IMG/VR virus record: IMGVR_UViG_3300009508_000004
Strand: one strand, 5' to 3'
DNA length: 62,535 bases
Source of the DNA: a virus
Shown: positions 1 through 62,535 of the stretch, one piece after another
Layout: each line of letters starts with the position of its first letter
Position numbering within the stretch: position 1 is the stretch's first letter
The notes under the pieces: generated by a model
Seen by the model: only the letters and a program-made list of their open reading frames with translations
Databases searched by the model: none
Told to the model about the DNA's origin: nothing
Program-made: the position numbers and the translations under genes

Positions 1-123
1 AAGAGTATCTGTTGCGTCACTTCTTACAAAAGAACTACTATCTAAACCATCAAGTAATTCAGAATCTGCTGCTTTAGCAGTAGCATCTAACTTGGCATCT
101 ATAGCGGGTAATACTTCTTCTTC
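1..123. repeat. Terminal overlap; identical copy at 62413..62535 (circular-assembly closure)
   Basis: Read by eye: aagagtatctgttgcgtcac...gggtaatacttcttcttc occurs at both window ends. The overlap lies inside a coding frame. Confidence 0.95.
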
Positions 124-1854
124 TATGCGAAGATCGACCGCACCCGCACTACCTGCCGCATCATATAATCCTGCGTGATTACCCCAGCCGTAAGCGGTGT
201 TCCAGTCTGTAGAATTACCGCCAGTTGCGGTGATTACACCGTCTACCTGTAGTTTTGTGGCTGGACTAGCCGTCCCGATACCTACGTAGCCGTCACCTCT
301 TATTGCCAACTTTGTAGACCAACTACCCCCGTAATAAGTTTGAAAACAAAAATCTATGTTGTTTCCACTAGTCCAACTTCCGGCTCTAAACGTCATACCA
401 TTTGACGTATTGTAAAAGTTTGTTATATAATTGTAATAAGAACCATTATCATAAGCCCACGCAAGGTCTTCGGTATTTCCAAGTTGAATCGCGCCTTCAA
501 CGTGTAATTTTTGTTCCGGATTAGTTGTACCAATACCTACGTTGCCATTGTAATTAACACGCATTTTTTCACTGCCTGCTACTTGGAATGCAACTGGACC
601 TCCTGTATTTGAATTTAAATATGTACCAGTGCCAAAATAGAATCTATCATTACCAGCAGAGTCTTTTATAAACCCATCACCTGCACCATTGTCAAGTCTA
701 ATATTACCTCCTGATACGTGTAGTTTATCCGCAGGACTAGTAGTACCAATGCCTACGTTGCCTCTAACATACATATTACCGTTGTCATACATTATGACGT
801 TGTTAAATGTATCAGCAGAGTTGTTCCATCTAAAACCGTAAGATGGTGATCCTACAAAGTAAGCATTATCGGTAAGTGCGGATTTCCCGTTTAACTGTAT
901 GCCTCCGTTTACATCTAATTTGTAAGCTGGACTAGTAGTGCCAATACCTACATTGCCGGTGTATAACATTGTCATAGCAGAGCCAGCTCCAACGTTAGGG
1001 CTAAAATCAAAAGAACCAGCACCTTCATTATACCTAATTCTCCCTTGAGCAGCACCTGCATTACTCCAAAAATCTAAATCTAAACTTTGAGCATTATTTG
1101 TATTTTCAATAATAATACCTGTTGGTCCAGATGTTGTAGATTTTATATGTAACTTCTGCTGAGGACTAGTAGTCCCGATACCTACGTTGCCACTACCCTT
1201 AATGACCATTTTTTGGGTGGCATCGTTTAGGTTTGAAACGTTTTCATCGTGGGTGTAAAAGTTTAATTGAGTACTCCAGTCAACACCATTCTGACTTCTT
1301 GAACCTGTTATACCACTCCAGTGAGTTCCCTCTGAAGTTACACCAGTACCAAAATAAATACCAACCATATCGTCAGCATTACTTGAAAGGACGTTTATTA
1401 TTCCCTTCATATTGGTACCCTTAGTTATAGTACTTGAATAAGCGTTAGCTCCAGTTGAAGCAACGTTTAATTTAGCAGCAGGTGCGGTACTTCCAATACC
1501 AACGTTTGTATAACTATCAATGGTCATCGCATTAAACTGCCCAGCAGGGTGAAATGATATATTACCGTTGCTGTTGTATATGTTTAAAGCCCCAGCTCCG
1601 CCTGCTGCTGTATACGCTGTACCTGCTTTCCAAATCTGAGCATTACCATTATTTGTATACCATACTATATTAGTGTACTGAGACTGTACTCCGTTGCTTC
1701 CTAAGTAAATTTCACTAAAGTTTGCAGTTCCAGTAAACCTTGCTGCTGCACCTGTTCCACCACTATTTACCTCTAACTTAGTTCCAGGATCAGTGGCCCC
1801 AATACCTACGTTGCCTCCTGATGACTCTAGGGAACCTAATAACTTTAATGCCAT
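1..1854 (-). CDS. Tail fibre protein, N-terminal 577 codons (gene wraps through the window junction into 61312..62535; 984 aa in total)
   Basis: ATG at 1854..1852 (MALKLLGSLESSGGNVGIGATDPGTKLEV...). The frame stays open to position 1 and matches the frame of 62535..61312. Seven copies of a G-N/Y-VGIG-T/S-x-x-P-x-x-KL-x-V repeat. Missing from the ORF track because it runs off the window edge. Confidence 0.8.
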   Translation of the reverse strand, partial: MALKLLGSLESSGGNVGIGATDPGTKLEVNSGGTGAAARFTGTANFSEIYLGSNGVQSQYTNIVWYTNNGNAQIWKAGTAYTAAGGAGALNIYNSNGNISFHPAGQFNAMTIDSYTNVGIGSTAPAAKLNVASTGANAYSSTITKGTNMKGIINVLSSNADDMVGIYFGTGVTSEGTHWSGITGSRSQNGVDWSTQLNFYTHDENVSNLNDATQKMVIKGSGNVGIGTTSPQQKLHIKSTTSGPTGIIIENTNNAQSLDLDFWSNAGAAQGRIRYNEGAGSFDFSPNVGAGSAMTMLYTGNVGIGTTSPAYKLDVNGGIQLNGKSALTDNAYFVGSPSYGFRWNNSADTFNNVIMYDNGNMYVRGNVGIGTTSPADKLHVSGGNIRLDNGAGDGFIKDSAGNDRFYFGTGTYLNSNTGGPVAFQVAGSEKMRVNYNGNVGIGTTNPEQKLHVEGAIQLGNTEDLAWAYDNGSYYNYITNFYNTSNGMTFRAGSWTSGNNIDFCFQTYYGGSWSTKLAIRGDGYVGIGTASPATKLQVDGVITATGGNSTDWNTAYGWGNHAGLYDAAGSAGAVDLRIEEEVLPAIDAKLDATAKAADSELLDGLDSSSFVRSDATDTL

Positions 1855-1870
1855 ATTATATTAATTAATA

Positions 1871-1900
1871 AAGGGGAAGGAAGATCAAACTCCCTCCCCC
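1871..1900 (-). terminator. Hairpin after the 1935..3335 gene (candidate intrinsic terminator or attenuator)
   Basis: Minus-strand RNA is GGGGGAGGGA-guuugauc-UUCCUUCCCC, a 10-bp stem with G-U pairs, followed by UUUAUU. It lies between two minus-strand genes. Confidence 0.5.
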
Positions 1901-1934
1901 TTTTTATTATTACACTAATTTAGGTATAATTAGC

Positions 1935-3335
1935 TTACGAAGCCGCAGCTCCAACTGCAATAACATTGTATGTTGCGTCCGGGGCGTTAATTGTTATTGT
2001 CATTTCACCACCAGAAACCGTTTGACGTATGTCAACTAACACTAACTGGCCATTTTCGTCATACACCTGAACATTAGCAGGGAATGTTAACCCGTGTGCT
2101 GAGTGTGCAATAGTAGCTGTACCTGAAGATGTTGTAACCGATGCGGCGTACGCTACTGGTTTAGAGTCAAGCTGCGCTTGAATTGCAGATGTAACACCAT
2201 CTACGTAGTTAAGCTCTGTTGTAGTAGCAGTAACTCCGTCAAGGATGTTAAGTTCTGAAGCCGTAGCCGTAACACCATCCAAAATGTTAAGTTCCGCAGC
2301 AGTTGAAGTAACTGCAACATTATTTAGCTTAAGACCAGAAGCAGTCTTGATGTCTATCTGACCAATTATGATATTTCCGTTAGTTCCCGCAAATACTTCG
2401 GAATTATTGGTTGCATCAGTTAAGAATACAAAAGCCTCTTGACTATCATCGTATCCGTAGAAACCAACAAAAGCTTCAGTTCCATTATGGTAACGGAATT
2501 CAATACCACGGTCTTTGTTGTCATCAGCTGTAGGAGCTGTATCACCACCAAGAGTAAAGATTGGATCGTCAACGGTTACCGTAGTAGAGTTGATTGTTGT
2601 AGTTGTTCCAGCTACAGTTAAATCACCATCAACGATAAAGTCTCCAGTTACTTGTACGTCTGGAGTATTAGTGCTTGAGCCAATAATAATAGTTGTCGCT
2701 CCAGTGCCGTGTACGTTTTCAGCGTGTGTAGTATCTAATGCTGCAAGTGTAGCTGTTAAGTTTGTTCCTGATACACTGTCATCTACTGGTGTTGCAAATG
2801 ATAAAGTTCCAGAACCGTCCGTTTTTAAGAATTGACCGTTAGATCCATCAGTAACATTCAATCGTGCAATATCTACCGAGTTGTCTGCAATTTTAGCTGC
2901 TGTTACTGCATCGGTTGCAAGTTTATCTGTTGTAACCTGAGCGTCTGCAATTTTTATTGTACTAACCGCATCGGTAGCAAGTTTTGCAGTACCAACCGCG
3001 CCATCTGCTAGTTTACCAGAAGTAACTGCAAGGTTAGCAATGAGCCCGGTAGCTACACCAAATGCTTTAATAGAAAGAGTGTTACTGCTAAGAGTAATAC
3101 TAGTCTCATCAGCAGAAGCGCCAACTAGTTCCCATGCGGTACCGTTATATACTTTTAATTTGTTAAGCGTAGTATCATAAGCAAACTGACCTGAAGCAGG
3201 TGACGTAATGCCAGCAATCTGCGTAGAGTTGAGGTTATGAATCTGTGCGCTCCGGAGCTCGTTCTTCTGTAAATCTAAAAATGAGGAGAGACTTATGCTC
3301 GTTGCGTCTAACCCCGATACAATCTTTAATGCCAT
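1935..3335 (-). CDS. Tail fibre-like structural protein (466 aa)
   Basis: Fibre-type repeats VTSGKLADGAVGTAKLATDAVSTIKIADAQVTTDKLATDAVTAAKIADNSV and tandem ELNILDGVTAT x3. Lies in the fibre cluster. Confidence 0.7.
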   Translation of the reverse strand: MALKIVSGLDATSISLSSFLDLQKNELRSAQIHNLNSTQIAGITSPASGQFAYDTTLNKLKVYNGTAWELVGASADETSITLSSNTLSIKAFGVATGLIANLAVTSGKLADGAVGTAKLATDAVSTIKIADAQVTTDKLATDAVTAAKIADNSVDIARLNVTDGSNGQFLKTDGSGTLSFATPVDDSVSGTNLTATLAALDTTHAENVHGTGATTIIIGSSTNTPDVQVTGDFIVDGDLTVAGTTTTINSTTVTVDDPIFTLGGDTAPTADDNKDRGIEFRYHNGTEAFVGFYGYDDSQEAFVFLTDATNNSEVFAGTNGNIIIGQIDIKTASGLKLNNVAVTSTAAELNILDGVTATASELNILDGVTATTTELNYVDGVTSAIQAQLDSKPVAYAASVTTSSGTATIAHSAHGLTFPANVQVYDENGQLVLVDIRQTVSGGEMTITINAPDATYNVIAVGAAAS

Positions 3336-3359
3336 TGTTTTTTTGTTTTTGTTTCTTGT

Positions 3360-4058
3360 TTAGTTAAAATAGGCTTTTCCAGAGTATGGAGTGGAGAACC
3401 TTAGTTCTACTTGATTTAAAGAGGTATACTCAACCTCACATATAATTACATTTTCAGTGCTGTCCACTACGGATACAGCGGGTTGTTTATCTAAATTGTG
3501 TGTTATTGTCCATGTAGCTGCTGCTGAGGATTGCGTATGAGTGTACTTTTTGTCCGCACCCGCAGTTGTGGTATTACTAAATACGTAATAAGCCTCGTCT
3601 GTGAGACTCCCGTTAGTATTTACAGCAGTAACGTCTACAACAATAAAGTTATTGTCATCTTCATAGTCGTATGAGCTTGTAACGAAGTATTCTCCACGTA
3701 CGTTAGGGTTGCCTACTTCTACAATAACAAATTTGCTAGCTATAATGGTACTCAGCATGTGGCTCACGTCAAGGCTGTCTTCTAGCATGTGTTTACTTAT
3801 TGTAAAACTCCTTACATCCGCCAGCTGCACAACAGAATTGCTGTCCCCCACCCAAAAATCTCCTTTTAAGCGGTCCGATAAGCCCACTATATGTCTGAAA
3901 GACAACTGGCCCTCTGAAGTAATTACACTTTTATTTGCAAAATACTCCCCAATCTTCTTAAGTGGGTAGTTTTTAGTAGCACCGCCAATATCGGTACCTA
4001 ATACTTTGTCATTACCGGCTACATCAGTATCTGTAGTATACGTATTTAATCTAGCCAT
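3360..4058 (-). CDS. Virion/tail-associated protein (232 aa)
   Basis: C-terminal W-x-I-x-HNL-x-x-x-P-x-V-x-V module (ATWTITHNLDKQPAVSVVD), common in phage fibre/receptor-binding accessory proteins. Position in the fibre cluster. Confidence 0.5.
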   Translation of the reverse strand: MARLNTYTTDTDVAGNDKVLGTDIGGATKNYPLKKIGEYFANKSVITSEGQLSFRHIVGLSDRLKGDFWVGDSNSVVQLADVRSFTISKHMLEDSLDVSHMLSTIIASKFVIVEVGNPNVRGEYFVTSSYDYEDDNNFIVVDVTAVNTNGSLTDEAYYVFSNTTTAGADKKYTHTQSSAAATWTITHNLDKQPAVSVVDSTENVIICEVEYTSLNQVELRFSTPYSGKAYFN

Positions 4059-4341
4059 TTCGACGTTTTACCTTATAGTTCTTGTTTCCTTCTTTTTTCG
4101 TGCCTTCGCCCCTGTTCCCACGGTTTGCAGCCACCGAAACGAAGCGATTTGTCCTGTGATCGAAGTCCATACCCTCAATACTGCGCCCATTTTTCTTAGC
4201 AGCGCGCCGTTGTGCCTGAGAATCAGCCTTTTTAGCCCTACGTGCAGGCGATTTCGCATACCTGAGGTCTCTCTCTGCCTTAGCCTTTGCAGCTTCCGGC
4301 GATAATTTCTGCTTTAAAGGTGAATTTGGCATATTAAACAT
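4051..4341 (-). CDS. Small highly basic protein with N-terminal SPLKQ box (96 aa)
   Basis: MFNMPNSPLKQKLSPEAAKAK...KSPARRAKK. K/R-rich with SPxK/SPxR motifs. The start may instead be the ATG at 4332. Confidence 0.6.
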   Translation of the reverse strand: MFNMPNSPLKQKLSPEAAKAKAERDLRYAKSPARRAKKADSQAQRRAAKKNGRSIEGMDFDHRTNRFVSVAANRGNRGEGTKKEGNKNYKVKRRNG

Positions 4342-4343
4342 GT

Positions 4344-4625
4344 TTATTTCCCTGAAACTAATCCGTGTAACTGTACGGTGGCATCGGCAATAGCACCTGT
4401 TTTTCTACCCGTCCATTTGCCAGCCGTCTTTGAAGCCGCTTTTCTTATGCCCGCCTTCGCAACCGTACCTATGCCAGGTAAACCCACTAGAGTATTGTCC
4501 ATTTTAATACCCCCTGTGCCTGTTTTCTCTCTTTTAGTGCGCAATGCTTGGTTTATTTCATCGCTAGACATCACTTGTTTTAGAGGTGATCCTAATGAGT
4601 TGGGTCCGATTCCTTTTTTATACAT
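4344..4625 (-). CDS. Small basic protein with GIGPxxLGSPLKQ N-terminus (93 aa)
   Basis: I place the start at the internal ATG 4625..4623 (MYKKGIGPNSLGSPLKQ...). This N-terminus is paralogous to those of 22316..22651 and 22663..22797. The track ORF extends to 4676. Confidence 0.55.
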   Translation of the reverse strand: MYKKGIGPNSLGSPLKQVMSSDEINQALRTKREKTGTGGIKMDNTLVGLPGIGTVAKAGIRKAASKTAGKWTGRKTGAIADATVQLHGLVSGK

Positions 4626-4904
4626 TATTAGCTTGTTACGATCATACCTTGTATGATTACGCACACGCGCAAACACTTAACATGCGACATTAGGTAGCTA
4701 TGTTTATTATTATATACCCTATCGTCACACTACCCCGTAGTTAATTTTATTCCGAAGGAATTTTTTTTTTAAAATGAACCAATTTTAGTCCACCCCACTG
4801 AAAAAATTTTTGTAAGATACAGGGAACTAACGGGTAACATATATAAAATAATTGATACACCCCAAAACGGAAACTGATTTCTTTTGGCCAGCCCCCCTGT
4901 TGAT

Positions 4905-5036
4905 TCTGGTTTCCGGTTCACGGTTCACGGGTTCCAGGTCTGGTCCCGGCTACTGATCTGGTCAGACTAACTGTTTTCCGTGCACGGTTCGGGCTTTTCC
5001 CCTGGTCTGGTCTGGTCCCGGCTCTGGTCCTGGCTG
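4905..5036. repeat. GC-rich short tandem/dispersed repeats in the divergent hub
   Basis: ggttcacggttcacgggttcc; tctggtcccggct occurs twice (4939 and 5010); ctggtctggtctggtc. No credible ORF here. Confidence 0.7.
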
Positions 5037-5113
5037 TGTGCATGCGAGCGGCAGCGAGCTGCAAGCGTATAGCATATAGGTGTATATACCTAGGTGTTTG
5101 TGCATATAGCATT

Positions 5114-5157
5114 CTTACAAAACCGACACGAGATGGTATCGATAATATATATGTAAC
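5114..5157 (+). promoter_or_regulatory. Early promoter-like cassette, copy 1 of 14
   Basis: cttacaaaaccgacacgagatggtatcgataatatatatgtaac; ATG at 5174. Confidence 0.6.
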
Positions 5158-5173
5158 CAAAAGAGTAATACAC

Positions 5174-5329
5174 ATGATAACATTCACACAGTTCTTCAAC
5201 GAAAACGCGAACCACTACTCACTCATCAAGTACAAGACTAACTACGCGAACCTGACAGATGAACAGATGGAACAGATCGACTACGAGGTCGGCATCGAGT
5301 GGGTAGACTACAGGATGGAACGGGTCTAA
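5174..5329 (+). CDS. Hypothetical early protein (51 aa)
   Basis: ATG 17 nt after cassette copy 1. This is the 3' part of track ORF 5036..5329 (MITFTQFFNENANHY...). Confidence 0.55.
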   Translation: MITFTQFFNENANHYSLIKYKTNYANLTDEQMEQIDYEVGIEWVDYRMERV

Positions 5330-5372
5330 CTACAGGACCGACACGAGTGACTGACGATAATATAAATGTAAC
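5330..5372 (+). promoter_or_regulatory. Early promoter-like cassette, copy 2 of 14
   Basis: ctacaggaccgacacgagtgactgacgataatataaatgtaac; ATG at 5386. Confidence 0.55.
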
Positions 5373-5385
5373 TAAAAGAAACTAT

Positions 5386-5574
5386 ATGACTACTACTGAC
5401 AACAACCTCGCCCTACTACAAGACCTTTACCTATGTGTGTCTGCGACCAGACCAAAGAACATGGACCAACTACTAAACTTCCTTGAGGATCAGATGGCGA
5501 TTGAAGAGGATGTGATGTATGAACCAGATACAGAGGCCAAGTACTTGGACGTCTTCTTGAAGAAGAACAAGTAA
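5386..5574 (+). CDS. Hypothetical early protein (62 aa)
   Basis: ATG 14 nt after copy 2. This is the 3' part of track ORF 5299..5574 (MTTTDNNLALLQDLY...). Confidence 0.55.
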   Translation: MTTTDNNLALLQDLYLCVSATRPKNMDQLLNFLEDQMAIEEDVMYEPDTEAKYLDVFLKKNK

Positions 5575-5824
5575 CAACATAACAGGAGCAGTCGCTTGAC
5601 ACGGGAGCAAGCCAACGAAACAGACTGCAAGCAGGACAGCCTAGCAGCTTAATCCGCGCAGAGGCCAGCAACATAAGAACCTGGTGCCACGGCTGGACCT
5701 GCATCCTGTACACATAACAGGGGACAGCAACAGTGCTGAACTAATATCGGAACAGATGACCGGAGAGGATCCGGCAAAAAGACCAGGTGTGGTTTCGAGC
5801 CTGGCGCCCTGTGCGCCTCAAGGC

Positions 5825-5910
5825 GTATAGCAAAATGTATAGCATTTTGTGCATAGCATTTTATACCTAGTACAATATACCTAGTGTTTATACCTAGTAT
5901 TATATACCTA
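5825..5910. repeat. Array of two short words at about 13-bp spacing (operator/iteron candidates)
   Basis: GTATAGCA at 5825 and 5837, GCATAGCA at 5851, then ATACCTA(G) at 5863, 5877, 5890 and 5904. The same words recur upstream of copy 1 (5067, 5086, 5104). Confidence 0.6.
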
Positions 5911-5917
5911 CAATTTT

Positions 5918-5961
5918 CTTACAAAACCGACACGATGGAGTTTCGATAATATAAGTGTAAC
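5918..5961 (+). promoter_or_regulatory. Early promoter-like cassette, copy 3 of 14
   Basis: cttacaaaaccgacacgatggagtttcgataatataagtgtaac; ATG at 5976. Confidence 0.6.
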
Positions 5962-5975
5962 AAAAAAGAAATAAT

Positions 5976-6146
5976 ATGAATCCACCAATTATCAACTTCC
6001 AAGACTATCTACTATTTAGAAAAGACGACTTTGCAAATGCAACATTCGGAGTGCTATACGACCAGCTGTCAAGCGTAGGCAAAAATCTGATCGACGACGA
6101 CGTCGCTTCTGAATACATCAAAATCTTCAATCTGCTATACAAGTAA
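5976..6146 (+). CDS. Hypothetical early protein (56 aa)
   Basis: Below the track cutoff: MNPPIINFQDYLLFRKDDFANATFGVLYDQLSSVGKNLIDDDVASEYIKIFNLLYK. ATG 15 nt after copy 3; the stop abuts copy 4. Confidence 0.5.
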   Translation: MNPPIINFQDYLLFRKDDFANATFGVLYDQLSSVGKNLIDDDVASEYIKIFNLLYK

Positions 6147-6190
6147 CTTACAAAACCAATACGAGACTAAAACGATAATATAAACGTAAC
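6147..6190 (+). promoter_or_regulatory. Early promoter-like cassette, copy 4 of 14
   Basis: cttacaaaaccaatacgagactaaaacgataatataaacgtaac; ATG at 6205. Confidence 0.6.
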
Positions 6191-6204
6191 TAAAAACAAG
6201 TAAT

Positions 6205-6534
6205 ATGAAAAAAGAAATGAACAACAAAGAAATCGTACGTCAGGCAATCGCTAAAATGTCAGACGCTGAAAAAGCAAAAGTATTCCCTCCAATCGAACGT
6301 AAGAACTTCGTAGTGCGTGAAAACTGGTACGGACGCAATCAAATCATAACGTTCGTCAACAACAAAAAGCAACGTGTAACGTACAACCACGATGAAGCTC
6401 TCAAGCTCATGTTGCCAAAACTCAAGCTACAAGCTTGCTGGCAAAAGCGTGGCTACTGGTCGCAGTCGACTGACATGCCCATGATTGTGAGACACTCTGA
6501 TGCAGTGCTTGAGCGTACTGAGGTGGCCGAATAG
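6205..6534 (+). CDS. Hypothetical early protein (109 aa)
   Basis: Track ORF. ATG 15 nt after copy 4. Followed by the hairpin caccc-tccg-gggtg at 6541..6554. Confidence 0.65.
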   Translation: MKKEMNNKEIVRQAIAKMSDAEKAKVFPPIERKNFVVRENWYGRNQIITFVNNKKQRVTYNHDEALKLMLPKLKLQACWQKRGYWSQSTDMPMIVRHSDAVLERTEVAE

Positions 6535-6562
6535 GCCCCTCACCCTCCGGGGTGCTATACAA

Positions 6563-6600
6563 CCTACAAAACCTATACGATCAACAACCGATAATATAAC
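6563..6600 (+). promoter_or_regulatory. Early promoter-like cassette, copy 5 of 14 (3' GTAAC part missing)
   Basis: cctacaaaacctatacgatcaacaaccgataatataac; next ATG at 6604. Confidence 0.5.
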
Positions 6601-6603
6601 TGA

Positions 6604-6693
6604 ATGAAACAAATACTAACTGAATATGCTGAACCAGTAATTGTACTGATAGCTGTAACCATTGTAACCTTAATCCTTATACATGCACACTAA
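6604..6693 (+). CDS. Possible 29-aa membrane micropeptide
   Basis: MKQILTEYAEPVIVLIAVTIVTLILIHAH. ATG 4 nt after copy 5; the stop overlaps the next start region. Very short, so uncertain. Confidence 0.3.
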   Translation: MKQILTEYAEPVIVLIAVTIVTLILIHAH

Positions 6694-6694
6694 T

Positions 6695-6919
6695 ATGAAA
6701 CTAGACAACCTACAACTGATCGCGCTCACAGCGCTTGTAACAATGACCCTGATCTCTGCACTATACACAGTGCTGCACAAACCAGAACTACCTCACCACG
6801 CTGTGGTTGTACAGGACGGCCTGGTTGACGTCTGGACACAAGACCAGATGCTAATGAAAGACGGTGTGCTATACATCACTTTCGACCCGATCCGTCAAAT
6901 GAATCTTTTACAAGACTAA
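6695..6919 (+). CDS. Small membrane protein (74 aa; alternative in-frame start at 6683)
   Basis: MKLDNLQLIALTALVTMTLISALYTVL..., one predicted TM helix. The last codons (LLQD*) form the 5' half of cassette copy 6. Confidence 0.55.
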   Translation: MKLDNLQLIALTALVTMTLISALYTVLHKPELPHHAVVVQDGLVDVWTQDQMLMKDGVLYITFDPIRQMNLLQD

Positions 6920-6950
6920 TACGGGAACTGTACGATAATATAACTGTAAC
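6906..6950 (+). promoter_or_regulatory. Early promoter-like cassette, copy 6 of 14
   Basis: ttttacaagactaatacgggaactgtacgataatataactgtaac; ATG at 6966. Confidence 0.6.
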
Positions 6951-6965
6951 TACAAAACGAATATT

Positions 6966-7178
6966 ATGAAACTAAATGGAAAACCTTTTGCAATCGAAAA
7001 CATTGACGGCATTTACATGCATGACTACCCTGACTTCTGTGACGCATATATTGAAGATGCATCTATTCTTGAAGACGGCAAATGGCGATCTGCTACTGAT
7101 GCCGAAATCGACCAAGCGAACGATGAGTTCTACGATACTATAAACGAAATTATTCACAGCGACCAACTATACTTATAA
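6966..7178 (+). CDS. Hypothetical acidic early protein (70 aa)
   Basis: Track ORF; ATG 16 nt after copy 6. Confidence 0.6.
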   Translation: MKLNGKPFAIENIDGIYMHDYPDFCDAYIEDASILEDGKWRSATDAEIDQANDEFYDTINEIIHSDQLYL

Positions 7179-7182
7179 TACT

Positions 7183-7386
7183 ATGGATACAAGAACAGAA
7201 GCATACGAGTACTGTGTAAGACAAGTAAACGACTACCCAACACTGGCTGACCAGATCAACGACTTCTACAGCCTGTTCCGAATGGAGATATCAGATTCTG
7301 AAACGTCTGTTGAAAACGAGTGGGAGTTGCTATACAGCGATGTTGAGGACTTAATAAAGACTTACAAGATCAGTACGACTGTCTAA
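7183..7386 (+). CDS. Hypothetical acidic early protein (67 aa)
   Basis: Track ORF, tightly packed after 6966..7178. Its 3' end contains the 5' half of copy 7. Confidence 0.6.
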   Translation: MDTRTEAYEYCVRQVNDYPTLADQINDFYSLFRMEISDSETSVENEWELLYSDVEDLIKTYKISTTV

Positions 7387-7404
7387 CGATAATATAACTG
7401 TAAC
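7361..7404 (+). promoter_or_regulatory. Early promoter-like cassette, copy 7 of 14
   Basis: cttacaagatcagtacgactgtctaacgataatataactgtaac; ATG at 7420. Confidence 0.6.
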
Positions 7405-7419
7405 TAAAAAAGTAATACT

Positions 7420-7584
7420 ATGAAACCACAAGAAATCGTATCACTACACGCAGATGCCCATGAAGCTATCAGATACTTCTACGAGATAGGAATGATAGAC
7501 AACCTGCACGGTGATCAACAGCACTACGTCGAAGCACTAATCAAATTCGCTGCAAACAAAATGCACATAGAATTAGTAGGGTAA
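7420..7584 (+). CDS. Hypothetical early protein (54 aa)
   Basis: Below the track cutoff: MKPQEIVSLHADAHEAIRYFYEIGMIDNLHGDQQHYVEALIKFAANKMHIELVG. Followed by a hairpin at 7590..7604. Confidence 0.5.
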   Translation: MKPQEIVSLHADAHEAIRYFYEIGMIDNLHGDQQHYVEALIKFAANKMHIELVG

Positions 7585-7830
7585 CACCCACCCCCTAGCG
7601 GGGTTGCTATACACCGGCCTGCTCCTGAAATAAGAGCGGAAGAGTAGACTCCGTCCTACATAAAGGTTTTTATGCTATACACCGGCACGTCGGCGGAAGC
7701 GAATAAAACGGTATGCAGAAACACCGGTGGTTCGCGTTTCTCACCTTTTTTTTACCAAATAAAACAGTGACAATAGGGTGTTATGTAGTATACTTAATAG
7801 GCTAACGTCACTATTTCCCAAGTATCCTCA

Positions 7831-7857
7831 CTTTCTAGCGAAAGCTTCTTTTTTTTT
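7831..7857 (+). terminator. Candidate intrinsic terminator inside the 7585..7989 non-coding gap
   Basis: ctttc-tagc-gaaag stem-loop followed by a cttc T9 run. The stem is short and AT-rich. Confidence 0.35.
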
Positions 7858-7923
7858 ACCCCACACACAGAGGAGCTGAGTAGTACCTGTATTCCTTTTT
7901 TTTCTTACAAATGAAGTATATGC

Positions 7924-7968
7924 TTTTACAAGATGAACACGATACCGAATCGATAATATAAATGTAAC
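7924..7968 (+). promoter_or_regulatory. Early promoter-like cassette, copy 8 of 14
   Basis: ttttacaagatgaacacgataccgaatcgataatataaatgtaac; ATG at 7990. An extra cttacaaatg half-site lies at 7904. Confidence 0.6.
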
Positions 7969-7989
7969 TGAGAAACAAAAAAAAATAGT

Positions 7990-8190
7990 ATGAAAAACTA
8001 CAATGGTAAAGAAGTAAAGTTGGTGTGTGAAAGCACCGGTGTTGAGAAGGGTATCGGTGATACGGTATTGAGTTTTCGCGGAGAGTTGGCGACTATTAAG
8101 TCGATGCGACCACCGCACAAGTCGAGTTCAAGTGGTTTCGTAAATAGCTTCTATGCTCACGTGTATAACCTAAAATTCGTTGAGGTATGA
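7990..8190 (+). CDS. Hypothetical early protein (66 aa)
   Basis: Track ORF; ATG 22 nt after copy 8. Confidence 0.6.
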   Translation: MKNYNGKEVKLVCESTGVEKGIGDTVLSFRGELATIKSMRPPHKSSSSGFVNSFYAHVYNLKFVEV

Positions 8191-8417
8191 GTAAGTTAAA
8201 GATAGGTGATAAAGTATGGTGGCGAGGTGGCTTCGGTAGCGATCCGCGTAAGGTAGCGACTGTTGAAGAAATTGAAGTTACCGGTGGCTACAAGTACGGT
8301 GAGCACGTTGACGAAGTTGATTGGGACGAAGTATACGACCGTAATGTTGTGGTGAGCTTCTCTGACTACTCTAATTGGGCTTACGCTAGTCAGATAAAAC
8401 GGTACATACAAGATTAA
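8187..8417 (+). CDS. Hypothetical early protein (76 aa)
   Basis: Track ORF with an ATGA start/stop overlap with the upstream gene. The C-terminal YIQD* codons form the 5' half of copy 9. Confidence 0.6.
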   Translation: MSKLKIGDKVWWRGGFGSDPRKVATVEEIEVTGGYKYGEHVDEVDWDEVYDRNVVVSFSDYSNWAYASQIKRYIQD

Positions 8418-8448
8418 CACGAGCACCGATCGATAATATAAACGTAAA
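8405..8448 (+). promoter_or_regulatory. Early promoter-like cassette, copy 9 of 14
   Basis: catacaagattaacacgagcaccgatcgataatataaacgtaaa; ATG at 8460. Confidence 0.6.
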
Positions 8449-8459
8449 ACAAAAGTATT

Positions 8460-8603
8460 ATGACTGACGAACAAATAATGAATGCACCTGTGTGGCCGAG
8501 TCGACTAATCTTCAATGCCTCGCTGTTGTACCACAAGAAACTAAAAGACCTAAGCAACGATGAGTTGTTGGCAGTAAAAAAGTATTCACTAAACATTAAG
8601 TAA
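8460..8603 (+). CDS. Hypothetical early protein (47 aa)
   Basis: Below the track cutoff: MTDEQIMNAPVWPSRLIFNASLLYHKKLKDLSNDELLAVKKYSLNIK. Confidence 0.45.
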   Translation: MTDEQIMNAPVWPSRLIFNASLLYHKKLKDLSNDELLAVKKYSLNIK

Positions 8604-8605
8604 TT

Positions 8606-8836
8606 ATGAACCGACCTTATAAATACATTACGGTGCTTGACTACTCAAACGGCCAAGTATACCTGTACGACTACGACGAAACTGAAATGCCAAATGCGGT
8701 GAGCTTTGTTTCCTCACGCCACGACTTAGATAAAGTAAACTATATGGTGCACCAATATACACCAGCACTATGGACGAAAGATTTGTACTACTGCAATAGA
8801 GAGCAAGCGTACCAATTAACTAGCGAAGAAGGCTAA
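8606..8836 (+). CDS. Hypothetical early protein (76 aa)
   Basis: Track ORF, 2 nt after the previous stop. Confidence 0.6.
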   Translation: MNRPYKYITVLDYSNGQVYLYDYDETEMPNAVSFVSSRHDLDKVNYMVHQYTPALWTKDLYYCNREQAYQLTSEEG

Positions 8837-8880
8837 CTTACAAAACTAACACGGCCACCGATCGATAATATCAATGTAAC
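8837..8880 (+). promoter_or_regulatory. Early promoter-like cassette, copy 10 of 14
   Basis: cttacaaaactaacacggccaccgatcgataatatcaatgtaac; ATG at 8894. Confidence 0.6.
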
Positions 8881-8893
8881 TAAAACGAGTACT

Positions 8894-9277
8894 ATGAAAT
8901 TCATTAAAAAAACAAAACAGGGTAACTTACACTATATTCTTAGTGATGGCCGTATCGGTGCCATATACCCGGATACCGGTTATGTTCGAGTGTCTCACTC
9001 TATGAAAGGTTTCACTGATGACGAACGCGGTCGGTTCTACCTTAAACGCCAACGCCAGCGTAATATTGATGCAGTGCGTAACAATTCTACCGGCTCTTTA
9101 AAGATGTACCAAATCAACCCACAACGTAAAACCGATCGCTATGTAGTATGGAGCGTCGATAAATACGGTCGCGAGTTGTACTACAAATATACTGCCACCG
9201 AGCGTGTGCTATACCCAAACGATACCATAACCCTCGTTCTTTTACTTCAAAAGTTCGAAAATAAAAACTGCAAATAA
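8894..9277 (+). CDS. Hypothetical basic early protein (127 aa)
   Basis: Track ORF. Confidence 0.65.
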   Translation: MKFIKKTKQGNLHYILSDGRIGAIYPDTGYVRVSHSMKGFTDDERGRFYLKRQRQRNIDAVRNNSTGSLKMYQINPQRKTDRYVVWSVDKYGRELYYKYTATERVLYPNDTITLVLLLQKFENKNCK

Positions 9278-9651
9278 TGGAAATTAAAGCAACACCATTG
9301 TCGCACTCTAAAAAAATTGAGTTTGACGTCAACAAAGTAAAACAAGTATACTATGGCCGTCTCGATAACTGCCGTTGCGGTTGTGCAGGTGATTACTACC
9401 AACCCGGTGTAACACCTAAAGCTGACGCTTTTATTACTAAAGCACTTGAAATACTCAACAAGTATTCTAACTCACCGCACGAGCAAGTAATGTACGATCG
9501 CTTTACCTACAAAGACCCAACACAAAACGAGTTGTACTTTGAAATACAAACCGAAACACGTGACTTCGCTTGGCGCCCCGATGATGACGACGACGACTAC
9601 TGGGAAAGTGATGAGGGTGATGTAGGGTATGCATTCTACATACAAGATTAA
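9277..9651 (+). CDS. Hypothetical protein with CRCGC motif and poly-Asp tail (124 aa)
   Basis: Track ORF. Contains NCRCGCAGDYY and PDDDDDDYWESDEGD. The C-terminal YIQD* codons form the 5' half of copy 11. Confidence 0.65.
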   Translation: MEIKATPLSHSKKIEFDVNKVKQVYYGRLDNCRCGCAGDYYQPGVTPKADAFITKALEILNKYSNSPHEQVMYDRFTYKDPTQNELYFEIQTETRDFAWRPDDDDDDYWESDEGDVGYAFYIQD

Positions 9652-9680
9652 CACGACACCTAATCGATAATATAATAAAC
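9639..9680 (+). promoter_or_regulatory. Early promoter-like cassette, copy 11 of 14
   Basis: catacaagattaacacgacacctaatcgataatataataaac; ATG at 9688. Confidence 0.55.
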
Positions 9681-9687
9681 AAACGAT

Positions 9688-9885
9688 ATGACACAGAAAG
9701 AACTCACTACGCATGCTACGGTTATTACCGAAGCCGTACTAGACAACATGTACTCTACCGTATCTAATTATATGGAAGACGTACTCGAACACGACCCTTA
9801 CATGGAAGACTTCAGTGCAGTGCACGACGAAATATTCTTTGAGTGTGTGAAAGCAATTGGTAACCTTCAAATTTCTATAAAATGA
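9688..9885 (+). CDS. Hypothetical acidic early protein (65 aa)
   Basis: Track ORF. Confidence 0.6.
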   Translation: MTQKELTTHATVITEAVLDNMYSTVSNYMEDVLEHDPYMEDFSAVHDEIFFECVKAIGNLQISIK

Positions 9886-10196
9886 CACTAGAACAACTGA
9901 ATCAAATGAGTTACGATAAAATCGTATTTCTCTGGAATGAATACTGCGAAGAAGTCAACTACTTCACCGACATGCTATACACCAACGACGACGAAGCCTT
10001 CAGTACATTCGGTTTCACGATCAACGGCACGCTAATGAATAGTAGTAACGACGTATATGATTGGGACGACGAATTCGTAACTGCTGACGGCTATGGTAAC
10101 CCATTGTCCGCTGCAGACCCTAAAATACTTATGGACCTTGATGCCCTGCTCGAGTGGTACTTACAAAAGCAACACGACAGCGAATCGATAAAATAA
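9882..10196 (+). CDS. Hypothetical acidic early protein (104 aa)
   Basis: Track ORF with an ATGA overlap. Its 3' end reads through cassette copy 12 (..WYLQKQHDSESIK*). Confidence 0.65.
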   Translation: MTLEQLNQMSYDKIVFLWNEYCEEVNYFTDMLYTNDDEAFSTFGFTINGTLMNSSNDVYDWDDEFVTADGYGNPLSAADPKILMDLDALLEWYLQKQHDSESIK

Positions 10197-10203
10197 TTGT
10201 AAC
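10160..10203 (+). promoter_or_regulatory. Early promoter-like cassette, copy 12 of 14
   Basis: cttacaaaagcaacacgacagcgaatcgataaaataattgtaac; ATG at 10222. Confidence 0.55.
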
Positions 10204-10221
10204 TAATAAAAACTTATAACT

Positions 10222-10473
10222 ATGGAAACACTTTATGACCGCTTAAAGCCTGAATTATTAGGCAAGCTAATGAAAAACCGCAAAAAGTATGAATTTTCTG
10301 TTAACCGATGTATAACTCTATTAAGTAGCAACCACCGCTACCACGACTTAACTATCGACGATGCAAACTACATATCTACATTTGTCGAAGCCGATTGGGT
10401 AAACGCTACATGCGTCGAGCTACGCCACGGCAGCTATATGTTTAACGAACCAAAAACTACTAACGATGAGTGA
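10222..10473 (+). CDS. Hypothetical early protein (83 aa)
   Basis: Track ORF. Confidence 0.6.
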   Translation: METLYDRLKPELLGKLMKNRKKYEFSVNRCITLLSSNHRYHDLTIDDANYISTFVEADWVNATCVELRHGSYMFNEPKTTNDE

Positions 10474-10855
10474 TTTTATACCACAAGACCCTGACAACTT
10501 AGAAGACTTTAAAGATATACTTGCTGAGTACAACAAAATGCAAAACAGCGAACTTCAATTCTTCTTCGACGAACACCCGAGCGATATTGATTTTATGGTC
10601 AACAACGAATACACCGCTGACGGCTACGATGTGTGGGTAATGCGATCTGATAGCGAAGGCATATACTTAAGCGAAAATGTGTACTACCATGAGCCTAGCG
10701 GCGACGACGTGCTTAATCAGCTAGACTATATGTCTGACGACTGCAAAATATACTGCGAGATCGACTCAATGGAAATCGAATATACTTTGAAAGACCGCTT
10801 ATATGTTAACTATGATAACTACAAAACCAACTTAGAAGATGAAAAAGTTAAATAA
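10466..10855 (+). CDS. Hypothetical strongly acidic early protein (129 aa)
   Basis: Track ORF, very D/E/Y-rich. Confidence 0.65.
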   Translation: MSDFIPQDPDNLEDFKDILAEYNKMQNSELQFFFDEHPSDIDFMVNNEYTADGYDVWVMRSDSEGIYLSENVYYHEPSGDDVLNQLDYMSDDCKIYCEIDSMEIEYTLKDRLYVNYDNYKTNLEDEKVK

Positions 10856-11081
10856 AGAAATGCGCCCACTACCTAAATGGTTTGATGGTGAAGTATATAC
10901 CGAGGGCGGTACAGCCCGTAACCCATACACTGGTGAGACTGCAGAATTAAATGCACACGAGCTTACCATGTACGATCTTATTCTAGGCGCCGAAGCTATG
11001 GGCGCTTATAGAGTAATGCAGCAGGGACTAGGTTGGTTCCGACTTGCAAATGCTGAGGCCTATATGGTGTTACTCGATTAG
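10839..11081 (+). CDS. Hypothetical early protein (80 aa)
   Basis: Track ORF. Confidence 0.6.
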   Translation: MKKLNKEMRPLPKWFDGEVYTEGGTARNPYTGETAELNAHELTMYDLILGAEAMGAYRVMQQGLGWFRLANAEAYMVLLD

Positions 11082-11139
11082 TTACGAGATGTAAGAGCGC
11101 TGGAGATAATATTTTTAGCGGAGTAGGGTCAAAGGCGTT

Positions 11140-11180
11140 CTTACAAAACTAACACGAGTACCCAACGATAATATAATAAA
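11140..11180 (+). promoter_or_regulatory. Early promoter-like cassette, copy 13 of 14
   Basis: cttacaaaactaacacgagtacccaacgataatataataaa; ATG at 11190. Confidence 0.55.
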
Positions 11181-11189
11181 CAAAAGAAA

Positions 11190-11897
11190 ATGAGCAAGAA
11201 AGTAATATGGTTTGACGGTAGCAATGTGTTTGTCGCTCGCAAGGGTAAAACAACAAATGCTAAGATATCAGATGGTTCACCTGTTCTGCAAACATATACC
11301 TTTAGCTACGAGCAGTGGAGTTTGGCCACTACTAGCAAAGGTTTTGGTATCAAAACATTCTTTGCACTTGACGGATCAAATTGTCTGGACTGCCCATTTT
11401 CTTTAGGTAACGGTAACGGCGGTTGCTATACGCACAAATTCCAACAATACGTCGGCTTTCTTTCACTGCTACGAAGTATCAAACCTGAAGAACTCAGCCC
11501 CTTCAACGATTTGAAATTCAAGCAGTTACTGAAGTTAGCTTCGAGGTCTTATGTAAGATTTGGTACGTATGGCGAGCCGTCGCTTATCGCTCCTAATGTT
11601 GTTGCTGCGATCGTTGCAGTAGCTAAAACATGGACGGGTTACACCCACCAATGGAACAAACCATTCGCTGCTGAGCACGGTAAATACTTTATGGCTTCCG
11701 TACATAATCAAGCTGAAGCTAACGTTGCACGTAATAAAGCATACCGATCTTTTATTGCAAGTAACGATAATTCTGAAAAAGCCGTATCTTGTCCAGCCTC
11801 TAAAGAAGCAGGCTTTAAATCTAACTGCGCTAAGTGTGGCTTATGCAGTGGTGTACTTGGCAAGGGTAATAAAGACATTAAAATACTACAACACTAA
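11190..11897 (+). CDS. Cys-rich protein (235 aa), GP88-family-like
   Basis: N-terminal cluster CLDCPFSLGNGNGGCYT, central RFGTYGEPS and TGYTHQW, C-terminal cluster CPA...CAKCGLCSG. The resemblance to the phage GP88 family is recalled from memory, not searched. Confidence 0.4.
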   Translation: MSKKVIWFDGSNVFVARKGKTTNAKISDGSPVLQTYTFSYEQWSLATTSKGFGIKTFFALDGSNCLDCPFSLGNGNGGCYTHKFQQYVGFLSLLRSIKPEELSPFNDLKFKQLLKLASRSYVRFGTYGEPSLIAPNVVAAIVAVAKTWTGYTHQWNKPFAAEHGKYFMASVHNQAEANVARNKAYRSFIASNDNSEKAVSCPASKEAGFKSNCAKCGLCSGVLGKGNKDIKILQH

Positions 11898-12436
11898 TGA
11901 TAGACGCAACTTTCGATCAACAATTGCTAGTCCGCAATTACTGGTCAACTATAGAAGAAACTCATGATGTTGGCCGTAACCGCGAACGCCGAAATGTGCT
12001 ATACCGCTTTGCTTTCTTCGTAGCGTGCCGTGAGCTTTCTAACTTATCACTGAGTACCATTGGTCGTATACTAAAAAAAGACCATGCGACGGTCATACAT
12101 GCAATGAAATCCCACGAAAGCAATTACCGCTTCGATACACAATATCGTGAAGTATACACTGAGATACACACTTGTTTAAAAGATATCATTGGAGAAAACA
12201 CTGAGCAGGTATATAATGTAATTAAGCAGCGAGCTATGCAGGTTGATCCTGATTTGTACCATGATCATATCATTGAAACGTACAAACAGCGTCTTACTGC
12301 CCAAGAGCGTGAGCATAAAGACAGCACTGAGGTATTAAAAAGTACTTTGCTAAAAACACAAAAACACAATAGAACACTACAAAAGCGCCTTGACGCTTTA
12401 AATACTGAATGTTTAAGACTAAAAAATCTATTATGA
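11897..12436 (+). CDS. DnaA domain IV-like helix-turn-helix DNA-binding protein (179 aa)
   Basis: RNVLYRFAFFVACRELSNLSLSTIGRILKKDHATVIHAMKS matches the DnaA C-terminal signature (R..amYL.reLt..Sl..IG..f..rDHtTVlhA). Coiled-coil tail. Confidence 0.6.
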   Translation: MIDATFDQQLLVRNYWSTIEETHDVGRNRERRNVLYRFAFFVACRELSNLSLSTIGRILKKDHATVIHAMKSHESNYRFDTQYREVYTEIHTCLKDIIGENTEQVYNVIKQRAMQVDPDLYHDHIIETYKQRLTAQEREHKDSTEVLKSTLLKTQKHNRTLQKRLDALNTECLRLKNLL

Positions 12437-12573
12437 GCAAGATGAAACAGTTTTTACGTATCGCTAATGCAAGACTACGTAAGGTTTACAAAAACAAACA
12501 ACAAAGAAAAGCGTGGGCCGCTAATATGTGGCGCCGATGGATAGAAAGACAGAATATAGAACAAGACTTATAG
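12433..12573 (+). CDS. Small basic protein (46 aa)
   Basis: Below the track cutoff: MSKMKQFLRIANARLRKVYKNKQQRKAWAANMWRRWIERQNIEQDL. ATGA overlap with the upstream stop. Confidence 0.4.
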   Translation: MSKMKQFLRIANARLRKVYKNKQQRKAWAANMWRRWIERQNIEQDL

Positions 12574-12654
12574 GGGGAGGGATTTTACTAACTTAATATA
12601 AAAGTGTAATGGTTATTCACACCCTCCCTTTATAACCTTTAAAACAAAAGAAAA

Positions 12655-12828
12655 ATGAAAAACATATTTAAGATCACCATCGAGCAATACGATAACAAAG
12701 CAAGCGTAGAGGTTAAACAAGCCGACCTTACGGTATCAGAAGCTATGGAGCTAATTCAAAGAGCATTATTAGGTATAGGCTACGCACAATCTTCAGTAGA
12801 AAAGTACTTTAACACCAAAGAGAAATGA
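12655..12828 (+). CDS. Hypothetical protein (57 aa)
   Basis: Below the track cutoff: MKNIFKITIEQYDNKASVEVKQADLTVSEAMELIQRALLGIGYAQSSVEKYFNTKEK. Followed by three ATGA-coupled micro-ORFs. Confidence 0.4.
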   Translation: MKNIFKITIEQYDNKASVEVKQADLTVSEAMELIQRALLGIGYAQSSVEKYFNTKEK

Positions 12829-13068
12829 GAGAGATACTACTTGAGATGTACGAAAAGCTATGGGAAGCTGACAAGGATAAGTTTACTTGGAATGCAATAC
12901 TAAAGGATACACTTGAGAAATTAGAAAAGAAATGAAAGAGATAGTAATAATCACTTTGCTTGTAAGTGTGATGTTTATGTACCTCACTAATAAAGAAAAG
13001 AAATGAGAGACATAATAAATTTGTGCGATCGTGACCGTGATGACAACGGTATTGAAGCAGATTAAGTT

Positions 13069-13112
13069 CTTACAAAACGAACACGACACCTAAACGATAA
13101 TATATATGTAAC
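13069..13112 (+). promoter_or_regulatory. Early promoter-like cassette, copy 14 of 14 (last; heads the replication arm)
   Basis: cttacaaaacgaacacgacacctaaacgataatatatatgtaac; ATG at 13130. Confidence 0.6.
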
Positions 13113-13129
13113 AAATAAAACCAAATACT

Positions 13130-13360
13130 ATGACAACTAATGTAACAACCACTATCAACGTCGACAGCTCAATGATTGATTTTGCCGACTACAACCACGA
13201 AACCAACGACTTACTTGTGCAGTTTAAAAACACTAAGACAAAGTACATTTATAGCAATATACCTGGTTTCTTATTCCACGGTCTCTTTACCGCCGAAAGC
13301 AAGGGTAAGTTTATACACAAAAATATAATCAATGCCAAATTCAAATACGAACGACTTTAA
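13130..13360 (+). CDS. KTSC domain protein (76 aa)
   Basis: LLVQFKNTKTKYIYSNIPGFLFHGLFTAESKGKFIHKNI fits the KTSC pattern (Y.Y..vP..v...l..A.SkG.yf...I). Confidence 0.7.
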   Translation: MTTNVTTTINVDSSMIDFADYNHETNDLLVQFKNTKTKYIYSNIPGFLFHGLFTAESKGKFIHKNIINAKFKYERL

Positions 13361-13670
13361 CCTCAACGACGATCAAATAGAACGCTTAGCTGAAGCTATT
13401 GTAGAAAAGCTTTTTATTAAACAAGAAGAGTCCGACGCAAAGTTTCTTGCAGACTTAGAAGCATCTAATTCAAAAGCGGATATCTATATTGTAAACAATG
13501 ACGGTAGCGTGCTAAGTGAACTAGAGCAACAAATTAAATTACTTGAGCAAGAGTTTGAAGCAGCACTTAAAAAAGAATTATACAACACTGCAGCTGACCT
13601 CGATCTTAAACTTAAAATGTTAAAAAAACAACGTGATGAAAACAACAACACCGACGATGAAACCAACTAA
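13332..13670 (+). CDS. Hypothetical coiled-coil protein (112 aa)
   Basis: Track ORF, E/K/L-rich heptad-like sequence. Confidence 0.55.
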   Translation: MPNSNTNDFNLNDDQIERLAEAIVEKLFIKQEESDAKFLADLEASNSKADIYIVNNDGSVLSELEQQIKLLEQEFEAALKKELYNTAADLDLKLKMLKKQRDENNNTDDETN

Positions 13671-13974
13671 ACTACAACTTCGCGATTATGCTATACGTGC
13701 CGGTGCTTCTGAGCTCGTTAAGGATTGTATCGAAAACAAATTTAATCCAGGTAACGCTGATGACGTTGCTGAGTGGGTAGAAGAAACATTTGATTCTAAC
13801 TGCATTGGTGTGTTATGCGATGACGCATGGCAAGAAGCCGTATGGGAAATACTGCACGATGAGATCAACGATATGTTCTATCAATTTGTTAATGATGTAA
13901 AAACAGGTATGTACGAAAAAGCTGCATTATCAATAACCTCACTATACCATGATAAACAAGATGTTGGCCTCTGA
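13633..13974 (+). CDS. Hypothetical protein (113 aa)
   Basis: Track ORF. Confidence 0.55.
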   Translation: MMKTTTPTMKPTKLQLRDYAIRAGASELVKDCIENKFNPGNADDVAEWVEETFDSNCIGVLCDDAWQEAVWEILHDEINDMFYQFVNDVKTGMYEKAALSITSLYHDKQDVGL

Positions 13975-14110
13975 TCTAGTAATGATCATAGGGTGCGCTA
14001 CTGTCCTACTAATGCTAGTAGCTGATTTTATATACACTGAGTACTTATACCGTAAACCACACAAAGATGAATATCATAGAAAAAATAAAAAGCGAAGCGA
14101 TAACTGGTGA
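13961..14110 (+). CDS. Possible small membrane protein (49 aa)
   Basis: Below the track cutoff: MLASDLVMIIGCATVLLMLVADFIYTEYLYRKPHKDEYHRKNKKRSDNW. Confidence 0.35.
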   Translation: MLASDLVMIIGCATVLLMLVADFIYTEYLYRKPHKDEYHRKNKKRSDNW

Positions 14111-14191
14111 TCTGGTTGTGGTAACTCTTGATACAGAGTTAGATAGTGACGATAGCTAATTAAGATTATAATCAAAGCACCCTAATGTCGC

Positions 14192-14812
14192 ATGTCTAAA
14201 TACGAACGAAATATGGAGTACCTTAATAGAAGAAAGATTATATACCGAAGAAATCCTATCACTGATAAGCCTTCGCATGTATATGATTGGGGATTCTTCT
14301 ACGAAGAAGGTACACGAGAGTACTTTGCGTTGTTTGCGTCTAAAGCTAAGATCAATACATACAGGTCGCTCAAGTGGCACTTGCATGTATTGTGGCATCT
14401 TAACCATGCGATGACTCAAGATGAGTTTAGAGAAACAGCTTTTTACTTAGCCGATCGTGAAAACGGATTTGTAACGTTTACACTTTCCGAACAAACTCTT
14501 GAAACATTTATACACGATGTGTCTATAAAAGATTTAGACGAAAGGCCGCCGAATAAACCAAGAAAGATTATATTTAAAGATTCATGCCCCTTAAACAGAA
14601 TTGAGAAGCTAAAGATTGTAGGCCGTATTGTAGGCAAACAAAAGCTTTCTGAGACTGAAATATATGATGCAATGTTATTGCTTCATGATGATGGTGAGAA
14701 GCTAACTATTAATAAGATAGCTGAATCACTAGGAGTATCAGCGAGAACCATACACCGTAACATGTCTGCTGAGTTAAAAAAAGAGAAAGAACTGTTAAAT
14801 ACCACACTATGA
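14192..14812 (+). CDS. DNA-binding protein with C-terminal helix-turn-helix (206 aa); regulator or origin-binding candidate
   Basis: C-terminal LTINKIAESLGVSARTIHRNM is a classic HTH. Confidence 0.55.
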   Translation: MSKYERNMEYLNRRKIIYRRNPITDKPSHVYDWGFFYEEGTREYFALFASKAKINTYRSLKWHLHVLWHLNHAMTQDEFRETAFYLADRENGFVTFTLSEQTLETFIHDVSIKDLDERPPNKPRKIIFKDSCPLNRIEKLKIVGRIVGKQKLSETEIYDAMLLLHDDGEKLTINKIAESLGVSARTIHRNMSAELKKEKELLNTTL

Positions 14813-14911
14813 CAAAATTAACTAACTTTGATAAGTGGATGCGACACATTAATAATGTCCACTACGCTAACAACGAGCGCATGACCGCCGCTTACGACAT
14901 ACTTACAGATA

Positions 14912-15667
14912 ATGAAAAAGTACAACATTCAAAATTACATTCGATATAAAAATGACGTAGAGAAAGTAATATTAAGAAACGAAGGATTAACCTGGGGTGA
15001 AATGTCCAGAGACCAATTGGTAGCTCAGTTCATACCCTTAGTTGAAAACCTTGCGAGAAAATTTAGTACGTCTGATCAAGCTTCAGGTGTATTAAGTATA
15101 AATGATTTGATCCAGGAAGGTAACTACGGTTTGGTCGCCGCAGTTGATAAAATAAATTGGGACACAATACTTGAGTCTGAGGACCCTGAAAAAACGATTA
15201 AGTCATTCCTATCAAAAAGAATTAAAGGCGCGATACGACGCGCTATAGATATAAACCGAGGAGATGTACGTATACCTGAACACAAACTTAATGAGATTCG
15301 AAAGTCACCAGATGATGAACGCATGGTTGCGATGTTCTTCAATAGTGTCTTTTCCAGCATTGATGCCTACAACGCGGACGATGAAAACCCACACTTCCAA
15401 GTTCCTGATACGTCGGAACCTTATAATATTGCTATAATAAACTCTTATCTACTAGGTTTAATGCGCCAGTATTTAACACCCATTCAGTACGATGTTGTAA
15501 GACTTTCATACGGTTTAGACCAAGATAAGATGCCAGCTACGCAAATTGCTGTATATTGCAGCATCAATGTGGCTACGGCCAATGTAAGGATATCACAAAT
15601 AAAGAAGGAAGCAATCGATACACTGATTGAAAACACCGATCCTTCCCAAGTGTTAGACTTTATGTAA
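14912..15667 (+). CDS. Sigma-70 family RNA polymerase sigma factor (251 aa)
   Basis: Region 2: LVENLARKF...INDLIQEGNYGLVAAVDK. Region 4: LTPIQYDVVRLSYGL...TQIAVYCSINVATANVRISQIKKEAIDTL. Confidence 0.85.
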   Translation: MKKYNIQNYIRYKNDVEKVILRNEGLTWGEMSRDQLVAQFIPLVENLARKFSTSDQASGVLSINDLIQEGNYGLVAAVDKINWDTILESEDPEKTIKSFLSKRIKGAIRRAIDINRGDVRIPEHKLNEIRKSPDDERMVAMFFNSVFSSIDAYNADDENPHFQVPDTSEPYNIAIINSYLLGLMRQYLTPIQYDVVRLSYGLDQDKMPATQIAVYCSINVATANVRISQIKKEAIDTLIENTDPSQVLDFM

Positions 15668-15698
15668 CAAGAGTGTAATTTAAAACCTATATACCATT

Positions 15699-16241
15699 AT
15701 GACACTAAATGAAAAACTAGCGACTATTCAAACCCGATTCAAATCGAAAAAATCTCGCTACAACTCGTTCGGTAAGTACAACTTCCGTTCTGCAGAGGAT
15801 ATCCTCGAAGCAACTAAACCTTTCTTATTAGAGTTAGGTGTAACAGTAATCGTCAGCGAACAAATCGTTTCGTCTGATCCATTCCCAATTATGGAATCAT
15901 CTGCTATCATTTCCGACGGCAAGACAAATATCACCGCTACGGCAATGGTTGGTATTGACCTTGATCAAAAGGGTATGCAAATGCCACAGAAGTTCGGTAG
16001 TGCATCATCTTATGGTAAGAAGTATGCATTAGGTAACTTATTCCTTATTGACGATACCCAAGATTCTGATGCAGCGAACACTCACGGTAATAAGCCGGCA
16101 ACTAAAAGTAAGATAGCTAGCTCTAACGATGCTGCTTATACTAAAGCTGTTGACTACATTAAAGGTGGGGGCAAGCTAGAAGCAATCAAGCAGAAGTACG
16201 ATCTTGCACCGAATGTAGAGGTAGCCCTTCAAAAACTATAA
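15699..16241 (+). CDS. erf: Erf-family single-strand annealing protein (180 aa)
   Basis: KSRYNSFGKYNFRSAEDILEATKPFL closely matches the P22 Erf N-terminal signature (NSFGKYKYRS.EDILE). Confidence 0.85.
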   Translation: MTLNEKLATIQTRFKSKKSRYNSFGKYNFRSAEDILEATKPFLLELGVTVIVSEQIVSSDPFPIMESSAIISDGKTNITATAMVGIDLDQKGMQMPQKFGSASSYGKKYALGNLFLIDDTQDSDAANTHGNKPATKSKIASSNDAAYTKAVDYIKGGGKLEAIKQKYDLAPNVEVALQKL

Positions 16242-16242
16242 T

Positions 16243-16974
16243 ATGAGTCATGCTAAAGCAGTAGAGAAACTAAGAGAGGACGAGCACTACTATGGTGAGT
16301 TCGGCAGGAAGTTCTTATCTAATTCAGATATTGGTACTTTATTAAGTAACCCATTAGAATATGGTAAACCTTCTGAAAGAATACCAGCATTTTTAGTTGG
16401 TGGATATTTTCACACCGCAATACTTGAACCTGAAAAGCTTAAGAACTTTAAAATAATTGAAGCTACTACGCGGAATACTAAAAAGTATAAAGAAATAAGT
16501 GGTGGTGAATTATGTTTGCTTCAGCATGAAGCAGACAAGACTGAGGCTTTAGTTGAAACTGTATTAGCAAATGATTATGCACGAGCTTTAATCAGACCTA
16601 TCGATTACGAATACGAGAAGCCAGCGATTGGTGAATTGTTTGGTAGACAATGGAAAGGTAAAGCAGATATTATTAATCATGATGACGGTCTTATAGTAGA
16701 TCTTAAAACAACTGGGGATCTCGATAGATTTAGATGGTCCGCAAAGAAATATAACTATGATAGCCAAGCTTACATATATAGAGAGCTATTTGGTTATGAT
16801 ATGATTTTTCTTGCGGTTGATAAAACTACTAAAAAAATTGGTATCTTTGATTGCTCTGATAAATTCTATGAGGCTGGTAAAGAGAAGGTTGAGCGTGCGG
16901 TTGAAGCGTACAACCTATTTGTAGATGATGAGAATTTCGACCCAACAAACTATTTTATTAACGAAACCTTATAA
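16243..16974 (+). CDS. PD-(D/E)XK (RecB/Cas4-like) exonuclease (243 aa)
   Basis: GKADIINHDDGLIVDLKTTGDL (D...D-x-K) and a downstream QAYIY motif. Adjacent to erf. Confidence 0.65.
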   Translation: MSHAKAVEKLREDEHYYGEFGRKFLSNSDIGTLLSNPLEYGKPSERIPAFLVGGYFHTAILEPEKLKNFKIIEATTRNTKKYKEISGGELCLLQHEADKTEALVETVLANDYARALIRPIDYEYEKPAIGELFGRQWKGKADIINHDDGLIVDLKTTGDLDRFRWSAKKYNYDSQAYIYRELFGYDMIFLAVDKTTKKIGIFDCSDKFYEAGKEKVERAVEAYNLFVDDENFDPTNYFINETL

Positions 16975-16984
16975 ATTATATACT

Positions 16985-17308
16985 ATGGCTTCAATTATCA
17001 AAACGTCAATCAACCTAGACAGCATTGACAAAACAAAAATCATCAACGGTAAGAAAGGTAAATACTTACCAATCGTAATTACCCTTAATGATGAAGTAGA
17101 CCAATTCGGTAACCAAGGACCAGTAATTCTTGAGCAATCTAAAGAAGAGCGCGAAGCAAAAGCAGCGAAGATCTATTTAGGCAATGTAAAAGTTGTATGG
17201 TCTAACGGTCAAAACGTAGATGCAGCACCACGTGAAGGACAACAAGGAGGATGGGCACCAGGCCCTCAAGCACCAGCGCCAGCAGCAGTAGACGACCTAC
17301 CGTTTTAA
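16985..17308 (+). CDS. Single-stranded DNA-binding protein candidate (107 aa)
   Basis: ATG at 16985 (MASIIKTSINL...). Gly/Pro/Gln-rich linker ending in the acidic tip DDLPF, as in bacterial SSB tails (DDDIPF). Lies between the recombination and replication genes. Confidence 0.6.
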   Translation: MASIIKTSINLDSIDKTKIINGKKGKYLPIVITLNDEVDQFGNQGPVILEQSKEEREAKAAKIYLGNVKVVWSNGQNVDAAPREGQQGGWAPGPQAPAPAAVDDLPF

Positions 17309-17356
17309 AACTGTGTATAGCAGTATAAATTATTAATAACTTACAATTCGCATTTA

Positions 17357-19069
17357 ATGCAGACAACAGAGATCAATGGATTTGAGATTGATAAATTCAA
17401 TCAACATGGCCTTGAAGAGGGAAAGTCACAAGGCATATGTCCACTGTGTTCTCACGATAGGAAACCCAAAAATCAGAAGGACCAATGTGCTTCATACGAT
17501 TGGGAACGGGGTCTTGGTACTTGTCATAATTGTAATAAAACTTTTCAGCTCCATACTTTTAATCGTAAGGGTAAAGCCGAGAAAGTATATGTTAAACCTA
17601 CACAACCAGAAGAGCAAGCTGCCGTCAACGATAAAGTTGCCGAGTGGTTTGCTTCTCGAGGTATATCAAGGTCTACATTATACGAAGTCGGAGTAACTGA
17701 CGGTGATGAGTTTATGCCCCAAACTGGGAAATTAGAGCACACAATTCAATTTAATTATTTTGTTGGTGACCAACTCGTAAACGTAAAGTATCGAGACGGT
17801 CGCAAAAATTTTAAGCTCTTTAAGGGTGCTGAAAAGGTATTCTACAATATTAATAGTATAGTAGGATATGAGTACTGCGTAATCGTTGAGGGCGAGATGG
17901 ACGTGTTAGCGCTGCATGAAGCAGGTGTTACAAATGCTGTCTCTGTCCCCAACGGCGCAACACTTAATACAAACAATCTTGAGTACTTAGATAATACAAT
18001 TGATTACTTCTTAGATCAAGAAAAAATTATTATAGCTGTAGATTCTGATGAAGCTGGCCAAGCTCTACAGCAGGAACTTATTAGAAGACTTGGTACAGAA
18101 GTATGTTACATCGCCACTTTCGACGATTGTAAAGACGCAAACGAATATCTTGTTAAATATGGCAAAGAAAAACTTGTTAGTAGAATTACCGCTGCTACCC
18201 CAGTCCCCCTTGAAAACGTTACAACCTTCCGAGATATTGAAGGAGATGTCACAGATTTTGTTCGGAATGGATTTAAACCAGGTTATCAAATTGGTCTTCG
18301 CGAGTTTGATAGCATCTTTAGCACTTACACTGGTCAGTTTATTACTGTTACTGGTATCCCCAGTTCTGGCAAGTCTGATTTCGTAGATCAAATGTGTGTA
18401 GGCTACAACCAATTATATGGTTGGAAAACTGCATATGCCTCTCCTGAAAATCAACCTACTTTTTTACATGCCCACAAACTTATGCGTAAGATTTGGGGTG
18501 GCATGCCAAGTGAAGCTGATATAAACACTGAAAAGTGGAATCAAATCGCTGATCTCTGCAATAGTAGCTTTTATCATATTGATATGGAAAAGTATGCGCT
18601 TGAGCATGTTTTAAAGAAAGGTGCTGAGTTAGTAAAGCGTAAAGGTATAAAGTGTTTAGTAATAGACCCTTACAATAAAGTACGTTCTACTAAGCCATCA
18701 ACCGACGTTAATCAATACACGCTTGATTACTTAGAACAAATAGACATCTTTGCTAAGAAGTACGATGTACTAGTTATAGTTGTTGCTCACCCTACTAAAA
18801 TGTATAAAGATGGTAATGGCAAGATTGAAGAGCCAACCATGTATAATATTAAAGGTGGTGGGGAATGGTACGACGCTTCGTATCACGGACTGCTTGTTCA
18901 TAGAGATTACGATGCTCGAACTGTTAAAGTAAAAGTGCTTAAGGTTAAGTTCCAAAACTTAGGCGAGAATGGTGCTGAGGCTCATTTTAAATGGCAGTCG
19001 GACAGTGGTGGCTATAAAGCTATTGAAAACCCTACTAGCTTTGCTAGTGATAAAATGCCGTGGGAATAA
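17357..19069 (+). CDS. Bifunctional primase-helicase, T7 gp4-like (570 aa)
   Basis: Zn ribbon CPLCSH...CHNC. TOPRIM VIVEGEMDVLALHEAG...AVDSDEAGQ. Walker A TGIPSSGKS. Walker B LVIDPYN. Confidence 0.9.
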   Translation: MQTTEINGFEIDKFNQHGLEEGKSQGICPLCSHDRKPKNQKDQCASYDWERGLGTCHNCNKTFQLHTFNRKGKAEKVYVKPTQPEEQAAVNDKVAEWFASRGISRSTLYEVGVTDGDEFMPQTGKLEHTIQFNYFVGDQLVNVKYRDGRKNFKLFKGAEKVFYNINSIVGYEYCVIVEGEMDVLALHEAGVTNAVSVPNGATLNTNNLEYLDNTIDYFLDQEKIIIAVDSDEAGQALQQELIRRLGTEVCYIATFDDCKDANEYLVKYGKEKLVSRITAATPVPLENVTTFRDIEGDVTDFVRNGFKPGYQIGLREFDSIFSTYTGQFITVTGIPSSGKSDFVDQMCVGYNQLYGWKTAYASPENQPTFLHAHKLMRKIWGGMPSEADINTEKWNQIADLCNSSFYHIDMEKYALEHVLKKGAELVKRKGIKCLVIDPYNKVRSTKPSTDVNQYTLDYLEQIDIFAKKYDVLVIVVAHPTKMYKDGNGKIEEPTMYNIKGGGEWYDASYHGLLVHRDYDARTVKVKVLKVKFQNLGENGAEAHFKWQSDSGGYKAIENPTSFASDKMPWE

Positions 19070-19353
19070 TGGGTAGCGGTACAAAAAGTAAAAAGTCTAA
19101 GAAAACCAATTGGGGCAGCTATTACAGATCAGAGTACGAATACCAAGCAATGGTATGGTGCTTAAAGAATGACATTCGAATTGGGTTATTAGCAGCTGAG
19201 ACGGGCGAGGGACCTAAGAAATTCTTTGTAGAAATAGAGATTGGCAAAAAGAAAAGTAGAGACCCTAGTAAGTATTTAGCAGAGGACGCACGAAAACAAG
19301 TTTATAAATACTATATTTATTATTATGAAAAACATAGAAACGCAGTATCGTAG
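19060..19353 (+). CDS. Hypothetical basic protein (97 aa)
   Basis: Track ORF. Confidence 0.5.
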   Translation: MGIMGSGTKSKKSKKTNWGSYYRSEYEYQAMVWCLKNDIRIGLLAAETGEGPKKFFVEIEIGKKKSRDPSKYLAEDARKQVYKYYIYYYEKHRNAVS

Positions 19354-20155
19354 TTTAATCAAAGAACTATTAGACGCACCCTACAAACCTGATCGAACAG
19401 GTACAGGTACTTATTCTCTTTTCGGCAAAACGCTAGAACATGATATGTCAGCGGGTTTCCCGCTTTTATTATCTAAAAAGGTTTCGTTTAAAGCTGCGAA
19501 GTTTGAGCTGCTGTGGATTTTGCAGGGCCGTACAGATATACAATACTTAAGAGATAACGGAATTAACTATTGGGATCCTGATTATAAACGCTCGGGACGT
19601 ACAGATGGAACGCTTGGTCCTGTGTACGGTAAGCAATGGCGCGATTTTAACGGCGTTGACCAGCTCCAAAGATTAATTATAGGTATAATGACTAAGCCGG
19701 AATCTAGACGCCTTATAGTCAATGCATGGAACCCGTCTGAATTACACCATATGGCGTTGCCTCCTTGCCATTATGGCTTTCAAGTTTATATAAACAATAA
19801 CCAGCTTGATCTAATGTGGCAACAGCGTTCGGCGGACGTGTTTTTAGGTTTGCCTTATGATATAGCCATGTACGGTTTATTACTAGAGCTACTTGCTAAA
19901 GGTGCAGGCTACAAGCCGGGTAGATTAATAGCTCAATTAGGTGATTGTCATTTGTATTCAAACCATATAGAACAGTCTAAAGAATTGCTTAGCAGACAAT
20001 TAGGTGGTAAGTTACTTCCTGTATTAGACTTAGCTGGTTTAGGCTTAACAATTGGATATGATAAAGATGTGGTTGTGCCTCATGAATGGGAAATAGAGCT
20101 TAAGTATTATGACCCGATGCCAGCGATAAAAGCACCTTTAAGTGTAGGCATGTAA
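19325..20155 (+). CDS. thyA: Thymidylate synthase (276 aa)
   Basis: DRTGTGT.S.FG, GPVYGKQWR, NAWNP..L..MALPPCH, QRSADVFLGLPYDIA. Confidence 0.95.
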   Translation: MKNIETQYRSLIKELLDAPYKPDRTGTGTYSLFGKTLEHDMSAGFPLLLSKKVSFKAAKFELLWILQGRTDIQYLRDNGINYWDPDYKRSGRTDGTLGPVYGKQWRDFNGVDQLQRLIIGIMTKPESRRLIVNAWNPSELHHMALPPCHYGFQVYINNNQLDLMWQQRSADVFLGLPYDIAMYGLLLELLAKGAGYKPGRLIAQLGDCHLYSNHIEQSKELLSRQLGGKLLPVLDLAGLGLTIGYDKDVVVPHEWEIELKYYDPMPAIKAPLSVGM

Positions 20156-20970
20156 TGAAGTATTTTATTTATCACATTCCAGGTAAAAAGATTGGCGTAA
20201 CGCGTAATCTTGATAAGAGAGTTACTCAGCAACAAGGTTATGCTGAAGAAGAATATGAGGTTCTATTTGCAGGTGATGATATCGATCAGGTATCAAAATT
20301 AGAAATAGAACTTCAAAAGTCTTATGGCTACCCGGTAGACCGTATTGAGTACAAGAATTTATTTAAATCTAATATTATGAAAATCAATGTAACTGATCAG
20401 ACTACTACATTCCCTGTGCATATTTTGCAGCTAAAGGAATATCTTGGCAACGTAATGGGCGTATCATGGGTAACTCCTCAAGGTGATCGCTTTACGTTAA
20501 GTGGTCGTAACGCAGAGTGGATACTAAACAATGCGATGAAAAGCATGTACACTGAAGACCGATGCTACATTTATAATGAAGCCTTCAAGAAGTACGAGCA
20601 GGGTATGTTTGCTAAAGTTGAACCCGAAGAAGAAGACATTGCTAAATTTGAGTTGATACGCAAATGGGCAGGAGACCGCGGCATTTATGAAAGTGGCGAT
20701 AAGAAAACTCAATATGTTAAGCTTATGGAAGAAAGTGGTGAGCTTGCTCAAGCTATCTTAAAGAATGACGAAGTTGAGTTTGTTGATGCTATTGGCGATA
20801 TGGTTGTTGTACTTACAAACCTCGCACATCTTGGCGGCTATAAAATTGAAGAATGTATTGATGCTGCTTATACTCAGATAGCTAATCGTAAAGGCAAAAT
20901 GGAAAACGGCACGTTCGTTAAAGAAGAAGCCTTCTCTAATTACCTTAAGTCTAAGACTGAAACACTATGA
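20155..20970 (+). CDS. Fusion protein: minimal GIY-YIG-like N-terminus plus MazG-like NTP pyrophosphohydrolase C-terminus (271 aa)
   Basis: N-terminus: YFIYHIPGKKIGVTRNLDKR. C-terminus: LMEESGELAQAI...FVDAIGDMVVVL (EExGE...D..GD). Confidence 0.65.
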   Translation: MKYFIYHIPGKKIGVTRNLDKRVTQQQGYAEEEYEVLFAGDDIDQVSKLEIELQKSYGYPVDRIEYKNLFKSNIMKINVTDQTTTFPVHILQLKEYLGNVMGVSWVTPQGDRFTLSGRNAEWILNNAMKSMYTEDRCYIYNEAFKKYEQGMFAKVEPEEEDIAKFELIRKWAGDRGIYESGDKKTQYVKLMEESGELAQAILKNDEVEFVDAIGDMVVVLTNLAHLGGYKIEECIDAAYTQIANRKGKMENGTFVKEEAFSNYLKSKTETL

Positions 20971-21191
20971 AACAAAAAACAATTGCCTTCCGCGATCCAG
21001 TAGTTGAACGCGTAGTAGATAAGTTTGTTGGTCGTTCAGACGTAGGTTATAAAAAGTACGGCGTTACATTAGAAGAAGATCCAAGTGAAATGCTTGCTTG
21101 GCTTAATCACTTACAAGAAGAACTTATGGACGCTGTGCTGTATTTGCAAAAAGCAAAAGAAAAGTATGAAGCACCAAGCTCCGAGGAGTAA
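20967..21191 (+). CDS. Small all-alpha NTP-pyrophosphohydrolase-like protein (74 aa)
   Basis: GYKKYG......WLNHLQEELMDAVLYL resembles the N-terminal dATP/dGTP diphosphohydrolase/MazG-like motif. Weak. Confidence 0.35.
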   Translation: MKQKTIAFRDPVVERVVDKFVGRSDVGYKKYGVTLEEDPSEMLAWLNHLQEELMDAVLYLQKAKEKYEAPSSEE

Positions 21192-21192
21192 T

Positions 21193-21663
21193 ATGAAAAA
21201 AAAATACAGCAGAAAGAAAGGACCCGTAAGAGCAAAAAAAGTATCATATGATGGTATCAACTTTGCATCAGGGCTAGAGAAGTATATGTATATGGCTTTA
21301 AGAAAAGCTAAAATAGCTGCACTATATGAAGGAGAAACATTTGAACTACAACAGTCTTTTGAATTCCCATTTGAAAGTTTCGAGCGGACGGGGAATGGTA
21401 AAGGCGAATTTATTAATAGAGGAAATAAAAAAATCCTCAACATTAAATACACGCCGGACTTTGTAGGCAAGCACTTTATTATTGAAACTAAAGGTAGAGC
21501 TAACGAATCATTTCCGATGCGCTGGAAGTTGTTTAAGAAGTACATAGCTGAGAATAAGCTTGAACCCTTCACATTGTATAAACCTCAAAATCAGAAAGAA
21601 TGCGACATGGTAGTGGAGTTAATTCTAGAGCGCCAAAAGAAAACGCTCGGAAGCAATACATAG
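21193..21663 (+). CDS. T7 endonuclease I-like Holliday junction resolvase (156 aa)
   Basis: ATG at 21193. FASGLEKYMYMALRKAKIAALYE... and KYTPDFVGKHFIIETKG parallel T7 gp3 FRSGLEDKV...YTPDFLLPNGIFVETKG. Confidence 0.75.
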   Translation: MKKKYSRKKGPVRAKKVSYDGINFASGLEKYMYMALRKAKIAALYEGETFELQQSFEFPFESFERTGNGKGEFINRGNKKILNIKYTPDFVGKHFIIETKGRANESFPMRWKLFKKYIAENKLEPFTLYKPQNQKECDMVVELILERQKKTLGSNT

Positions 21664-21759
21664 ATAGGCAGATAGACAAGTGGGTACAGTGGTCGTGGCG
21701 CCAACGCGGACGAGTTAAGTACAAAGAACTGATTTTAGAAATTGAAAGAATTAAAGAGC

Positions 21760-21921
21760 ATGCAGGAAAACGAAAATGAAGATCTCAGCGGCCAATGGGC
21801 TATATCGTTAGGCTTCTATCCAGGAGTCTTAATAGGTATGCGTAGTTATCACAATGATGATATTACCTCGCATGTATTCTACCTACCCTTTTTTGATATC
21901 GCAATACAAATATATAAATAA
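21760..21921 (+). CDS. Possible small protein (53 aa)
   Basis: Below the track cutoff: MQENENEDLSGQWAISLGFYPGVLIGMRSYHNDDITSHVFYLPFFDIAIQIYK. Confidence 0.3.
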   Translation: MQENENEDLSGQWAISLGFYPGVLIGMRSYHNDDITSHVFYLPFFDIAIQIYK

Positions 21922-21929
21922 CAAACACT

Positions 21930-22052
21930 ATGAAAAACGATTTTGACGTGTCAGATAGCTTCGCTGACTTTGTTGATGAACTTACAACGGATGATAAGAA
22001 TGATAATGCATGCAGTATTGATAATCCTGAATGCGAAGGATGTGGTAGCTAA
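21930..22052 (+). CDS. Possible small acidic Cys-tail protein (40 aa)
   Basis: MKNDFDVSDSFADFVDELTTDDKNDNACSIDNPECEGCGS. TAATG coupling to the next ORF. Confidence 0.35.
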   Translation: MKNDFDVSDSFADFVDELTTDDKNDNACSIDNPECEGCGS

Positions 22053-22261
22053 TGTGTGCGGTACATGGAAGAATGTGTGATGCCTGCAAGAAAAAACTAA
22101 TCGACGAAAAGTTACAGGAATGCGCATCTATATTTACTAATCTAGGTATAGAATCTACTGGTGAAGAGCGACGCGACGCTTACGCTAAAGAACAAGAATT
22201 GCTTTATGAGATTAGAGCAATAGATAAAGAAAAAGGTGATAGGCTTTTGAATATCATGTAA
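22052..22261 (+). CDS. Hypothetical protein (69 aa), last gene of the plus arm
   Basis: Track ORF, CxxxxxCDAC N-terminus. Confidence 0.55.
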   Translation: MCAVHGRMCDACKKKLIDEKLQECASIFTNLGIESTGEERRDAYAKEQELLYEIRAIDKEKGDRLLNIM

Positions 22262-22269
22262 ATAATAAA

Positions 22270-22298
22270 GGGGACCCGTTACTGGATCCCCTTTTTTT
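22270..22298. terminator. Bidirectional intrinsic terminator at the convergence point of the two arms
   Basis: ggggacc-cgttact-gg(a)tcccc stem followed by T7 on the plus strand. The complementary strand has a hairpin plus tttattatt. It sits between the convergent genes 22052..22261 (+) and 22316..22651 (-). Confidence 0.75.
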
Positions 22299-22315
22299 AT
22301 TTGTTTATTAAAATT

Positions 22316-22651
22316 TTATGCCGGATAATTTTCACCTAGCTTGCGACTCTTGCTACTAGCTATTGACCCTTTAGTAGAAAAAGTGCTACCGCCTTTTTTC
22401 ATATCCTTAGCTTCTTGCAAAGCCGCTTTAGTTTGTGGATTGCGATTTGCTTGATAATCCGAACGCGCTGCATTTAGGGTTTCGTTTAAAGCTCTTGTGT
22501 TTTTAGTATCTTGAGCCACACCTTTTTTATGCTTTGATTTAATACTATCGCCAGTTGGGTTTTCTGTTTGCTTCGCTGGCGATTTAGCCCCGTACATTTT
22601 CGCAGGTAATTTAGATGCTCCTAAGCCATGCGGCCCAATTCCTTTTTTCAT
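22316..22651 (-). CDS. Small basic protein, GIGPxxLG / SPAKQ N-terminus (111 aa)
   Basis: I place the start at ATG 22651..22649 (MKKGIGPHGLGASKLPAKMYGAKSPAKQ...). The longer track start at 22684 is an alternative codon and overlaps the upstream ORF. Confidence 0.55.
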   Translation of the reverse strand: MKKGIGPHGLGASKLPAKMYGAKSPAKQTENPTGDSIKSKHKKGVAQDTKNTRALNETLNAARSDYQANRNPQTKAALQEAKDMKKGGSTFSTKGSIASSKSRKLGENYPA

Positions 22652-22662
22652 AATTTCTTTTT

Positions 22663-22797
22663 TTATTTCTTTTTTGGTACACAATTAGGAACTTTTTTAC
22701 CGCCCTTATTTTTCATACCAATAGCTTCATATCCGGTCCAGCATGCTTTCTTAAGCTTTAGTGGACTGCCTAGCCGCTGAGGTCCGCAGCCAGCCAT
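22663..22797 (-). CDS. Small basic Cys-containing protein (44 aa) with GCGPxxLGSPLK N-terminus
   Basis: Below the track cutoff: MAGCGPQRLGSPLKLKKACWTGYEAIGMKNKGGKKVPNCVPKKK. TAATG coupling with the upstream gene. Confidence 0.5.
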   Translation of the reverse strand: MAGCGPQRLGSPLKLKKACWTGYEAIGMKNKGGKKVPNCVPKKK

Positions 22798-23237
22798 TAC
22801 TTTTTGTATTTTTTAGCTGGTGATTTAATACTTGCTTTTTTCTTATTAAGTTTCACCGGTTTTTCAGTCTCGCGACTAATATGGTAAACTCCTGTATCAT
22901 TACCTCTTTGTATTGTACCTTGTTTTTCGTGTTTTGAGCTGAAACCTTCATTGTAGTAATGTGCCCCGAGATTTGTGGTCATCGCCCCTAGGTTATAGTT
23001 TGTACCTCCAAAGCTTACACTTTTAGGAATATCCCTAGCACCCTTAACTTCTTTTAATGGTTTACCACCAACAGTTCCTTGGGAATTAGTTGCAGATACC
23101 GTTTGTTTAGCTGGTGATTCTGGTGTAGCTTTAATTGCATCTTGCAAAGCCTGTGGTAATTTTCCTTGATTGCCCTTTAATGCTTTAGCTAAAGGAGATT
23201 TTGTTGCCATTTTAAACGGCGATTTGTTATAACTCAT
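22797..23237 (-). CDS. Basic protein with repeated SP(F/L/A)K boxes (146 aa)
   Basis: MSYNKSPFKMATKSPLAKALKG...ESPAKQ...IKSPAKKYKK. Confidence 0.6.
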   Translation of the reverse strand: MSYNKSPFKMATKSPLAKALKGNQGKLPQALQDAIKATPESPAKQTVSATNSQGTVGGKPLKEVKGARDIPKSVSFGGTNYNLGAMTTNLGAHYYNEGFSSKHEKQGTIQRGNDTGVYHISRETEKPVKLNKKKASIKSPAKKYKK

Positions 23238-23249
23238 TTTATCTTCTTT

Positions 23250-23561
23250 TTATTTGTTTTTAAGTCTATCGTTTTCTTTTTCTAAGAACTCAACCTTAAC
23301 GCGTAATGCAGAAACCTCTTGAGTAAGTAGCAACACTTGACTACGCAGTTCATCCTTTTCGTCTGCTGACCTTGCTAACAGAGCTTCCATATTTCTTACC
23401 CTGTCCTTCAAGTCATCTCGGTACTGCACGCCGTCATTGTTTTCTAGTTGTGATTTCTTTTCTTCTGCTTTTACTTTGAGCCTTGCTTCAAAGAATTTCC
23501 ATATACCTGCTGAACCAGCTACAGTGGCAACCGTAATTATTATTTGTGTAATGTTATCCAT
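23250..23561 (-). CDS. N-terminal TM plus coiled-coil protein (103 aa); lysis accessory (spanin/holin-regulator-like) candidate
   Basis: ITQIIITVATVAGSAGIWKFF followed by a heptad coiled coil. Lies in the lysis cassette. Confidence 0.45.
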   Translation of the reverse strand: MDNITQIIITVATVAGSAGIWKFFEARLKVKAEEKKSQLENNDGVQYRDDLKDRVRNMEALLARSADEKDELRSQVLLLTQEVSALRVKVEFLEKENDRLKNK

Positions 23562-23919
23562 TGCGATGTAGTTGTTCTGTTTTTAATCTTTTTAAATTGC
23601 CAAAAGAAGATAATACAAAAATGATCCAACCGTAATGAGTTGGAGTTGGTAAACCTATTGTCATGATATACATTGCAAGGCTAGTAGAGTATAAACCAAA
23701 TGTCAACATTGCTGCTCTTACCCTACAGTCAAGTTCCCCTTTAGCAATGCAATACAATTGATAAAATCCTGCTCCAACCAGTAGCATTTGATAAATAGGC
23801 ATAAAGCCTAACTCAATAAATGTTGCTATAGGAGCGAGTATCATTAACGCGGCACCAAGAGTAATCTCTGTTGGCTGACTATCGCTGTATCTCCAAAGTT
23901 GTTGTAATTTCTTAAGCAC
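23554..23919 (-). CDS. Multi-pass membrane protein (121 aa), holin/antiholin candidate, paralog of 23912..24295
   Basis: The N-terminus LWRYSDSQPTEI matches LFWYSDSEPNEV of its neighbour. About 4 hydrophobic helices. Confidence 0.5.
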   Translation of the reverse strand: MLKKLQQLWRYSDSQPTEITLGAALMILAPIATFIELGFMPIYQMLLVGAGFYQLYCIAKGELDCRVRAAMLTFGLYSTSLAMYIMTIGLPTPTHYGWIIFVLSSFGNLKRLKTEQLHRNG

Positions 23920-24295
23920 CCTTATCTAGTTTTTCTTTATAAACCCTTATAGTATTCCATAAAGCAAACATCATAATAATCATCCAACCTACACGACTAC
24001 CGTTCATTAAACCACTTGCGAATAGATTTTCAACTGTTCCTAGTGCTATTAATGCTGCAACTTGAACTGCAACCAGCCTCATCCGTAAAGTTCCGTTCCA
24101 AAGCACAGCCCACATTTGAAATGATCCAGCAAGAATACCACCACTAATAAGCAGTATAGATGGGTTATCAAAATCAACGCATAAAGCTGCAGGAAGAGCA
24201 AAGATATGGCAGAAAGCAATCAACACCTCGTTTGGTTCAGAGTCTGAGTACCAAAACAGATCCTTTAATTTTGCAAAACCTTTTTTACGCATCAT
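23912..24295 (-). CDS. Multi-pass membrane protein (127 aa), holin/antiholin candidate
   Basis: I place the start at ATG 24295..24293 (MMRKKGFAKLKDLFWYSDSEPNEV...), 1 nt after the amidase stop codon (24297..24299). The longer track ORF overlaps the amidase by 92 nt. Confidence 0.5.
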   Translation of the reverse strand: MMRKKGFAKLKDLFWYSDSEPNEVLIAFCHIFALPAALCVDFDNPSILLISGGILAGSFQMWAVLWNGTLRMRLVAVQVAALIALGTVENLFASGLMNGSRVGWMIIMMFALWNTIRVYKEKLDKGA

Positions 24296-24296
24296 T

Positions 24297-24713
24297 TTAG
24301 AATTTACCAGAATACTCTGCTTGAACATCAAAAGAAGGACATGCTTTACTTGCAAACTCATTGTGCCCGTGAACAGTAACGTTGGCAAAAATATCTGTGA
24401 GTATAAACAACAGGTTATCTAAAGCTGCTTTTTGATTTTTCGTTCTAGTGTCTTTAGGTGTTTTACCGTCTTCTTCGACACCACCTATATAACATATACC
24501 TATACTGCCAGTATTATGCCCCTTAGTGTGAGCCCCGGTTTTTTCAACAGGTCTGCCCGCATGAACAACGCCGTTTAAATCAATAACATAATGATACCCA
24601 ATGTCTGCCCAGCCTCTTTTTAAATGCCAATCTCTAATGGTATCTACACTTATATCTTGCCCCTCTCTTGTAGCGGAGCAGTGTATTATAATTTTTTTTA
24701 TAGTACGATTCAT
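24297..24713 (-). CDS. N-acetylmuramoyl-L-alanine amidase (Amidase_2/PGRP, T7 lysozyme-like) endolysin (138 aa)
   Basis: IIIHCSAT...WHLKRGWADIGYHYVID..G.....R......GAHTKGHN..SIGICYIGG...HGHNEF...KACPSFD. Confidence 0.9.
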   Translation of the reverse strand: MNRTIKKIIIHCSATREGQDISVDTIRDWHLKRGWADIGYHYVIDLNGVVHAGRPVEKTGAHTKGHNTGSIGICYIGGVEEDGKTPKDTRTKNQKAALDNLLFILTDIFANVTVHGHNEFASKACPSFDVQAEYSGKF

Positions 24714-24750
24714 TATTTTATTATTACACGATTTTTTTGTTATTTATTTT

Positions 24751-27700
24751 TTATTTAGGCCTACGTTCAGGATATCTGATATAGTAATTCTCAAGAGCCT
24801 TATCTATTTTTTCTGATTCTTTCTTTTTTGCATTTGTAGCCCGAGTTTCTTTAGCTTTAACTTTACCTTCCTCTTTTCGTTTTGCTTTAGCTTCAGTCTT
24901 AATAAGATCGTGCTCTTCATTTTTAGCGCCTACGTCCCAAGTCTTCCAGCCAAGTGCTAATGCTATACGTTGCCAAGTTGTGTTGCGAGAATCGAGTGCT
25001 TCGACTATTGAGTTAAGCTCATCAACAATACGATCAAGCGGTACATTTCCGAGTGCAGATGAAAGGTTACCTATAATAGAATAAGCTGGACTTAAATTTA
25101 ACTTACCGTCAGCCATAACATCAAAACCTCTGGCTGCTAAAGTATCTCTTTCAAACTTTTTGGTTTGAATAGCTGAATAAAGTTTTCTAGCTTTTGAACC
25201 AATAGGTGGAGACAAACTTAACGCTTGTAGTATAGTGTAGGTGTGGTCGGACATAAATCCTTTTTCTTCTTGTTTAAAATACTCTGTAATAGTATTTTTA
25301 AGCGTTGCAATTACTGCGCCTCTAACCCCGCTACCTTTTAAAACAGAATCTGTCATGCTATTAATAATACGCAAGGTTCTTTGGTCATTTTTACGTTCAA
25401 GCTTTTCTAGCTCTTTTTCTGTCATTTCAGACTCGTCTTCTTCGTCAAATCCAGGTATGATAGCAAACAATGCGCTTTGTAATGCAGAGAATATAAAGTT
25501 CTGCACTGCACCATAATAAATAATCTTAGATATATGTGTTTTAGCATCGCCTCTACCATTAGCAAGATCTTTCATCGCTTTTTTCATCAATCGAGTATAC
25601 TGCATCGGAGTATTCTGGAATGCTAATACAAGACGACCTAAAGGACTACGTTGCTCTTGAGAAACCAAATATGGGTCAGAAGATTGCTGTGCTTCGTCCG
25701 CGGTTTTGCTAAAGTCTTCAAATGCTTGCTTTTCTGCGGCCGCCTGCTCCATACCTTCTTTAACGTAAGTATTTACGCGATTTCTATAAAACGACGCACC
25801 CCCAGCTGCAATAGCAAAACTATCCGCAATTTGAGTAGGTGTAAAACCAATTTTTAGCAAGTAAGCAATCACAGCACCCGCTCTATTTTTTGCACCTTTT
25901 GCTTCATTAGCAATTTCCGCCTGGTTTACATCTGTTTGTAATCCCGATCTACGTTCTTTTAACTTGTCAGAATTAAATATCATTGCAAAGTCAGACCAAT
26001 ATTGAGGTTGATTTGCAAAGGCCGCCGCAACTTTTAAAGGATTGTTGTCTGACCAGTTTATAAAGTTAGCGGTTGAAAGAGTTTGTAATATTGCAGACCG
26101 ACGGTTAAAGAACATAATAGCACCAGTAGAGTTGTTCACCCAGTTATACCAAGCATTCACCTGTGCATTATCACTGCCTGTTGTGCGGTTAGTACCGTTA
26201 GTCATTGCAAATAAAGCATCTTTTATAGCTTCTTTATGTCGCGTTCCGTAAACGGCTTCTATTTTGTTTAAGTTTTCAGCACTAAATATTGCTTCAGAGT
26301 TTTCAATAAATTCTTGTAAATATTTCTTTCTACCAACTTTTTCAGTCATTCCGTTCAAATCGGAAACTAAAGTGCGAGATAACCAATGCTCACCCGGCTC
26401 CATCCATGTATCTTGTCTAGATATAAGCTGCATCGCATTACCCATTTCAATAAACTGTGGCATTGCATTAATAGCGTTGATCAAAAATCTAATGTCGTTT
26501 TTATCCATTCCCGGTATATCTATACCTTGCTGGGTCCACATGTACACCCTTAATGCATGGTCATAAGTGTAATCGCTATTTGCAATTTTCTTACCTAGCA
26601 TTTTAAACAACTTTTTATCTGCCTTTCTTAAGGCATTAAGTTCGCGACGAATCTGCTGCTTTACAGCTTCAATCATTGCAATACCCCTAGTATAAGGAGT
26701 TATTATATTATCTTCAATAAACTTTTGATCAGCTTCCCCTTGCTTCCCTTTTCCTGCAAAGGTGTATGAGGTTAAGCCTCTAAAGTCTTCAGCTGATGCC
26801 GGCACAAACAAGCGGTATTTACCTTTTCTCTCACCCATCATACGAGCTTGAGCTTTTGAATAAATCTTGTCAGCAGCCACTCCTTTAGTCCGCTCAATCA
26901 TTCCGTTAAGCTCTTCACTTAGCCCTTGGCTAAACTTAGCGCCGGATGCTTCCAGCCCAGTAGTTACTTGATTTACAAATGCTTCAGGTAAAGCTTCACC
27001 GTAAGAAAGATTGTCAGTATTAATCTCGTAAAAGCGACCTGCATAGTCTTCCTTATACTGCTTAGCGCTTTCTTGTACGCTATCCCAAGTTTTGGTTACT
27101 ATAAAGTCAGCTAATGATCTTTCTGTTCTACTTTTATTTCTGTCAACAGCTACATTTTTACTAGTTTTAACATGCACCATATGTATTTCAAACCCTGCAT
27201 CTTCTAAAGCTTTCATTTTTTTCGTTGTAGCTTTATATGATGCGCCGGTGCCATCGACTACCATACTTTCTTTTGCGGCAGTATTCCTAGCTAAATCTTC
27301 TTCAGCGGCTTTTCTAGCTTTCCAACCTAGCTTAGCCCGTAAAGAACGCTGCTCCTTGTCATAAGTTTTTTCGTCGGTTGGTAGCCCGGCCTCTTTAATG
27401 TATCCTTCTAAGTAAGGGTCTTGGTTAACTAATCTGTATCCTTTATCAGTTAAGCCTAAACCTTTTAAAACGCTGGATTTTCCCGCACCAGGAGCCCCGA
27501 CCATAAACACGGCAATTGGAACGCTTGATGAATTTTTAACAGACTGGTTTAATAAATCTTTAGCTCTTTGAGCATTTTCGTAGTTAATGTCAATTTGCTG
27601 CTCATATATTGCTCGCTGCTGTTCATTATTAATATGATCCTCAAGCGTTTGCAGTTTATTATTTTCGCTTACGAAAGCAACAATATTTTTTCTATCCGCT

Positions 27701-30700
27701 TTAGCCAAGGTAATTGCTCTTAAAATACCTATTGGATTTGAAGTACCTGTGGTATCAACAAAATCAGTAACTTTTTGATCTGTAGCCCACAATGTATTTT
27801 TTTGAAATAACTTATTTAGCTCTTGAGTAACTTTTAATGTTATAATATTAGGATCAATATTTGACGCAATCCTAGCATTTCTAGCCTCAATAGCAATTTT
27901 AATAATATCAAAAGATAACTGAACATTGGGATAAACGTGCTCAATTTTTGGTGTACCCTCTATATTTAAAGAAGCATATATTAATTGACCAAATGCCCTG
28001 AACCCCTTAGTTTGTGATTTATTTTGCTTTTGCAAGATCCTTAAAAGTGTGACGGGAGATACTAGTTCATACTGAACCGCTAAAACCATTCTTTCAGCTA
28101 TAGCAGTTACTAATGCTTTATTTGCAATGTTGGTACGCTGCACAATGCTTAGCCTCATTTTAAATACCTCTTCGCCTTCTAAATTTTTTGGTATTCCTTT
28201 TTTACTTTTTTGATAAACACGAATTGATTCTGCTATAGATGATGCTTCTGAATGATAAGGACTAGCATCTTCAATAATATTAGTAATTGTGCTTCCTATC
28301 TTGCTTTCATTAATTTCTTTTCGTAAATTAATTATTTGATCTTTAGTGCTACTAAAAAATTCTACTCCTCCAAATTTTTTAATTTCTTCAGCATTAAATA
28401 AAGAAACAAGAGATAACGTTTCCGTATTGTGGGCTTGTAGTTCAAGTATGGCATCGGCATCACCACTTTCAGCTTTTTTTACAAGCGTTTCTATAGAAGT
28501 ATATTTAAGTTCGCCGTCAAAAAGGTCTGATTCTGTAATTAAACGTGCAATTTGAGGCCCGCTAGAATATTCATCAAGCAGCCCCGCATCTTCAGCTTTA
28601 GAAAGAGTATAAAATAATTTTGAAAAATCAACATTTGATATATCAACTATTTTAGTTGTTTTAGTTTTCTTTTTTAAAGCATCTTTTTGTAAATATTCAA
28701 TTACTTCTGGCTTAAAATTGCCCTTATTGTTGGGGTCTTCTAACGCGGACATAGCTTTTGCATCGTCTTGACCGCTCCAATACTTAACACCAACACGCAA
28801 AGCTTTAATTACATCTTCTTGACGTGTTTCTTCTATTGTAAAGCTATTAGAAGCTTTAACATTACCGCGCTCAGAATCAAGAGCTAACTTAGTAGCAAAA
28901 TCATTTATTTGCTCTACACCTAATCTTTCTTGGTTAGCTTCTAAAGCCTGGCGTATTTTGCTATCCGGATCTTGCATTTCACGGTTAACAATTTCAATAG
29001 CCATTTCTTCGCCAATAGCTTTGGCAAGAGACTCTTTTTTACCACGTAATGGATTACCTTTTTCGTCAAGAATAAATGACAAGAATGTTTTGTCATCTAT
29101 TTTTAATGAAGCTTGAGGTAGTCTTCTTGCTATTTCAGCTCCTGATGTTCTACCTGCTTTATCCGTATTTGTAGTTTCGCGATCAATTTTTTTACCTTTC
29201 CAATCGCTTGTAAATACGCCATTAACTTTCTTTTGAATGGCAGCGGGAAAAGCTGTCATCAAATAAGTAGTGGTCATGTTTTCAAGAATAGCTTTTTTGT
29301 TAGCTACTAAAAATTTTCTTAGCACCCCGTCTTTCTTGCCACCCATTGCTTTTTTCAAATCAATGTCCACCTGCTTACCCAATGCTAAACGTAATTCGTT
29401 CATTAAAGGTGTAACAGTTGTGTTTTTTGAAATCGGTGCGTCAATACGATTTTTAAGTGTGCCTACAACTCTTGGTATTTTTTCCATTAAAGCCTCAACC
29501 AACTCTGGCGTAGCCATACGACTATCTAATAAAGGGCGATACGTGGCTCTTTCGGCTTCCACACGCTCTTCTACTTGTTCTATAGTGGTAACATCAGCCG
29601 CAGCTCCTTTAAGGTCCTCTACGTCGCTCTGGTTAAAATCGTCAACAATATCGTTTTTCCCCTCACCAGAAGCCTTAAGCATGTCTTTAATGCGGAAACT
29701 AATACGACCATTTATATAACCATACAGCGTACCTCTACCGTCAAACTTGTTTATGTCTTGGTTGTAGTATATTCTGGCAATAATATCGTACTTAGCTTCT
29801 TCCGCATCAAACTTTAATCCTTTTATAGATAGCTTAGCCAACTGCGCCTGAACCATGCCATCAATTACTTTTGCAATTAAAGGAGAGTTAGGATCAAAGA
29901 ATTCCATATTGGAACTTACTTTTTCTAAAACCTGCTTTGCACGTTCTGCTTCTTTAGATATAGACTGTGAGTCTTTTTTGCTTTTTCTTTCTTCATTTTG
30001 AAATGCTCTAGCAAAATTTCTAATAAGCTTAGCAGTTTTCTTTGACTTATTTTTATTAGCGTAATTGGCTATAAATGCAAATGTTTGTTCGCCGTCCTGT
30101 ATTTTAATTGAAGTTTTGTCTCCCCGAACAAGGTTGTTTACAAATACGTTGATTTGTGATAAAGACTTTAGCCCTATTTCGTTGCCTTCCGCAATGTAAT
30201 CAGAAAGCACATTCATTGTTTCCTCGTAATATGCGTCAGCTTTTACACCATCTCTAGTGTAAGCTAAATCAAGCCTAGCTTTAACGTAAGAATGAGTTTC
30301 GGGTGCATTTTTTTGTAGCCAACCTAATAATTCTTCTCCCGCAGCGTTTGCGTCTTTGTTACTACCAAGTTTGTCTTGAACAATAGCGTGAAGTGCTTCA
30401 TGCGCCCATACTCCTGTACGACCGTTTGCCGCAGCAACATCCATATTAACTACAATTGTTTTACCATCAGCGCTAATAAATGCATCCCCATCTTTGTTAC
30501 CGCCACGCTTTATAAATTCAGCCTCATTAGCTTCTATAAGTTCAACTTCTAATCCGCTTGCTTTTAAAAGTTCGTCTGCAGTAATCTTATTTTCGCTAAT
30601 AAGATTTTTGGTTTTTTCAATATGAAAAGACTTTCCAGCTTCTAATCTTATTTCTTCACTAGTAGCATTTTCCCCAAGGTTTTCTTTTGCTTGTGATAAG

Positions 30701-33183
30701 TACTTGCTTCGTGCCGAATTTTTTAGTCTATTAAATTCTCTAAAGCTTTCAGATTGTTTTCTAGCGTTCTGTAAATAAAGCATAGACGCGTAACCTGCTG
30801 ACGCATCCATCGATGCCTTTAAAGAAGCGTTGTAAGCTTTAGCCTCTTTTGTATTAGTCTCATATGAAAGCAATGCTTCCCGCTTATCTGCAAGTTTATC
30901 AAACTTAGCTCTTAATGTTTTTTCTGCCGCAACTAATTCGGCACCAGCCACACCTGATTGAGCAATTTTTGTAAACCTTTCGTTTATCTGCTGCATTTCT
31001 AAAGAAATACGGCCAACCTCTATTACAACGTCATTAGATAAATCGTTACCCAATCTGTTTGCAATACCTGATTTTAACAATTCAATTTCACCAATTACTT
31101 CAGTAGCTAGCTTTTTTACTTCTGGGGATAGCCCTTCTAAATCAGTATTAGGATCTAATACGTTCTGTAAGTTGTCTATACCAGTTAACTCTTCTAATTG
31201 ATTAAGCTTAGCTTGGATATCTGCACGAGTGTTTTTATCCATAAGAGTACTTACCGCATACTCGTAAACCGCAGGGGCTACACTTTTTAAAGATAAAGGA
31301 CCGCCTATAAGAGCACCACCCGCATAAGCTTCACCTAATCCTTCGAATAAGTTAACTTGTTCGCCCATAAAGGCCCATTTTCCAAAATTGTTAGAAATTT
31401 GGGTTGCACCCTCTGACATACCTTCTTGGTTAGAAGCTTTTGCAAATTTTATTCCCGCTCCAGTTAAGCTTGTCGGGTTAATGGCTTTTGACGCATTTTT
31501 AAGAATAGCCATAGTACCAAGTCTTTCAAAAAGCACTTCGGACATACCGGCCCACGCTGATGTTGTAATCTTTCTCCACTGGGGCAAATTTGCTATTTTA
31601 GCATCTTCCTCCATTAAAGTTTCAATCTCTGAAATTTCTTCAGGAGACATGTTAACCCTTTGATTCTCTAATATCTCAGCATTTGTAGCTAACCTTTTTG
31701 TAGCTTCATACTGGTTCATCATTATTTCACTAGATGTACCACCATAGCCACTAAGAAAGAATAAAGGCATTGCTGCTGGTCCGGCAAAGGCCATAGATAA
31801 AGAAGGTATCGCTCCGATCGCTGTGCTACCTACCCAATCAAATAAGTCATCTAAGTCTTCTACTTGCTCTAAAGTAGGTGCTGTAGCAAATAACTGACTT
31901 TCTTTTTGGCCTCTTTCAATTAGGGGCAACCACGCTGCATCTAGCTCGTCCATTACCTCATCATCAGCAAATTCTACTCCTTTGGCTACACCTGTACCTA
32001 AAAGTGTAATTAACTGTGCACCGGCATAACCTAAATCTACAGCAGTTCTTTTAAAGTCTACGCCTAGCTTATTAAGCAAGCTATAGTCTTTATTAAAGTT
32101 ATCTACTGCAATCATTAAATCATCAGTATCTGATATAGTTTCAATAAATGAGGCTACCTCAGATCTTTGATTTTGTAGTGAAAGGATTTCTTCTTGTAAA
32201 TTAAATAAATCCTGCTGATTAGTAGGATTGTTTTTAAATTCTTCTATTCTATAAGCAAGATCGTTTTCAGCCATTTGAATTTGGCCAATCTCATTTTCTA
32301 TGTTATTAGCTCTATAAGCTAAATCCACTTTTTCTTTTGAAAGTACAGCCGCCACAGACTCTTTTACGTCGTCTGGAAGGTTATCAATATATTTTTGTCC
32401 GCTTCTTATCTTATTATTAAATATCAGCTCTTCTCTAAACGACTTGATCTGATCTTCTGTAGTATTAACTACACCGGTTTCTTTCCAGTTTAAATACTCA
32501 TCGAGCTCTTCTGGCGTTTCAAAATCTTTTGCCTCAAGAGTTCTTTTTTGGTTGGCCACAAACATACTGCTACCATCCATTCTAGGGGTAGATATAGTTT
32601 CCGCTTTATTCCAACTATTTATTTTTGAATCTACATAAATGTCATTAGCTTCGCTAAGACCAACTTCTTTTTCAGCAGTAGCTTCATAGTATTTATTAAT
32701 AACATCTTGGTTTTCTGCTTTAATTTTATCAGCGTAGCCAAGGTCACCTTGCTCTAAAATAAACGTGTTTAATTGCTCAAGCGCTTTTTGTTTATCCTTT
32801 AATTTTGCCGAAGTTCTAACACGATGCCCTTGCCCATCTATAGATTGGCTTTGCAACATAATAGTATTTCCCCAGCCAGTTTGGTCGGTTCTAATGCCTA
32901 GCGCTTGCATTTTATCTTTTATGCGTGGCTCTACGTCTTCTTCTTCACCCTCTAAATCTTCAAGTGTTAAAAGATAAGGCTCAAAGTTTGGTGACCCCAA
33001 AGAAATATCGCCCGATCTGGATTCCCCAGCGGACGTTTCTGTATTCTGACTTGTTGGTGGGTCTGTTTCCATCAAGTCGTTCTGCTTTCCCTCAGTATTA
33101 TTTGCTAATAGCTCTTCAACTGTTATGCCATTGCGGTTAGCAATTTCTTGCAATTTTTCAGGGCTAAATTTGTTAAGATCCAT
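24751..33183 (-). CDS. Giant polyvalent virion/internal-core protein (2810 aa) with HExxH metallopeptidase-like and zeta-toxin/AAA_33-like P-loop kinase modules
   Basis: Occupies the position of T7 gp16. Gly/Ala-rich hydrophobic segments at aa ~400-700. WAHEALHAIV at aa 926-935 (nt 30388..30402 encode HEALH). Walker A GAPGAGKS at aa 1896-1903 (nt 27475..27498), followed by LVNQDPY and MVVDGTGAS. Confidence 0.75.
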   Translation of the reverse strand: MDLNKFSPEKLQEIANRNGITVEELLANNTEGKQNDLMETDPPTSQNTETSAGESRSGDISLGSPNFEPYLLTLEDLEGEEEDVEPRIKDKMQALGIRTDQTGWGNTIMLQSQSIDGQGHRVRTSAKLKDKQKALEQLNTFILEQGDLGYADKIKAENQDVINKYYEATAEKEVGLSEANDIYVDSKINSWNKAETISTPRMDGSSMFVANQKRTLEAKDFETPEELDEYLNWKETGVVNTTEDQIKSFREELIFNNKIRSGQKYIDNLPDDVKESVAAVLSKEKVDLAYRANNIENEIGQIQMAENDLAYRIEEFKNNPTNQQDLFNLQEEILSLQNQRSEVASFIETISDTDDLMIAVDNFNKDYSLLNKLGVDFKRTAVDLGYAGAQLITLLGTGVAKGVEFADDEVMDELDAAWLPLIERGQKESQLFATAPTLEQVEDLDDLFDWVGSTAIGAIPSLSMAFAGPAAMPLFFLSGYGGTSSEIMMNQYEATKRLATNAEILENQRVNMSPEEISEIETLMEEDAKIANLPQWRKITTSAWAGMSEVLFERLGTMAILKNASKAINPTSLTGAGIKFAKASNQEGMSEGATQISNNFGKWAFMGEQVNLFEGLGEAYAGGALIGGPLSLKSVAPAVYEYAVSTLMDKNTRADIQAKLNQLEELTGIDNLQNVLDPNTDLEGLSPEVKKLATEVIGEIELLKSGIANRLGNDLSNDVVIEVGRISLEMQQINERFTKIAQSGVAGAELVAAEKTLRAKFDKLADKREALLSYETNTKEAKAYNASLKASMDASAGYASMLYLQNARKQSESFREFNRLKNSARSKYLSQAKENLGENATSEEIRLEAGKSFHIEKTKNLISENKITADELLKASGLEVELIEANEAEFIKRGGNKDGDAFISADGKTIVVNMDVAAANGRTGVWAHEALHAIVQDKLGSNKDANAAGEELLGWLQKNAPETHSYVKARLDLAYTRDGVKADAYYEETMNVLSDYIAEGNEIGLKSLSQINVFVNNLVRGDKTSIKIQDGEQTFAFIANYANKNKSKKTAKLIRNFARAFQNEERKSKKDSQSISKEAERAKQVLEKVSSNMEFFDPNSPLIAKVIDGMVQAQLAKLSIKGLKFDAEEAKYDIIARIYYNQDINKFDGRGTLYGYINGRISFRIKDMLKASGEGKNDIVDDFNQSDVEDLKGAAADVTTIEQVEERVEAERATYRPLLDSRMATPELVEALMEKIPRVVGTLKNRIDAPISKNTTVTPLMNELRLALGKQVDIDLKKAMGGKKDGVLRKFLVANKKAILENMTTTYLMTAFPAAIQKKVNGVFTSDWKGKKIDRETTNTDKAGRTSGAEIARRLPQASLKIDDKTFLSFILDEKGNPLRGKKESLAKAIGEEMAIEIVNREMQDPDSKIRQALEANQERLGVEQINDFATKLALDSERGNVKASNSFTIEETRQEDVIKALRVGVKYWSGQDDAKAMSALEDPNNKGNFKPEVIEYLQKDALKKKTKTTKIVDISNVDFSKLFYTLSKAEDAGLLDEYSSGPQIARLITESDLFDGELKYTSIETLVKKAESGDADAILELQAHNTETLSLVSLFNAEEIKKFGGVEFFSSTKDQIINLRKEINESKIGSTITNIIEDASPYHSEASSIAESIRVYQKSKKGIPKNLEGEEVFKMRLSIVQRTNIANKALVTAIAERMVLAVQYELVSPVTLLRILQKQNKSQTKGFRAFGQLIYASLNIEGTPKIEHVYPNVQLSFDIIKIAIEARNARIASNIDPNIITLKVTQELNKLFQKNTLWATDQKVTDFVDTTGTSNPIGILRAITLAKADRKNIVAFVSENNKLQTLEDHINNEQQRAIYEQQIDINYENAQRAKDLLNQSVKNSSSVPIAVFMVGAPGAGKSSVLKGLGLTDKGYRLVNQDPYLEGYIKEAGLPTDEKTYDKEQRSLRAKLGWKARKAAEEDLARNTAAKESMVVDGTGASYKATTKKMKALEDAGFEIHMVHVKTSKNVAVDRNKSRTERSLADFIVTKTWDSVQESAKQYKEDYAGRFYEINTDNLSYGEALPEAFVNQVTTGLEASGAKFSQGLSEELNGMIERTKGVAADKIYSKAQARMMGERKGKYRLFVPASAEDFRGLTSYTFAGKGKQGEADQKFIEDNIITPYTRGIAMIEAVKQQIRRELNALRKADKKLFKMLGKKIANSDYTYDHALRVYMWTQQGIDIPGMDKNDIRFLINAINAMPQFIEMGNAMQLISRQDTWMEPGEHWLSRTLVSDLNGMTEKVGRKKYLQEFIENSEAIFSAENLNKIEAVYGTRHKEAIKDALFAMTNGTNRTTGSDNAQVNAWYNWVNNSTGAIMFFNRRSAILQTLSTANFINWSDNNPLKVAAAFANQPQYWSDFAMIFNSDKLKERRSGLQTDVNQAEIANEAKGAKNRAGAVIAYLLKIGFTPTQIADSFAIAAGGASFYRNRVNTYVKEGMEQAAAEKQAFEDFSKTADEAQQSSDPYLVSQEQRSPLGRLVLAFQNTPMQYTRLMKKAMKDLANGRGDAKTHISKIIYYGAVQNFIFSALQSALFAIIPGFDEEDESEMTEKELEKLERKNDQRTLRIINSMTDSVLKGSGVRGAVIATLKNTITEYFKQEEKGFMSDHTYTILQALSLSPPIGSKARKLYSAIQTKKFERDTLAARGFDVMADGKLNLSPAYSIIGNLSSALGNVPLDRIVDELNSIVEALDSRNTTWQRIALALGWKTWDVGAKNEEHDLIKTEAKAKRKEEGKVKAKETRATNAKKKESEKIDKALENYYIRYPERRPK

Positions 33184-33200
33184 ATTATATAATTGGATTA

Positions 33201-34346
33201 TTAGTTATCTAAAATGTCTTTTGCTTCTTCAAGAGTGTAAATAACACCATCAATATAATAATGGTCGCCCTGTAATTGGCTAATCATTTCCTTTTTATCT
33301 TCGGGAGCAAATCGGACATCAACTTTTTGCACTACTTTACCACTAATCTTTTGAGGTGTTTGCGGATATTTATCTACGTCAGCCCATCTTTCAGCGTAGT
33401 CTTTACCACCTTTTGGGCTTGATGGGGTGCTACTTGGATTGTTTCTTTTTTTACGCTTTCTTTCTTTTTCAGCATAACCTTCATTAGCAACTTGTGTTAA
33501 AGCACCCATTATAGCGTCTTTAACCTGCATACGCGTACCAGCTACATCTTCAGGATTGTAAGCAATCCCGCTTAAATCAATACCGTTACCCGCAAAGTCC
33601 CCCGCTAATATAGATTTTATAGTATCAGGGTTTGCAAGCATAGCTTCAACCTGTGTGCCTAAAAGCTGTGCTTTAGTTCCGTCAAGCTTTTGACCAGTGT
33701 TGAAAATTTGATTTGTAGTTTCCAAAAGACTATTCATTGTTTTATAGTCTTTCATCATAGGCTCTTTATAATCTTTATAAGACTGAGCTACACCGTCAAC
33801 CTCAAACATTATATGACCACCGTCTGCTACAGTAAAATTTGCAGGCACTTCAGGGTCTAAGCCGTAAAGCGATGCTGCAGCTTGTATTTCACTGCCGCTT
33901 GCCGCATTAGAGTAAAGATCAGCTTTGTGAGTTTCAGCATAGCTTACTTTAGCCTCTTTATAAGCCTTTACTTCTTCAGACAAATTAACAAAGCTACGGT
34001 TCACGCCGTTCATTATATCAACGTAATGTTGGTACTCAGGTGATGAAGCATCGTCAATCTTAGCAATCTCGTTTGCAGCATTAGCATATATAGAACGTTG
34101 CGAAACTAAAAAGCCTCGCATTGCCGATGTCTGTTCTGGGCTAAGCCCGTCTAAGTCAATGTCAGACTTAAGGTTATCTATATACCCGTTTACTCGCGAC
34201 TTTGTAGCCTGCTTACGTTCTCTTTCTTTTATGTAGAAGTTTTCACCCTGTACTGGGTTGGGTACATTAATAGCCTCTGCATAATTTACAAAGCCTTCAG
34301 ATTTGCCTACGAAGCCAGCACCTTTTATTAAATCACTATTTGCCAT
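33201..34346 (-). CDS. Internal virion protein candidate (381 aa)
   Basis: Synteny (gp15-like slot). The N-terminus DLIKGAGFVGKSEGFVNYAEAI is homologous to aa 41-62 of 52367..52735. Confidence 0.45.
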   Translation of the reverse strand: MANSDLIKGAGFVGKSEGFVNYAEAINVPNPVQGENFYIKERERKQATKSRVNGYIDNLKSDIDLDGLSPEQTSAMRGFLVSQRSIYANAANEIAKIDDASSPEYQHYVDIMNGVNRSFVNLSEEVKAYKEAKVSYAETHKADLYSNAASGSEIQAAASLYGLDPEVPANFTVADGGHIMFEVDGVAQSYKDYKEPMMKDYKTMNSLLETTNQIFNTGQKLDGTKAQLLGTQVEAMLANPDTIKSILAGDFAGNGIDLSGIAYNPEDVAGTRMQVKDAIMGALTQVANEGYAEKERKRKKRNNPSSTPSSPKGGKDYAERWADVDKYPQTPQKISGKVVQKVDVRFAPEDKKEMISQLQGDHYYIDGVIYTLEEAKDILDN

Positions 34347-34350
34347 AATA

Positions 34351-35010
34351 TTATTTAAACAAATTGCCTACAAAACCGGCAACTCCTTCACCACCTGCTG
34401 CCATAGCGCCTCCAGCAGCAAAAGCAGGATTTGCTTTAAGACCAGCAGCAGCGATTTGACCAACGCCACCCACGAGAGCTTGTGTAGCTTCTTGACGTGC
34501 TAAGTTAGCGGCGCCAAGTCTTTGCTGGCTCATTCCTAATTCAGTTTCTGATTGCTCTCTTTCTAAAGATCTTGAAATCATATCGCCTTCGCGTTCCATA
34601 GATTGCAATTGACCAGCCATTTGAGCTTGTGCTTTTTGATTACCCGCTTCTTGTCTAGCTATATCAGCAGAAGCGCTTTGAGCATTCTGTGATTGCTGTC
34701 CGGCCATTGCTTGTGCTAATGCAGCAATACCACTCCCGCCAGCAGCGCCTTTCATGCTTTGCATAGTATTAGCCATACCTTGAGCTTGTTGCTGCGCTGC
34801 AAAGTCGGCTGCTTGAGTGTTTACGGTTAAATCCTCATAAACATTCTCCATATTAGCATATGGGTTTGATAGATCCTGGGACTGGTATCTTGTCATGTTC
34901 TGATCAAACTGAGCTTGGGCATTTTTTTGCTCTTGCTTTCTTTGCTTATGACCTATAATACCGGAAGCAATTCCTACGCCTCCTTGGATCACGCTGTCTA
35001 TTAAAGCCAT
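34351..35010 (-). CDS. Gln/Ala/Gly-rich internal virion protein candidate (219 aa)
   Basis: Hydrophobic Gly-rich termini and a Q/A-rich core. gp14-like slot. Confidence 0.45.
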   Translation of the reverse strand: MALIDSVIQGGVGIASGIIGHKQRKQEQKNAQAQFDQNMTRYQSQDLSNPYANMENVYEDLTVNTQAADFAAQQQAQGMANTMQSMKGAAGGSGIAALAQAMAGQQSQNAQSASADIARQEAGNQKAQAQMAGQLQSMEREGDMISRSLEREQSETELGMSQQRLGAANLARQEATQALVGGVGQIAAAGLKANPAFAAGGAMAAGGEGVAGFVGNLFK

Positions 35011-35048
35011 TCGTATTATATTAAGTTATTATTCATTATTACGTATTA

Positions 35049-38000
35049 TTAGCTGCTGATAAACACCTCAGAGTTAACAGCAAAGAGCTCTTTCTTATCT
35101 GAGCTAGTTGTTTTCATTACAGTTTCCGCATAGTACCCAATAATACCTGATGTGTTCTTTTCTGAGTCTTTAGCAAACAGTACAAAGTCTGAAGCAGTAG
35201 GCTCATCACTTGCCCCGTCCCATAAAGCGGTAACTATCTTACCATTTATTAAATGCACTTTGCCTAGTTCCTTTAAAGCATCACCATCACTAGCGTCTGT
35301 AAAAAATATTACATCACCTATTTGTAAAGATACATTTAAATCTTCCGCAAATGTAAGCTCGTATACCTGATTTTGAACACCGCCAATTACTATACTATTG
35401 TCATTAACCGATGAAGGATTGCCTAATCCTTGCACTGAAAACTCTCCAGTATCAATATTTGATAATGTAGTTGCCTTACCTTTAATATAGTTGTAGTGTA
35501 GGTTTTCTTTAGTCTTCCATGCTTCTACTTCCCCATCTTGCTGGTCAGTAAGCACATCAGCTACCCACCCGGCATCGCCTTCGTAAGATAATGTTTTAAA
35601 GTTTTTAATGCTAGAAGGAACGTCGTTAATGATAGGCGTGATTGTAGAATTGTTCTGAGTACCGTAAAAATTAGAACGTGCTGTGTTAGAATGAATCCAT
35701 AGCTCGCCATTTTTAATGGTGTAGTAATCGTTATTCAGTGATATTGCCGCTTCAGGCACAAAAGACAATCTTGATGTCCAACCGTTCACGCCTTCTTTAA
35801 ACGCAACGGATTCGTCACCGCTTAAACTTACATTATAAGAACCCGAAGCTTCGTCATATGAGCCTAAAATAGCCCCTGTGTGTGCTTTAAACTTGTCTTC
35901 AAAGTAATCTGACATGCCTTTGTCTGCGATTTCAGTAATTCCGTCCATTGATAGGCGTATTACCGTGCCTCTTGCTTTATCTGTAAAGTAAGATCTGAAC
36001 CCATATGTAGTAAACGATTCAGGATTTTTAGATATACCAAATTCACCAGCATACGCCATTGTTTGGCCAAGCACATTATTTGTAGATGTAACATTAGGGT
36101 TACCGTCCGCTGTAAATAACGCATCTTTATTAGCTTGTATTCTAAAGCATTTGTCTTCACAAAGAGTCACTAAGTCAGTATCTCTAGCCTTTAAAATTTG
36201 TATGCCACCATATATAGGGTTCAAGTCTTTTGTTATTTTAAGACCTTGAATAAACTGGTTAAGCTCATTTAAGCCACTAGTATTGTTAAATAAACCGCTG
36301 TATATTAAACCTGCCTTACGGCGTTCTTGTTTGTACTCATTTTCTATTACACTAGAAACCTTAACCCCTTTTCCGATACGCTTCGCATTAAAGTCATCAC
36401 GAATTCTATCCGACTCTACACCATTACCAAAAGAGTATACATTGAAGTAATCTAATGTTTGCTCTGTTGAAAGCTGTGCAATTGGTAACGCTTCGGTTGC
36501 TTCATAGTATAATTCTAAATCAACAGCTGGGTTTGGTTCAACTTCAAATATAGCCGGGTTTTCCGTAGGCAGCACGTCGCTGTCTTCATCGAACACTGTT
36601 GGTTGTGTTCTTTTTCTCACCGCTACTCTAACTTGATCAGGGTCTATATCGTCAATAAACGCTGTTTTTAGTACAAAGTTCCAATAATAGCCGTTTTCAT
36701 CATTACCCTGAGTCACACCCCCGGTGCCCTGCCCTCTTACATAAGATCCTTTTGCAACGCTTTCAATTTCGTATAAAGCGCCCCATGAGCCACTGCCTTC
36801 TCTAAATTGTACTACCGCATCAGCAACTGCTTTATTGTTAAACGACTGTAGTCCTGAACCGCCAACAGGGGTAAGAGAATCCCACGGAGCATGCACTATA
36901 CCGAAGTTGTAAGAATTCAAAGTAGGCTTGCCGTAAAGAGTTACACTAGGCTGGGCGTTCGCATGTTCGTCCCAACCTTCTTCTGCCAAAAATATATTGT
37001 CTAAATCAGGATCGTCCGAAATAGTATCGACTAGTACACCTGGATTAGCTGTACCGTCTTGCTCATAGTCACCCGGATTGTTTGTGAAATTGTAAATTAT
37101 GTTTTCATCAAATGCCATGTCTCTGTCAATCTTAACAAAGAATCTTCCTATATATTCAGGTAATCTATCCGTTCTTCTTTCGTGAACCTTTACAGTGTAT
37201 TCACCACCAGACCCTAAAAGATCAAGCCATGAATAAGTTGATAGTTTCTTGTATAAAGTTACTTCATAATGATTATGAGAGTCATTTGTATAGCCCGCGG
37301 TTTCAACTTCATAAAAAGCAGTTTTATTAGCACCCTTTACAAAACGAACATAAACATCTTGGTTTAACGAACTAACAAATTCAGCATTACCCGCATTGGG
37401 AACAGGGCCTTCAAACGTAAAAGTTTTTAAACCCGAAGCAATTGGAGTACCATTAGCCCCTTTGATTGCACCCGCTGAAATTTTAAATTTTCTTTTTGTT
37501 TTTATAGGATCAGGTGCCTCATTGCTAATATCTATAACCTTATATCTAGTAGGCTCATCAACTGGAGTATCAGTATTGTGTTGCTTTTTCAAAATTAAGA
37601 AATCGCCCTCTTGTACCTTATTTCTTTCCGCACTTGGTATAGATAGCCACATAAAGCCATCAGGATCTGCATAGTAGCGGTCTAATGAAACATTGTAATA
37701 TTCATTAGATACTTCTTTTACATAGTATTTAAAGTGTGTTGCCCAGGAAGGGGCATCTTGGCCAGAGTCAACTGTTATTTTATTAACCTTAGAAGCTTTA
37801 TCTATACCTATCTTGGTAGTTGCAGAACTATTAGTAAACACAGGAGTTTCTCTACCGTTTTCATCTACGTAAACAATACCTACTTGGTAATCACGTAAAG
37901 ACTTAACACTTTCTTCAGGGGTTTTAATCGCAGTTATATCAGAAGACTGTAGCCCTACCGTTAAATCAACTTCGTCAATAATGTCGTATTGTTGTACGTA

Positions 38001-39344
38001 GTTACCATATACAATACGGTTACCAATAACTTCTTGTGCCAGAGCTTTTATTGGCACATTATCGTAAGGTCTAAGTATCTGATTAGAATCTACAACATTT
38101 GTTACAACCTCTGAGGTAATAGCAATACTAGTTACAGATGCATCTTTTTCTTCTATTTTATAAATTATATTCTCTGAAGAATCTTTATATAAAATTTGAA
38201 GCTTGTCTACATCAGCAGGTGGTGTTTCAAAGTTGCTTAAAGTAAGCTTACGCAGGTTGTTACGCATGCCTTCATTATAAGCATCGAAAGAACCGTACTC
38301 AAACGTATCTGGTACGAACACTGCATTGGTCCACGGTGAAAAAGCAGATACCTCGCCGTCAATGTACTTCCAGCGGTATGCAAAGCGCGGGAAAGAAAAC
38401 TCAAACATAGGTGGGTCTTCTTGCAGTTCACACTCCCAAGTTATCTCTAGATCAGGCATATCAGAAGATATAGAAAGTATAGTACCTGTTACGTTCTTTA
38501 ACGCCGCTCCAGTAATGCTGGTTACTTTAACTCTTACCTGATACTTATCATTAAGGTTTCTTTCATTATTAAACTCAAAACCCGTAAGTGTTATAATGTC
38601 ATTAGCCTGCCAATTTGGCGCTAAGCTAGTTACAAAAGAAACAGAGCTGCCTACTTCCCTTGGAACTTTTACAGCATTATAAGTTTCTGTAAAGTTTTTA
38701 GGGGTTGTAACTCTGTTTATACCAACACCATTACCTGTTCTTGTAGAAGATGCAGCGGTATAATGTAATCTTTCGTTTGGCTTTTTCTTTATTACAGTAA
38801 TATCCGATGCAATAAAATTTCTGCTATACACCTGCGTATGAGTGTTTATACTCGTTCCACTTTGTGTGCTACCAGTTTTAAATCTTGATATTAATATTTT
38901 TCTAGGCTCGTTTAAATTGTCAGTCCAACATAATAAACCTTCAAAAACATTTACACCAGTTATAAAATTGCTAGTGTTAAAGTTTAATACACTACCAGTA
39001 TCAACCAGTACAGGCGCTACAAACCCAGTTGCTTCATCGTATTCTAAAATAGCATCAACTGAAGTTGAGGTAACAAACCAGTATAACTTGTTATTTTGAG
39101 TATCTCTAGCTGTACCTATACATTGTGCAGAAGTAAAACCAAAGTTTGCATCCCAATTAACAGAAGCTGACTTTTTGTTTAGCTTAGTATTACCTAATAT
39201 GTTCTCAACAGCGCCGACGTCAGAACCTTCAGATGTTGAAACCTGAATGTTTAGAGCGTCACGATATTGGCCATTGGGTACAAGTCTCTCATCGAGATCC
39301 TTGTTCATCTTACCCTGGACAAAGTTGTGTGCTAATTTTGGCAT
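35049..39344 (-). CDS. Large tail (nozzle/tubular-B-like) structural protein (1431 aa)
   Basis: Size and position downstream of the capsid and adaptor-size genes. No enzymatic motif recognised. Confidence 0.45.
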   Translation of the reverse strand: MPKLAHNFVQGKMNKDLDERLVPNGQYRDALNIQVSTSEGSDVGAVENILGNTKLNKKSASVNWDANFGFTSAQCIGTARDTQNNKLYWFVTSTSVDAILEYDEATGFVAPVLVDTGSVLNFNTSNFITGVNVFEGLLCWTDNLNEPRKILISRFKTGSTQSGTSINTHTQVYSRNFIASDITVIKKKPNERLHYTAASSTRTGNGVGINRVTTPKNFTETYNAVKVPREVGSSVSFVTSLAPNWQANDIITLTGFEFNNERNLNDKYQVRVKVTSITGAALKNVTGTILSISSDMPDLEITWECELQEDPPMFEFSFPRFAYRWKYIDGEVSAFSPWTNAVFVPDTFEYGSFDAYNEGMRNNLRKLTLSNFETPPADVDKLQILYKDSSENIIYKIEEKDASVTSIAITSEVVTNVVDSNQILRPYDNVPIKALAQEVIGNRIVYGNYVQQYDIIDEVDLTVGLQSSDITAIKTPEESVKSLRDYQVGIVYVDENGRETPVFTNSSATTKIGIDKASKVNKITVDSGQDAPSWATHFKYYVKEVSNEYYNVSLDRYYADPDGFMWLSIPSAERNKVQEGDFLILKKQHNTDTPVDEPTRYKVIDISNEAPDPIKTKRKFKISAGAIKGANGTPIASGLKTFTFEGPVPNAGNAEFVSSLNQDVYVRFVKGANKTAFYEVETAGYTNDSHNHYEVTLYKKLSTYSWLDLLGSGGEYTVKVHERRTDRLPEYIGRFFVKIDRDMAFDENIIYNFTNNPGDYEQDGTANPGVLVDTISDDPDLDNIFLAEEGWDEHANAQPSVTLYGKPTLNSYNFGIVHAPWDSLTPVGGSGLQSFNNKAVADAVVQFREGSGSWGALYEIESVAKGSYVRGQGTGGVTQGNDENGYYWNFVLKTAFIDDIDPDQVRVAVRKRTQPTVFDEDSDVLPTENPAIFEVEPNPAVDLELYYEATEALPIAQLSTEQTLDYFNVYSFGNGVESDRIRDDFNAKRIGKGVKVSSVIENEYKQERRKAGLIYSGLFNNTSGLNELNQFIQGLKITKDLNPIYGGIQILKARDTDLVTLCEDKCFRIQANKDALFTADGNPNVTSTNNVLGQTMAYAGEFGISKNPESFTTYGFRSYFTDKARGTVIRLSMDGITEIADKGMSDYFEDKFKAHTGAILGSYDEASGSYNVSLSGDESVAFKEGVNGWTSRLSFVPEAAISLNNDYYTIKNGELWIHSNTARSNFYGTQNNSTITPIINDVPSSIKNFKTLSYEGDAGWVADVLTDQQDGEVEAWKTKENLHYNYIKGKATTLSNIDTGEFSVQGLGNPSSVNDNSIVIGGVQNQVYELTFAEDLNVSLQIGDVIFFTDASDGDALKELGKVHLINGKIVTALWDGASDEPTASDFVLFAKDSEKNTSGIIGYYAETVMKTTSSDKKELFAVNSEVFISS

Positions 39345-39347
39345 GTA

Positions 39348-40253
39348 TTAGTGTTTAATCCATTTAGCCTGGTTGCGCATGATTTGAGCAATCTCGCTAA
39401 TCTTAAGGTTAGACATACGGAGTTTTGCAACTCTTTTTGCTGCAAACGCTTCTTTCTTAAAGCGCGCGACTAAATATTCTTGTGTGTTGGCTCTCGTTGC
39501 CAGAATGGCATGAGCTAGATATTTGTAAACAGCTTCTTCTGCAAACTTATGCACTCGCATTTCTTCGTCAGATCCTAAGCTGTCACTGATGTACTTTAAT
39601 GTAACAATTTTATTTACCAAGCTAGAGCTAAAGTGTGCAATACCTTTAAGCTTGTCAATGTAGAACACACCATTACCTTGAGCAAACTCAGGGTTTAAGC
39701 CATAACGTCTACCGTGACGGTAAAGATTAAAGAGTTCACTAGTGCTAAGTTCCGCTTTGTTATTAGCTTCGTGGTTAGACGCTTCGAATTTTTTTAACGT
39801 TTCTGATTTATCAGCATATATTTTATTACCGCTTCCATCAAACGTATATTCGTAATCAGAATCCTGTACAATAGCTTTAGGGTTACTAGAATGGCGTGTA
39901 GGATATATAATGTGTTCTATACCACCTGCATCTGCCCAGCTAAAACGAACGTAATTAACGTAGTCTTGTGGCAAAATCATTTCTAGCGCTGGCCCCAATT
40001 CAATTTCTAAAGCTTTTTCCGAGGGTAATATATCGAAGGAAAGCTCTTGTAAAGCACGCTGAGCATGAAATGCAACATCTGTGCGCTTAATTTTGCTAAT
40101 GATTTTATCTTCTCCAACATAAGCGATGATGAAATTGTTAATGATATCTTTAATGCTTACAAACTGGTAATCACCGTAATTTTCGTCTCCACTGTTCCAG
40201 TTGCCGTCTGCACCTTCATAATAGAGCTTTTGTGTTTGATTAATTAATCCCAT
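39348..40253 (-). CDS. Head-tail adaptor/tail tubular-A-like structural protein candidate (301 aa)
   Basis: Synteny only. Confidence 0.35.
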   Translation of the reverse strand: MGLINQTQKLYYEGADGNWNSGDENYGDYQFVSIKDIINNFIIAYVGEDKIISKIKRTDVAFHAQRALQELSFDILPSEKALEIELGPALEMILPQDYVNYVRFSWADAGGIEHIIYPTRHSSNPKAIVQDSDYEYTFDGSGNKIYADKSETLKKFEASNHEANNKAELSTSELFNLYRHGRRYGLNPEFAQGNGVFYIDKLKGIAHFSSSLVNKIVTLKYISDSLGSDEEMRVHKFAEEAVYKYLAHAILATRANTQEYLVARFKKEAFAAKRVAKLRMSNLKISEIAQIMRNQAKWIKH

Positions 40254-40256
40254 TTA

Positions 40257-40943
40257 TTAAGCTTTTTCTTGTTGTGTGTTCTGCCCTTCCATTTGATTAC
40301 CGATTTGGTAAACCTGAAGTTCTTTGATAGAAAGACCTGCTAGTTGTAATATTTTAAAAACCAGTTCGGTTTCTTCAGAAGCATGCAACTCAAAATCAGT
40401 AGCATTAGAAGCATTATATATAGCTCTACCAGATACTGTATTGTATGCCCATTCAACCGTTGCAGGTACTTTAATATAATTACACGATACTCCTGAAGTT
40501 AATGCCGCCGCGCCATACACCTTATAGCCTGAAGAGTTTGCTACAAATATTGGGCGGGCGTCAGTCGGCTTAGTAAGCGGAGAAGCATTAATATATAGAT
40601 ATTCGTTTGCGTTAATACGCTCAGCTTCGATGCTATTATAAATAATTGTACCTAACCGGTAAAGATCACTAGGGACCGTCCAGTTAGGAGCAGAGTAGGT
40701 CATACTACCATTCTTCTCGAATATGTTGATTTTCTCATTCAAGAGGTTAAGCATGTCAGAGTATTCAGTATCATTACCATGCATTCTACCAAATTGGTTA
40801 ATGTCATAGAAGTACTGCTCAAAAATATCAGACTGTGCTTGGTTTGCAAACAAGTTAAATTCCTGAGGAGTTACGTACCCTCTTTGTTCTTTGTTAAGGA
40901 TAGCCAATACTCTTTGGTATACTGTATCTACGCTTACTGCCAT
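40257..40943 (-). CDS. Head-tail connector/structural protein candidate (228 aa)
   Basis: Synteny only. Confidence 0.35.
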   Translation of the reverse strand: MAVSVDTVYQRVLAILNKEQRGYVTPQEFNLFANQAQSDIFEQYFYDINQFGRMHGNDTEYSDMLNLLNEKINIFEKNGSMTYSAPNWTVPSDLYRLGTIIYNSIEAERINANEYLYINASPLTKPTDARPIFVANSSGYKVYGAAALTSGVSCNYIKVPATVEWAYNTVSGRAIYNASNATDFELHASEETELVFKILQLAGLSIKELQVYQIGNQMEGQNTQQEKA

Positions 40944-41014
40944 TTTGTGTTTGTTTATGTATATTAAGTAATTAGGCCGCTTGTTACAGCAGCCTAATCA
41001 CAAAAAGATATGTA

Positions 41015-41866
41015 TTATAGCTGTTTCTCTACGGCTCGTAATACTTCCATACCCTCATCTGTTTTAAAGTAAGCAGCGAGTGCTGAATATGGATGTTCAT
41101 TAAACGGTACTGTTAACAGCTTTCTTCCGTTACTTGCATATGTAAATGTGCGTTGGTCTTGTGATAGATTCAAAATTCCCGTTTCGGTAGCTTTGATCCC
41201 AATGTTACGCAGCATTACGTTGTCGTCATTAGCCAAGTCTAAGAAGAGACTAGGGTTATTACGCGCAAGTATTAGTAAATCACGTTTTAGTTCTTTAGAA
41301 GACGCGTTAGATACCTGTTGTGAGCCGTATTGAGCTCTTAAAATTGCTTCGGCTTCGTCGATATCCATTGCTTTTGCAACAGTCATCGCTTCTAGCTCTA
41401 GTTCAATCCAGTCAGTTTCGTTTTCTGCGATCTGCTCTGGTTTGTATTCCATAATGCGACCTTGCAGTGTATATGGGTGGTATAAAGAAAGAATTTTTTG
41501 TAAAACTATATTTTCTTTTGGTACCCTCAAAATGCCGTCTCTAAATACGATACGACCTAATGTTGCAGTTCCTTGTTGCTCATCAACGAAAGGGGTACGC
41601 TGGTTAGTTGCATAACGCAATTCACGGTTGTATCCTAATTCTTCATCAAAGTATAATAAAGGAGTGCGGGCTGAATGTACGGTAGGTAATGTAAACGCTA
41701 ATGGCTTACGTCCTGAAGTGATTTCGTACAATCTGTCTTTGATAACCCATGTATCTACAGGTGCAGGTGCTGCGACTGGTGCCGCAACTGTTTCTTCAAC
41801 AACCGCCGGAGCAGGTGCTGTTTTTTTTGCTGCAGGCGTTGCTGCAGGCTTTTTAGCTTGTGCCAT
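41015..41866 (-). CDS. Structural protein with Ala/Pro-rich N-terminus (283 aa); capsid decoration/accessory candidate
   Basis: MAQAKKPAATPAAKKTAPAPAVVEETVAAPVAAPAPV... Immediately downstream of the MCP and flanked by hairpins. Confidence 0.4.
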   Translation of the reverse strand: MAQAKKPAATPAAKKTAPAPAVVEETVAAPVAAPAPVDTWVIKDRLYEITSGRKPLAFTLPTVHSARTPLLYFDEELGYNRELRYATNQRTPFVDEQQGTATLGRIVFRDGILRVPKENIVLQKILSLYHPYTLQGRIMEYKPEQIAENETDWIELELEAMTVAKAMDIDEAEAILRAQYGSQQVSNASSKELKRDLLILARNNPSLFLDLANDDNVMLRNIGIKATETGILNLSQDQRTFTYASNGRKLLTVPFNEHPYSALAAYFKTDEGMEVLRAVEKQL

Positions 41867-41943
41867 GATATAATATAATTAAATAAAGGTAATAATTACC
41901 CCCGCCACAAGGACGAGGGTAATATTATAATAAACTATGCTAA

Positions 41944-43362
41944 TTATGCAGTAGTTTTCTTAAGCATTACGAAGTTGTTCGCAGCTTGAACACAAAGTGC
42001 ACGCTCAGAAAGGAAGTGTACGTTCATTTCATCAGCGTCGCTAGTGTAGTTGCCACCAACAGAACCAGTAACCCAAGACTTCATACGACGATCTTCAGCT
42101 TCAGAAGCGCGGTAACGTACGTGTAAGAACGGACGTGCGATGTTCTGACCTAAGTTTTGGTCGTATACAGTAGAAGTACCAGCAGGAACAATAACACCCT
42201 CTACGTCAGCAATGCTACCGCGAGTTGCAGAATCGTTCAAGTATTTCCAGTCAGTCTTGTAGAAATCGTAAGAACCACGACGGAATCCAGAGAAACCTAA
42301 GTTCAAAGCCATATCCTCAGAGTTGTCGAATACTCCGTAAGAAGTACCACCCGTTCCGTAGCTGTTAGCACGTGCAAGCATGTTATCGATATCTAAAGCA
42401 GTACGACGATCTAAGAACATCATGTTCTCTTCAATAGCACCTTGCTTGTCTAATTCTTGAAGGATAACGTCGAAGTCACCCAAACCAGTCAAACCAGCAG
42501 CGTTATTGAAATCTTGGTCGTTAAATACCAAACCGCGAGACTCTAGAGCCGCAAAGAGACCTTCAGAACCTTCGATCTTAGCAGTGTTACCAAAAGCAGC
42601 AGCTTGAGCGATAGTAGTTTGTGCTTTTTCAGCTTCAACCATGCTCATCTCCAAGTAGTCTTCAAAACGTAGACGAGACTCGTGCTCAGACTTCAAGTAC
42701 CATAAGTAACCAGAAGTACCAGCTTCAGTAGTTACTTCAACCCAACCAATTTGAGCTACATCAGAACCTTTAACATTGTACTTATCACGTAAGATGATAG
42801 GCTTGTTGTCAAAAGTAGTGAAAGAAGCGTCTAGTGAGTTACCAGCACCGCTAGAACCTTTAGTGTACTCAGAACCGTAAACGAATACTTTAGCATCAGT
42901 AGCAGAATCGAATGTGCTGCTCAAGTTTGCATCAGAAGTATCGTAAACAGCGATGTTTACAGTATTACCAGATACAGAAGTAACGTATGCTTTGTGGCTT
43001 ACGTATCCTTTAGATACTACCAAAGTCATACCTGCACCGATCAAGTGACCAGAAGGCATAGTAAGTGCATCACCATCAGCATCAACAGTAATACTGTCGT
43101 ATGCAATGTGAAGACGTCCTTGCTCTTGCCATACTACGCGGTCAGAAGCCATAGGCATTTCTGCACCAACCATGCGCAAGAATCCTGATACTGTACGGTT
43201 TCCGTAGCGCTCTACTTCTTTCTCGTATACCTCAGGAAGGAATTGTTGTGTAAAGTCCATGTCAGCCACAGACAGATAATTGTCACCAAACAAGCCCTTG
43301 ATAGGACGTGGAGTAAGGTGAGCTAAGTTTGCCAGACCAGCTGGCGACGTTGCAAAACTCAT
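41944..43362 (-). CDS. Major capsid protein (472 aa)
   Basis: Portal-scaffold-MCP order, a hairpin immediately after the stop, and codon-optimised looking sequence. The fold was not verified. Confidence 0.65.
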   Translation of the reverse strand: MSFATSPAGLANLAHLTPRPIKGLFGDNYLSVADMDFTQQFLPEVYEKEVERYGNRTVSGFLRMVGAEMPMASDRVVWQEQGRLHIAYDSITVDADGDALTMPSGHLIGAGMTLVVSKGYVSHKAYVTSVSGNTVNIAVYDTSDANLSSTFDSATDAKVFVYGSEYTKGSSGAGNSLDASFTTFDNKPIILRDKYNVKGSDVAQIGWVEVTTEAGTSGYLWYLKSEHESRLRFEDYLEMSMVEAEKAQTTIAQAAAFGNTAKIEGSEGLFAALESRGLVFNDQDFNNAAGLTGLGDFDVILQELDKQGAIEENMMFLDRRTALDIDNMLARANSYGTGGTSYGVFDNSEDMALNLGFSGFRRGSYDFYKTDWKYLNDSATRGSIADVEGVIVPAGTSTVYDQNLGQNIARPFLHVRYRASEAEDRRMKSWVTGSVGGNYTSDADEMNVHFLSERALCVQAANNFVMLKKTTA

Positions 43363-43382
43363 TTCTTATTTGTTTTAATGAA

Positions 43383-44528
43383 TTATTTTTTAAACTTGAC
43401 TTTGAGTTTAGAAGTGCTTTCACCATCATTTACAGCGCGTATAGTCCACCCGTTTTGTGTTGTAACTTTCTCATGAGCCCCTCTCGGATTCATATCAACA
43501 TTCTTCGTGCGTGCCATACTGTCCTTTACTGCATCGGCTTTACCTTGCTCGTAAAAGTGTTGTGCAACTTGATCGGCATTCATAGCGGTGAACAGCGATT
43601 TATGATAACCCTTGGCATCTTTCATTTCCCCCTTTTCATTCAAGAACTTCTTGATAAAGTTGTTAATGTCACCTTGAGTTTCCTTAACCTGGCCAGCGTC
43701 TTTAACCTTAAAGCGGTACTTCTTGTCCCCAACGCTATAATCGAAACCTTCGAATTTGTCGCTGAATACTTTCTCGCTTTCTTGTTTAAACCTACTGGTT
43801 TGTCGTTCTGCTATTTTTGCAGCCTCTTCACTCTCCTTATTATAACGATTGAAAAATTCAACCGCTTTTTGCTGTTCAGGATTCAATCTTGAACCCATCT
43901 TAATTTCATCGTAGTATTTAGACTTTAAACCGTCTAAATGATTTTTAGCTTCTGCTAATGCTTGTTTACGCTCTAATTTCTTTAAGCGTACTTCGCGTTC
44001 GTCATCAAGCTCTTCGTCGTAAGAAAACTTATCGGCTAATAAGAAGTCGATGTCTTCTCTATCATAAGCACTATACTTAGTTTCATAGTATTCACGAAGC
44101 AGTTGATCTTCGTTAAGACTAGAGTAGTCTGTGTTTAGACGAACGTAATCTTCTAATGATCCTCCTGTTTCACTCATAAAGTCTACAACCTTCTGAATGT
44201 TTTCCGGTAATTCAACGCCAGTTTTTTCCTGCTCTAAAACAGCTTCAGCGATTTGTTCGTCAAGCTGGTTTGCCGCAATCTCTGCCTCTTCTTCTGTAAT
44301 TTCCATTAGAACAGGCTCTTCAGCTGCCGCTTCTGTAGGTTCTTCTACAGGTGTTTCTTCTTGTACTGGTGTTTCTTCAACAACAGGCTCCTCGACAGGT
44401 GCCTCTTCTACAGGTTGGGCAACAGTTTCTTCTGCTGGTGCTTCCTGAGGTACTGCTGAAAAATCCACTTTAATAGTACCATCATCACCCTGCGAAACAG
44501 GAGATGTGTCTTTGGTTTCTTCACTCAT
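43383..44528 (-). CDS. Scaffolding protein (381 aa)
   Basis: Lies between portal and MCP. Acidic N-terminus with EE(T)PVEEP repeats and a long charged helical body. Confidence 0.55.
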   Translation of the reverse strand: MSEETKDTSPVSQGDDGTIKVDFSAVPQEAPAEETVAQPVEEAPVEEPVVEETPVQEETPVEEPTEAAAEEPVLMEITEEEAEIAANQLDEQIAEAVLEQEKTGVELPENIQKVVDFMSETGGSLEDYVRLNTDYSSLNEDQLLREYYETKYSAYDREDIDFLLADKFSYDEELDDEREVRLKKLERKQALAEAKNHLDGLKSKYYDEIKMGSRLNPEQQKAVEFFNRYNKESEEAAKIAERQTSRFKQESEKVFSDKFEGFDYSVGDKKYRFKVKDAGQVKETQGDINNFIKKFLNEKGEMKDAKGYHKSLFTAMNADQVAQHFYEQGKADAVKDSMARTKNVDMNPRGAHEKVTTQNGWTIRAVNDGESTSKLKVKFKK

Positions 44529-44560
44529 GATAAAATATTATATAATTGTTATGGTTATTA

Positions 44561-46990
44561 TTACCTAGGTTCGAAACTTCCTAAACCAAAACCCCCGCCA
44601 AGTATATCATTACCAGAGGATTCGAAGTCTTTAGGCGAACCGCCTTTTTGTCTTTGGTCTATAAGCTCACTTTGTTGTGTAGCTTGAATTTTTGTTCTTT
44701 TGTCTTTGCGATCTTCAGTTTCTGAAATCTTAGTCTTAGCGGCATCAACCTCTAAGCCTTTAAGCTTCATGTTATACTGGAACTCTAATGCCATTAATTG
44801 CATTTTAGCCTCAACTTCTTTGTCAATTCTTGCTTGCTCTAGTTGAGCTTTAAGTTGTTCTAGCTGAGACTTAGTTTGTAATGCAGCTTGATCTTTCTGC
44901 ATTTCAGCTTGTGCTGCAACTTGTTGCGCTTGAGCATTGGCTTGTGCCTGTGCTTGCATATTTTGTTGTTGCATCATTTGATCACGCTCTTGTTTTTTCT
45001 TACGGCGTAGCTTTAATAACTGGTTAGCTAGCTTTAAGTTTTTAACTTCACGTATATCAATAGCATCATCTAAATCAATAAGTCCCGCAGATAATGCAGT
45101 TTGAATATTGTTTTCTAGCAACGCTTTTTCTTCGTCATCCGGCGAAAGCTCTAATGAAATACCAAAGTCGTGCAAGTGTAAGTCTTCTAGCTCAGCTAAA
45201 ATACCTACGTTATGACTACCAATTTTTTGTATAAACGCTTCACGTGAAGGATCAAACTCTATAATATCAGAAATACGCAGTGATAAACACTCAGCTGTTT
45301 CTGCTGTTAAGAATAAACCAGCATCAAGAATATGACGTGTTGCTGTGTTTGAATTAGCTGCTGCCATTTTTTGAATGCCTACTAATGCTCTAGAATCAGG
45401 TGATGAACCATCACGAGCTTCATTAAGACCCGTAACGTCACGAATCATTTGCAAGTAATAGTTGTAAGTCTGTATAAGTGTTTGCAGCTTTTGGCCGCCC
45501 GCACCGGTTTGCAATGGCTGAATCGGTACTTTGCCTGGGTTCATATCACCCTCGCTCGTAAATGAACGGCCAATAACAGAACCCGTTTGGAAGAACATGT
45601 TAAGTGCCTCTTGCGGGCTGTAGTTGGTACCATTACCTAAATCAATTTCAGCAAGACCATCAGCATCCATGTATACCCCATCAGGCATCATTCTGCTCAG
45701 CACTTGCTGCATCTTAAGATGAGTAATTTGAATCATATCTGCAAAACCAGTACAACGGCTTACAATAGATTCAATCTTACCTTTATACATGCGCGGTGCA
45801 ACAATGCTGTAGTTCATCTTAACTTTAGCATAATCACTTTTAGGGCGCATCATATTTTTAGCCATCTCCCACTTAAGCAGAATGTCAGTACCTAATATAA
45901 GTACACCTTCATATAATACTTCAAGTGAACGGGACATTTTGCCAAACTCAGCCTCAAGCAATTCTACAGGAGGATCAAATTGGTCATCTCTTACTATAAT
46001 TTTAGAAGCCCCGGTTGCGGTTTCCTTAACCTTATATACTTCATTCATGTACGTTTTATAATTGAAGTACAACACTTGTACTACATTATTGTCACGAACA
46101 TCATGGTTTACCAAAGACTGATCGTATCCAGCGCTATGGTTATGTGACCCTTGCTTTTGTATTTTTTCTAATTGTGCTTCATCAAGATCAGGAAATTGCT
46201 TCTTAAGCTCATTAATAGGCACAAACTTTACTTCACCAACATAATAAATGTCTTCAAAGTACGGCGATTCACTGTAAGAATGTACTAAATATGCAGGGTC
46301 TACATATTCTACTGTTACACCTTCCGATTGGTTAAATGTATTTTTAACTGCAGCAATCCCCAGCGTGGTAAGATCGTAATAAAGTCTTTTCTTAGTTAGG
46401 TCGTAATAGTTACCGTCAAGAAGAGTATTAATAGCTATTTCTTCTGCAATCTCAACGCCTTGCTTGTAGCTTAGCTGCATGTGCAACTCTAGCTCTTCTT
46501 TTGAATCAGGCAACTGCTCTGGGTTATTTTCAAACAAATTCATTCCGAATTGCTCTTGCGCAAACTCATTTAACTCTTTTGTCTGCAAATCACGTATAAT
46601 AGATTCCATATACTTTGTGCGTTTGCTTACACCATATGGATCTTGTGAATATGCTTTTAAATCAAATGAACGATCTGCAATACCGTTAACTACGATATCT
46701 ACAAACTTAGATAAGATAGGTACTGGCTTCCAGTCAAGGTTTAAGTACGACAAGTCACCATTTACAGATAATTCATCTTTATATTTCTGAACACTCTGTT
46801 CGCCACGTGCATACAATCTCAAGTTATGAAACGTATTTTGGTTGCTTCTGAAGCGCGTAGTACCTGAATTGCTAGAGAACCATTCGTTTTGAATAGCTCT
46901 AGCTACTTGCAATCCATAGTCATTTGACATTTTTTCACCATCGCTGGCTATCTGACTGGGGAAAGCGCTATTTGAAACCGACTTAGCCAT
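44561..46990 (-). CDS. Portal protein (809 aa)
   Basis: Directly downstream of TerL (3-nt gap). Size, and a Q/A-rich coiled-coil C-terminus. Confidence 0.65.
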   Translation of the reverse strand: MAKSVSNSAFPSQIASDGEKMSNDYGLQVARAIQNEWFSSNSGTTRFRSNQNTFHNLRLYARGEQSVQKYKDELSVNGDLSYLNLDWKPVPILSKFVDIVVNGIADRSFDLKAYSQDPYGVSKRTKYMESIIRDLQTKELNEFAQEQFGMNLFENNPEQLPDSKEELELHMQLSYKQGVEIAEEIAINTLLDGNYYDLTKKRLYYDLTTLGIAAVKNTFNQSEGVTVEYVDPAYLVHSYSESPYFEDIYYVGEVKFVPINELKKQFPDLDEAQLEKIQKQGSHNHSAGYDQSLVNHDVRDNNVVQVLYFNYKTYMNEVYKVKETATGASKIIVRDDQFDPPVELLEAEFGKMSRSLEVLYEGVLILGTDILLKWEMAKNMMRPKSDYAKVKMNYSIVAPRMYKGKIESIVSRCTGFADMIQITHLKMQQVLSRMMPDGVYMDADGLAEIDLGNGTNYSPQEALNMFFQTGSVIGRSFTSEGDMNPGKVPIQPLQTGAGGQKLQTLIQTYNYYLQMIRDVTGLNEARDGSSPDSRALVGIQKMAAANSNTATRHILDAGLFLTAETAECLSLRISDIIEFDPSREAFIQKIGSHNVGILAELEDLHLHDFGISLELSPDDEEKALLENNIQTALSAGLIDLDDAIDIREVKNLKLANQLLKLRRKKKQERDQMMQQQNMQAQAQANAQAQQVAAQAEMQKDQAALQTKSQLEQLKAQLEQARIDKEVEAKMQLMALEFQYNMKLKGLEVDAAKTKISETEDRKDKRTKIQATQQSELIDQRQKGGSPKDFESSGNDILGGGFGLGSFEPR

Positions 46991-46993
46991 AAA

Positions 46994-49204
46994 TTATTTT
47001 ATTATTTCAGAAGTAAATCCGTCTTGACGGAATTTTGAAATCTTTAGATTTAACTTTGTTTTTTCTAATTTGCCCACTGGTCTATATAATTCTTTATTAC
47101 ATGCCATAATCGCTAAGCCTGAGCTTATCGCAGCATCGTACTTAGTACGTTTATTTATATCAAACTTAGACCAGTCATTAAGTGTTTCGTTAAAGTACAT
47201 GCTTCCGTATTGCCCATCTTCCATTAAACCTACGTACCTATCTACGTACATTTCAATCGCTGCGGCGTGCGCTTGTTTCATGTCCTCACTCGAGTTAGGT
47301 ACACCACCTATTTCTTTTTCCGTTACTGACAGCTTGTTCCAAAGTCTATCCGGACGGTTCATAGAGTATCCTCTGTAACCACGACGCTTAAAATGATAAA
47401 GCAACCTAGGTTTGTTATTCTCTGCTAGTATAGGCATACCATAAAATACGCATGCCATTAATATATCTTCAAAAAATATCTCAGCGGTTTGTGGTCTAGC
47501 TATATACTCAAGGAAGAATGTACTTGGCGGTGCATCTTCCATAGTGAATTTAGTGAGTCCGTGTAAAGCTCCTTTTGAACCCTTACCATCGGTAGTTCCC
47601 GATATGTCGTAGCTATCGCAACCAAATGCGCCGACGTGCTCATTACCCGGGTATTTAACACCATTCTTTGTAATTTGCCTATTCTGAAGACTAGCACCTG
47701 GTATCCAGGATACTTTAAATCTTCCCTGCGGCGTTGGCATAAACACAACTTTTGTATCTTTTATACCGTTAATCCACTGAAAATTGCCAGTGGTTACAAC
47801 ATTAGTATTACGCAGATCCTCATTATAATCAATCTGTTCGTATATTTTTGCAAGATTAAACAAGCTATTCTTTGTTTCATCTCTAAAAGCGTGTTCTTCT
47901 GTACGCGGAAACTGACGGTAATATTCATTTAAAGCGTCCTGGTCTTGTTTAAGACCTTCAACTTCGTTTTCCCAGTAATTTATAACACCCTGTTCTATAG
48001 TGTCCCCAAATGGGTCTAATACTTCTTCTTCAGGTGTATTAAAAACCGGCTGCCCGTACTGATCAATAAATCCTTCATAGTTCCACTCCATTGGTATAAA
48101 GAGCGAGTATAATCCCGATTTTGTTTGGCCATTCGAGTTTCTTTTAGATACGTCAGAATCCGTATATAATTTCTTAAAGTTTTCACCACCTTTTTCTAAT
48201 GAATTTGATGTTGAGCCCATTAAACATTTACCTATAATTCTAGCACCCAAACGAAGCGTAGTTTTTGTAACACGCCAGTTATTTAATATGTTATCAGGCC
48301 TTTCCCATTTACCACTTTCATCATGCACTAAAAGCTTTAGCTTCTCACCATCATAAGAGTTATCTCCTGTATTTTTCCAGTCAATAGTCGTATCAAGACC
48401 CTCAAGCTCTATTTGCTTTTCTTTTGCCTGAATTGATTTACGGGTTAGCTTAGAAGCAGGAACCCTATACGCCAGTTCAGTTTTCGGTCGATCCATACCA
48501 TCTTGTATAGGTTTGAAGAAAAACGGGTAGTTAACGGATATGGGTACAACCTTATCGGTAAACATTTTCTTTGCATCCGAACCGGTTTTTGATAATATAC
48601 CGAATCTTGCATCACTTGAAATGGTAGCAAGGTTAACTGTTTCTCCAGAGGCCATAAACGAAAATCCACTCCGTCTGTTTTTAAGATAGCACATTCCATA
48701 GCTTCGGGTATCTGCCTTACAGGCTTCCCAAAATATATAGAAGAGTCTATTTGCTTCTCTGTAATCGGGGTGTCCAACATCGATCTTACTCCACTGCAAG
48801 TACATGTAATGAGTCCCAGTAATGTAAGTAGGAATCCCTTTGTTATAAAACCAATAACCGTTGTCACGCCGGTTGAATTCTTCATCAATATATCCCTCCC
48901 AATTGCTTTTAAACTCATCTGGATAGGTTTGCCAGTCGAATATGCTTTTAATATTTTTAAGCTCCTTAGGATAGTCTGAAACCGTCCACTTGTTTGCACC
49001 TTTCTTTAACCCTTTAGGTTCCGGCGGCAATGCTATACATAAGTTTTGAATCTCTAGTATTTGCCCTATCTGTCCACTCTTACTAATAACAACTATATCG
49101 TGTTCTTTGTTATAGCCGTATTTCCAAGACTTGGATCTATTAAGCCTGCTGATTGTAGTGAGCTTTACGTGCTCGGATTCTTTTACTAGATTTTGTTCGT
49201 ACAT
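46994..49204 (-). CDS. terL: Terminase large subunit (736 aa)
   Basis: Deviant Walker A-like LKNRRSGFS, Walker B/catalytic LLVHDESGKWE, C-terminal RNaseH-like nuclease Asp GAFGCDSYD. Upstream of the portal gene. Confidence 0.8.
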   Translation of the reverse strand: MYEQNLVKESEHVKLTTISRLNRSKSWKYGYNKEHDIVVISKSGQIGQILEIQNLCIALPPEPKGLKKGANKWTVSDYPKELKNIKSIFDWQTYPDEFKSNWEGYIDEEFNRRDNGYWFYNKGIPTYITGTHYMYLQWSKIDVGHPDYREANRLFYIFWEACKADTRSYGMCYLKNRRSGFSFMASGETVNLATISSDARFGILSKTGSDAKKMFTDKVVPISVNYPFFFKPIQDGMDRPKTELAYRVPASKLTRKSIQAKEKQIELEGLDTTIDWKNTGDNSYDGEKLKLLVHDESGKWERPDNILNNWRVTKTTLRLGARIIGKCLMGSTSNSLEKGGENFKKLYTDSDVSKRNSNGQTKSGLYSLFIPMEWNYEGFIDQYGQPVFNTPEEEVLDPFGDTIEQGVINYWENEVEGLKQDQDALNEYYRQFPRTEEHAFRDETKNSLFNLAKIYEQIDYNEDLRNTNVVTTGNFQWINGIKDTKVVFMPTPQGRFKVSWIPGASLQNRQITKNGVKYPGNEHVGAFGCDSYDISGTTDGKGSKGALHGLTKFTMEDAPPSTFFLEYIARPQTAEIFFEDILMACVFYGMPILAENNKPRLLYHFKRRGYRGYSMNRPDRLWNKLSVTEKEIGGVPNSSEDMKQAHAAAIEMYVDRYVGLMEDGQYGSMYFNETLNDWSKFDINKRTKYDAAISSGLAIMACNKELYRPVGKLEKTKLNLKISKFRQDGFTSEIIK

Positions 49205-49482
49205 TATCTAGATCTTTTTTCAGCAAACCCTGAGAATGTTTTCTTTTCTTTTTCCTCTTTCGGTTTGTTCTCAAGTATTCTTTCTTCCTCTTCTATGCGA
49301 GTAAGAATTTCAAACGCGTCAAAGATTGCCAGCTTCTTAGTAGCAGCGGCATTTTTTAAGCGGTCAGCAGAAACATCATCTTCCGTATTGGTAATGATTT
49401 TTTCTTGCGCAACTTTTATAAGCTCCTCAACTGCTTTGCGACCAGCTAGGATTATATTCCTTTTCGCTTGTTTGGTGTCCAT
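49204..49482 (-). CDS. Terminase small subunit candidate (92 aa)
   Basis: Internal ATG at 49482 (MDTKQAKRNIILAGRKAVEELI...). Helical, charged, and immediately upstream of TerL with a 1-nt overlap. Confidence 0.35.
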   Translation of the reverse strand: MDTKQAKRNIILAGRKAVEELIKVAQEKIITNTEDDVSADRLKNAAATKKLAIFDAFEILTRIEEEERILENKPKEEKEKKTFSGFAEKRSR

Positions 49483-50017
49483 ACTTGATTGTGATTCGAT
49501 TCTGGGGAACTCGGTAAACCTTCTCTCCCTCAATATTAAATTCGTATTCTGTACCAGGTGTAAAACCTATAAGCTCTCCGTCTTCAAAACCTTCGTAAGC
49601 ATATTTCACTTTACCTACTAAAGGCATTTCGTTATGTTCGGAAAACATTCTTTCATCTAACATAGGCTTAACAAATATAAAACCCTTCACAGGTTTCCAT
49701 TCATCGTTACGTTTGAATGCATAGATCTGATCAGGGTATACAAAGTACTTGTCTTCTTCATAATACGAGCGGCTGTTCTTTTCAGCACCGCGCACATCTC
49801 TAAATCTTCTGAATACATTATGGTGAACAATAACTTCATCACCAGGTTGTAAGCCTAAATCATTTATTTTGGGTACAGCTTTGACAACGCCGTGTCTGCT
49901 GGTATAAAGATGGTTTTGCAATTCTGTATTAAGTAACAGAGTTACACCATTTATTTCTTTTTCCGATGTCGTTCTTTTGGCATACGGAGATATAATAAAG
50001 TTGTATATGCTTTGCAT
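49427..50017 (-). CDS. Hypothetical protein (196 aa) with two GroES-like beta-barrel-like halves
   Basis: ATG at 50017 (MQSIYNFIISPY...). HGVVKAVP....GLQPGDEVIVHHNVF and PLVGKVKYAYEGFEDGELIGFTPGTEYEF resemble Cpn10 G.V.avG....v.vGD.V.f. Weak. Confidence 0.3.
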   Translation of the reverse strand: MQSIYNFIISPYAKRTTSEKEINGVTLLLNTELQNHLYTSRHGVVKAVPKINDLGLQPGDEVIVHHNVFRRFRDVRGAEKNSRSYYEEDKYFVYPDQIYAFKRNDEWKPVKGFIFVKPMLDERMFSEHNEMPLVGKVKYAYEGFEDGELIGFTPGTEYEFNIEGEKVYRVPQNRITIKYGHQTSEKEYNPSWSQSS

Positions 50018-50256
50018 CACCACTTAAGATCATATTCGATAGATACTGCCATGTTCTTATTAAAGTCTTTCCACGGCATAACCAAATCTCCTTTTTGAAT
50101 ATAGATAGAGTACTTAGATTCCTCTTCTAATATGTTAACTATAGTATGACCGCCATACACTTCCTGTCCAACAGAATAGTGCATGGCGTCATTTTTATAG
50201 TCCTTGCCGATACTAATCTTCCTTATTATCTGCATCGTTAGGAGTGATAGCTCCAT
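50017..50256 (-). CDS. Hypothetical protein (79 aa)
   Basis: Track ORF with a true ATG. Overlaps the upstream gene by 44 nt, so the start could be the internal ATG at 50235. Confidence 0.45.
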   Translation of the reverse strand: MELSLLTMQIIRKISIGKDYKNDAMHYSVGQEVYGGHTIVNILEEESKYSIYIQKGDLVMPWKDFNKNMAVSIEYDLKW

Positions 50257-50479
50257 CTTGTAAGTTGATACTTACGTCTCCATAAGTTTTTTCTAGCTCA
50301 GCTTGTACTTCAGCTAGCTTTGTACGTAATGCCTTAACGTTATCCATAAGCTCAGCTTTCTGCATTTCAGTTCCACCGATCTGCATTTGAATTTGCTGTA
50401 GGGCATTAACGTACTTTTGTACTTCAGTTAGCTCGTCTGCTGTGATTGCTTTAGCAACCGCTTCTTTCTTCTTTCCCAT
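50213..50479 (-). CDS. Small coiled-coil protein (88 aa), paralog of 56292..56546
   Basis: Shared ...EL.EV......N......G..E..K.........L..(E/Q).(K/E)LE(K/E)TYG(D/S)(V/I)S(I/V)NL(Q/E)(D/T)G. Confidence 0.6.
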   Translation of the reverse strand: MGKKKEAVAKAITADELTEVQKYVNALQQIQMQIGGTEMQKAELMDNVKALRTKLAEVQAELEKTYGDVSINLQDGAITPNDADNKED

Positions 50480-50509
50480 TTGATTTAATTTAATTGTTTT
50501 ATTTTAAAA

Positions 50510-50824
50510 TTAGCAGTTCCATCTACGGCGTGCTGCTCTACCACGTTCACTTGTCCAACTTTTAGAGCGTGCACAAAATGCTTTGCGACGCTTTGCGGCT
50601 TTACTACCAGGCTTCAATTCCGAAGGCGGAGTAGTTACCGCTGTCTGCAATTTACTACCTGGATTGTCTTTTTTATACTTTTCTACACCTTTTTTTGTCA
50701 TACCACCTCCAGCAGCAGCACCGGTACCGGTTTTATTAGCTTTGTTGTAGTATCCTTTAGACTTTTTACGAGAAGGTGCATCACCTTTAGCTTTAAAAGG
50801 CGAATTGTTTTGTACGTATGCCAT
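50510..50824 (-). CDS. Small basic protein with SPFK box and Cys-containing basic tail (104 aa)
   Basis: MAYVQNNSPFKAKGD...KRRKAFCARSKSWTSERGRAARRRWNC. Confidence 0.6.
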   Translation of the reverse strand: MAYVQNNSPFKAKGDAPSRKKSKGYYNKANKTGTGAAAGGGMTKKGVEKYKKDNPGSKLQTAVTTPPSELKPGSKAAKRRKAFCARSKSWTSERGRAARRRWNC

Positions 50825-50825
50825 G

Positions 50826-52367
50826 TTACTTACCTTTAAAGTATCCTTTTTTCATTGGAGTAGACTTCTTAACACCAACATTGCTTTCATAGCGCATTTG
50901 TGCGGCGCTAATAACAGAACGGTCTGAATCTTTTCTTGTTGGCGTTCCATCTGAAAGCCCAGGACTTGTTCTATTATAAGAAGATCTGTCAGCCGTCCCC
51001 GTATTCGCTTGAATTGAACCAGCTGTAAATTTATTAGCTTCACGCACACCGGCATTTTTTCGATCAGTTAATGCTTCCGACAAATCGCCTAGCTCTGATT
51101 TACTCATTCCCGTACCTGCAAAGTTACTACCTGCAGAAGGCTTGGGTGCCGATATTGGAGCTAATTTACTTGCGCCTTTTAACTCCGGAGTTGGAATTGA
51201 AGCAGACTTAGAACCTAGCTTATCTGTAGATACTACAGTGTTTTCTTTTCTTTCTTGACGACGTATTTGTCGCTTTGATAGTTCTTTTTCGCCTTTAGGG
51301 GCGCGAGTTTTACGTGGCTTTGAGTTAGTTTCTTTAGGGGTAACAGCTACAGCGTCGGGCATTGTAGCATCCGCTTGAGCTACTTGTCTAGCTTTTTTAG
51401 TAGCTACTAAATCAACACTAGGAACCGATGCCCCTTTAAACTCTGCATTTAAACCTACGCTTGGGCGCATTGCAGCTTTGCTTGATGCACCAGTACCGTT
51501 AACTTTATTAGTTGTAGGCGCACCCGCATTTGCTGATTTAGCATCACCTCCTGTAGTAGTTACTTTTTCGTTAGAGCCTAATTTTACCTTGTAATCAGGA
51601 TCATAACCCTGCAGCGTTTTTACTGTGGTTGAACCTGTTGCTGTGCCATAATCGTACATGTCCATGTCTCGACGCGTCCCCAGCACTTTTTCACCACGCA
51701 TTCCCGCTTGCTCAAATTGACTTTGTTGTGCGTCTGTACTAAACACTCTGTTCTGATCAGCATTTAGCCCTCTAGAAGCATTGTATAAGTTTTCCTGCAT
51801 GCCATTTTGAAAAGACTTGCCGGTCATAATATCACGACGAGCTTTACGCCCTTCTAAGAAACTTCCACCATCTTGGCGTGTATCGCGCGCTGCTTCTTTT
51901 GCATTTCTGCGTAAATCGCGTTTAGCTTCATTACGTGCAAAACGCTCGCTTTGGCGGCTAGTACGCATATTGAAACGATTTTCCCACGGCGTTATTGCTG
52001 TGGTTTCATCACGAGTTTGTGGGGTAAAGTAGTTCGTTTTTGTTTCGGTTATTGGTTTACCGGGTGTAACCTTTTTTTCCTTAAAGTCAGACGCAGACGG
52101 GAATCTATCAGCATAATTACTGGTAATGTATTTTTTATCAACTAAGTATTGACCTGTAGCGTTTGGAAACCGTTTTTTTAATCCAGCTAAATAGCCTTCT
52201 GTGTCGGTTGCTAGTGGATATCCACCTTGAGCTTCAGGGGGAACTTCACTATTGTCTACTTCAGTAACAATGTCTTCTCCCGCGCTCGTGGAAGTTTCAG
52301 ACTTTTCCAGAACAGGGTTAGTTTGCTTTAATGGTGATTTTGCTTTTTGTGTAATTGGTCGTCTCAT
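50826..52367 (-). CDS. Large basic, low-complexity protein with N-terminal SPLKQ box (513 aa)
   Basis: MRRPITQKAKSPLKQTNP... K/R/S/T/G-rich and probably disordered. Confidence 0.6.
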   Translation of the reverse strand: MRRPITQKAKSPLKQTNPVLEKSETSTSAGEDIVTEVDNSEVPPEAQGGYPLATDTEGYLAGLKKRFPNATGQYLVDKKYITSNYADRFPSASDFKEKKVTPGKPITETKTNYFTPQTRDETTAITPWENRFNMRTSRQSERFARNEAKRDLRRNAKEAARDTRQDGGSFLEGRKARRDIMTGKSFQNGMQENLYNASRGLNADQNRVFSTDAQQSQFEQAGMRGEKVLGTRRDMDMYDYGTATGSTTVKTLQGYDPDYKVKLGSNEKVTTTGGDAKSANAGAPTTNKVNGTGASSKAAMRPSVGLNAEFKGASVPSVDLVATKKARQVAQADATMPDAVAVTPKETNSKPRKTRAPKGEKELSKRQIRRQERKENTVVSTDKLGSKSASIPTPELKGASKLAPISAPKPSAGSNFAGTGMSKSELGDLSEALTDRKNAGVREANKFTAGSIQANTGTADRSSYNRTSPGLSDGTPTRKDSDRSVISAAQMRYESNVGVKKSTPMKKGYFKGK

Positions 52368-52735
52368 TATACTTCTAGTTCAAAGTTGTCGTAAAATTCT
52401 TCAGATTCCTCTATGGCTTCCGTTTCTTCTTGTAAATCAGTGTCTTCTTCTAAATCAGCTGCCTTACCCTCATCAAGCGGCGGAGGTGGCACTTTAGCTG
52501 GCTCTTTATATACAGTTTGTTGTTTTTCTGATAAAGAAGGTTTTTCAATTGCTTCAGCTACGTTATTAAAGCCTGCACTCATTCCAACCATACCAGCACC
52601 TTCAACAAGTGCTGCGTTCATCTTAAACGGAGATGATTTTTGGGTAATGGGGGTCGCGGAAGAATTTCCTTGTCGAGTAGCCGATTCTGCCGAATTGTAC
52701 AACCCCCATAAATCTTTTTTCATTTTAAACCCCAT
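52367..52735 (-). CDS. Protein with SPFKM box and acidic tail (122 aa)
   Basis: ..QKSSPFKMNAALVEGAGMVGMSAGFNNVAEAI... then an E/D-rich C-terminus. Confidence 0.55.
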   Translation of the reverse strand: MGFKMKKDLWGLYNSAESATRQGNSSATPITQKSSPFKMNAALVEGAGMVGMSAGFNNVAEAIEKPSLSEKQQTVYKEPAKVPPPPLDEGKAADLEEDTDLQEETEAIEESEEFYDNFELEV

Positions 52736-52737
52736 AC

Positions 52738-53088
52738 CTAACTGTTTTTATATGCTTCAGTTTCCCACTCAAGCTCTTTAGCGCCCTCTTGCATATCGTC
52801 TCTTTTATAAACTCTTGCAGGCGAGCGTGTATCTTTTTTCCAAATTACACTATCATCAGTATAGTCTAATCTATTCTGATGCATTTGATCTAAGTGAATC
52901 TTTTCGTGCGCAACCGCCCCTTTTTTTTGCTTAGCTGACAAACCCTTATTAATAAAAATAGTTCCGTCACGATTAGCTTCCGCCATCACTTGGCCACCTA
53001 AATCTTTTTCAAATACAGGCGTATCAAATGTTGAGGTTTGCTCATCGTAACCGAACAGGGTACTCTTATCCTTAAGCTTAAAAGGCAT
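52738..53088 (-). CDS. Small HExxH (zincin-like) protein (116 aa)
   Basis: ATG at 53088 (MPFKLKDKSTLFG...). GAVAHEKIHLDQMH; HEKIH is encoded at 52894..52908. Confidence 0.5.
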   Translation of the reverse strand: MPFKLKDKSTLFGYDEQTSTFDTPVFEKDLGGQVMAEANRDGTIFINKGLSAKQKKGAVAHEKIHLDQMHQNRLDYTDDSVIWKKDTRSPARVYKRDDMQEGAKELEWETEAYKNS

Positions 53089-53243
53089 TAGCAATTACAC
53101 TTTCCTGTGCAACCGCAGCTTGCTGCATTAGTAAAGTTAGCACGCTTTTTACCAGCTGCATCTAATGTAACTTCTTGATTTGCAGGTGCTTTACCGTAAT
53201 CAGTAACTGCACGCTTTGTAATAGGCTGTAAGTGATTCTTCAT
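53088..53243 (-). CDS. Small protein with Cys-rich C-terminus (51 aa)
   Basis: Below the track cutoff: MKNHLQPITKRAVTDYGKAPANQEVTLDAAGKKRANFTNAASCGCTGKCNC. ATGA and TAATG coupling on its two sides. Confidence 0.45.
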   Translation of the reverse strand: MKNHLQPITKRAVTDYGKAPANQEVTLDAAGKKRANFTNAASCGCTGKCNC

Positions 53244-53680
53244 CGTTCTTTGTCTTTAATCATGTCGTCTATAGCTTTATTATAGACTTTATCAGTATAA
53301 CTCTTGTTCTTGTAAAATTTGCTTGATCTACCGATTGGCAAATCTTCTTCCCCAAGCATAACTCGATACATTCGTGTAATCAAGCGCTTCGCTTTGGGTG
53401 ACGTTGTGAAAACACTGTATTTGATTGTAGTCCTATTACGATGACGCCATACGTCAATCCAGCCATCATTTCGAAGTCTTTCCCAGCGGTTTTTATCCCA
53501 TGCATAGGTGTAAGTTCCTTCTATAAAATCATTACGCGTAAATCGCTCTTTGCAATCTAGATATATCAGTAGCTCTAGGTCAGCATCTAATATATCGTAA
53601 GTCTTACAAGCCCACTTCCTAACGAGCCTGTAATACTTAAACAAATTCATTTCGCGTAAATCCGCGGGTGTTAGTCTCAT
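53240..53680 (-). CDS. Hypothetical protein (146 aa)
   Basis: Track ORF, W/R/K-rich. Confidence 0.55.
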   Translation of the reverse strand: MRLTPADLREMNLFKYYRLVRKWACKTYDILDADLELLIYLDCKERFTRNDFIEGTYTYAWDKNRWERLRNDGWIDVWRHRNRTTIKYSVFTTSPKAKRLITRMYRVMLGEEDLPIGRSSKFYKNKSYTDKVYNKAIDDMIKDKER

Positions 53681-53934
53681 TCTACAATAACGACATCACC
53701 TACGGTAATAACATGGAACAACTCATCATTCCATTCGATACCATGACCAGCGTGTTTATCGTATCTAATAGTGTTTCCATTTTCAACACCAATCACTAAT
53801 GGTCCACAGCTAACGACTTCAGCCTTTAGATACCTAACGTCGCTGTTTTGCTTTTCAGTTAATTCAAGGCCGGCAACTGTTTTAGCTGCCTCCTTGATTT
53901 TCTTAATTATAATATAATTATTTACCGCTTTCAT
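53677..53934 (-). CDS. groS: GroES/Cpn10-like co-chaperonin (85 aa)
   Basis: NNYIIIKKI......AGLELTEK......YLKAEVVSCGP......GNTIRYDKHAGHGIE.....FHVITVGDVVIVE follows the Cpn10 pattern. Overlaps the 3' end of the chaperonin gene. Confidence 0.65.
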   Translation of the reverse strand: MKAVNNYIIIKKIKEAAKTVAGLELTEKQNSDVRYLKAEVVSCGPLVIGVENGNTIRYDKHAGHGIEWNDELFHVITVGDVVIVE

Positions 53935-55486
53935 CCATTCTCATATTAGAGATTACACAATCTGCAGAAATAATCGTTGTTGCTACACTGACTGCATTCT
54001 TCAGTGCGGTTTTAGTTACAAGTACTGGATCAATGATACCAGCCTTAACCATATTTACTTTTTTACCGCTTGTTGCATCAATACCAAAACCTTTGCGTGT
54101 AATTTCTTCGTCCAACACAATATTTGCGTTTTCAAGAATGGTAAAAAATGGAGCGCGCAGAGCTCTAAGAAGAGCAGCATATCCAACATTTTTGCTCTTA
54201 ATTTTTTGTGATGCGTGTAATAGTGCCGCACCCCCGCCAGCGACGATACCTTCTTTTAATGCGGCTTGCGTTGCATAGATGGCATCTTCTACGCGGTCTT
54301 TCTTTTCTTTGAGCTCGACCTGTGAGTCAGCTCCTACATAAATCAGTCCAACCTTACCGGTTAACATTGATAAACGCTCTTCGAGCTTACCCCTAAAGTA
54401 AGGGTTTGTTTCAGAACCGATTCTTTCACGTACATTTTCAATACGCTCGAGAAGCTGCTCATGGTCGGTCTCTACCTGCATCACAGTGTTCTTTGAAGAG
54501 GTAACGGATTTTACCGCTTCTCCTAACACTTCGGGATTGATCAGATCCAAATCATCGCCAAGCTCTTCATTAATGACTGTAGCCCCAGTTAATATTGCTA
54601 AGTCTTCTATTGCTTCCTGCTTAGTTGGCCCAAACCCAGGTAAGTCCACTATGTTTACCTTGATATTGCCTTTTACCTTGTTAGCTAATAACGTTTGGTA
54701 AGGTTGTTGCTCAACGTCAGCGACGATCAGCAGGCTTCTATTCTTCTTTACAACGTGTTCTAAGACACTTTGTATCTTTCTTATATTAGGTATAGGCGAA
54801 GACACAATAAGGATCATAGGGTTGTCTAAAACAGCTATGCCCTTGTCTTTGTCTGTTATAAGATGTGGTGATTTTAATCCTGAATCGAATTGAGTACCTT
54901 CTACAAACTCCACATACGTTTCGTTCGTATCAGATTCTTCCATCAATACGACTCCATCTTTGCCAACTTTTCCGAAAGCTTCACCAATGAAGCCCCCAAG
55001 CTCTTCGTCGTTGTTTGTGCTAATGTATGCAACTTGCTTAAGCATTTCACCATCAACCGGAATACTGGTAGTATCAAGATATTCCAAGACCTCCTTAGCA
55101 CAGTCTTCAACGCCTCTTTTAATTTCTCTAATTTTGTCATCACTTATAAATTCACTCAATTCAACTAATAATGAGTGAGCAAGGACGGTCGAGGTTGTCG
55201 TACCGTCACCTGCTTCACGCACTGTATTTCGGGCAGCTTCTTTAACTAGTGTTGCACCGATGTTTTCGACCGGATCCATCAAGACTACGCTTTCTGCTAC
55301 GGTTACACCATCTTTAGTGATGACCGGTCGGCCAAGAGCGTCTTCGTAAATTACGCATTTGCCGGAAGCGCCTAATGTGGACTTCACTGCGTTAGCTAAC
55401 TTTTCGACGCCAGCCATAATTTTTCCGTTGGCAGCACTGCCAAACGTGAGATCCTTTACAATCTCGCTAGGGTTATTAAATTCCAT
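53918..55486 (-). CDS. groL: GroEL/Cpn60-family chaperonin (522 aa)
   Basis: [11 protein letters not shown]...[23 protein letters not shown] (ATP site), [30 protein letters not shown]. Lacks the GGM tail. Confidence 0.95.
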
Positions 55487-55510
55487 TATATTAAATTAAA
55501 GTGTTTTGGT

Positions 55511-55795
55511 TTATTCGAATGTTTTAACGACCTTAGGTCCTTGTGCGAATTCGAGACGCGATTTGTAGTGCGCTATCGATGTATCAATAGCTTGCTCAGC
55601 ACCCTCTAATGTTTCCCTGCGAGTTACGTCTTTCCAGGAATCTTCTAACAACAACTCTGTTTGATAGTAGCCGTTAGGTAGTTGTACAATTCTCCAGTTC
55701 TTTTTTGCTGAAGCATGTTCCCAGAAAGCTTTGGCTTTTTCGGATACTTGTTGGTCGCCACTTGTTGCAGTGGTCGTACGGTAATAAAATGTCAT
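55511..55795 (-). CDS. Hypothetical protein (94 aa)
   Basis: Track ORF. Confidence 0.5.
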   Translation of the reverse strand: MTFYYRTTTATSGDQQVSEKAKAFWEHASAKKNWRIVQLPNGYYQTELLLEDSWKDVTRRETLEGAEQAIDTSIAHYKSRLEFAQGPKVVKTFE

Positions 55796-55832
55796 TTGGT
55801 TTTTATTTTAGGTTATTACTTACCTGGTATAA

Positions 55833-56240
55833 TTACTTGCGCATCAGCTTAGTTAAGTCTTTTGTCTTATCGCTAGACCCCATTGAAGATCCAAACCAAT
55901 ACCCATATACATCACCTAAGGTACGCAAGAAAAACCCACTAAACGTAGTTATTAATCCTTTTTGCACTTCTGTTAATGTTTCCCAATCCAGGATATCTGT
56001 AAATATAGCCACCGCTAAGCCAATAGCAATAACTAATGTTACATAAGTTAGCACATCAGGCGTTACTTTACTCTTACCTAGCTCACGTGCTTCTTTACGA
56101 TCTAAAATCTCTTGCTGATATGCTTCTTTAATAAAAGCTTTCTTTTCAGCGGGTGTATCAATAAATCTGTCCGCAACCTCAGCTGCCTTGTCTAGTAACG
56201 GTGCTGCGCTACCACCTAGTAATTTTAATAGTTTACTCAT
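55833..56240 (-). CDS. Membrane protein (135 aa), possible holin-like (3TM GTA-holin-like)
   Basis: TM segment LTYVTLVIAIGLAVAIF plus hydrophobic ITTFSGFFLRTLGDVYGYWFG. The family assignment is uncertain. Confidence 0.35.
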   Translation of the reverse strand: MSKLLKLLGGSAAPLLDKAAEVADRFIDTPAEKKAFIKEAYQQEILDRKEARELGKSKVTPDVLTYVTLVIAIGLAVAIFTDILDWETLTEVQKGLITTFSGFFLRTLGDVYGYWFGSSMGSSDKTKDLTKLMRK

Positions 56241-56291
56241 AATGTATTTACTATTACTATCGTTAGCGTTATTATTATCAAATGTCTACTC

Positions 56292-56546
56292 TTATACAGT
56301 CATTTCAGCCTCTTCTTCGTTAGCTTTATACTCACCTGTCTCCAAGTTTACAGAAATGCTTCCGTAAGTTTCTTCAAGCTTCTTTTGCTCTGATTGCAAA
56401 GCTTCTTCAAGTACTACAACTTGAGAAAGTACTTTAGACTTTTCAAATTCTAAGTCGCCTAAAGCACCTTTAGCACGATTAAAGTTAGACACTGCGAGAC
56501 GTACTGCCTCTAGTTCTTCTTGGGTAATTTTGTTAGCCTCAGCCAT
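56292..56546 (-). CDS. Small coiled-coil protein (84 aa), paralog of 50213..50479
   Basis: See 50213..50479. KLEETYGSISVNLETGEY. Confidence 0.6.
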   Translation of the reverse strand: MAEANKITQEELEAVRLAVSNFNRAKGALGDLEFEKSKVLSQVVVLEEALQSEQKKLEETYGSISVNLETGEYKANEEEAEMTV

Positions 56547-56576
56547 AATTAAATAGTTTTATTGAATTCAATAATG

Positions 56577-56609
56577 CAAATATAATACCAAAACAGAATA
56601 ATCTGTCAA
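56577..56609 (-). promoter_or_regulatory. Candidate host-type promoter upstream of 56292..56546
   Basis: Minus strand: TTGACA-16 nt-TATTAT, overlapping TATATTTG (matches the Bacteroidetes -7 TAnnTTTG). Confidence 0.35.
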
Positions 56610-56615
56610 GTTGTC

Positions 56616-56975
56616 TTATGCATCAACAGCTCCGTCAAAAGCTTCTAGTGTTTTAAGGTAATCGTAAGATTGTGCAAGTACGTTGTCAGCAGACTCCCAG
56701 TCTGGAGTGAAGCTGTACTCTGATTGAGAAATTGCTTCTTTATGTCCAGTACGTGCAGCAGCATCTACGTAAGTCTTTACAGTAAAGTGTGCTGTACGGT
56801 TAGTTACCCATTCTGTTTCATGAACAGGAACACCTGGATTTCCATCCTCATCTGGTTCTGGAAGGGTCATGTTAGTTTGTTCGTACTCAGATACGTGGTA
56901 ACGTAGGTCTGAGATGTTGTGGTAAGCATCTGCAAATGTGCTACCAAATTTTTCAAATGATTGAGTTAAAGCCAT
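56616..56975 (-). CDS. Hypothetical protein (119 aa)
   Basis: Track ORF. Confidence 0.55.
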   Translation of the reverse strand: MALTQSFEKFGSTFADAYHNISDLRYHVSEYEQTNMTLPEPDEDGNPGVPVHETEWVTNRTAHFTVKTYVDAAARTGHKEAISQSEYSFTPDWESADNVLAQSYDYLKTLEAFDGAVDA

Positions 56976-57019
56976 TTTGTTTTTGTTTTATGTTTGTAAA
57001 AATAGTTAAAATACTTGTA

Positions 57020-57925
57020 TTAAAGAACCACAAGTGATTGCCCATTCGCACTTAAGAATGCGTAGTTGTTGCTGTTATCACTTTGGTCTGCAGAAGGAAC
57101 CGAAGAAGATGTGTCTCCAAATATTAAGTCCCCATCTACACCAGCTGATGACGCTGAAATAGGAGTGCCAGAGTTATATATCTTTGCAATATCTGTAGCG
57201 TTTAACGCTGCATCCCACATGTGCATATACATATAATCAGCAATACGACTACCACCTGTATTGTGGTCATTACCACAGAACGTTAGTTCGTCTAAGCCCA
57301 TATTGTATCTAGCACCGTTATTTGATACCGCTGAATTTGTAAGCTCAACACCGTTCCAGTATATCTTAAATGCATTAGATGCAACAGACTCTGAACCATT
57401 GTAAGTAAGAACTAAGTGAACGAAATTATTGCTATTTGTACTACCTCTGTTTGAACTTGTCCAGGTGTTTGTACTGTTCGTTCCAGTACCCGTAGCAGAG
57501 TTATTTGAATGCAACGCCCACTGAGCATTAAAGTTAGTTGCACTACTCCTGTACATCGCATTAAATCTATTTAAGCCGTAGTCGTACTGCAGAAAGAATC
57601 TGTTTGCTGTTGATGTAGTTCCAGAGGGAGTTAAATCAAATATAATTAAGTTTAAATCTGATGCTGCCCATTGAGGTCTTATCCATAGAGAGGCTGAAAA
57701 GTTCTCAGTCGTAGATTGTAGTGGCAGGTCAGTCGCTGCATGCCATTTAATGTCATCACTTAAATCCCAGTAATATTGAGCTGCGCTGTATCCATAGAAT
57801 TCTGACATACTATGTGGAACTGTTTTGCCTGCTCCCGCAGATAAAGTAGCCAGGGAGTTACTTGAACTCCCTAGCTCTGTTTTAATATCAGAGATACTTA
57901 TTGCTCCGCTACTTTGTAATGGCAT
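57020..57925 (-). CDS. LamG/concanavalin-A-like lectin domain protein (301 aa), fibre-associated
   Basis: FSASLWIRPQW...FFLQYDYG...HLVLTYNGSE...FKIYWNGVEL is the typical Laminin_G_3 strand pattern. Confidence 0.55.
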   Translation of the reverse strand: MPLQSSGAISISDIKTELGSSSNSLATLSAGAGKTVPHSMSEFYGYSAAQYYWDLSDDIKWHAATDLPLQSTTENFSASLWIRPQWAASDLNLIIFDLTPSGTTSTANRFFLQYDYGLNRFNAMYRSSATNFNAQWALHSNNSATGTGTNSTNTWTSSNRGSTNSNNFVHLVLTYNGSESVASNAFKIYWNGVELTNSAVSNNGARYNMGLDELTFCGNDHNTGGSRIADYMYMHMWDAALNATDIAKIYNSGTPISASSAGVDGDLIFGDTSSSVPSADQSDNSNNYAFLSANGQSLVVL

Positions 57926-60900
57926 CTATCTGAGCTTTAAGTTCATCAATTTGTTTTTGCTGCTCTTTAAGAGCTTCAATTAAGACGGCTGTAATGTTAC
58001 CATACGCAACAGACAGCATTCCGTTCTCTTGCTCTTTAACAACCTCTGGAAGCACTTCACGAATCTCTTGTGCAATAACACCCAAGGATTTTTCTTCACT
58101 TCCTATCTTGTTGTATTCAACGCCTCGTAGACTCATTACCTTATCAAGAGCGCTATCAATAGTAGCAACATTCTCTTTGATACGAGAGTCAGAGTAAGCT
58201 GTGATATCTCCAGTAGCTGTAAAGTTACCAGCAAGAGCATTACCGTTACTAGATAAATTGCTAAGACCTACTTCTGTTGGTGTATGGTTGTGCGCGTCAG
58301 GTGCAAAGGTTGAAGGTTTGCTACTAACGTTACTCCACTCTACTGCACCCGCAGAAGACGCGTAGTTTACAGACTGACTTCCAATGTTGCCAGAAGTAAT
58401 AACTTCTACCCAAGATAACGGCGTTGGCCAAGCTGCTCTTAAATAAAATCTATTTGTGTCTGCTCCAGACACCATTTGAAACCCATAAAAATTGGTAGAA
58501 TCCTGATGTCCGTAATGTATTGATTGCAATCCAACCCAGTGTGAAGTGGTGGTGTTTGGTTGCTCAGCAGGAGAACTCCAAGAATCAATAAATCCTGAAC
58601 CCCAGTTTGAACCAATAGCATTTAAACCAACCGTTCCATACCCCATACTTCCAGTGCGGTAGTTTACACTTGCATTGTATCTAGGCTCGTATGGTGAGTT
58701 TGCAGACATTGGATTCATGCCATTGAATCCCATAGTCCTATCACTAAGCTTTAGCAGGTTAGATGTCCCGTTTGGGTCTAGATAATATCCAGTATCCGCA
58801 GAGTCATAGAATATTGGAGCACGCATTGAACTTGCAGATTCCATGTATACATTAGAATATATTCTACTATCTTCTACTTGCATTCTCATGTTTCCAGCAT
58901 ACATTAAACTAAGAACATGCGCTGTATAACTGCCCATAAATACCGAGCCTGGGGTATGCACATACATACCTGCTTCAATACCTGGAGTACGAGCGTGTAG
59001 TACAAACTTTACGTGAGGTTCGTTACTAAATCTTACTTGAGTACCCCATGACCCTGGGTCTGACCAATCATCTCCACTATCTCCCACGTAAAGGTTTCTT
59101 AAACGAGAACCTCCTGCTGGGTTTAAGTAGTAGTTAGTGTTATCAGAATCGTAGAATATTGGCGCGCGCATTGACCCGTTGGCAAACAAGTTGTTGTTTA
59201 CAACAACGTCAGTTTGGCTTGCCGTACCAACATATCCACCAATTGTCATCAACAATGCCTCTTCACCATCTCCATTTCCGTCGTTGTTTGCATCTGTCGT
59301 TGGTGAGTTGTTGTAAAAACGAATACCCGAATAGTTTGCTCCTATGCGGACACCAGTATGATATCCGATAATTAAATCTCTATAATGCGGATGATCCCAT
59401 CCACCATTACCAACGTCAAGACCCATAGAGTAATGGTTGGGGGCAAAACTATGTCCTCCACCACTTCCAGATGGGAAGTTTCCTTTAAGGTCAGTAAAAG
59501 CTATCTGTGACGTGTTGTTAGAGTTTCCAGCACTAGTTGCATAACTTACAGACTGGCTACCTATGTTTCCTGCGTGTATTACGTTATTTCCTCCCTGCTG
59601 AAGAGTTCCGCTTGTTACGTTAACCGTACTTCCACTAATCCTTAAATTAGTACCTGTTGACTCTAGATTTAGAGTTCCGTAAGCTCCGCTTTGTCTATTG
59701 TAAGCTATAATGTAAGCCTGTCCAGCAGACACCCCTATTTCAGCAGCAAGTCCAGTTTGAGCGTTACCAGTATACCATCCAGCAAAGCGGCCCATACCAC
59801 TAGTAGATACGTCTCCACTAAAGTCTCTTTGTGATGTAGTAGCTGAGTTTCCAGAATTATTAGCGTAAGAAACAGACTGAGAACCAATGTTACCGGTGTT
59901 AATAGCAGTAGAAGCGTTTTGTTTGGCATCAAGAAGTGTAGATAACCAAGCACCAGCCCAAGACATATAAATATTACCATCTTCGGCAACAGTTGCTCCT
60001 CTTGTATTACTAAATACAAAATCAATTTGGGAACTACTTGTAGACAAGGAAAGTACACCCTCAGCAAACACGCCTCCTCTATCCCAAGCAGCTCCAAGTC
60101 TTACTTCACCAGAATATAGCTCAGGGTTGCGTGTTGATATATTACCACTCCCAGGGTCAGCTACCAATACTCTACCTCTAACATCATTGCTTCCGTAGGC
60201 TATTATAGGACTATATCCACCTACAGTATCTGCATTTCCTGCGGATGCTGCATAGTTTACTGATTGACTTCCGATGTTACCAGTGTTGATTGCTGTACCA
60301 GACTGCTGGTATCTACCATCAAATTGTGATTGCTTCTTTGTACGAAGACCATCAATACGAGATGAGTTTATAGTAGTTAATGGAGCTGGAGCGTAGACTA
60401 TGTAAGCTGGAGTTGCACTATCGTAAAACTTAAAGTTAGTATCATATGCAATATCTGGAAATCCATCCTGGTGATACCCACGAATGTTTTGGTCAGAGTA
60501 AATGTGATAAACAGCCCCACCGCCTCTTAAGAAGAAAGTGTATCCCATAGAGTGAGTAGTTCTGTACATATCAGCACAGATTGTAGTGTAAGATTCTTGA
60601 AATACTCTAAGTCTATCAGAGTATTCAGCTCCTCCCCAGCCACCAAAGTTTCCTTCCCAATCTATAAGAAGACCACCGTGGTGCACACCAGTTCCAATGG
60701 GGTCCCAAGGCGCTTGTTCACTATAGCCTCGCTTGATAATAATTCTACGCCAAATATCCTGGTCACCCCAAATAAAGTGAACAGGGTAGTATGTGTCTGG
60801 GTCTCCTTCTACAAAAATATCACAAGAATATGGAAGACCCGTAACACCTAAGGTTGTCTTAAGTCTGTTCATCTCTGTAGCAGAGACAGACACACCGCTT

Positions 60901-61310
60901 ACTTGGCTAGCAGATGCTACAGATTGGCTACCGATGTTACCTGTGTGGATAACAGCATTACCATTATTGAAAATAGTATTACCAACGTAAAGATTATTTT
61001 CTACTCTAACGTGAGCATCACCCTCACCTACAGAAAACAACTTTACACCGCCGTTGTTAATAGCATCGCCATAAAAGCGAATGCCTCCGTATGTCTGACT
61101 AGCTCCAATTTTAATACCAGTGTGCCAGTCTAAGGTCAACTTGGTGTAATTGCCGCCAAAGTTCTCCATATGTGTATAGATGGAGTAATCATTCTGGGCA
61201 TTTGAGCCTAGGTAAAGTCTTCCGTTTGAGGCGGTAGTATAAGCATTTGTTACACCATTGTTTAATGCAAGAAGACTTCCATTTACAGTGGTACTTAAAA
61301 GATTTGCCAT
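57909..61310 (-). CDS. Tail fibre protein with C-terminal S74 intramolecular chaperone/autoprotease domain (1133 aa)
   Basis: Five GNIGSQSV-x-YA-x-S-x-GN repeats. C-terminus YSDSRIKENVATIDSALDKVMSLRGVEYNK...GVIAQEI...P..V plus a coiled coil. Confidence 0.85.
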   Translation of the reverse strand: MANLLSTTVNGSLLALNNGVTNAYTTASNGRLYLGSNAQNDYSIYTHMENFGGNYTKLTLDWHTGIKIGASQTYGGIRFYGDAINNGGVKLFSVGEGDAHVRVENNLYVGNTIFNNGNAVIHTGNIGSQSVASASQVSGVSVSATEMNRLKTTLGVTGLPYSCDIFVEGDPDTYYPVHFIWGDQDIWRRIIIKRGYSEQAPWDPIGTGVHHGGLLIDWEGNFGGWGGAEYSDRLRVFQESYTTICADMYRTTHSMGYTFFLRGGGAVYHIYSDQNIRGYHQDGFPDIAYDTNFKFYDSATPAYIVYAPAPLTTINSSRIDGLRTKKQSQFDGRYQQSGTAINTGNIGSQSVNYAASAGNADTVGGYSPIIAYGSNDVRGRVLVADPGSGNISTRNPELYSGEVRLGAAWDRGGVFAEGVLSLSTSSSQIDFVFSNTRGATVAEDGNIYMSWAGAWLSTLLDAKQNASTAINTGNIGSQSVSYANNSGNSATTSQRDFSGDVSTSGMGRFAGWYTGNAQTGLAAEIGVSAGQAYIIAYNRQSGAYGTLNLESTGTNLRISGSTVNVTSGTLQQGGNNVIHAGNIGSQSVSYATSAGNSNNTSQIAFTDLKGNFPSGSGGGHSFAPNHYSMGLDVGNGGWDHPHYRDLIIGYHTGVRIGANYSGIRFYNNSPTTDANNDGNGDGEEALLMTIGGYVGTASQTDVVVNNNLFANGSMRAPIFYDSDNTNYYLNPAGGSRLRNLYVGDSGDDWSDPGSWGTQVRFSNEPHVKFVLHARTPGIEAGMYVHTPGSVFMGSYTAHVLSLMYAGNMRMQVEDSRIYSNVYMESASSMRAPIFYDSADTGYYLDPNGTSNLLKLSDRTMGFNGMNPMSANSPYEPRYNASVNYRTGSMGYGTVGLNAIGSNWGSGFIDSWSSPAEQPNTTTSHWVGLQSIHYGHQDSTNFYGFQMVSGADTNRFYLRAAWPTPLSWVEVITSGNIGSQSVNYASSAGAVEWSNVSSKPSTFAPDAHNHTPTEVGLSNLSSNGNALAGNFTATGDITAYSDSRIKENVATIDSALDKVMSLRGVEYNKIGSEEKSLGVIAQEIREVLPEVVKEQENGMLSVAYGNITAVLIEALKEQQKQIDELKAQIDAITK

Positions 61311-61311
61311 A

Positions 61312-62535
61312 TTAGTTCAGTTTCTTTTTTAGCTCGTTTACTTCTTGTGATAATTCTTGCATAGCCTTAAGCAAAATTACGCTCAGGCGCTGGTATTGGA
61401 TACCCTGAGGCTGTCCTTCCTCGTTGTATGTTACAACCTCTGGGAACAGCTCTGCTACATCTTCTGCAATCAAACCAATTTCTCGGTCATCTACCCCAAT
61501 CTTATTGTAGGAGACAGCCTCTAATTGGTTTACTTTGTCTAATGCTGGGTCTAGCGAAGTGATGTTCTCCTTGAAGCGGATAGAAGAAGATTCAGTGAAT
61601 GTTCCTTCTACTGTTACACTACCTATAAAGGTTACCGTTTCTGCTTGTACGTTTTTTGGTTCAGCATTATCCAATACCCAGTATCCGTAACCAGCGTGGT
61701 TACCCCAACCGTATGCTGTGTTCCAGTTAGAAATATTAGTGGAACTAAAATCTCTACTATCCCAAATTTGATGTTTAATATTACCAAGTGACCATCCACC
61801 TGTATATAGCCTATTAGTATCATTTTCTAATCCCAAGAAAACAGCATAGTCATTACTAATATGAAATGCCATAAATGCATCAGTTCCTTCGTCAGCATAA
61901 ATTTGCAGAGAGTGATTGCTAGATGTATCAGTACCAATATCCCCTGTAGATTTAAACTTTGTAGCCTCAGGCCAAGAGCCAGGGTTTTGTGTATCACCCC
62001 TTGCTATAAATCCGTATGTGTTATTCCAATTAGTGTTACCATCTGTAATATACCCGGCGCCATTTGTTAGCTGGTTGTTGTTCGTAGGTATACTGCTAGA
62101 TACGGTATCTATAGCCGGTAATATTTCTTCTTCAATACGAGTGTTTACTACTGCAGCAGCACCGGCTGCGTCTGCATAGGCGCTAATATTACCAGAAGAT
62201 AAAAGAAGACCTTCTTGTGCTCTGTCTACCCAAGGATTTACATATAATTGACCGTCATATTCATACAATGCTGTAGCAGAATAACCACCTCTATGAAATC
62301 CAATTGCAGGTGTATTGTTGTCAGTTGTTTCAATTTCAATAGCACCCTGTGTATAACCAGGCTGTGCAGAATCTATTATGCCAGAATTATATAAAAAAGT
62401 ATAGTGACCATTAAGAGTATCTGTTGCGTCACTTCTTACAAAAGAACTACTATCTAAACCATCAAGTAATTCAGAATCTGCTGCTTTAGCAGTAGCATCT
62501 AACTTGGCATCTATAGCGGGTAATACTTCTTCTTC
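61312..62535 (-). CDS. C-terminal 407 codons of the wrapped tail fibre gene (continues from 1854..1); S74 intramolecular chaperone domain
   Basis: The frame is open upstream of the track start (a TTG at 62268) up to 62535. C-terminus SSSIRFKENITSLDPALDKVNQLEAVSYNKIG...GLIAEDV..FPEVV plus a coiled coil. Confidence 0.8.
   Translation of the reverse strand, partial: EEEVLPAIDAKLDATAKAADSELLDGLDSSSFVRSDATDTLNGHYTFLYNSGIIDSAQPGYTQGAIEIETTDNNTPAIGFHRGGYSATALYEYDGQLYVNPWVDRAQEGLLLSSGNISAYADAAGAAAVVNTRIEEEILPAIDTVSSSIPTNNNQLTNGAGYITDGNTNWNNTYGFIARGDTQNPGSWPEATKFKSTGDIGTDTSSNHSLQIYADEGTDAFMAFHISNDYAVFLGLENDTNRLYTGGWSLGNIKHQIWDSRDFSSTNISNWNTAYGWGNHAGYGYWVLDNAEPKNVQAETVTFIGSVTVEGTFTESSSIRFKENITSLDPALDKVNQLEAVSYNKIGVDDREIGLIAEDVAELFPEVVTYNEEGQPQGIQYQRLSVILLKAMQELSQEVNELKKKLN

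Follow-up and report, generated by a model that had tools for sequence, protein, structure and literature searches.

A strand-restricted, promoter-like cassette in the early arm of a Bacteroidetes phage and a phage sigma factor as its candidate reader

In a 62.5-kb stretch of phage DNA (the window), a cassette of ~44 bp occurs in 14 copies, all on the plus strand and all between positions 5114 and 13112, and these cassettes very probably act as the promoters of the early arm. We further propose that they are read by host core RNA polymerase together with the phage sigma factor encoded at 14912-15667, a proposal which we regard as evenly poised; both statements are drawn from sequence comparison. 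The source of the cassettes is an uncultured Bacteroidetes phage. The promoter reading, which an earlier note on this DNA had also favoured, is based on the restriction to one strand and one arm, the fixed distance to the start codon, an invariant -10-like core and a pyrimidine/purine start signature. The sigma factor is the obvious candidate reader because it accompanies the cassette throughout the clade, is transcribed in the same direction, appears cassette-driven itself and has a group-3, sigma-28-like region 2.4, and because the cassette has a CGATAA core; the earlier note's view that an obvious cognate sigma factor is missing is thus abandoned.

All 14 copies align in register and without gaps, so that the spacing within the cassette is fixed and the spacer of 7-9 nt described before is not variable; the coordinates given for the copies were right within 1 nt. 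The search pattern TACAA-N7-ACG-N9-CGATAATAT, with at most two mismatches, matched exactly the 14 cassettes, against 0.03 matches expected from 100 shuffles. Under a weight matrix made from those copies the cassettes score 45-59 bits, and all other positions on both strands of the window stay below 12 bits. Conservation is sharpest at GATAAT(A) and not at TAATAT, the box highlighted earlier, while the TGTAAC tail is present in 11 of the 14 copies and absent from those at 6563, 9639 and 11140. The preceding ORF stops within the cassette or abuts it in 9 of 14 cases, and in the window an ATG lies 2-26 nt past index 40 of every cassette.

Cassette 1 (5114-5157, plus strand as for all copies) has its -10-like GATAAT at 5141-5146, a predicted start at ~5153 and an ATG at 5174. 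Cassette 2 (5329-5372; GATAAT 5356-5361, predicted start ~5368, ATG 5386) carries the box 1 variant CTACAGG and is abutted by the stop of the preceding ORF. Cassettes 3 (5918-5961; GATAAT 5945-5950, predicted start ~5957, ATG 5976) and 4 (6147-6190; GATAAT 6174-6179, predicted start ~6186, ATG 6205) are followed by the tail-less cassette 5 (6563-6606; GATAAT 6590-6595), whose predicted start at ~6602 and ATG at 6604 would make its 29-aa hydrophobic ORF near-leaderless. The observation that the 5' half can be built from the last codons of the preceding ORF was correct: box 1 of cassette 6 (6907-6950; GATAAT 6934-6939, ATG 6966) consists of the codons ...LLQD* of ORF 6683-6919, and box 1 of cassettes 9 (8405-8448; GATAAT 8432-8437, ATG 8460) and 11 (9639-9682, tail-less; GATAAT 9666-9671, ATG 9688) of the codons ...YIQD* of ORFs 8187-8417 and 9277-9651, respectively. 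Cassette 12 (10160-10203; ATG 10222), a GATAAA variant, is crossed by ORF 9882-10196 (...LQKQHDSESIK*) up to its stop, and cassette 7 (7361-7404; GATAAT 7388-7393, ATG 7420) overlaps the end of ORF 7183-7386. Further copies are cassettes 8 (7925-7968; GATAAT 7952-7957, ATG 7990) and 10 (8837-8880; GATAAT 8864-8869, ATG 8894). Behind the tail-less cassette 13 (11140-11183; GATAAT 11167-11172, ATG 11190) follow genes for a 235-aa Cys-rich protein and a DnaA-C HTH protein. Cassette 14 (13069-13112; GATAAT 13096-13101, ATG 13130) heads the replication arm, as had been stated, its operon extending over an HTH gene and the sigma gene into the replication genes.

The cassette is present in more than 100 IMG/VR contigs, and 353 sites were counted in 119 related loci, none of which showed sites on both strands. 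At 80 sigma loci, the strand of the sigma gene carries 295 sites upstream of it and 9 downstream, and the opposite strand carries none; for GATAATWW the count is 514 on the sigma strand vs 53 on the other. G28-A34, the core, does not vary between sites; a pyrimidine stands at index 39 in 89% of them and a purine at index 40 in 100%, with G at -12 in 100% and C at -13 in 76%. ORF starts peak 18-24 nt past index 40 and cluster again at 0-3 nt. In ten loci the conserved MKKY with which sigma begins falls at cassette index 40-45 (leaderless), which sets the transcription start at or before ~index 40 and favours GATAAT as the -10 element. Among the sigma loci with at least 5 kb upstream, 49 of 53 carry the cassette and the other 4 variants that keep GATAAT; sigma is found in 6 of 6 cassette loci with at least 6.5 kb downstream, and the cassette was not found in the sigma-less relatives phi38:1, MW202828.1 and elemoE. 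This co-occurrence could also stem from shared ancestry only.

Non-promoter roles are very unlikely in our judgement, whether as operators for a repressor of early genes, as sites of RNA processing or translation enhancement along one long read-through transcript, or as a mobile mini-repeat. In our reading of the logo, TACAA, YACGA and TCGA recur every ~11 bp, as for a protein on one face of the DNA, TTACA...TGTAA forms an inverted repeat, and cassette and start codon are tightly coupled, but 3 of 14 copies do without the TGTAAC arm, single-strand folding is no better than in shuffles (z = -0.8 to +1.3), Rfam gave no match, and fixed blocks with variable spacers are a pattern of DNA recognition. 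Moreover, the opposite orientation was seen in 0 of ~650 sites, the element stands at homologous gene starts in relatives and is not scattered, and its invariant part is a -10 hexamer with the pyrimidine/purine start signature.

For the cassettes as promoters, we infer that the invariant purine at index 40 is the transcription start (+1), which would place a -10 element CGATAA(T) at -13 to -7 and give A-rich leaders of 16-26 nt devoid of a Shine-Dalgarno sequence, with leaderless mRNAs for some units. Sigma region 2 would read C-13 G-12 A-11 T-10 A-9 A-8 (T-7), that is CGATAAT, region 4 would read the A-rich box TTACAAA at -38 to -32, and an unnamed partner would read a third box, AAYACGA, at -28 to -22. 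The proposed reader, a sigma-70-family factor on the plus strand, has 251 aa, the size of a sigma2-sigma3-sigma4 protein. Its region 2.4 is KRIKGAI, in which K102/R103 replace the W433/W434 dyad of sigma-70; F99, K102 and R103 stand opposite SigA Y430, W433 and W434 in the HMMER alignment, RIKGAI is identical to Aquifex FliA, and R103 is invariant in 30 members of the phage sigma family. In sigma-28, I79/R80 occupy the place of W433/W434, and the Arg, conserved in group-3 sigmas, touches -12G (PMC12784957). The profile of the phage family aligns over its full length only to FliA-sized sigmas (1rp3, E = 1.9e-8). Against this reader, the phage sigma remains below the FliA family cut-offs (28 bits vs 201; 27 vs 190), the general sigma-70 model being the only one that it passes (44.0 vs cut-off 42.9). 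It also counts against this reader that the region 4.2 helix differs among relatives (TANVRVSQ, TATVIVSQ, SxYVRVSE, RYYVTVSE) with box 1 unchanged, and that some lineages have lost box 2 with no corresponding change.

Since cassette 14 would drive the sigma gene, and in ten related loci a cassette lies directly 5' of sigma, the circuit would be self-amplifying; it would also be orthogonal to the host, since flavobacteria lack sigma-28 (the sigma factors of Flavobacterium psychrophilum are limited to sigma-A, sigma-54 and the ECF type). However, the sigma gene lies downstream of the cassettes and is apparently transcribed from them, so the first round needs another reader. We infer that the first sigma molecules are made by host polymerase, acting at a second element (element 2) or weakly at the cassettes. 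One copy of element 2 (14146-14194, plus strand), the palindrome GTGACGATAG-N26-CCTAATGTCGC with a TATAAT-like centre, abuts the start of the HTH gene (14192-14812, plus strand); others lie at 4681-4728 (minus strand), upstream of the first minus-arm gene (4344-4676), and at 7767-7811 (plus strand), within the 340 nt of non-coding DNA that separate cassette units 7 and 8. In 66 of 80 loci element 2 closely precedes the HTH gene, and the 206-aa HTH protein, which has a C-terminal helix-turn-helix (..SARTIHRNM..) and is conserved directly upstream of sigma in the clade, is a candidate binder of the palindrome. At the head of the HTH-sigma operon, element 2 is possibly a cassette-independent promoter/operator and could be the source of the first sigma.

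Phage sigmas mostly serve middle or late genes and not the first class, which counts against a sigma reading of the cassettes. The cassettes might instead be early promoters of unusual length that the host sigma-A holoenzyme reads directly, in the style of T4 or SPO1, with the phage sigma switching polymerase to a later class such as the element-2 sites of the minus arm and its own operon; this we hold to be possible but rather doubtful. Such conventional cascade logic would suit a sigma gene at the end of a cassette-driven unit and, in ten relatives, directly behind a cassette, and host-read early regions in T4 and SPO1 typically consist of many tiny genes with a strong promoter each. Element 2 precedes both the minus arm and the HTH-sigma operon, and its left half-site GACGATAG includes a CGATA-like string. 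GATAAT retains A-11 and T-7, and since the T7 A1 promoter, with GATACT as its -10, is usable in vitro by Cellulophaga RNA polymerase, the host holoenzyme might read GATAAT unaided. Flavobacterial sigma-A, however, prefers TA at -12/-11 (PMC9723704), and T at -12 occurs in 0% of 305 unique sites; TAnnTTTG is absent, and the TTTA/TTTG box precedes GATAAT by 23 bp vs 19-21 in Bacteroidetes promoters, in agreement with the misfit to Bacteroidetes sigma-A (TTTG / TAnnTTTG) and to the 17-bp sigma-70 geometry recognised earlier. Upstream boxes differ between lineages although host sigma-A is highly conserved, and the cassette is not used by sigma-less relatives whose hosts are of the same kind. Beyond the phage-like MAG contigs, matches to the pattern were all single and scattered, consistent with the ~70 estimated by chance, which argues that no host regulon uses it.

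As the earlier note had it, no RNA polymerase is recognisable in this genome, neither by Pfam nor by PHROG matches. A virion-delivered enzyme or specificity factor missed by sequence methods, as in crAss-like or N4 virion polymerases, is an improbable reader, its candidates being part of the 2810-aa virion protein or a packaged sigma. The architecture does parallel that of the crAss-like phi14:2 with its injected early polymerase (muzzle protein; giant virion protein at the equivalent position), and sigma-less relatives have lineage-specific early motifs unlike host promoters. But the 2810-aa protein lacks DxDxD throughout and similarity to phi14:2 gp65-67, the only catalytic signatures seen in it are HExxH...E and a Zeta-toxin-like kinase, and its most conserved module (C-terminal, residues 2090-2810) is predicted to be all-alpha (pLDDT 75) with no match in the PDB (best E = 0.28); it is a polyvalent cargo protein. 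No other long ORF of this genome is left as an unassigned polymerase candidate, and the cassettes lack the hairpins of N4 promoters. The precedents of T7-class, N4 and crAss virion polymerases invoked before are not applicable.

Among known systems, the sigma-28 class (FliA/SigD/WhiG, group 3; TAAA-N15-GCCGATAA) shares the core CGATAA, at -13 to -8 from the proposed start, and the A-rich -35 box of the cassette lies at about the same place as that of sigma-28 (-36 to -30). The phage sigma likewise has ~240-250 aa (sigma2-3-4), no Trp dyad and Arg at the W434 position. Compared with the sigma-28 promoter, (-36)TCTAAAG(-30) plus (-15)GCCGATAA(-8) (PMC12784957), the cassette lacks the extended -10 'GC', matches the -35 box only partially (ACAAA(A/C), ACAAAAC, vs TCTAAAG) with a spacing one base longer, and alone conserves T-7 to A-4 and the spacer box AAYACGA; the phage sigma differs in being phage-encoded, below the FliA HMM cut-offs and in hosts without flagella or sigma-28. 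Bacteroidetes sigma-A promoters (-33 TTTG / -7 TAnnTTTG) share A-11, T-7 and a TTTA/TTTG-like upstream box with the cassette, as well as A-rich leaders without Shine-Dalgarno sequences, but the cassette has G and not T at -12, no TTTG in the -7 box and an upstream box 2-4 bp too distant. Cellulophaga phage phi14:2 has in common with this phage the host group, the two-arm layout, the muzzle and giant virion proteins and an early arm under a phage-specific system. It injects a DFDID polymerase, and its early transcripts have no common motif (bioRxiv 10.1101/2020.03.07.982082). The present phage, in contrast, has no such polymerase and combines a sigma gene with a very strong early motif, and the phi14:2 middle promoters (TTG...TAnnTTTG) are unlike the cassette. 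The early promoters of T4 and the host-takeover promoters of SPO1 are also many and strong, conserved over ~40 bp and each placed before a few tiny early genes, but they match the consensus of the host primary sigma, which the cassettes do not. SPO1 gp28 and gp33/34, T4 gp55 and phiEco32 gp36 redirect host core polymerase to a phage-specific promoter consensus not favoured by the host holoenzyme; they serve middle or late genes and are themselves encoded behind host-type early promoters, whereas here the putative cognate promoters tile the early arm and would drive the sigma gene itself.

The window is organized in two arms, a plus-strand arm with tiny genes followed by replication genes and a long minus-strand arm with the structural genes. 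The cassette, a repeat of ~44 bp with a conserved span of ~40 bp (copies 1–14 along the plus arm; positions within it are given as index), occurs on the plus strand only, between 5114 and 13112. All 14 plus-strand copies that the earlier note had placed at 5.1–13.1 kb are present, and they align without gaps. The pattern TACAA-N7-ACG-N9-CGATAATAT with up to two mismatches matches exactly these 14 sites, 0.03 being expected, and a weight matrix scores them at 45–59 bits while the rest of the window stays below 12 bits on both strands. In nine of the 14 the upstream ORF ends within the cassette or directly next to it, and every copy is followed by an ATG 2–26 nt past index 40. A strongly hydrophobic ORF of 29 aa (MKQILTEYAEPVIVLIAVTIVTLILIHAH; 6604–6693, plus strand) begins 2 nt past the predicted start site of cassette 5, and its product would be a near-leaderless small membrane peptide. 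Cassette 13 leads into genes for a 235-aa Cys-rich protein (PHROG 2554, unknown function) and a 179-aa protein with the C-terminal helix-turn-helix of DnaA (11190–12436, plus strand). Three non-coding stretches of the early arm (4677–5113, 5575–5917, and 7585–7923) hold G+C-rich short tandem repeats (CGGTTCA, CTGGT, and TCTGGTCCCGGC), recurring GCTATACA and TATAGCA strings and several hairpin-plus-T-run sites, and TATACCTAGTACTA is repeated 3.6 times just upstream of cassette 3. Rfam and tRNA scans that covered these stretches returned no match, and they may encode non-coding RNAs or serve as an origin or a site of packaging.

An exact-pattern scan of IMG/VR identified at least 119 stretches with the cassette; many of those listed are homologous to the replication arm of the window (66–87% identity), and in the listed stretches the matrix located 353 sites, with no locus having sites on both strands. 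The logo of the family, tTTACAAAct.AAYACGA-N8-tCGATAATATAaaTG.A, comprises a TTACAAA-type block (box 1), the spacer box AAYACGA (box 2) and the core GATAAT at index 28–33. Among 305 unique sites G28–A34 (GATAATA) is essentially invariant, with G28, A29, T30, A31, and A32 at 99–100% and C27 at 76%; at index 39, 89% of sites have a pyrimidine, and at index 40 all of them (100%) have a purine (G in 83%, A in 17%). Lineage variants retain GATAAT and have altered upstream boxes (TTTGCAAAC; TCACAAAYTAAAT, which lacks ACGA; ATGC...AAAAACGA), and others, likewise with GATAAT kept, carry G or A rather than C at index 27. Beyond phage-like MAG contigs, a scan of the genome collection gave single scattered matches only, BLASTN with the cassette consensus gave chance matches only in cultured phages, and in the literature we found no description of the motif or of a flavobacterial phage sigma. 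The reading that the cassettes are not promoters, for instance a mobile, MITE-like mini-repeat, is very improbable: opposite-strand copies number zero among these 353 sites and among a further 304 at sigma loci, and every copy is located upstream of sigma within the early arm. The scatter over positions and orientations that would mark a mini-repeat is thus not seen in relatives, and the restriction to one strand and one region holds for related genomes.

ORF starts peak 18–24 nt past index 40 with a second cluster at 0–3 nt, and the phage sigma gene of ten loci has its conserved MKKY start at index 40–45, which places the transcription start at or before about index 40. The leaderless sigma starts, the pyrimidine/purine step at index 39/40 and the invariant GATAAT favour a predicted −10 element GATAAT (−12 to −7) and +1 at index 40; the TAATAT and TATAAA registers are variable in several lineages. 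With this +1 the cassette reads C-13 G-12 A-11 T-10 A-9 A-8, with an A-rich box at −38 to −32. Judged from such sequence features, the cassettes are very probably promoters. The flavobacterial sigma-A promoter carries TAnnTTTG at −12 to −5 and TTTG near −33 (PMC9723704), and the middle promoters of phage phi14:2 are of this type (bioRxiv 10.1101/2020.03.07.982082). The earlier note had stated that the cassette fits neither a 17-bp sigma-70 promoter nor the Bacteroidetes sigA consensus, and indeed both geometries fail. The GATAAT core agrees with sigma-70 in five of six positions, but index 5–10, where a TTGACA-like box should lie at 17 ± 1 bp from the TATAAT-like element, reads CAAAct; TTAACA-N17-TATAAT fits two cassettes only and in another register. 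The TAnnTTTG box of sigma-A is replaced by GATAATAT in that register, and the alternative register TATAAATG misses T-8 and T-7. That host sigma-A alone reads the cassettes is possible but rather doubtful, since −12 is G and never T, the −7 box lacks TTTG, and the TTTA/TTTG box (index 1–4) lies 23 bp from G28, whereas TTTG is found 19–21 bp upstream of the −7 box in Bacteroidetes; under this reading, a second conserved element discussed below (element 2) could be the target of the phage sigma itself. That box 1, read as its reverse complement, forms an antisense host promoter was rejected, with TAnnTTTG in only about one third of sites. At 56547–56615 on the minus strand a canonical Bacteroidetes-type promoter-like sequence, CTTGACA-N19-TATATTTG, closely resembles P070 of phi14:2; it was dismissed as a sign of sigma-A-driven late genes, since 35 relatives do not conserve the site upstream of GroEL, and strand-specific k-mers upstream of GroEL in relatives are reverse-complemented cassettes of the adjoining early arm.

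The sigma-28 promoter, (−36)TCTAAAG(−30)...(−15)GCCGATAA(−8) (PMC12784957), shares with the cassette, in the inferred register, the −10 core CGATAA at −13 to −8. The extended −10 “GC” of sigma-28 (−15/−14) is absent from the cassette, where index 25–26 is A/T-rich (A 56%, T 59%), and its −35 element TAAA (within TCTAAAG at −36 to −30), ~15 bp from GCCGATAA, is matched only partially by index 4–10 (ACAAAct; ACAAAAC in the window), with three to four of seven positions and a spacing longer by one base. Unlike sigma-28 sites, the cassette has a conserved spacer box AAYACGA and a conserved stretch from T-7 to A-4. Flavobacterium psychrophilum lacks sigma-28 (PMC9723704).

The sole transcription gene in the window encodes a sigma-70-family protein of 251 aa (14912–15667, plus strand), with homologues of 58–99% identity in at least 144 viral stretches. 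The earlier note saw no obvious cognate sigma factor; this protein co-occurs with the cassette, which lies on the sigma strand in 49 of 53 sigma loci with at least 5 kb of upstream sequence and as variants in the other four. Across 80 sigma loci 295 cassette sites lie upstream of sigma, nine downstream and none on the opposite strand, and conversely sigma was found in all six cassette loci with enough downstream sequence. None of the cultured phages has this sigma, and the cassette is absent from all three sigma-less relatives examined (phi38:1, MW202828.1, and elemoE). In a HMMER alignment F99, K102, R103, G106, and R109 of the phage protein correspond to Y430, W433, W434, Q437, and T440 of sigma-70, so that it lacks the W433/W434 dyad and carries at the W434 position an Arg, R103, invariant among 30 homologues. 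In sigma-28 the Trp dyad is changed to Ile/Arg, and this Arg, conserved in group-3 sigmas, contacts −12G (PMC12784957). The phage string RIKGAI is identical in Aquifex FliA, and the family profile aligns to FliA over its full length; the NCBIfam FliA models fail with 28.1 and 26.6 bits against cut-offs of 201 and 189.6, and only the general sigma-70 model is passed (44.0 against 42.9). No covariation of the region 4.2 helix with box 1 or box 2 was seen, the helix varying while box 1 is unchanged, and the co-occurrence could reflect simple co-inheritance. We consider the chances evenly balanced that the phage sigma is what reads the cassettes, in an early circuit that amplifies itself. As sigma would itself be transcribed from a cassette, something else must act first.

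Element 2 could provide for this first step. It is a palindrome of 45–48 bp, GYGACRATAGCC-N19 (AT-rich)-GGCTAAYGTCRC, with a TATAAT-like centre. One copy (14146–14194, plus) abuts the gene of the 206-aa helix-turn-helix (HTH) protein that precedes sigma, another (4681–4728, minus) lies upstream of the first minus-arm gene, and a third (7767–7811) lies in a non-coding gap. Relatives contain 121 unique instances (loci L003–L202), and in 66 of 80 sigma loci at least one half-site is located within 1.5 kb upstream of sigma, mostly at 640–780 nt, just before the HTH gene; a half-site 35 nt before sigma proved a false positive, being coding sequence of a 46-aa ORF. The half-sites vary independently of each other, which rules out a covarying hairpin, suggests a protein-binding palindrome and makes element 2 probably an operator/promoter for the HTH protein. 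It could thus be a host-read, HTH-regulated promoter supplying the first sigma.

Among 26 long ORFs (six compared with Pfam and PHROGs, 20 with PHROGs only) no RNA polymerase was matched, in line with the earlier note, and none of its polymerase precedents finds a counterpart. A crAss-type virion polymerase (DFDxD, two double-psi barrels) was rejected: DFDxD is missing from the large virion protein, the window and the sigma-less relatives, and BLASTP against phi14:2 gp65–71 was blank. No single-subunit polymerase of the T7 class was found, and the cassette spans ~40 bp as opposed to a promoter of 17–23 bp. An N4-like hairpin promoter was discarded, as cassette DNA folds at 0 to −2.5 kcal/mol (z = −0.8 to +1.3) with no conserved hairpin. 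The large virion protein (2810 aa; 24751–33183, minus) is devoid of DxDxD throughout, other long ORFs holding only DIDPD and DIDLD; its T7/N4-motif-like strings are chance-like, an RxxxK..YG-like string not being conserved, and it shows no similarity to phi14:2 gp65–67, gp66 included. It has 87 homologues (1800–3700 aa), and a zincin motif HExxH...E near residue 928 is among its conserved signatures; residues 1890–2040 form, in the branch of the window, a Zeta-toxin/AAA_33 kinase domain, which in many homologues is replaced by a HAD-phosphatase-like block (DFDDT...). The best conserved part, the C-terminal 720 residues (2090–2810), has a predicted all-alpha fold (pLDDT 75) with no structural match in the PDB. 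Overall, the protein resembles an ejected cargo protein of the polyvalent type. Reading of the cassettes by an unknown virion factor is quite improbable, given that Pfam and PHROGs reveal no polymerase and this protein lacks DxDxD. It is likewise unlikely that a virion-carried factor, either the sigma-28-like sigma or an unrecognised specificity factor within the cargo protein, starts early transcription in this crAss-related clade, in place of the whole RNA polymerase that crAss-like and N4-like phages inject; such a factor would, from the first minute on, take over the core polymerase of the host at all 14 cassettes, which would explain the place of sigma inside its own regulon.

The major capsid protein is 44–49% identical to those of Flavobacterium elemo phages, Maribacter phage Panino and an uncultured podovirus; the muzzle protein matches Cellulophaga phages phi38:1 and phi18:3 (Pervagoviridae) and Pfam crAss_MUZ, and the gene order mirrors that of crAss-like phi14:2. 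Megablast with 20 kb of the window gave no match. An exact 123-bp terminal direct repeat (1–123 = 62413–62535) points either to an assembly closed into a circle or to terminal redundancy, with a complete genome of ~62,412 bp. Primase-helicase, Erf, exonuclease, ThyA, MazG, and resolvase are present; the scan of long ORFs gave no gene for a DNA polymerase. Imperfect direct repeats of 33–67 nt, 195–1179 nt apart, in tail-fibre-like minus-strand ORFs (239–1816 and 58348–60950) appear to encode a structural motif that recurs. As host, a flavobacterium or some other Bacteroidetes bacterium is most likely, because related cultured phages infect Flavobacteriaceae, multi-copy cassette matches in genome bins fall mostly on Bacteroidetes, Flavobacteriaceae or Sphingobacteriales MAG contigs, and the leaders are A-rich without a Shine-Dalgarno sequence. 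Two contigs from Bacteroidetes MAG bins, CBDICL010000005.1 (117 kb, Flavobacteriaceae) and QQUU01000066.1 (56 kb), carry six to eight cassettes; the former is roughly double the length of the phage genome and may represent a concatemer, a binning error or a copy that is integrated or episomal, and such contigs could aid host assignment. Sigma-less relatives show other, quite different repeats ahead of early genes: in MW202828.1 a perfect palindrome, GGTGTCGTTAACGACAC, precedes at least eight start codons by ~25 nt (44.5–50 kb), and phi38:1 has AAACACTATCAAA before about 12 genes (11–32 kb), both unlike host sigma-A promoters and in genomes with no recognisable polymerase or sigma; in elemoE no repeat was found.

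How gene expression starts in crAss-related Bacteroidetes phages is poorly understood, and in phi14:2, the one model studied, no early promoter motif was found (bioRxiv 10.1101/2020.03.07.982082). In the present clade an early promoter is sharply defined and available in hundreds of natural variants, together with a candidate cognate sigma and a candidate pair of operator and HTH protein, all small enough for reporter or in vitro work. The cassette is also a practical marker by which the early arm of such uncultured phages can be found and oriented in metagenomic data. If the pairing of sigma and cassette is true, Flavobacteria and other Bacteroidetes, for which few genetic tools exist, would gain a sigma/promoter set that is orthogonal, and a flagellar-type sigma fold would have been recruited by a phage in hosts without that sigma class. 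A phage sigma with its own promoter class is a kind of system already known; new are the sigma-28-like determinants, hosts without sigma-28, cassettes that tile the early arm and drive sigma, and the extra spacer box.

Follow-up and report, generated by a model that had tools for sequence, protein, structure and literature searches.

Encapsulin cargo-loading peptides are short N- or C-terminal sequences which, by way of flexible linkers, address unrelated proteins into an HK97-fold shell. The phage precedent is T4, which has a targeting sequence for the capsid (CTS), MKTYQEFIAE, internal proteins (IPI-III) and a prohead protease, gp21 (PMC3012670; 10.1101/2021.01.19.427310). Zincin-like metallopeptidase (MPTase) domains, which fall into 12 clades, occur in polyvalent proteins such as P1 DdrB and the N4 vRNAP (PMC5512222), and were predicted to process proteins packaged or delivered with the DNA (Iyer et al. 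2017, PMC5512222). The cargo genes of crAss001 follow its muzzle gene directly (PMC10172136).

The DNA analysed here, a 62,535-nucleotide stretch of IMG/VR record IMGVR_UViG_3300009508_000004 (the window), comes from an uncultured marine podophage with a crAss-type muzzle, whose host probably belongs to Flavobacteriia. The muzzle protein is encoded in the window (Pfam PF25731 and PF25729). The initial annotation had described consecutive minus-strand genes (50510-53243) whose products share an SP[LF]K box close to the N-terminus, and had proposed that the box is a capsid-targeting and/or cleavage signal. We found all five consecutive ORFs in place, at or immediately next to the annotated coordinates. 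The box is not a product of chance; it is conserved, it is modular, and it resembles a signal. The 88 called proteins (19,160 aa) contain six SP[LF]K sites, as against 0.36 expected from composition; shuffling protein by protein gave 0.32 sites on average, and none of 2000 shuffles reached six. All six sites are within residues 1-40 of small minus-strand proteins (0.05 expected). The codons of the box vary (TCA/TCG/TCT, CCT/CCA/CCG, TTA/CTA, AAA/AAG), thus the repeat exists at the protein and not at the DNA level. Homologues keep the box, as seen in the DUF6321 and the 122-aa protein families (see below). The description of the box as an N-terminal opener has to be widened, however, because the same element is also found at extreme C-termini and internally, and SP[LF]K itself is the local, degenerate face of a broader tag with the core [A/P]-Φ-K-x-K-G.

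The cluster begins with a 51-aa peptide (53088..53243; this gene and all those described below are on the minus strand), whose leader is of the PIT type (MKNHLQPITKR, with PITKR at 53211-53225) and whose C-terminus is a Cys-rich tail (CGCTGKCNC) of a kind seen on other tagged proteins; it is 57% identical to its L003 homologue, with a six-codon in-frame gap. It is followed by a 116-aa mini-zincin candidate (52738..53088) with the opener MPFKLKDK (tag MPFKLK at 53071-53085) and HEKIH at aa 61-65; comparison with homologues puts the start of this gene at the ATG at 53088, not at the TTG at 53094. The third product, a 122-aa acidic protein (52367..52735), starts with MGFKMK and contains PITQK (52637-52651) and SPFKMN (52616-52633), the box PITQKSSPFKMN being at aa 35. 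After SPFKMN comes an N-x-x-L-V-x-G-A-G module paralogous to the N-terminus of the 381-aa protein encoded at 33201-34346. This homology, noted at the outset, was confirmed by BLASTP, which aligned residues 40-109 with that N-terminus (36% over 75 aa, E=2e-7). PITxK..SP[LF]K[MI]N is retained across the 122-aa protein family, and the box always stands one residue ahead of N-x-x-L-V-x-G-A. A 513-aa basic low-complexity protein (50826..52367; opener MRRPITQKAKSPLKQ, PITQK at 52344-52358, SPLKQT at 52320-52337) had no match in Pfam, PHROG or tblastn searches; it is 30% identical to a 306-aa L003 protein that has the same opener. The fifth, a 104-aa basic protein (50510..50824), carries the leader MAYVQNNSPFKAKG, with the box at 50786-50803, and then a domain matching Pfam DUF6321 (PF19846; 39.8 bits, cut-off 28.5).

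Six more box proteins had been counted in two distant clusters, where we found four genes, one of which has SPAK instead of SP[LF]K. The first cluster encodes a 146-aa basic protein (22797..23237; opener MSYNKSPFKMATKSPLAKALKG, box at 23205-23222, two more SPAK boxes), whose homologues in L023 and L063 open with MAFKMYGKTPMTKALVGKQ, and a 111-aa basic protein (22316..22651; opener MKKGIGPHGLG..PAKMYGAKSPAKQ, GIGP at 22631-22642, SPAKQT at 22565-22582). The second encodes a 93-aa basic protein (4344..4625; opener MYKKGIGPNSLGSPLKQ, box at 4572-4589) and a 96-aa very basic protein of pI 11.2 (4051..4341; opener MFNMPNSPLKQK, box at 4306-4323, SPARRAKK), which matches phrog_6437 and has homologues with SPIK and SPLK openers. 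Two tag clusters adjoin genes of holin-like membrane proteins or of tail fibres. One arrives at the original total of nine box proteins only if the HExxH protein and the 51-aa peptide with PITKR are included. That most of these proteins are very basic is correct for six of the nine (pI of at least 9.9), and the 51-aa peptide has a pI of 9.3; two, with pI values of 4.3 (the 122-aa protein) and 5.9 (the HExxH protein), are acidic.

Across the lineage the tag occurs in interchangeable variants: MAFKMKG, M..PITxK..SPΦK, MAYxQ..SPFKKKG and KGIGPxxLG. The DNA pattern of MAFKMKG matched at least 120 IMG/VR stretches, and in 140 of the 145 distinct IMG/VR matches listed it coincided with the first ATG of an ORF of at least 40 aa, in comparison with just 11 of 70 in GTDB. 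The ORFs opened by it in IMG/VR (at least 140 distinct) are small, lysine-rich and mostly unrelated. A search of 596 Gb of cellular genomes yielded 74 matches, which is the chance level, with no leader protein among them; the tag is restricted to phage. It was found in none of the cultured phages searched. Homologues of the window's TerL, zincin, conserved 146-aa protein and GroEL are present on at least 64 of 119 MAFKMKG loci. The heptapeptide is retained with varying codons, and the remainder of the tagged proteins is unalignable; since synonymous codons vary, selection acts on the tag peptide. The variants are modular: four of them alternate on one DUF6321 domain and also on the zincin, and they swap among the 4758 homologue clusters of DUF6321. 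In 44 DUF6321 homologues P9 of SPF never changes, and one DUF6321 homologue has a KGIGPN-LG opener. Among 39 zincin-plus-tail proteins at least 9 have ..AFKMKG[WFY].. at their C-terminal end, and some relatives have internal (A/S/P)MK(M/L)K repeats. In HTVC028P the DUF6321 gene is located in a lysis-like region.

The suggestion that the HExxH protein is a peptidase agrees with its predicted structure, a zincin-like fold (AF2, Foldseek). With this fold, the analysis came upon none of the refuting outcomes that it was able to examine. In the AF2 model (pLDDT 90.5) strands 25-28, 36-38 and 44-47 precede helix 52-70 and form the three-stranded zincin core; H61, E62, H65 and E109/E111 (WExEAY) are invariant in the zincin alignment, the glutamates lying in the C-terminal helix 107-115. 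The best Foldseek matches, in the PDB as well as in BFVD, were zincins, namely minigluzincins, IrrE and SprT-like proteins. The PDB matches had probabilities of 0.92-0.97 and an rmsd of ~2 Å over ~50 residues, with E >0.1 and TM 0.32-0.38 (for the minigluzincins probability 0.92-0.96, E=0.14, TM 0.32-0.38), and the BFVD matches, to proteins named SprT-like or IrrE-like, had E values between 7e-10 and 2e-3. A sequence search of the PDB returned no match; in Pfam, DUF6782 and M78 were hit below the cut-off only and SprT-like was not hit. The best M78 E value among 47 members of the zincin family was 0.0032, and the window protein scored 12.7 bits against a cut-off of 22 bits. We regard the HExxH protein as a confidently modelled mini-zincin and a peptidase candidate. 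The family has 446 representatives, and in 16 of the 150 best of these the zincin is the C-terminal domain of 1.5-2.7-kaa proteins (up to 2725 aa); in the window it is free-standing and itself tagged.

Synteny links the box to the HExxH protein. Upstream of TerL, genes bearing the tag occupy a hypervariable cassette that has conserved genes on both sides. Its upstream border is a conserved 146-aa gene (53240..53680) present in at least 62 related loci, and its downstream border consists of a conserved 88-aa coiled-coil gene and a 79-aa gene (50017..50479), ahead of a GroES-like gene and TerL. In 70 non-identical loci 2-14 ORFs were found between two conserved genes. The zincin was found in 55 of these 70 cassettes, and the tag opens 53 of the 55 zincins. 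Other tagged proteins occur in 36 of the 55 zincin-positive but in only 3 of the 15 zincin-negative cassettes (p=0.003, the loci being phylogenetically non-independent); in the unbiased TerL-anchored subset the co-occurrence was 7/16 versus 0/6, which is not significant (p=0.12).

In addition to the cassette, three genes directly following the muzzle gene have a bearing on the question of virion association: those of a 219-aa protein, of the 381-aa protein (33201..34346) and of a 2810-aa giant protein (24751..33183). The giant protein, of the polyvalent/cargo type, is encoded at the position that virion cargo genes have in crAss-like and Cellulophaga phages, and has a P-loop (Zeta_toxin/AAA_33) region at residues 1884-2038 (Pfam) and HEALH at 928. 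Over 888 aa it shares 45% identity with P0254, the final ~150 aa of which are a zincin domain, as in the giant homologues of other relatives. This fusion may serve, judged from sequence, as a new argument for virion association of the zincin. The 381-aa gene stands in cargo position, right behind the muzzle and 219-aa genes; its syntenic counterpart in phi18:3 is gp121, which, like other syntenic phi18:3 proteins, is a virion protein verified by MS. BLAST detected no similarity of the 381-aa, 219-aa and giant proteins to the MS-verified phi18:3 virion proteins, and their putative cargo status derives from synteny. MANSDLIKGAG, the N-terminus of the 381-aa protein, equals the module found behind the box in the product of 52367-52735, and N-x-x-L-V-x-G-A forms the extreme N-terminus in every member of the 381-aa family. 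A box standing directly before the module that opens the 381-aa proteins is the arrangement expected from cleavage after the box. No member of the 381-aa family was found to have the leader, therefore the tag is not needed for every putative cargo.

The explanation which we prefer, at a probability somewhat short of even, is that the tag addresses cargo and the zincin is the processing peptidase, with packaging, cleavage and DNA binding inferred. The 128 non-peptidase tagged proteins are cargo-like in their properties, with a median length of 120 aa, a median pI of 9.9 and 18% Lys, and 34 of them contain SPxK in aa 8-40, in comparison with 0.05 expected. Late proteins of this kind, small, rich in lysine and mostly disordered, would be directed by the tag to the particle during its assembly (to the capsid or to the tail cargo space), and the tagged proteins would be internal proteins co-ejected with the DNA. 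The zincin would travel with them, in relatives as the C-terminal domain of a giant cargo protein, and would trim the tags and/or process the cargo; early in infection the basic cargo could then act upon either DNA or the host. That the tagged-cargo set of the window represents one copy of a lineage-specific system is, in our judgement, nearly an even question. We put forward with more reserve, as a possibility we think somewhat less probable, the wider proposal that a large, uncultured lineage of marine podophages uses a dedicated address code, in which interchangeable terminal tags of 7-15 residues load a changing arsenal of small lysine-rich proteins and a mini-zincin into the virion for co-injection.

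The tight zincin-tag linkage, and the fact that the zincin is itself tagged, would also be compatible with a tag that is a substrate or regulatory motif of the zincin in the infected cell and plays no role in encapsidation. Cleavage between [A/P] and Φ-K would then activate, release or destabilise the protein, e.g. by exposing an N-terminal Phe or Leu. Thermolysin-like enzymes prefer a hydrophobic residue in P1', and the box, in which a hydrophobic residue follows a small residue or Pro, would suit such a preference; the box of the 122-aa family is at a module boundary, and the literature allows MPTase action after host entry (PMC5512222). However, such a cut would strip just two residues from the MAFKMKG proteins, intact whole tags at extreme C-termini are not accounted for by a scissile site, and fusion of the zincin to a giant protein in cargo position still implies delivery with the particle. 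We consider this explanation, although it survives best among the alternatives, unlikely.

The composition of the tagged proteins raises a second alternative, namely that the boxes are working parts of histone-like nucleic-acid binders (SPKK-like or K-aromatic-K) which condense or coat phage or host DNA. The tagged proteins are basic and rich in lysine (median pI 9.9, 18% Lys). The minor-groove-binding SPKK motif of histones H1 and H2B reads S/T-P-(K/R)-(K/R). The box is similar to it in the Ser-Pro start, in the lysine-rich context and in being repeated in basic proteins, and stretches such as SPARRAKK and SPAKKYKK, as well as the internal repeats of some relatives, fit DNA contact; lysines of T4 internal proteins do contact DNA (PMC3012670). 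The analogy with SPKK made in the initial annotation fails nevertheless at position 3, which is not basic but L, F or A in the window (L, F, A or M overall); [A/P]-Φ-K-x-K-G describes the box better, and we rejected its identification with SPKK. The tag is also borne by the two acidic proteins, strictly terminal position and swapping of variants on one domain are unexpected for a DNA-contact motif, and the model of DUF6321 has no DNA-binding structural analogue. This makes the second alternative, in our estimate, slightly less probable than the first.

It is also conceivable, at a still lower probability, that these cationic late proteins, accessory or associated with lysis, are a rapidly evolving family of paralogues whose N-termini are alike by descent or recombination and have no addressing or processing function. 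The hypervariable cassette with its many tandem genes would be in keeping with this, as would the HTVC028P gene; and because two clusters adjoin holin-like or tail-fibre genes (an amidase gene is a further neighbour), a lysis or accessory role fits equally. Descent is difficult to reconcile, however, with a heptapeptide kept through varying codons in front of unalignable sequence, with tags on unrelated folds (zincin, DUF6321) and at C-termini, and with the three complete related genomes in which neither tag nor zincin was found. Finally, in the window as in ~50 related loci the cassette is found directly downstream of GroEL/GroES, but it is very improbable that the tag marks chaperonin clients, as MW202828 and Panino encode GroEL and have neither tags nor zincin, and the tagged proteins, mostly of low complexity, are unlikely clients.

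Returning to the preferred explanation, a cargo-addressing tag with a processing peptidase, it is instructive to compare it with the described systems. As in T4, diverse and fast-evolving late proteins, small and highly basic, have a short conserved N-terminal peptide as their sole common feature, a phage protease accompanies them, and the genes are beside head and packaging genes. The tag is, however, unrelated in sequence to MKTYQEFIAE and to the gp21 site (L/I-x-E), exists in several variants that replace one another and may also stand at the C-terminus or inside the protein. Where T4 has a serine prohead protease, gp21, the candidate here is a zincin of 115 aa; the phage, a podovirus, has a muzzle of the crAss type and no recognisable T4-like core. 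The sole gene between the portal and capsid protein genes (43383-44528), screened for a prohead protease, gave no Pfam match. A T4-like sequence, MKTYQELMEV, was seen only in cyanophage S-N03.

Among the cargo and ejection proteins of crAss001 (gp45, gp46, gp47/49/50) and of podoviruses of the P22/T7 type, those of crAss001 are encoded in the position that the 219-aa, 381-aa and giant genes have here, after the muzzle gene. The cargo candidates of the window have no sequence similarity to crAss001 cargo, and for the most part the tagged genes stand apart in a cassette of their own, upstream of TerL; neither an addressing tag nor a dedicated peptidase has been reported for crAss cargo. With the minimal zincins (selecase 4qhi, proabylysin 4jiu, IrrE/M78, SprT-like) the window zincin has in common the size of ~110 aa, the three-stranded sheet and the HExxH and Glu helices, but what sets its family apart is an extra β-hairpin region (residues 74-95) together with the conserved tag.

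The mini-zincin resembles the polyvalent MPTases (PMC5512222) in HExxH, the downstream Glu helix and the zincin core fold, and the zincin of relatives ends 1.5-2.7-kaa multi-domain late proteins with a P-loop kinase and a second HExxH. In the window, by contrast, it is a free-standing 116-aa protein with separately encoded small tagged proteins; this unbundled arrangement and the tag itself are absent from the description by Iyer et al. 2017 (PMC5512222). If the wider proposal of an address code is true, the system would be an unbundled form of polyvalent proteins, in which the zincin would strip off the tag or set the cargo free. The principle of the T4 capsid-targeting sequence would then have been invented a second time, independently; there would also be a resemblance to encapsulin cargo loading, in logic only and with a different consensus sequence.

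The five consecutive genes of 50510-53243 and those of the two other clusters, 4051-4625 and 22316-23237, were all present with the N-termini that the initial annotation had described, a short box at or near the start; its count of six further box proteins in the other clusters was wrong, we found four. SP[LF]K occurs at 6 sites in the 19,160 residues of the window, where 0.3-0.4 are expected; all six lie within the first 40 residues of their proteins, and none of 2000 per-protein shuffles reached this number. The boxes SPFKAKG, SPFKMA, SPLKQK and PFKLKD of the window share with AFKMKG of the lineage the core [A/P]-Φ-K-x-K(-G), and the 51-aa Cys-tail peptide (53088-53243) has a leader variant of its own, PITKR. 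The codons differ between the boxes, which rules out a repeat at the DNA level. The tag is a real feature, and far larger than could be seen at the first reading.

The window is a segment of a phage genome, whose minus strand holds the late genes: tail fibres, GroEL/GroES, TerL, portal (44561-46990), scaffold (43383-44528), capsid protein (41944-43362) and proteins of 1431, 219, 381 and 2810 amino acids. GroEL, GroES and a second GroES-like protein of 196 aa (phrog_13932) are encoded at 53677-55486 and 49427-50017 (minus strand), immediately upstream of TerL. Nucleotide searches with the head and tag regions found no match among GenBank phages, and the capsid protein shares 44-49% identity with its counterparts in Flavobacterium elemo phages, Maribacter phage Panino, Cellulophaga phages and the metagenomic genome MW202828. 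The 1431-aa protein (35049-39344, minus strand) is of the crAss muzzle type, with matches to Pfam PF25731 (crassvirus muzzle) and PF25729 (its C-terminal domain); together with head genes resembling those of Cellulophaga, Flavobacterium and Maribacter podophages, this match suggests that the crAss-type tail architecture extends beyond Crassvirales. Scanning the window for tRNA genes and Rfam families gave zero matches. Where the late strand switches to the early one there is a gene-poor 1.3-kb stretch (4626-5975) containing an element of about 54 nt in three copies (at 5116, 5331 and 5920; TACAAAACCGACACGA..CGATAATATA.ATGTAAC) as well as short TTTATACCTAGTA and GGTCTGGTCCCGGCT repeats, all of which may act as early promoters or as an origin. 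A phage of the same lineage forms a contig of 54.7 kb in a bin assigned to Polaribacter sp. (GCA_028142465.1, JAOHTZ010000003.1) and encodes GroEL/ES, the conserved 146-aa gene, a tagged zincin, PIT-type tagged proteins, DUF6321, TerL and portal; its place in a Polaribacter MAG is a weak hint of the host.

The tag is found throughout the lineage. TerL-anchored relatives in IMG/VR (TerL identity 75-95%) have the same cassette, with the openers MAFKM-PKSP, MAFKLK, NTPITARV and PITQKSKSPLKMN. A DNA pattern encoding MAFKMKG was found in at least 120 IMG/VR stretches; 140 of the 145 distinct matches listed open an ORF of at least 40 aa, at its first ATG, and at least 64 of the 119 MAFKMKG loci among the matches listed belong to the lineage of the window. 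Tag peptides read, for example, MAFKMKGFSGF, PITQKAKSPLKQ or ..AFKMKGWSAY, and their synonymous sites vary across relatives. Run against 596 Gb of genomes from bacteria and archaea, the same pattern gave 74 matches, which is chance level, and zero such proteins, ruling out a cellular origin of the tag. The recurrent cellular match lies inside a conserved but unrelated Bacteroidota protein, a putative asparaginase-type hydrolase. Among the matches listed, 128 tagged proteins are not the peptidase; their median length is 120 aa, their median pI 9.9 and their Lys content 18%, and 34 of them have SPxK in residues 8-40, a rate about fivefold that of their own downstream parts. Some MAFKMKG proteins, from seven of the related loci, consist mostly of repeated (A/S/P)-M-K-(M/L)-K units (e.g. 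KEAAMKMKKESAMKLK), so that the tag core is reiterated internally.

In cultured phages a 20-aa tag peptide found no match by tblastn, and a 54-nt query gave by blastn chance matches only, on the wrong strand in the replication region of elemo phages. PHROGs and Pfam searches with the tagged proteins returned nothing except DUF6321, tblastn with the 513-aa protein (50826-52367) had no match, and our literature search met SPLKQ, FKMKG or DUF6321 in none of the phage papers. As far as we could find, the tag system is undescribed.

Different openers precede the same domain. In 120 close homologues of the 104-aa DUF6321 protein (50510-50824) the domain, which is a real one, is preceded by MAY[VIT]Q..SPF[KL]KKG, MAFQM.PKSPL, M..PIT.K.. 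or M..KGIGPN.LG; the Pro within the box never varies, in keeping with the expectation that the box would be kept in homologues. Zincins of relatives open with M[AG]FKL[KG] or MAKPITNRVK. In 39 proteins an N-terminal zincin is followed by a lysine-rich tail; these tails hold 19 PITxK and 14 SPxK, and at least 9 of the 39 proteins have ..[SAP]FKMKG[WFY].. within their last 20 residues. Cys-rich elements recur beside tags in the window (53088-53243), in an alignment of related proteins and at three other loci, either as C-terminal tails (CGCTGKCNC, GCGCKSGACMCRK, GNCPPCPPCA) or, in DUF6321 homologues, as inserts just ahead of the SPxK box (CGC.., CPCP.., SCGCKTSCGCGSP); they may bind metal.

The 116-aa HExxH protein (52738-53088), for which a peptidase fold had been proposed, indeed gave a confident AF2 model (pLDDT 90.5) with zincin-type strands and helices, namely three strands, the HExxH helix, a hairpin region and a C-terminal helix with WExEAY. 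Its 227 close homologues contain no Pfam domain; H61, E62, H65, E109, E111 and the GEAN-DG-I strand are invariant in their alignment, and the tag residues F3, L5 and K6 nearly so. The best PDB neighbours of the model were minigluzincins (selecase, proabylysin), IrrE/PprI, BlaR1 and snapalysin, with probability 0.9-0.97 and rmsd ~2 Å over ~50 residues but E > 0.1, and BFVD yielded significant matches among viral proteins (E 7e-10 to 2e-3), some named SprT-like or IrrE-like. Pfam M78 and DUF6782 scored below cut-off, the zincin profile had no match among PDB sequences, and tblastn found solely Methylophilales phage Melnitz (E = 0.01), where the tag is lacking. From the structural matches and the sub-cut-off Pfam hits the protein is a candidate peptidase of zincin fold that falls outside curated families.

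The gene of this candidate peptidase is linked to those of the other tagged proteins. In 70 non-identical loci the cassette, measured from the conserved 146-aa gene (53240-53680 in the window) to the 79-aa gene upstream of TerL, spans 1.3-11 kb with 2-14 ORFs. It contains the zincin in 55 of the 70, with the tag at the start of 53 of these 55 zincins. Other tagged proteins occur in 36/55 zincin-positive and 3/15 zincin-negative cassettes (Fisher p = 0.003), loci that are not phylogenetically independent; in the unbiased TerL-anchored subset, a small sample, the figures are 7/16 and 0/6 (p = 0.12). The tag cluster at 22316-23237 adjoins three small holin-like membrane proteins (23250-24361, minus strand; phrog_2658), and in another sublineage, represented by two loci, a tagged zincin, a PhoH-like protein, an amidase and small basic and membrane proteins follow the giant gene.

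The same domain also occurs fused. Searching 1.84 billion representatives with a zincin profile gave 446 relatives, and a motif-based check of the best 150 located the zincin domain in 85: free-standing in 30, N-terminal with a long lysine-rich tail in 39 and C-terminal in 16. The C-terminal fusions (among the best 150 of 446) are 226-2725 aa long, eleven being giants of at least 1479 aa. The longest, P0254, matches residues 1885-2756 of the 2810-aa giant of the window (24751-33183, minus strand) at 45% identity across 888 residues, then runs into the zincin, which makes the free zincin of the window the unfused counterpart of the domain that relatives attach to the giant. SPxK was rejected as the fusion junction: SP[TA]KKLERG aligns with TPVFxKxL, the first strand of the zincin itself, and so belongs to the domain rather than to a linker. 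With its Zeta_toxin/AAA_33 P-loop domain (residues 1884-2038) and a HEALH motif at residue 928, the giant looks like a phage-type polyvalent protein. Its gene directly follows those of the muzzle, the 219-aa and the 381-aa protein; crAss001 encodes its cargo proteins at the same place, after the muzzle (PMC10172136). At the syntenic place Cellulophaga phage phi18:3 encodes MS-verified virion proteins, to which the window proteins at the cargo position have no detectable sequence similarity.

The most economical reading, which we regard as plausible and just short of probable, is that the tag would address cargo and the zincin process it, combining the principles of T4 and of polyvalent proteins. 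The tag would be the encapsidation address of separately encoded, individually tagged effectors, which would be delivered with the DNA and cleaved by an active zincin, free or fused. A first rival explanation takes the tag for a purely intracellular processing or degron motif. Cleavage itself is suggested by two families. The reported homology between the 122-aa protein (52367-52735) and the 381-aa cargo candidate (33201-34346) was recovered (BLASTP E = 2e-7) and starts with the residue that follows the box. Members of the 122-aa family always have the box one residue ahead of N-x-x-L-V-x-G-A, and in 54/54 members of the 381-aa family this module is the extreme N-terminus (M-A-N/D..); against expectation, a leader sought on distant homologues of the 381-aa protein was found in 0 of 54. 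Such a leaderless N-terminus is the outcome expected of leader removal after the box, a step that we infer from these sequences.

According to a second rival, the tag is a DNA-contact motif of histone-like proteins. Most of the nine box proteins are basic as claimed, two being acidic, and the comparison with the minor-groove-binding SPKK motif fails at the sequence level. The DUF6321 model is helical (pLDDT 75.7) with no analogue among PDB structures, thus it speaks neither for nor against DNA binding. A third would see in the tagged proteins a paralogous late or lysis-associated family whose tag has no signal function; the 128 non-peptidase tagged proteins among the matches listed are mutually unrelated. 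That they are GroEL clients was dropped, because of the complete genomes MW202828, Panino and phi18:3, all devoid of zincin and tags, two still encode GroEL.

Should the tag serve as a signal for encapsidation or processing, one functional class, virion-delivered cargo, could take in hundreds of small hypothetical proteins that abundant marine flavobacterial phages encode; the enzyme handling them would be pointed out, and the tag could be used as it stands to load foreign proteins into such capsids. Whatever its mechanism, it is a simple sequence marker of a phage lineage and of a hypervariable cassette.

It is interesting to compare the tag with known systems. The internal proteins of T4 are a diverse, basic, fast-evolving set whose short leader is the only conserved part, as is the tag here, and in T4 a packaged protease removes the leader (PMC3012670; 10.1101/2021.01.19.427310). 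An independent positional parallel comes from T4-like cyanophages, in which a DUF6321 gene sits between TerS and TerL. In Synechococcus phage S-N03 (427-2665) this gap holds two genes, one for a 231-aa lysine-rich protein opening with MKTYQELMEV, a start similar to the capsid-targeting sequence of T4, the other for a 501-aa protein with DUF6321 at its end; P-TIM68 has the same DUF6321 gene ahead of TerL. The polyvalent proteins of Iyer et al. are multi-domain giants that carry a zincin MPTase, whose predicted role is to process them before, during or after delivery (PMC5512222). If our reading is true, T4-style targeting leaders and metallopeptidase-processed polyvalent proteins, so far separate ideas, would be joined, with one peptidase domain either fused to giant cargo or free beside separately encoded tagged cargo. 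The tag system is most likely an altered form of virion-cargo addressing and processing of known kinds.
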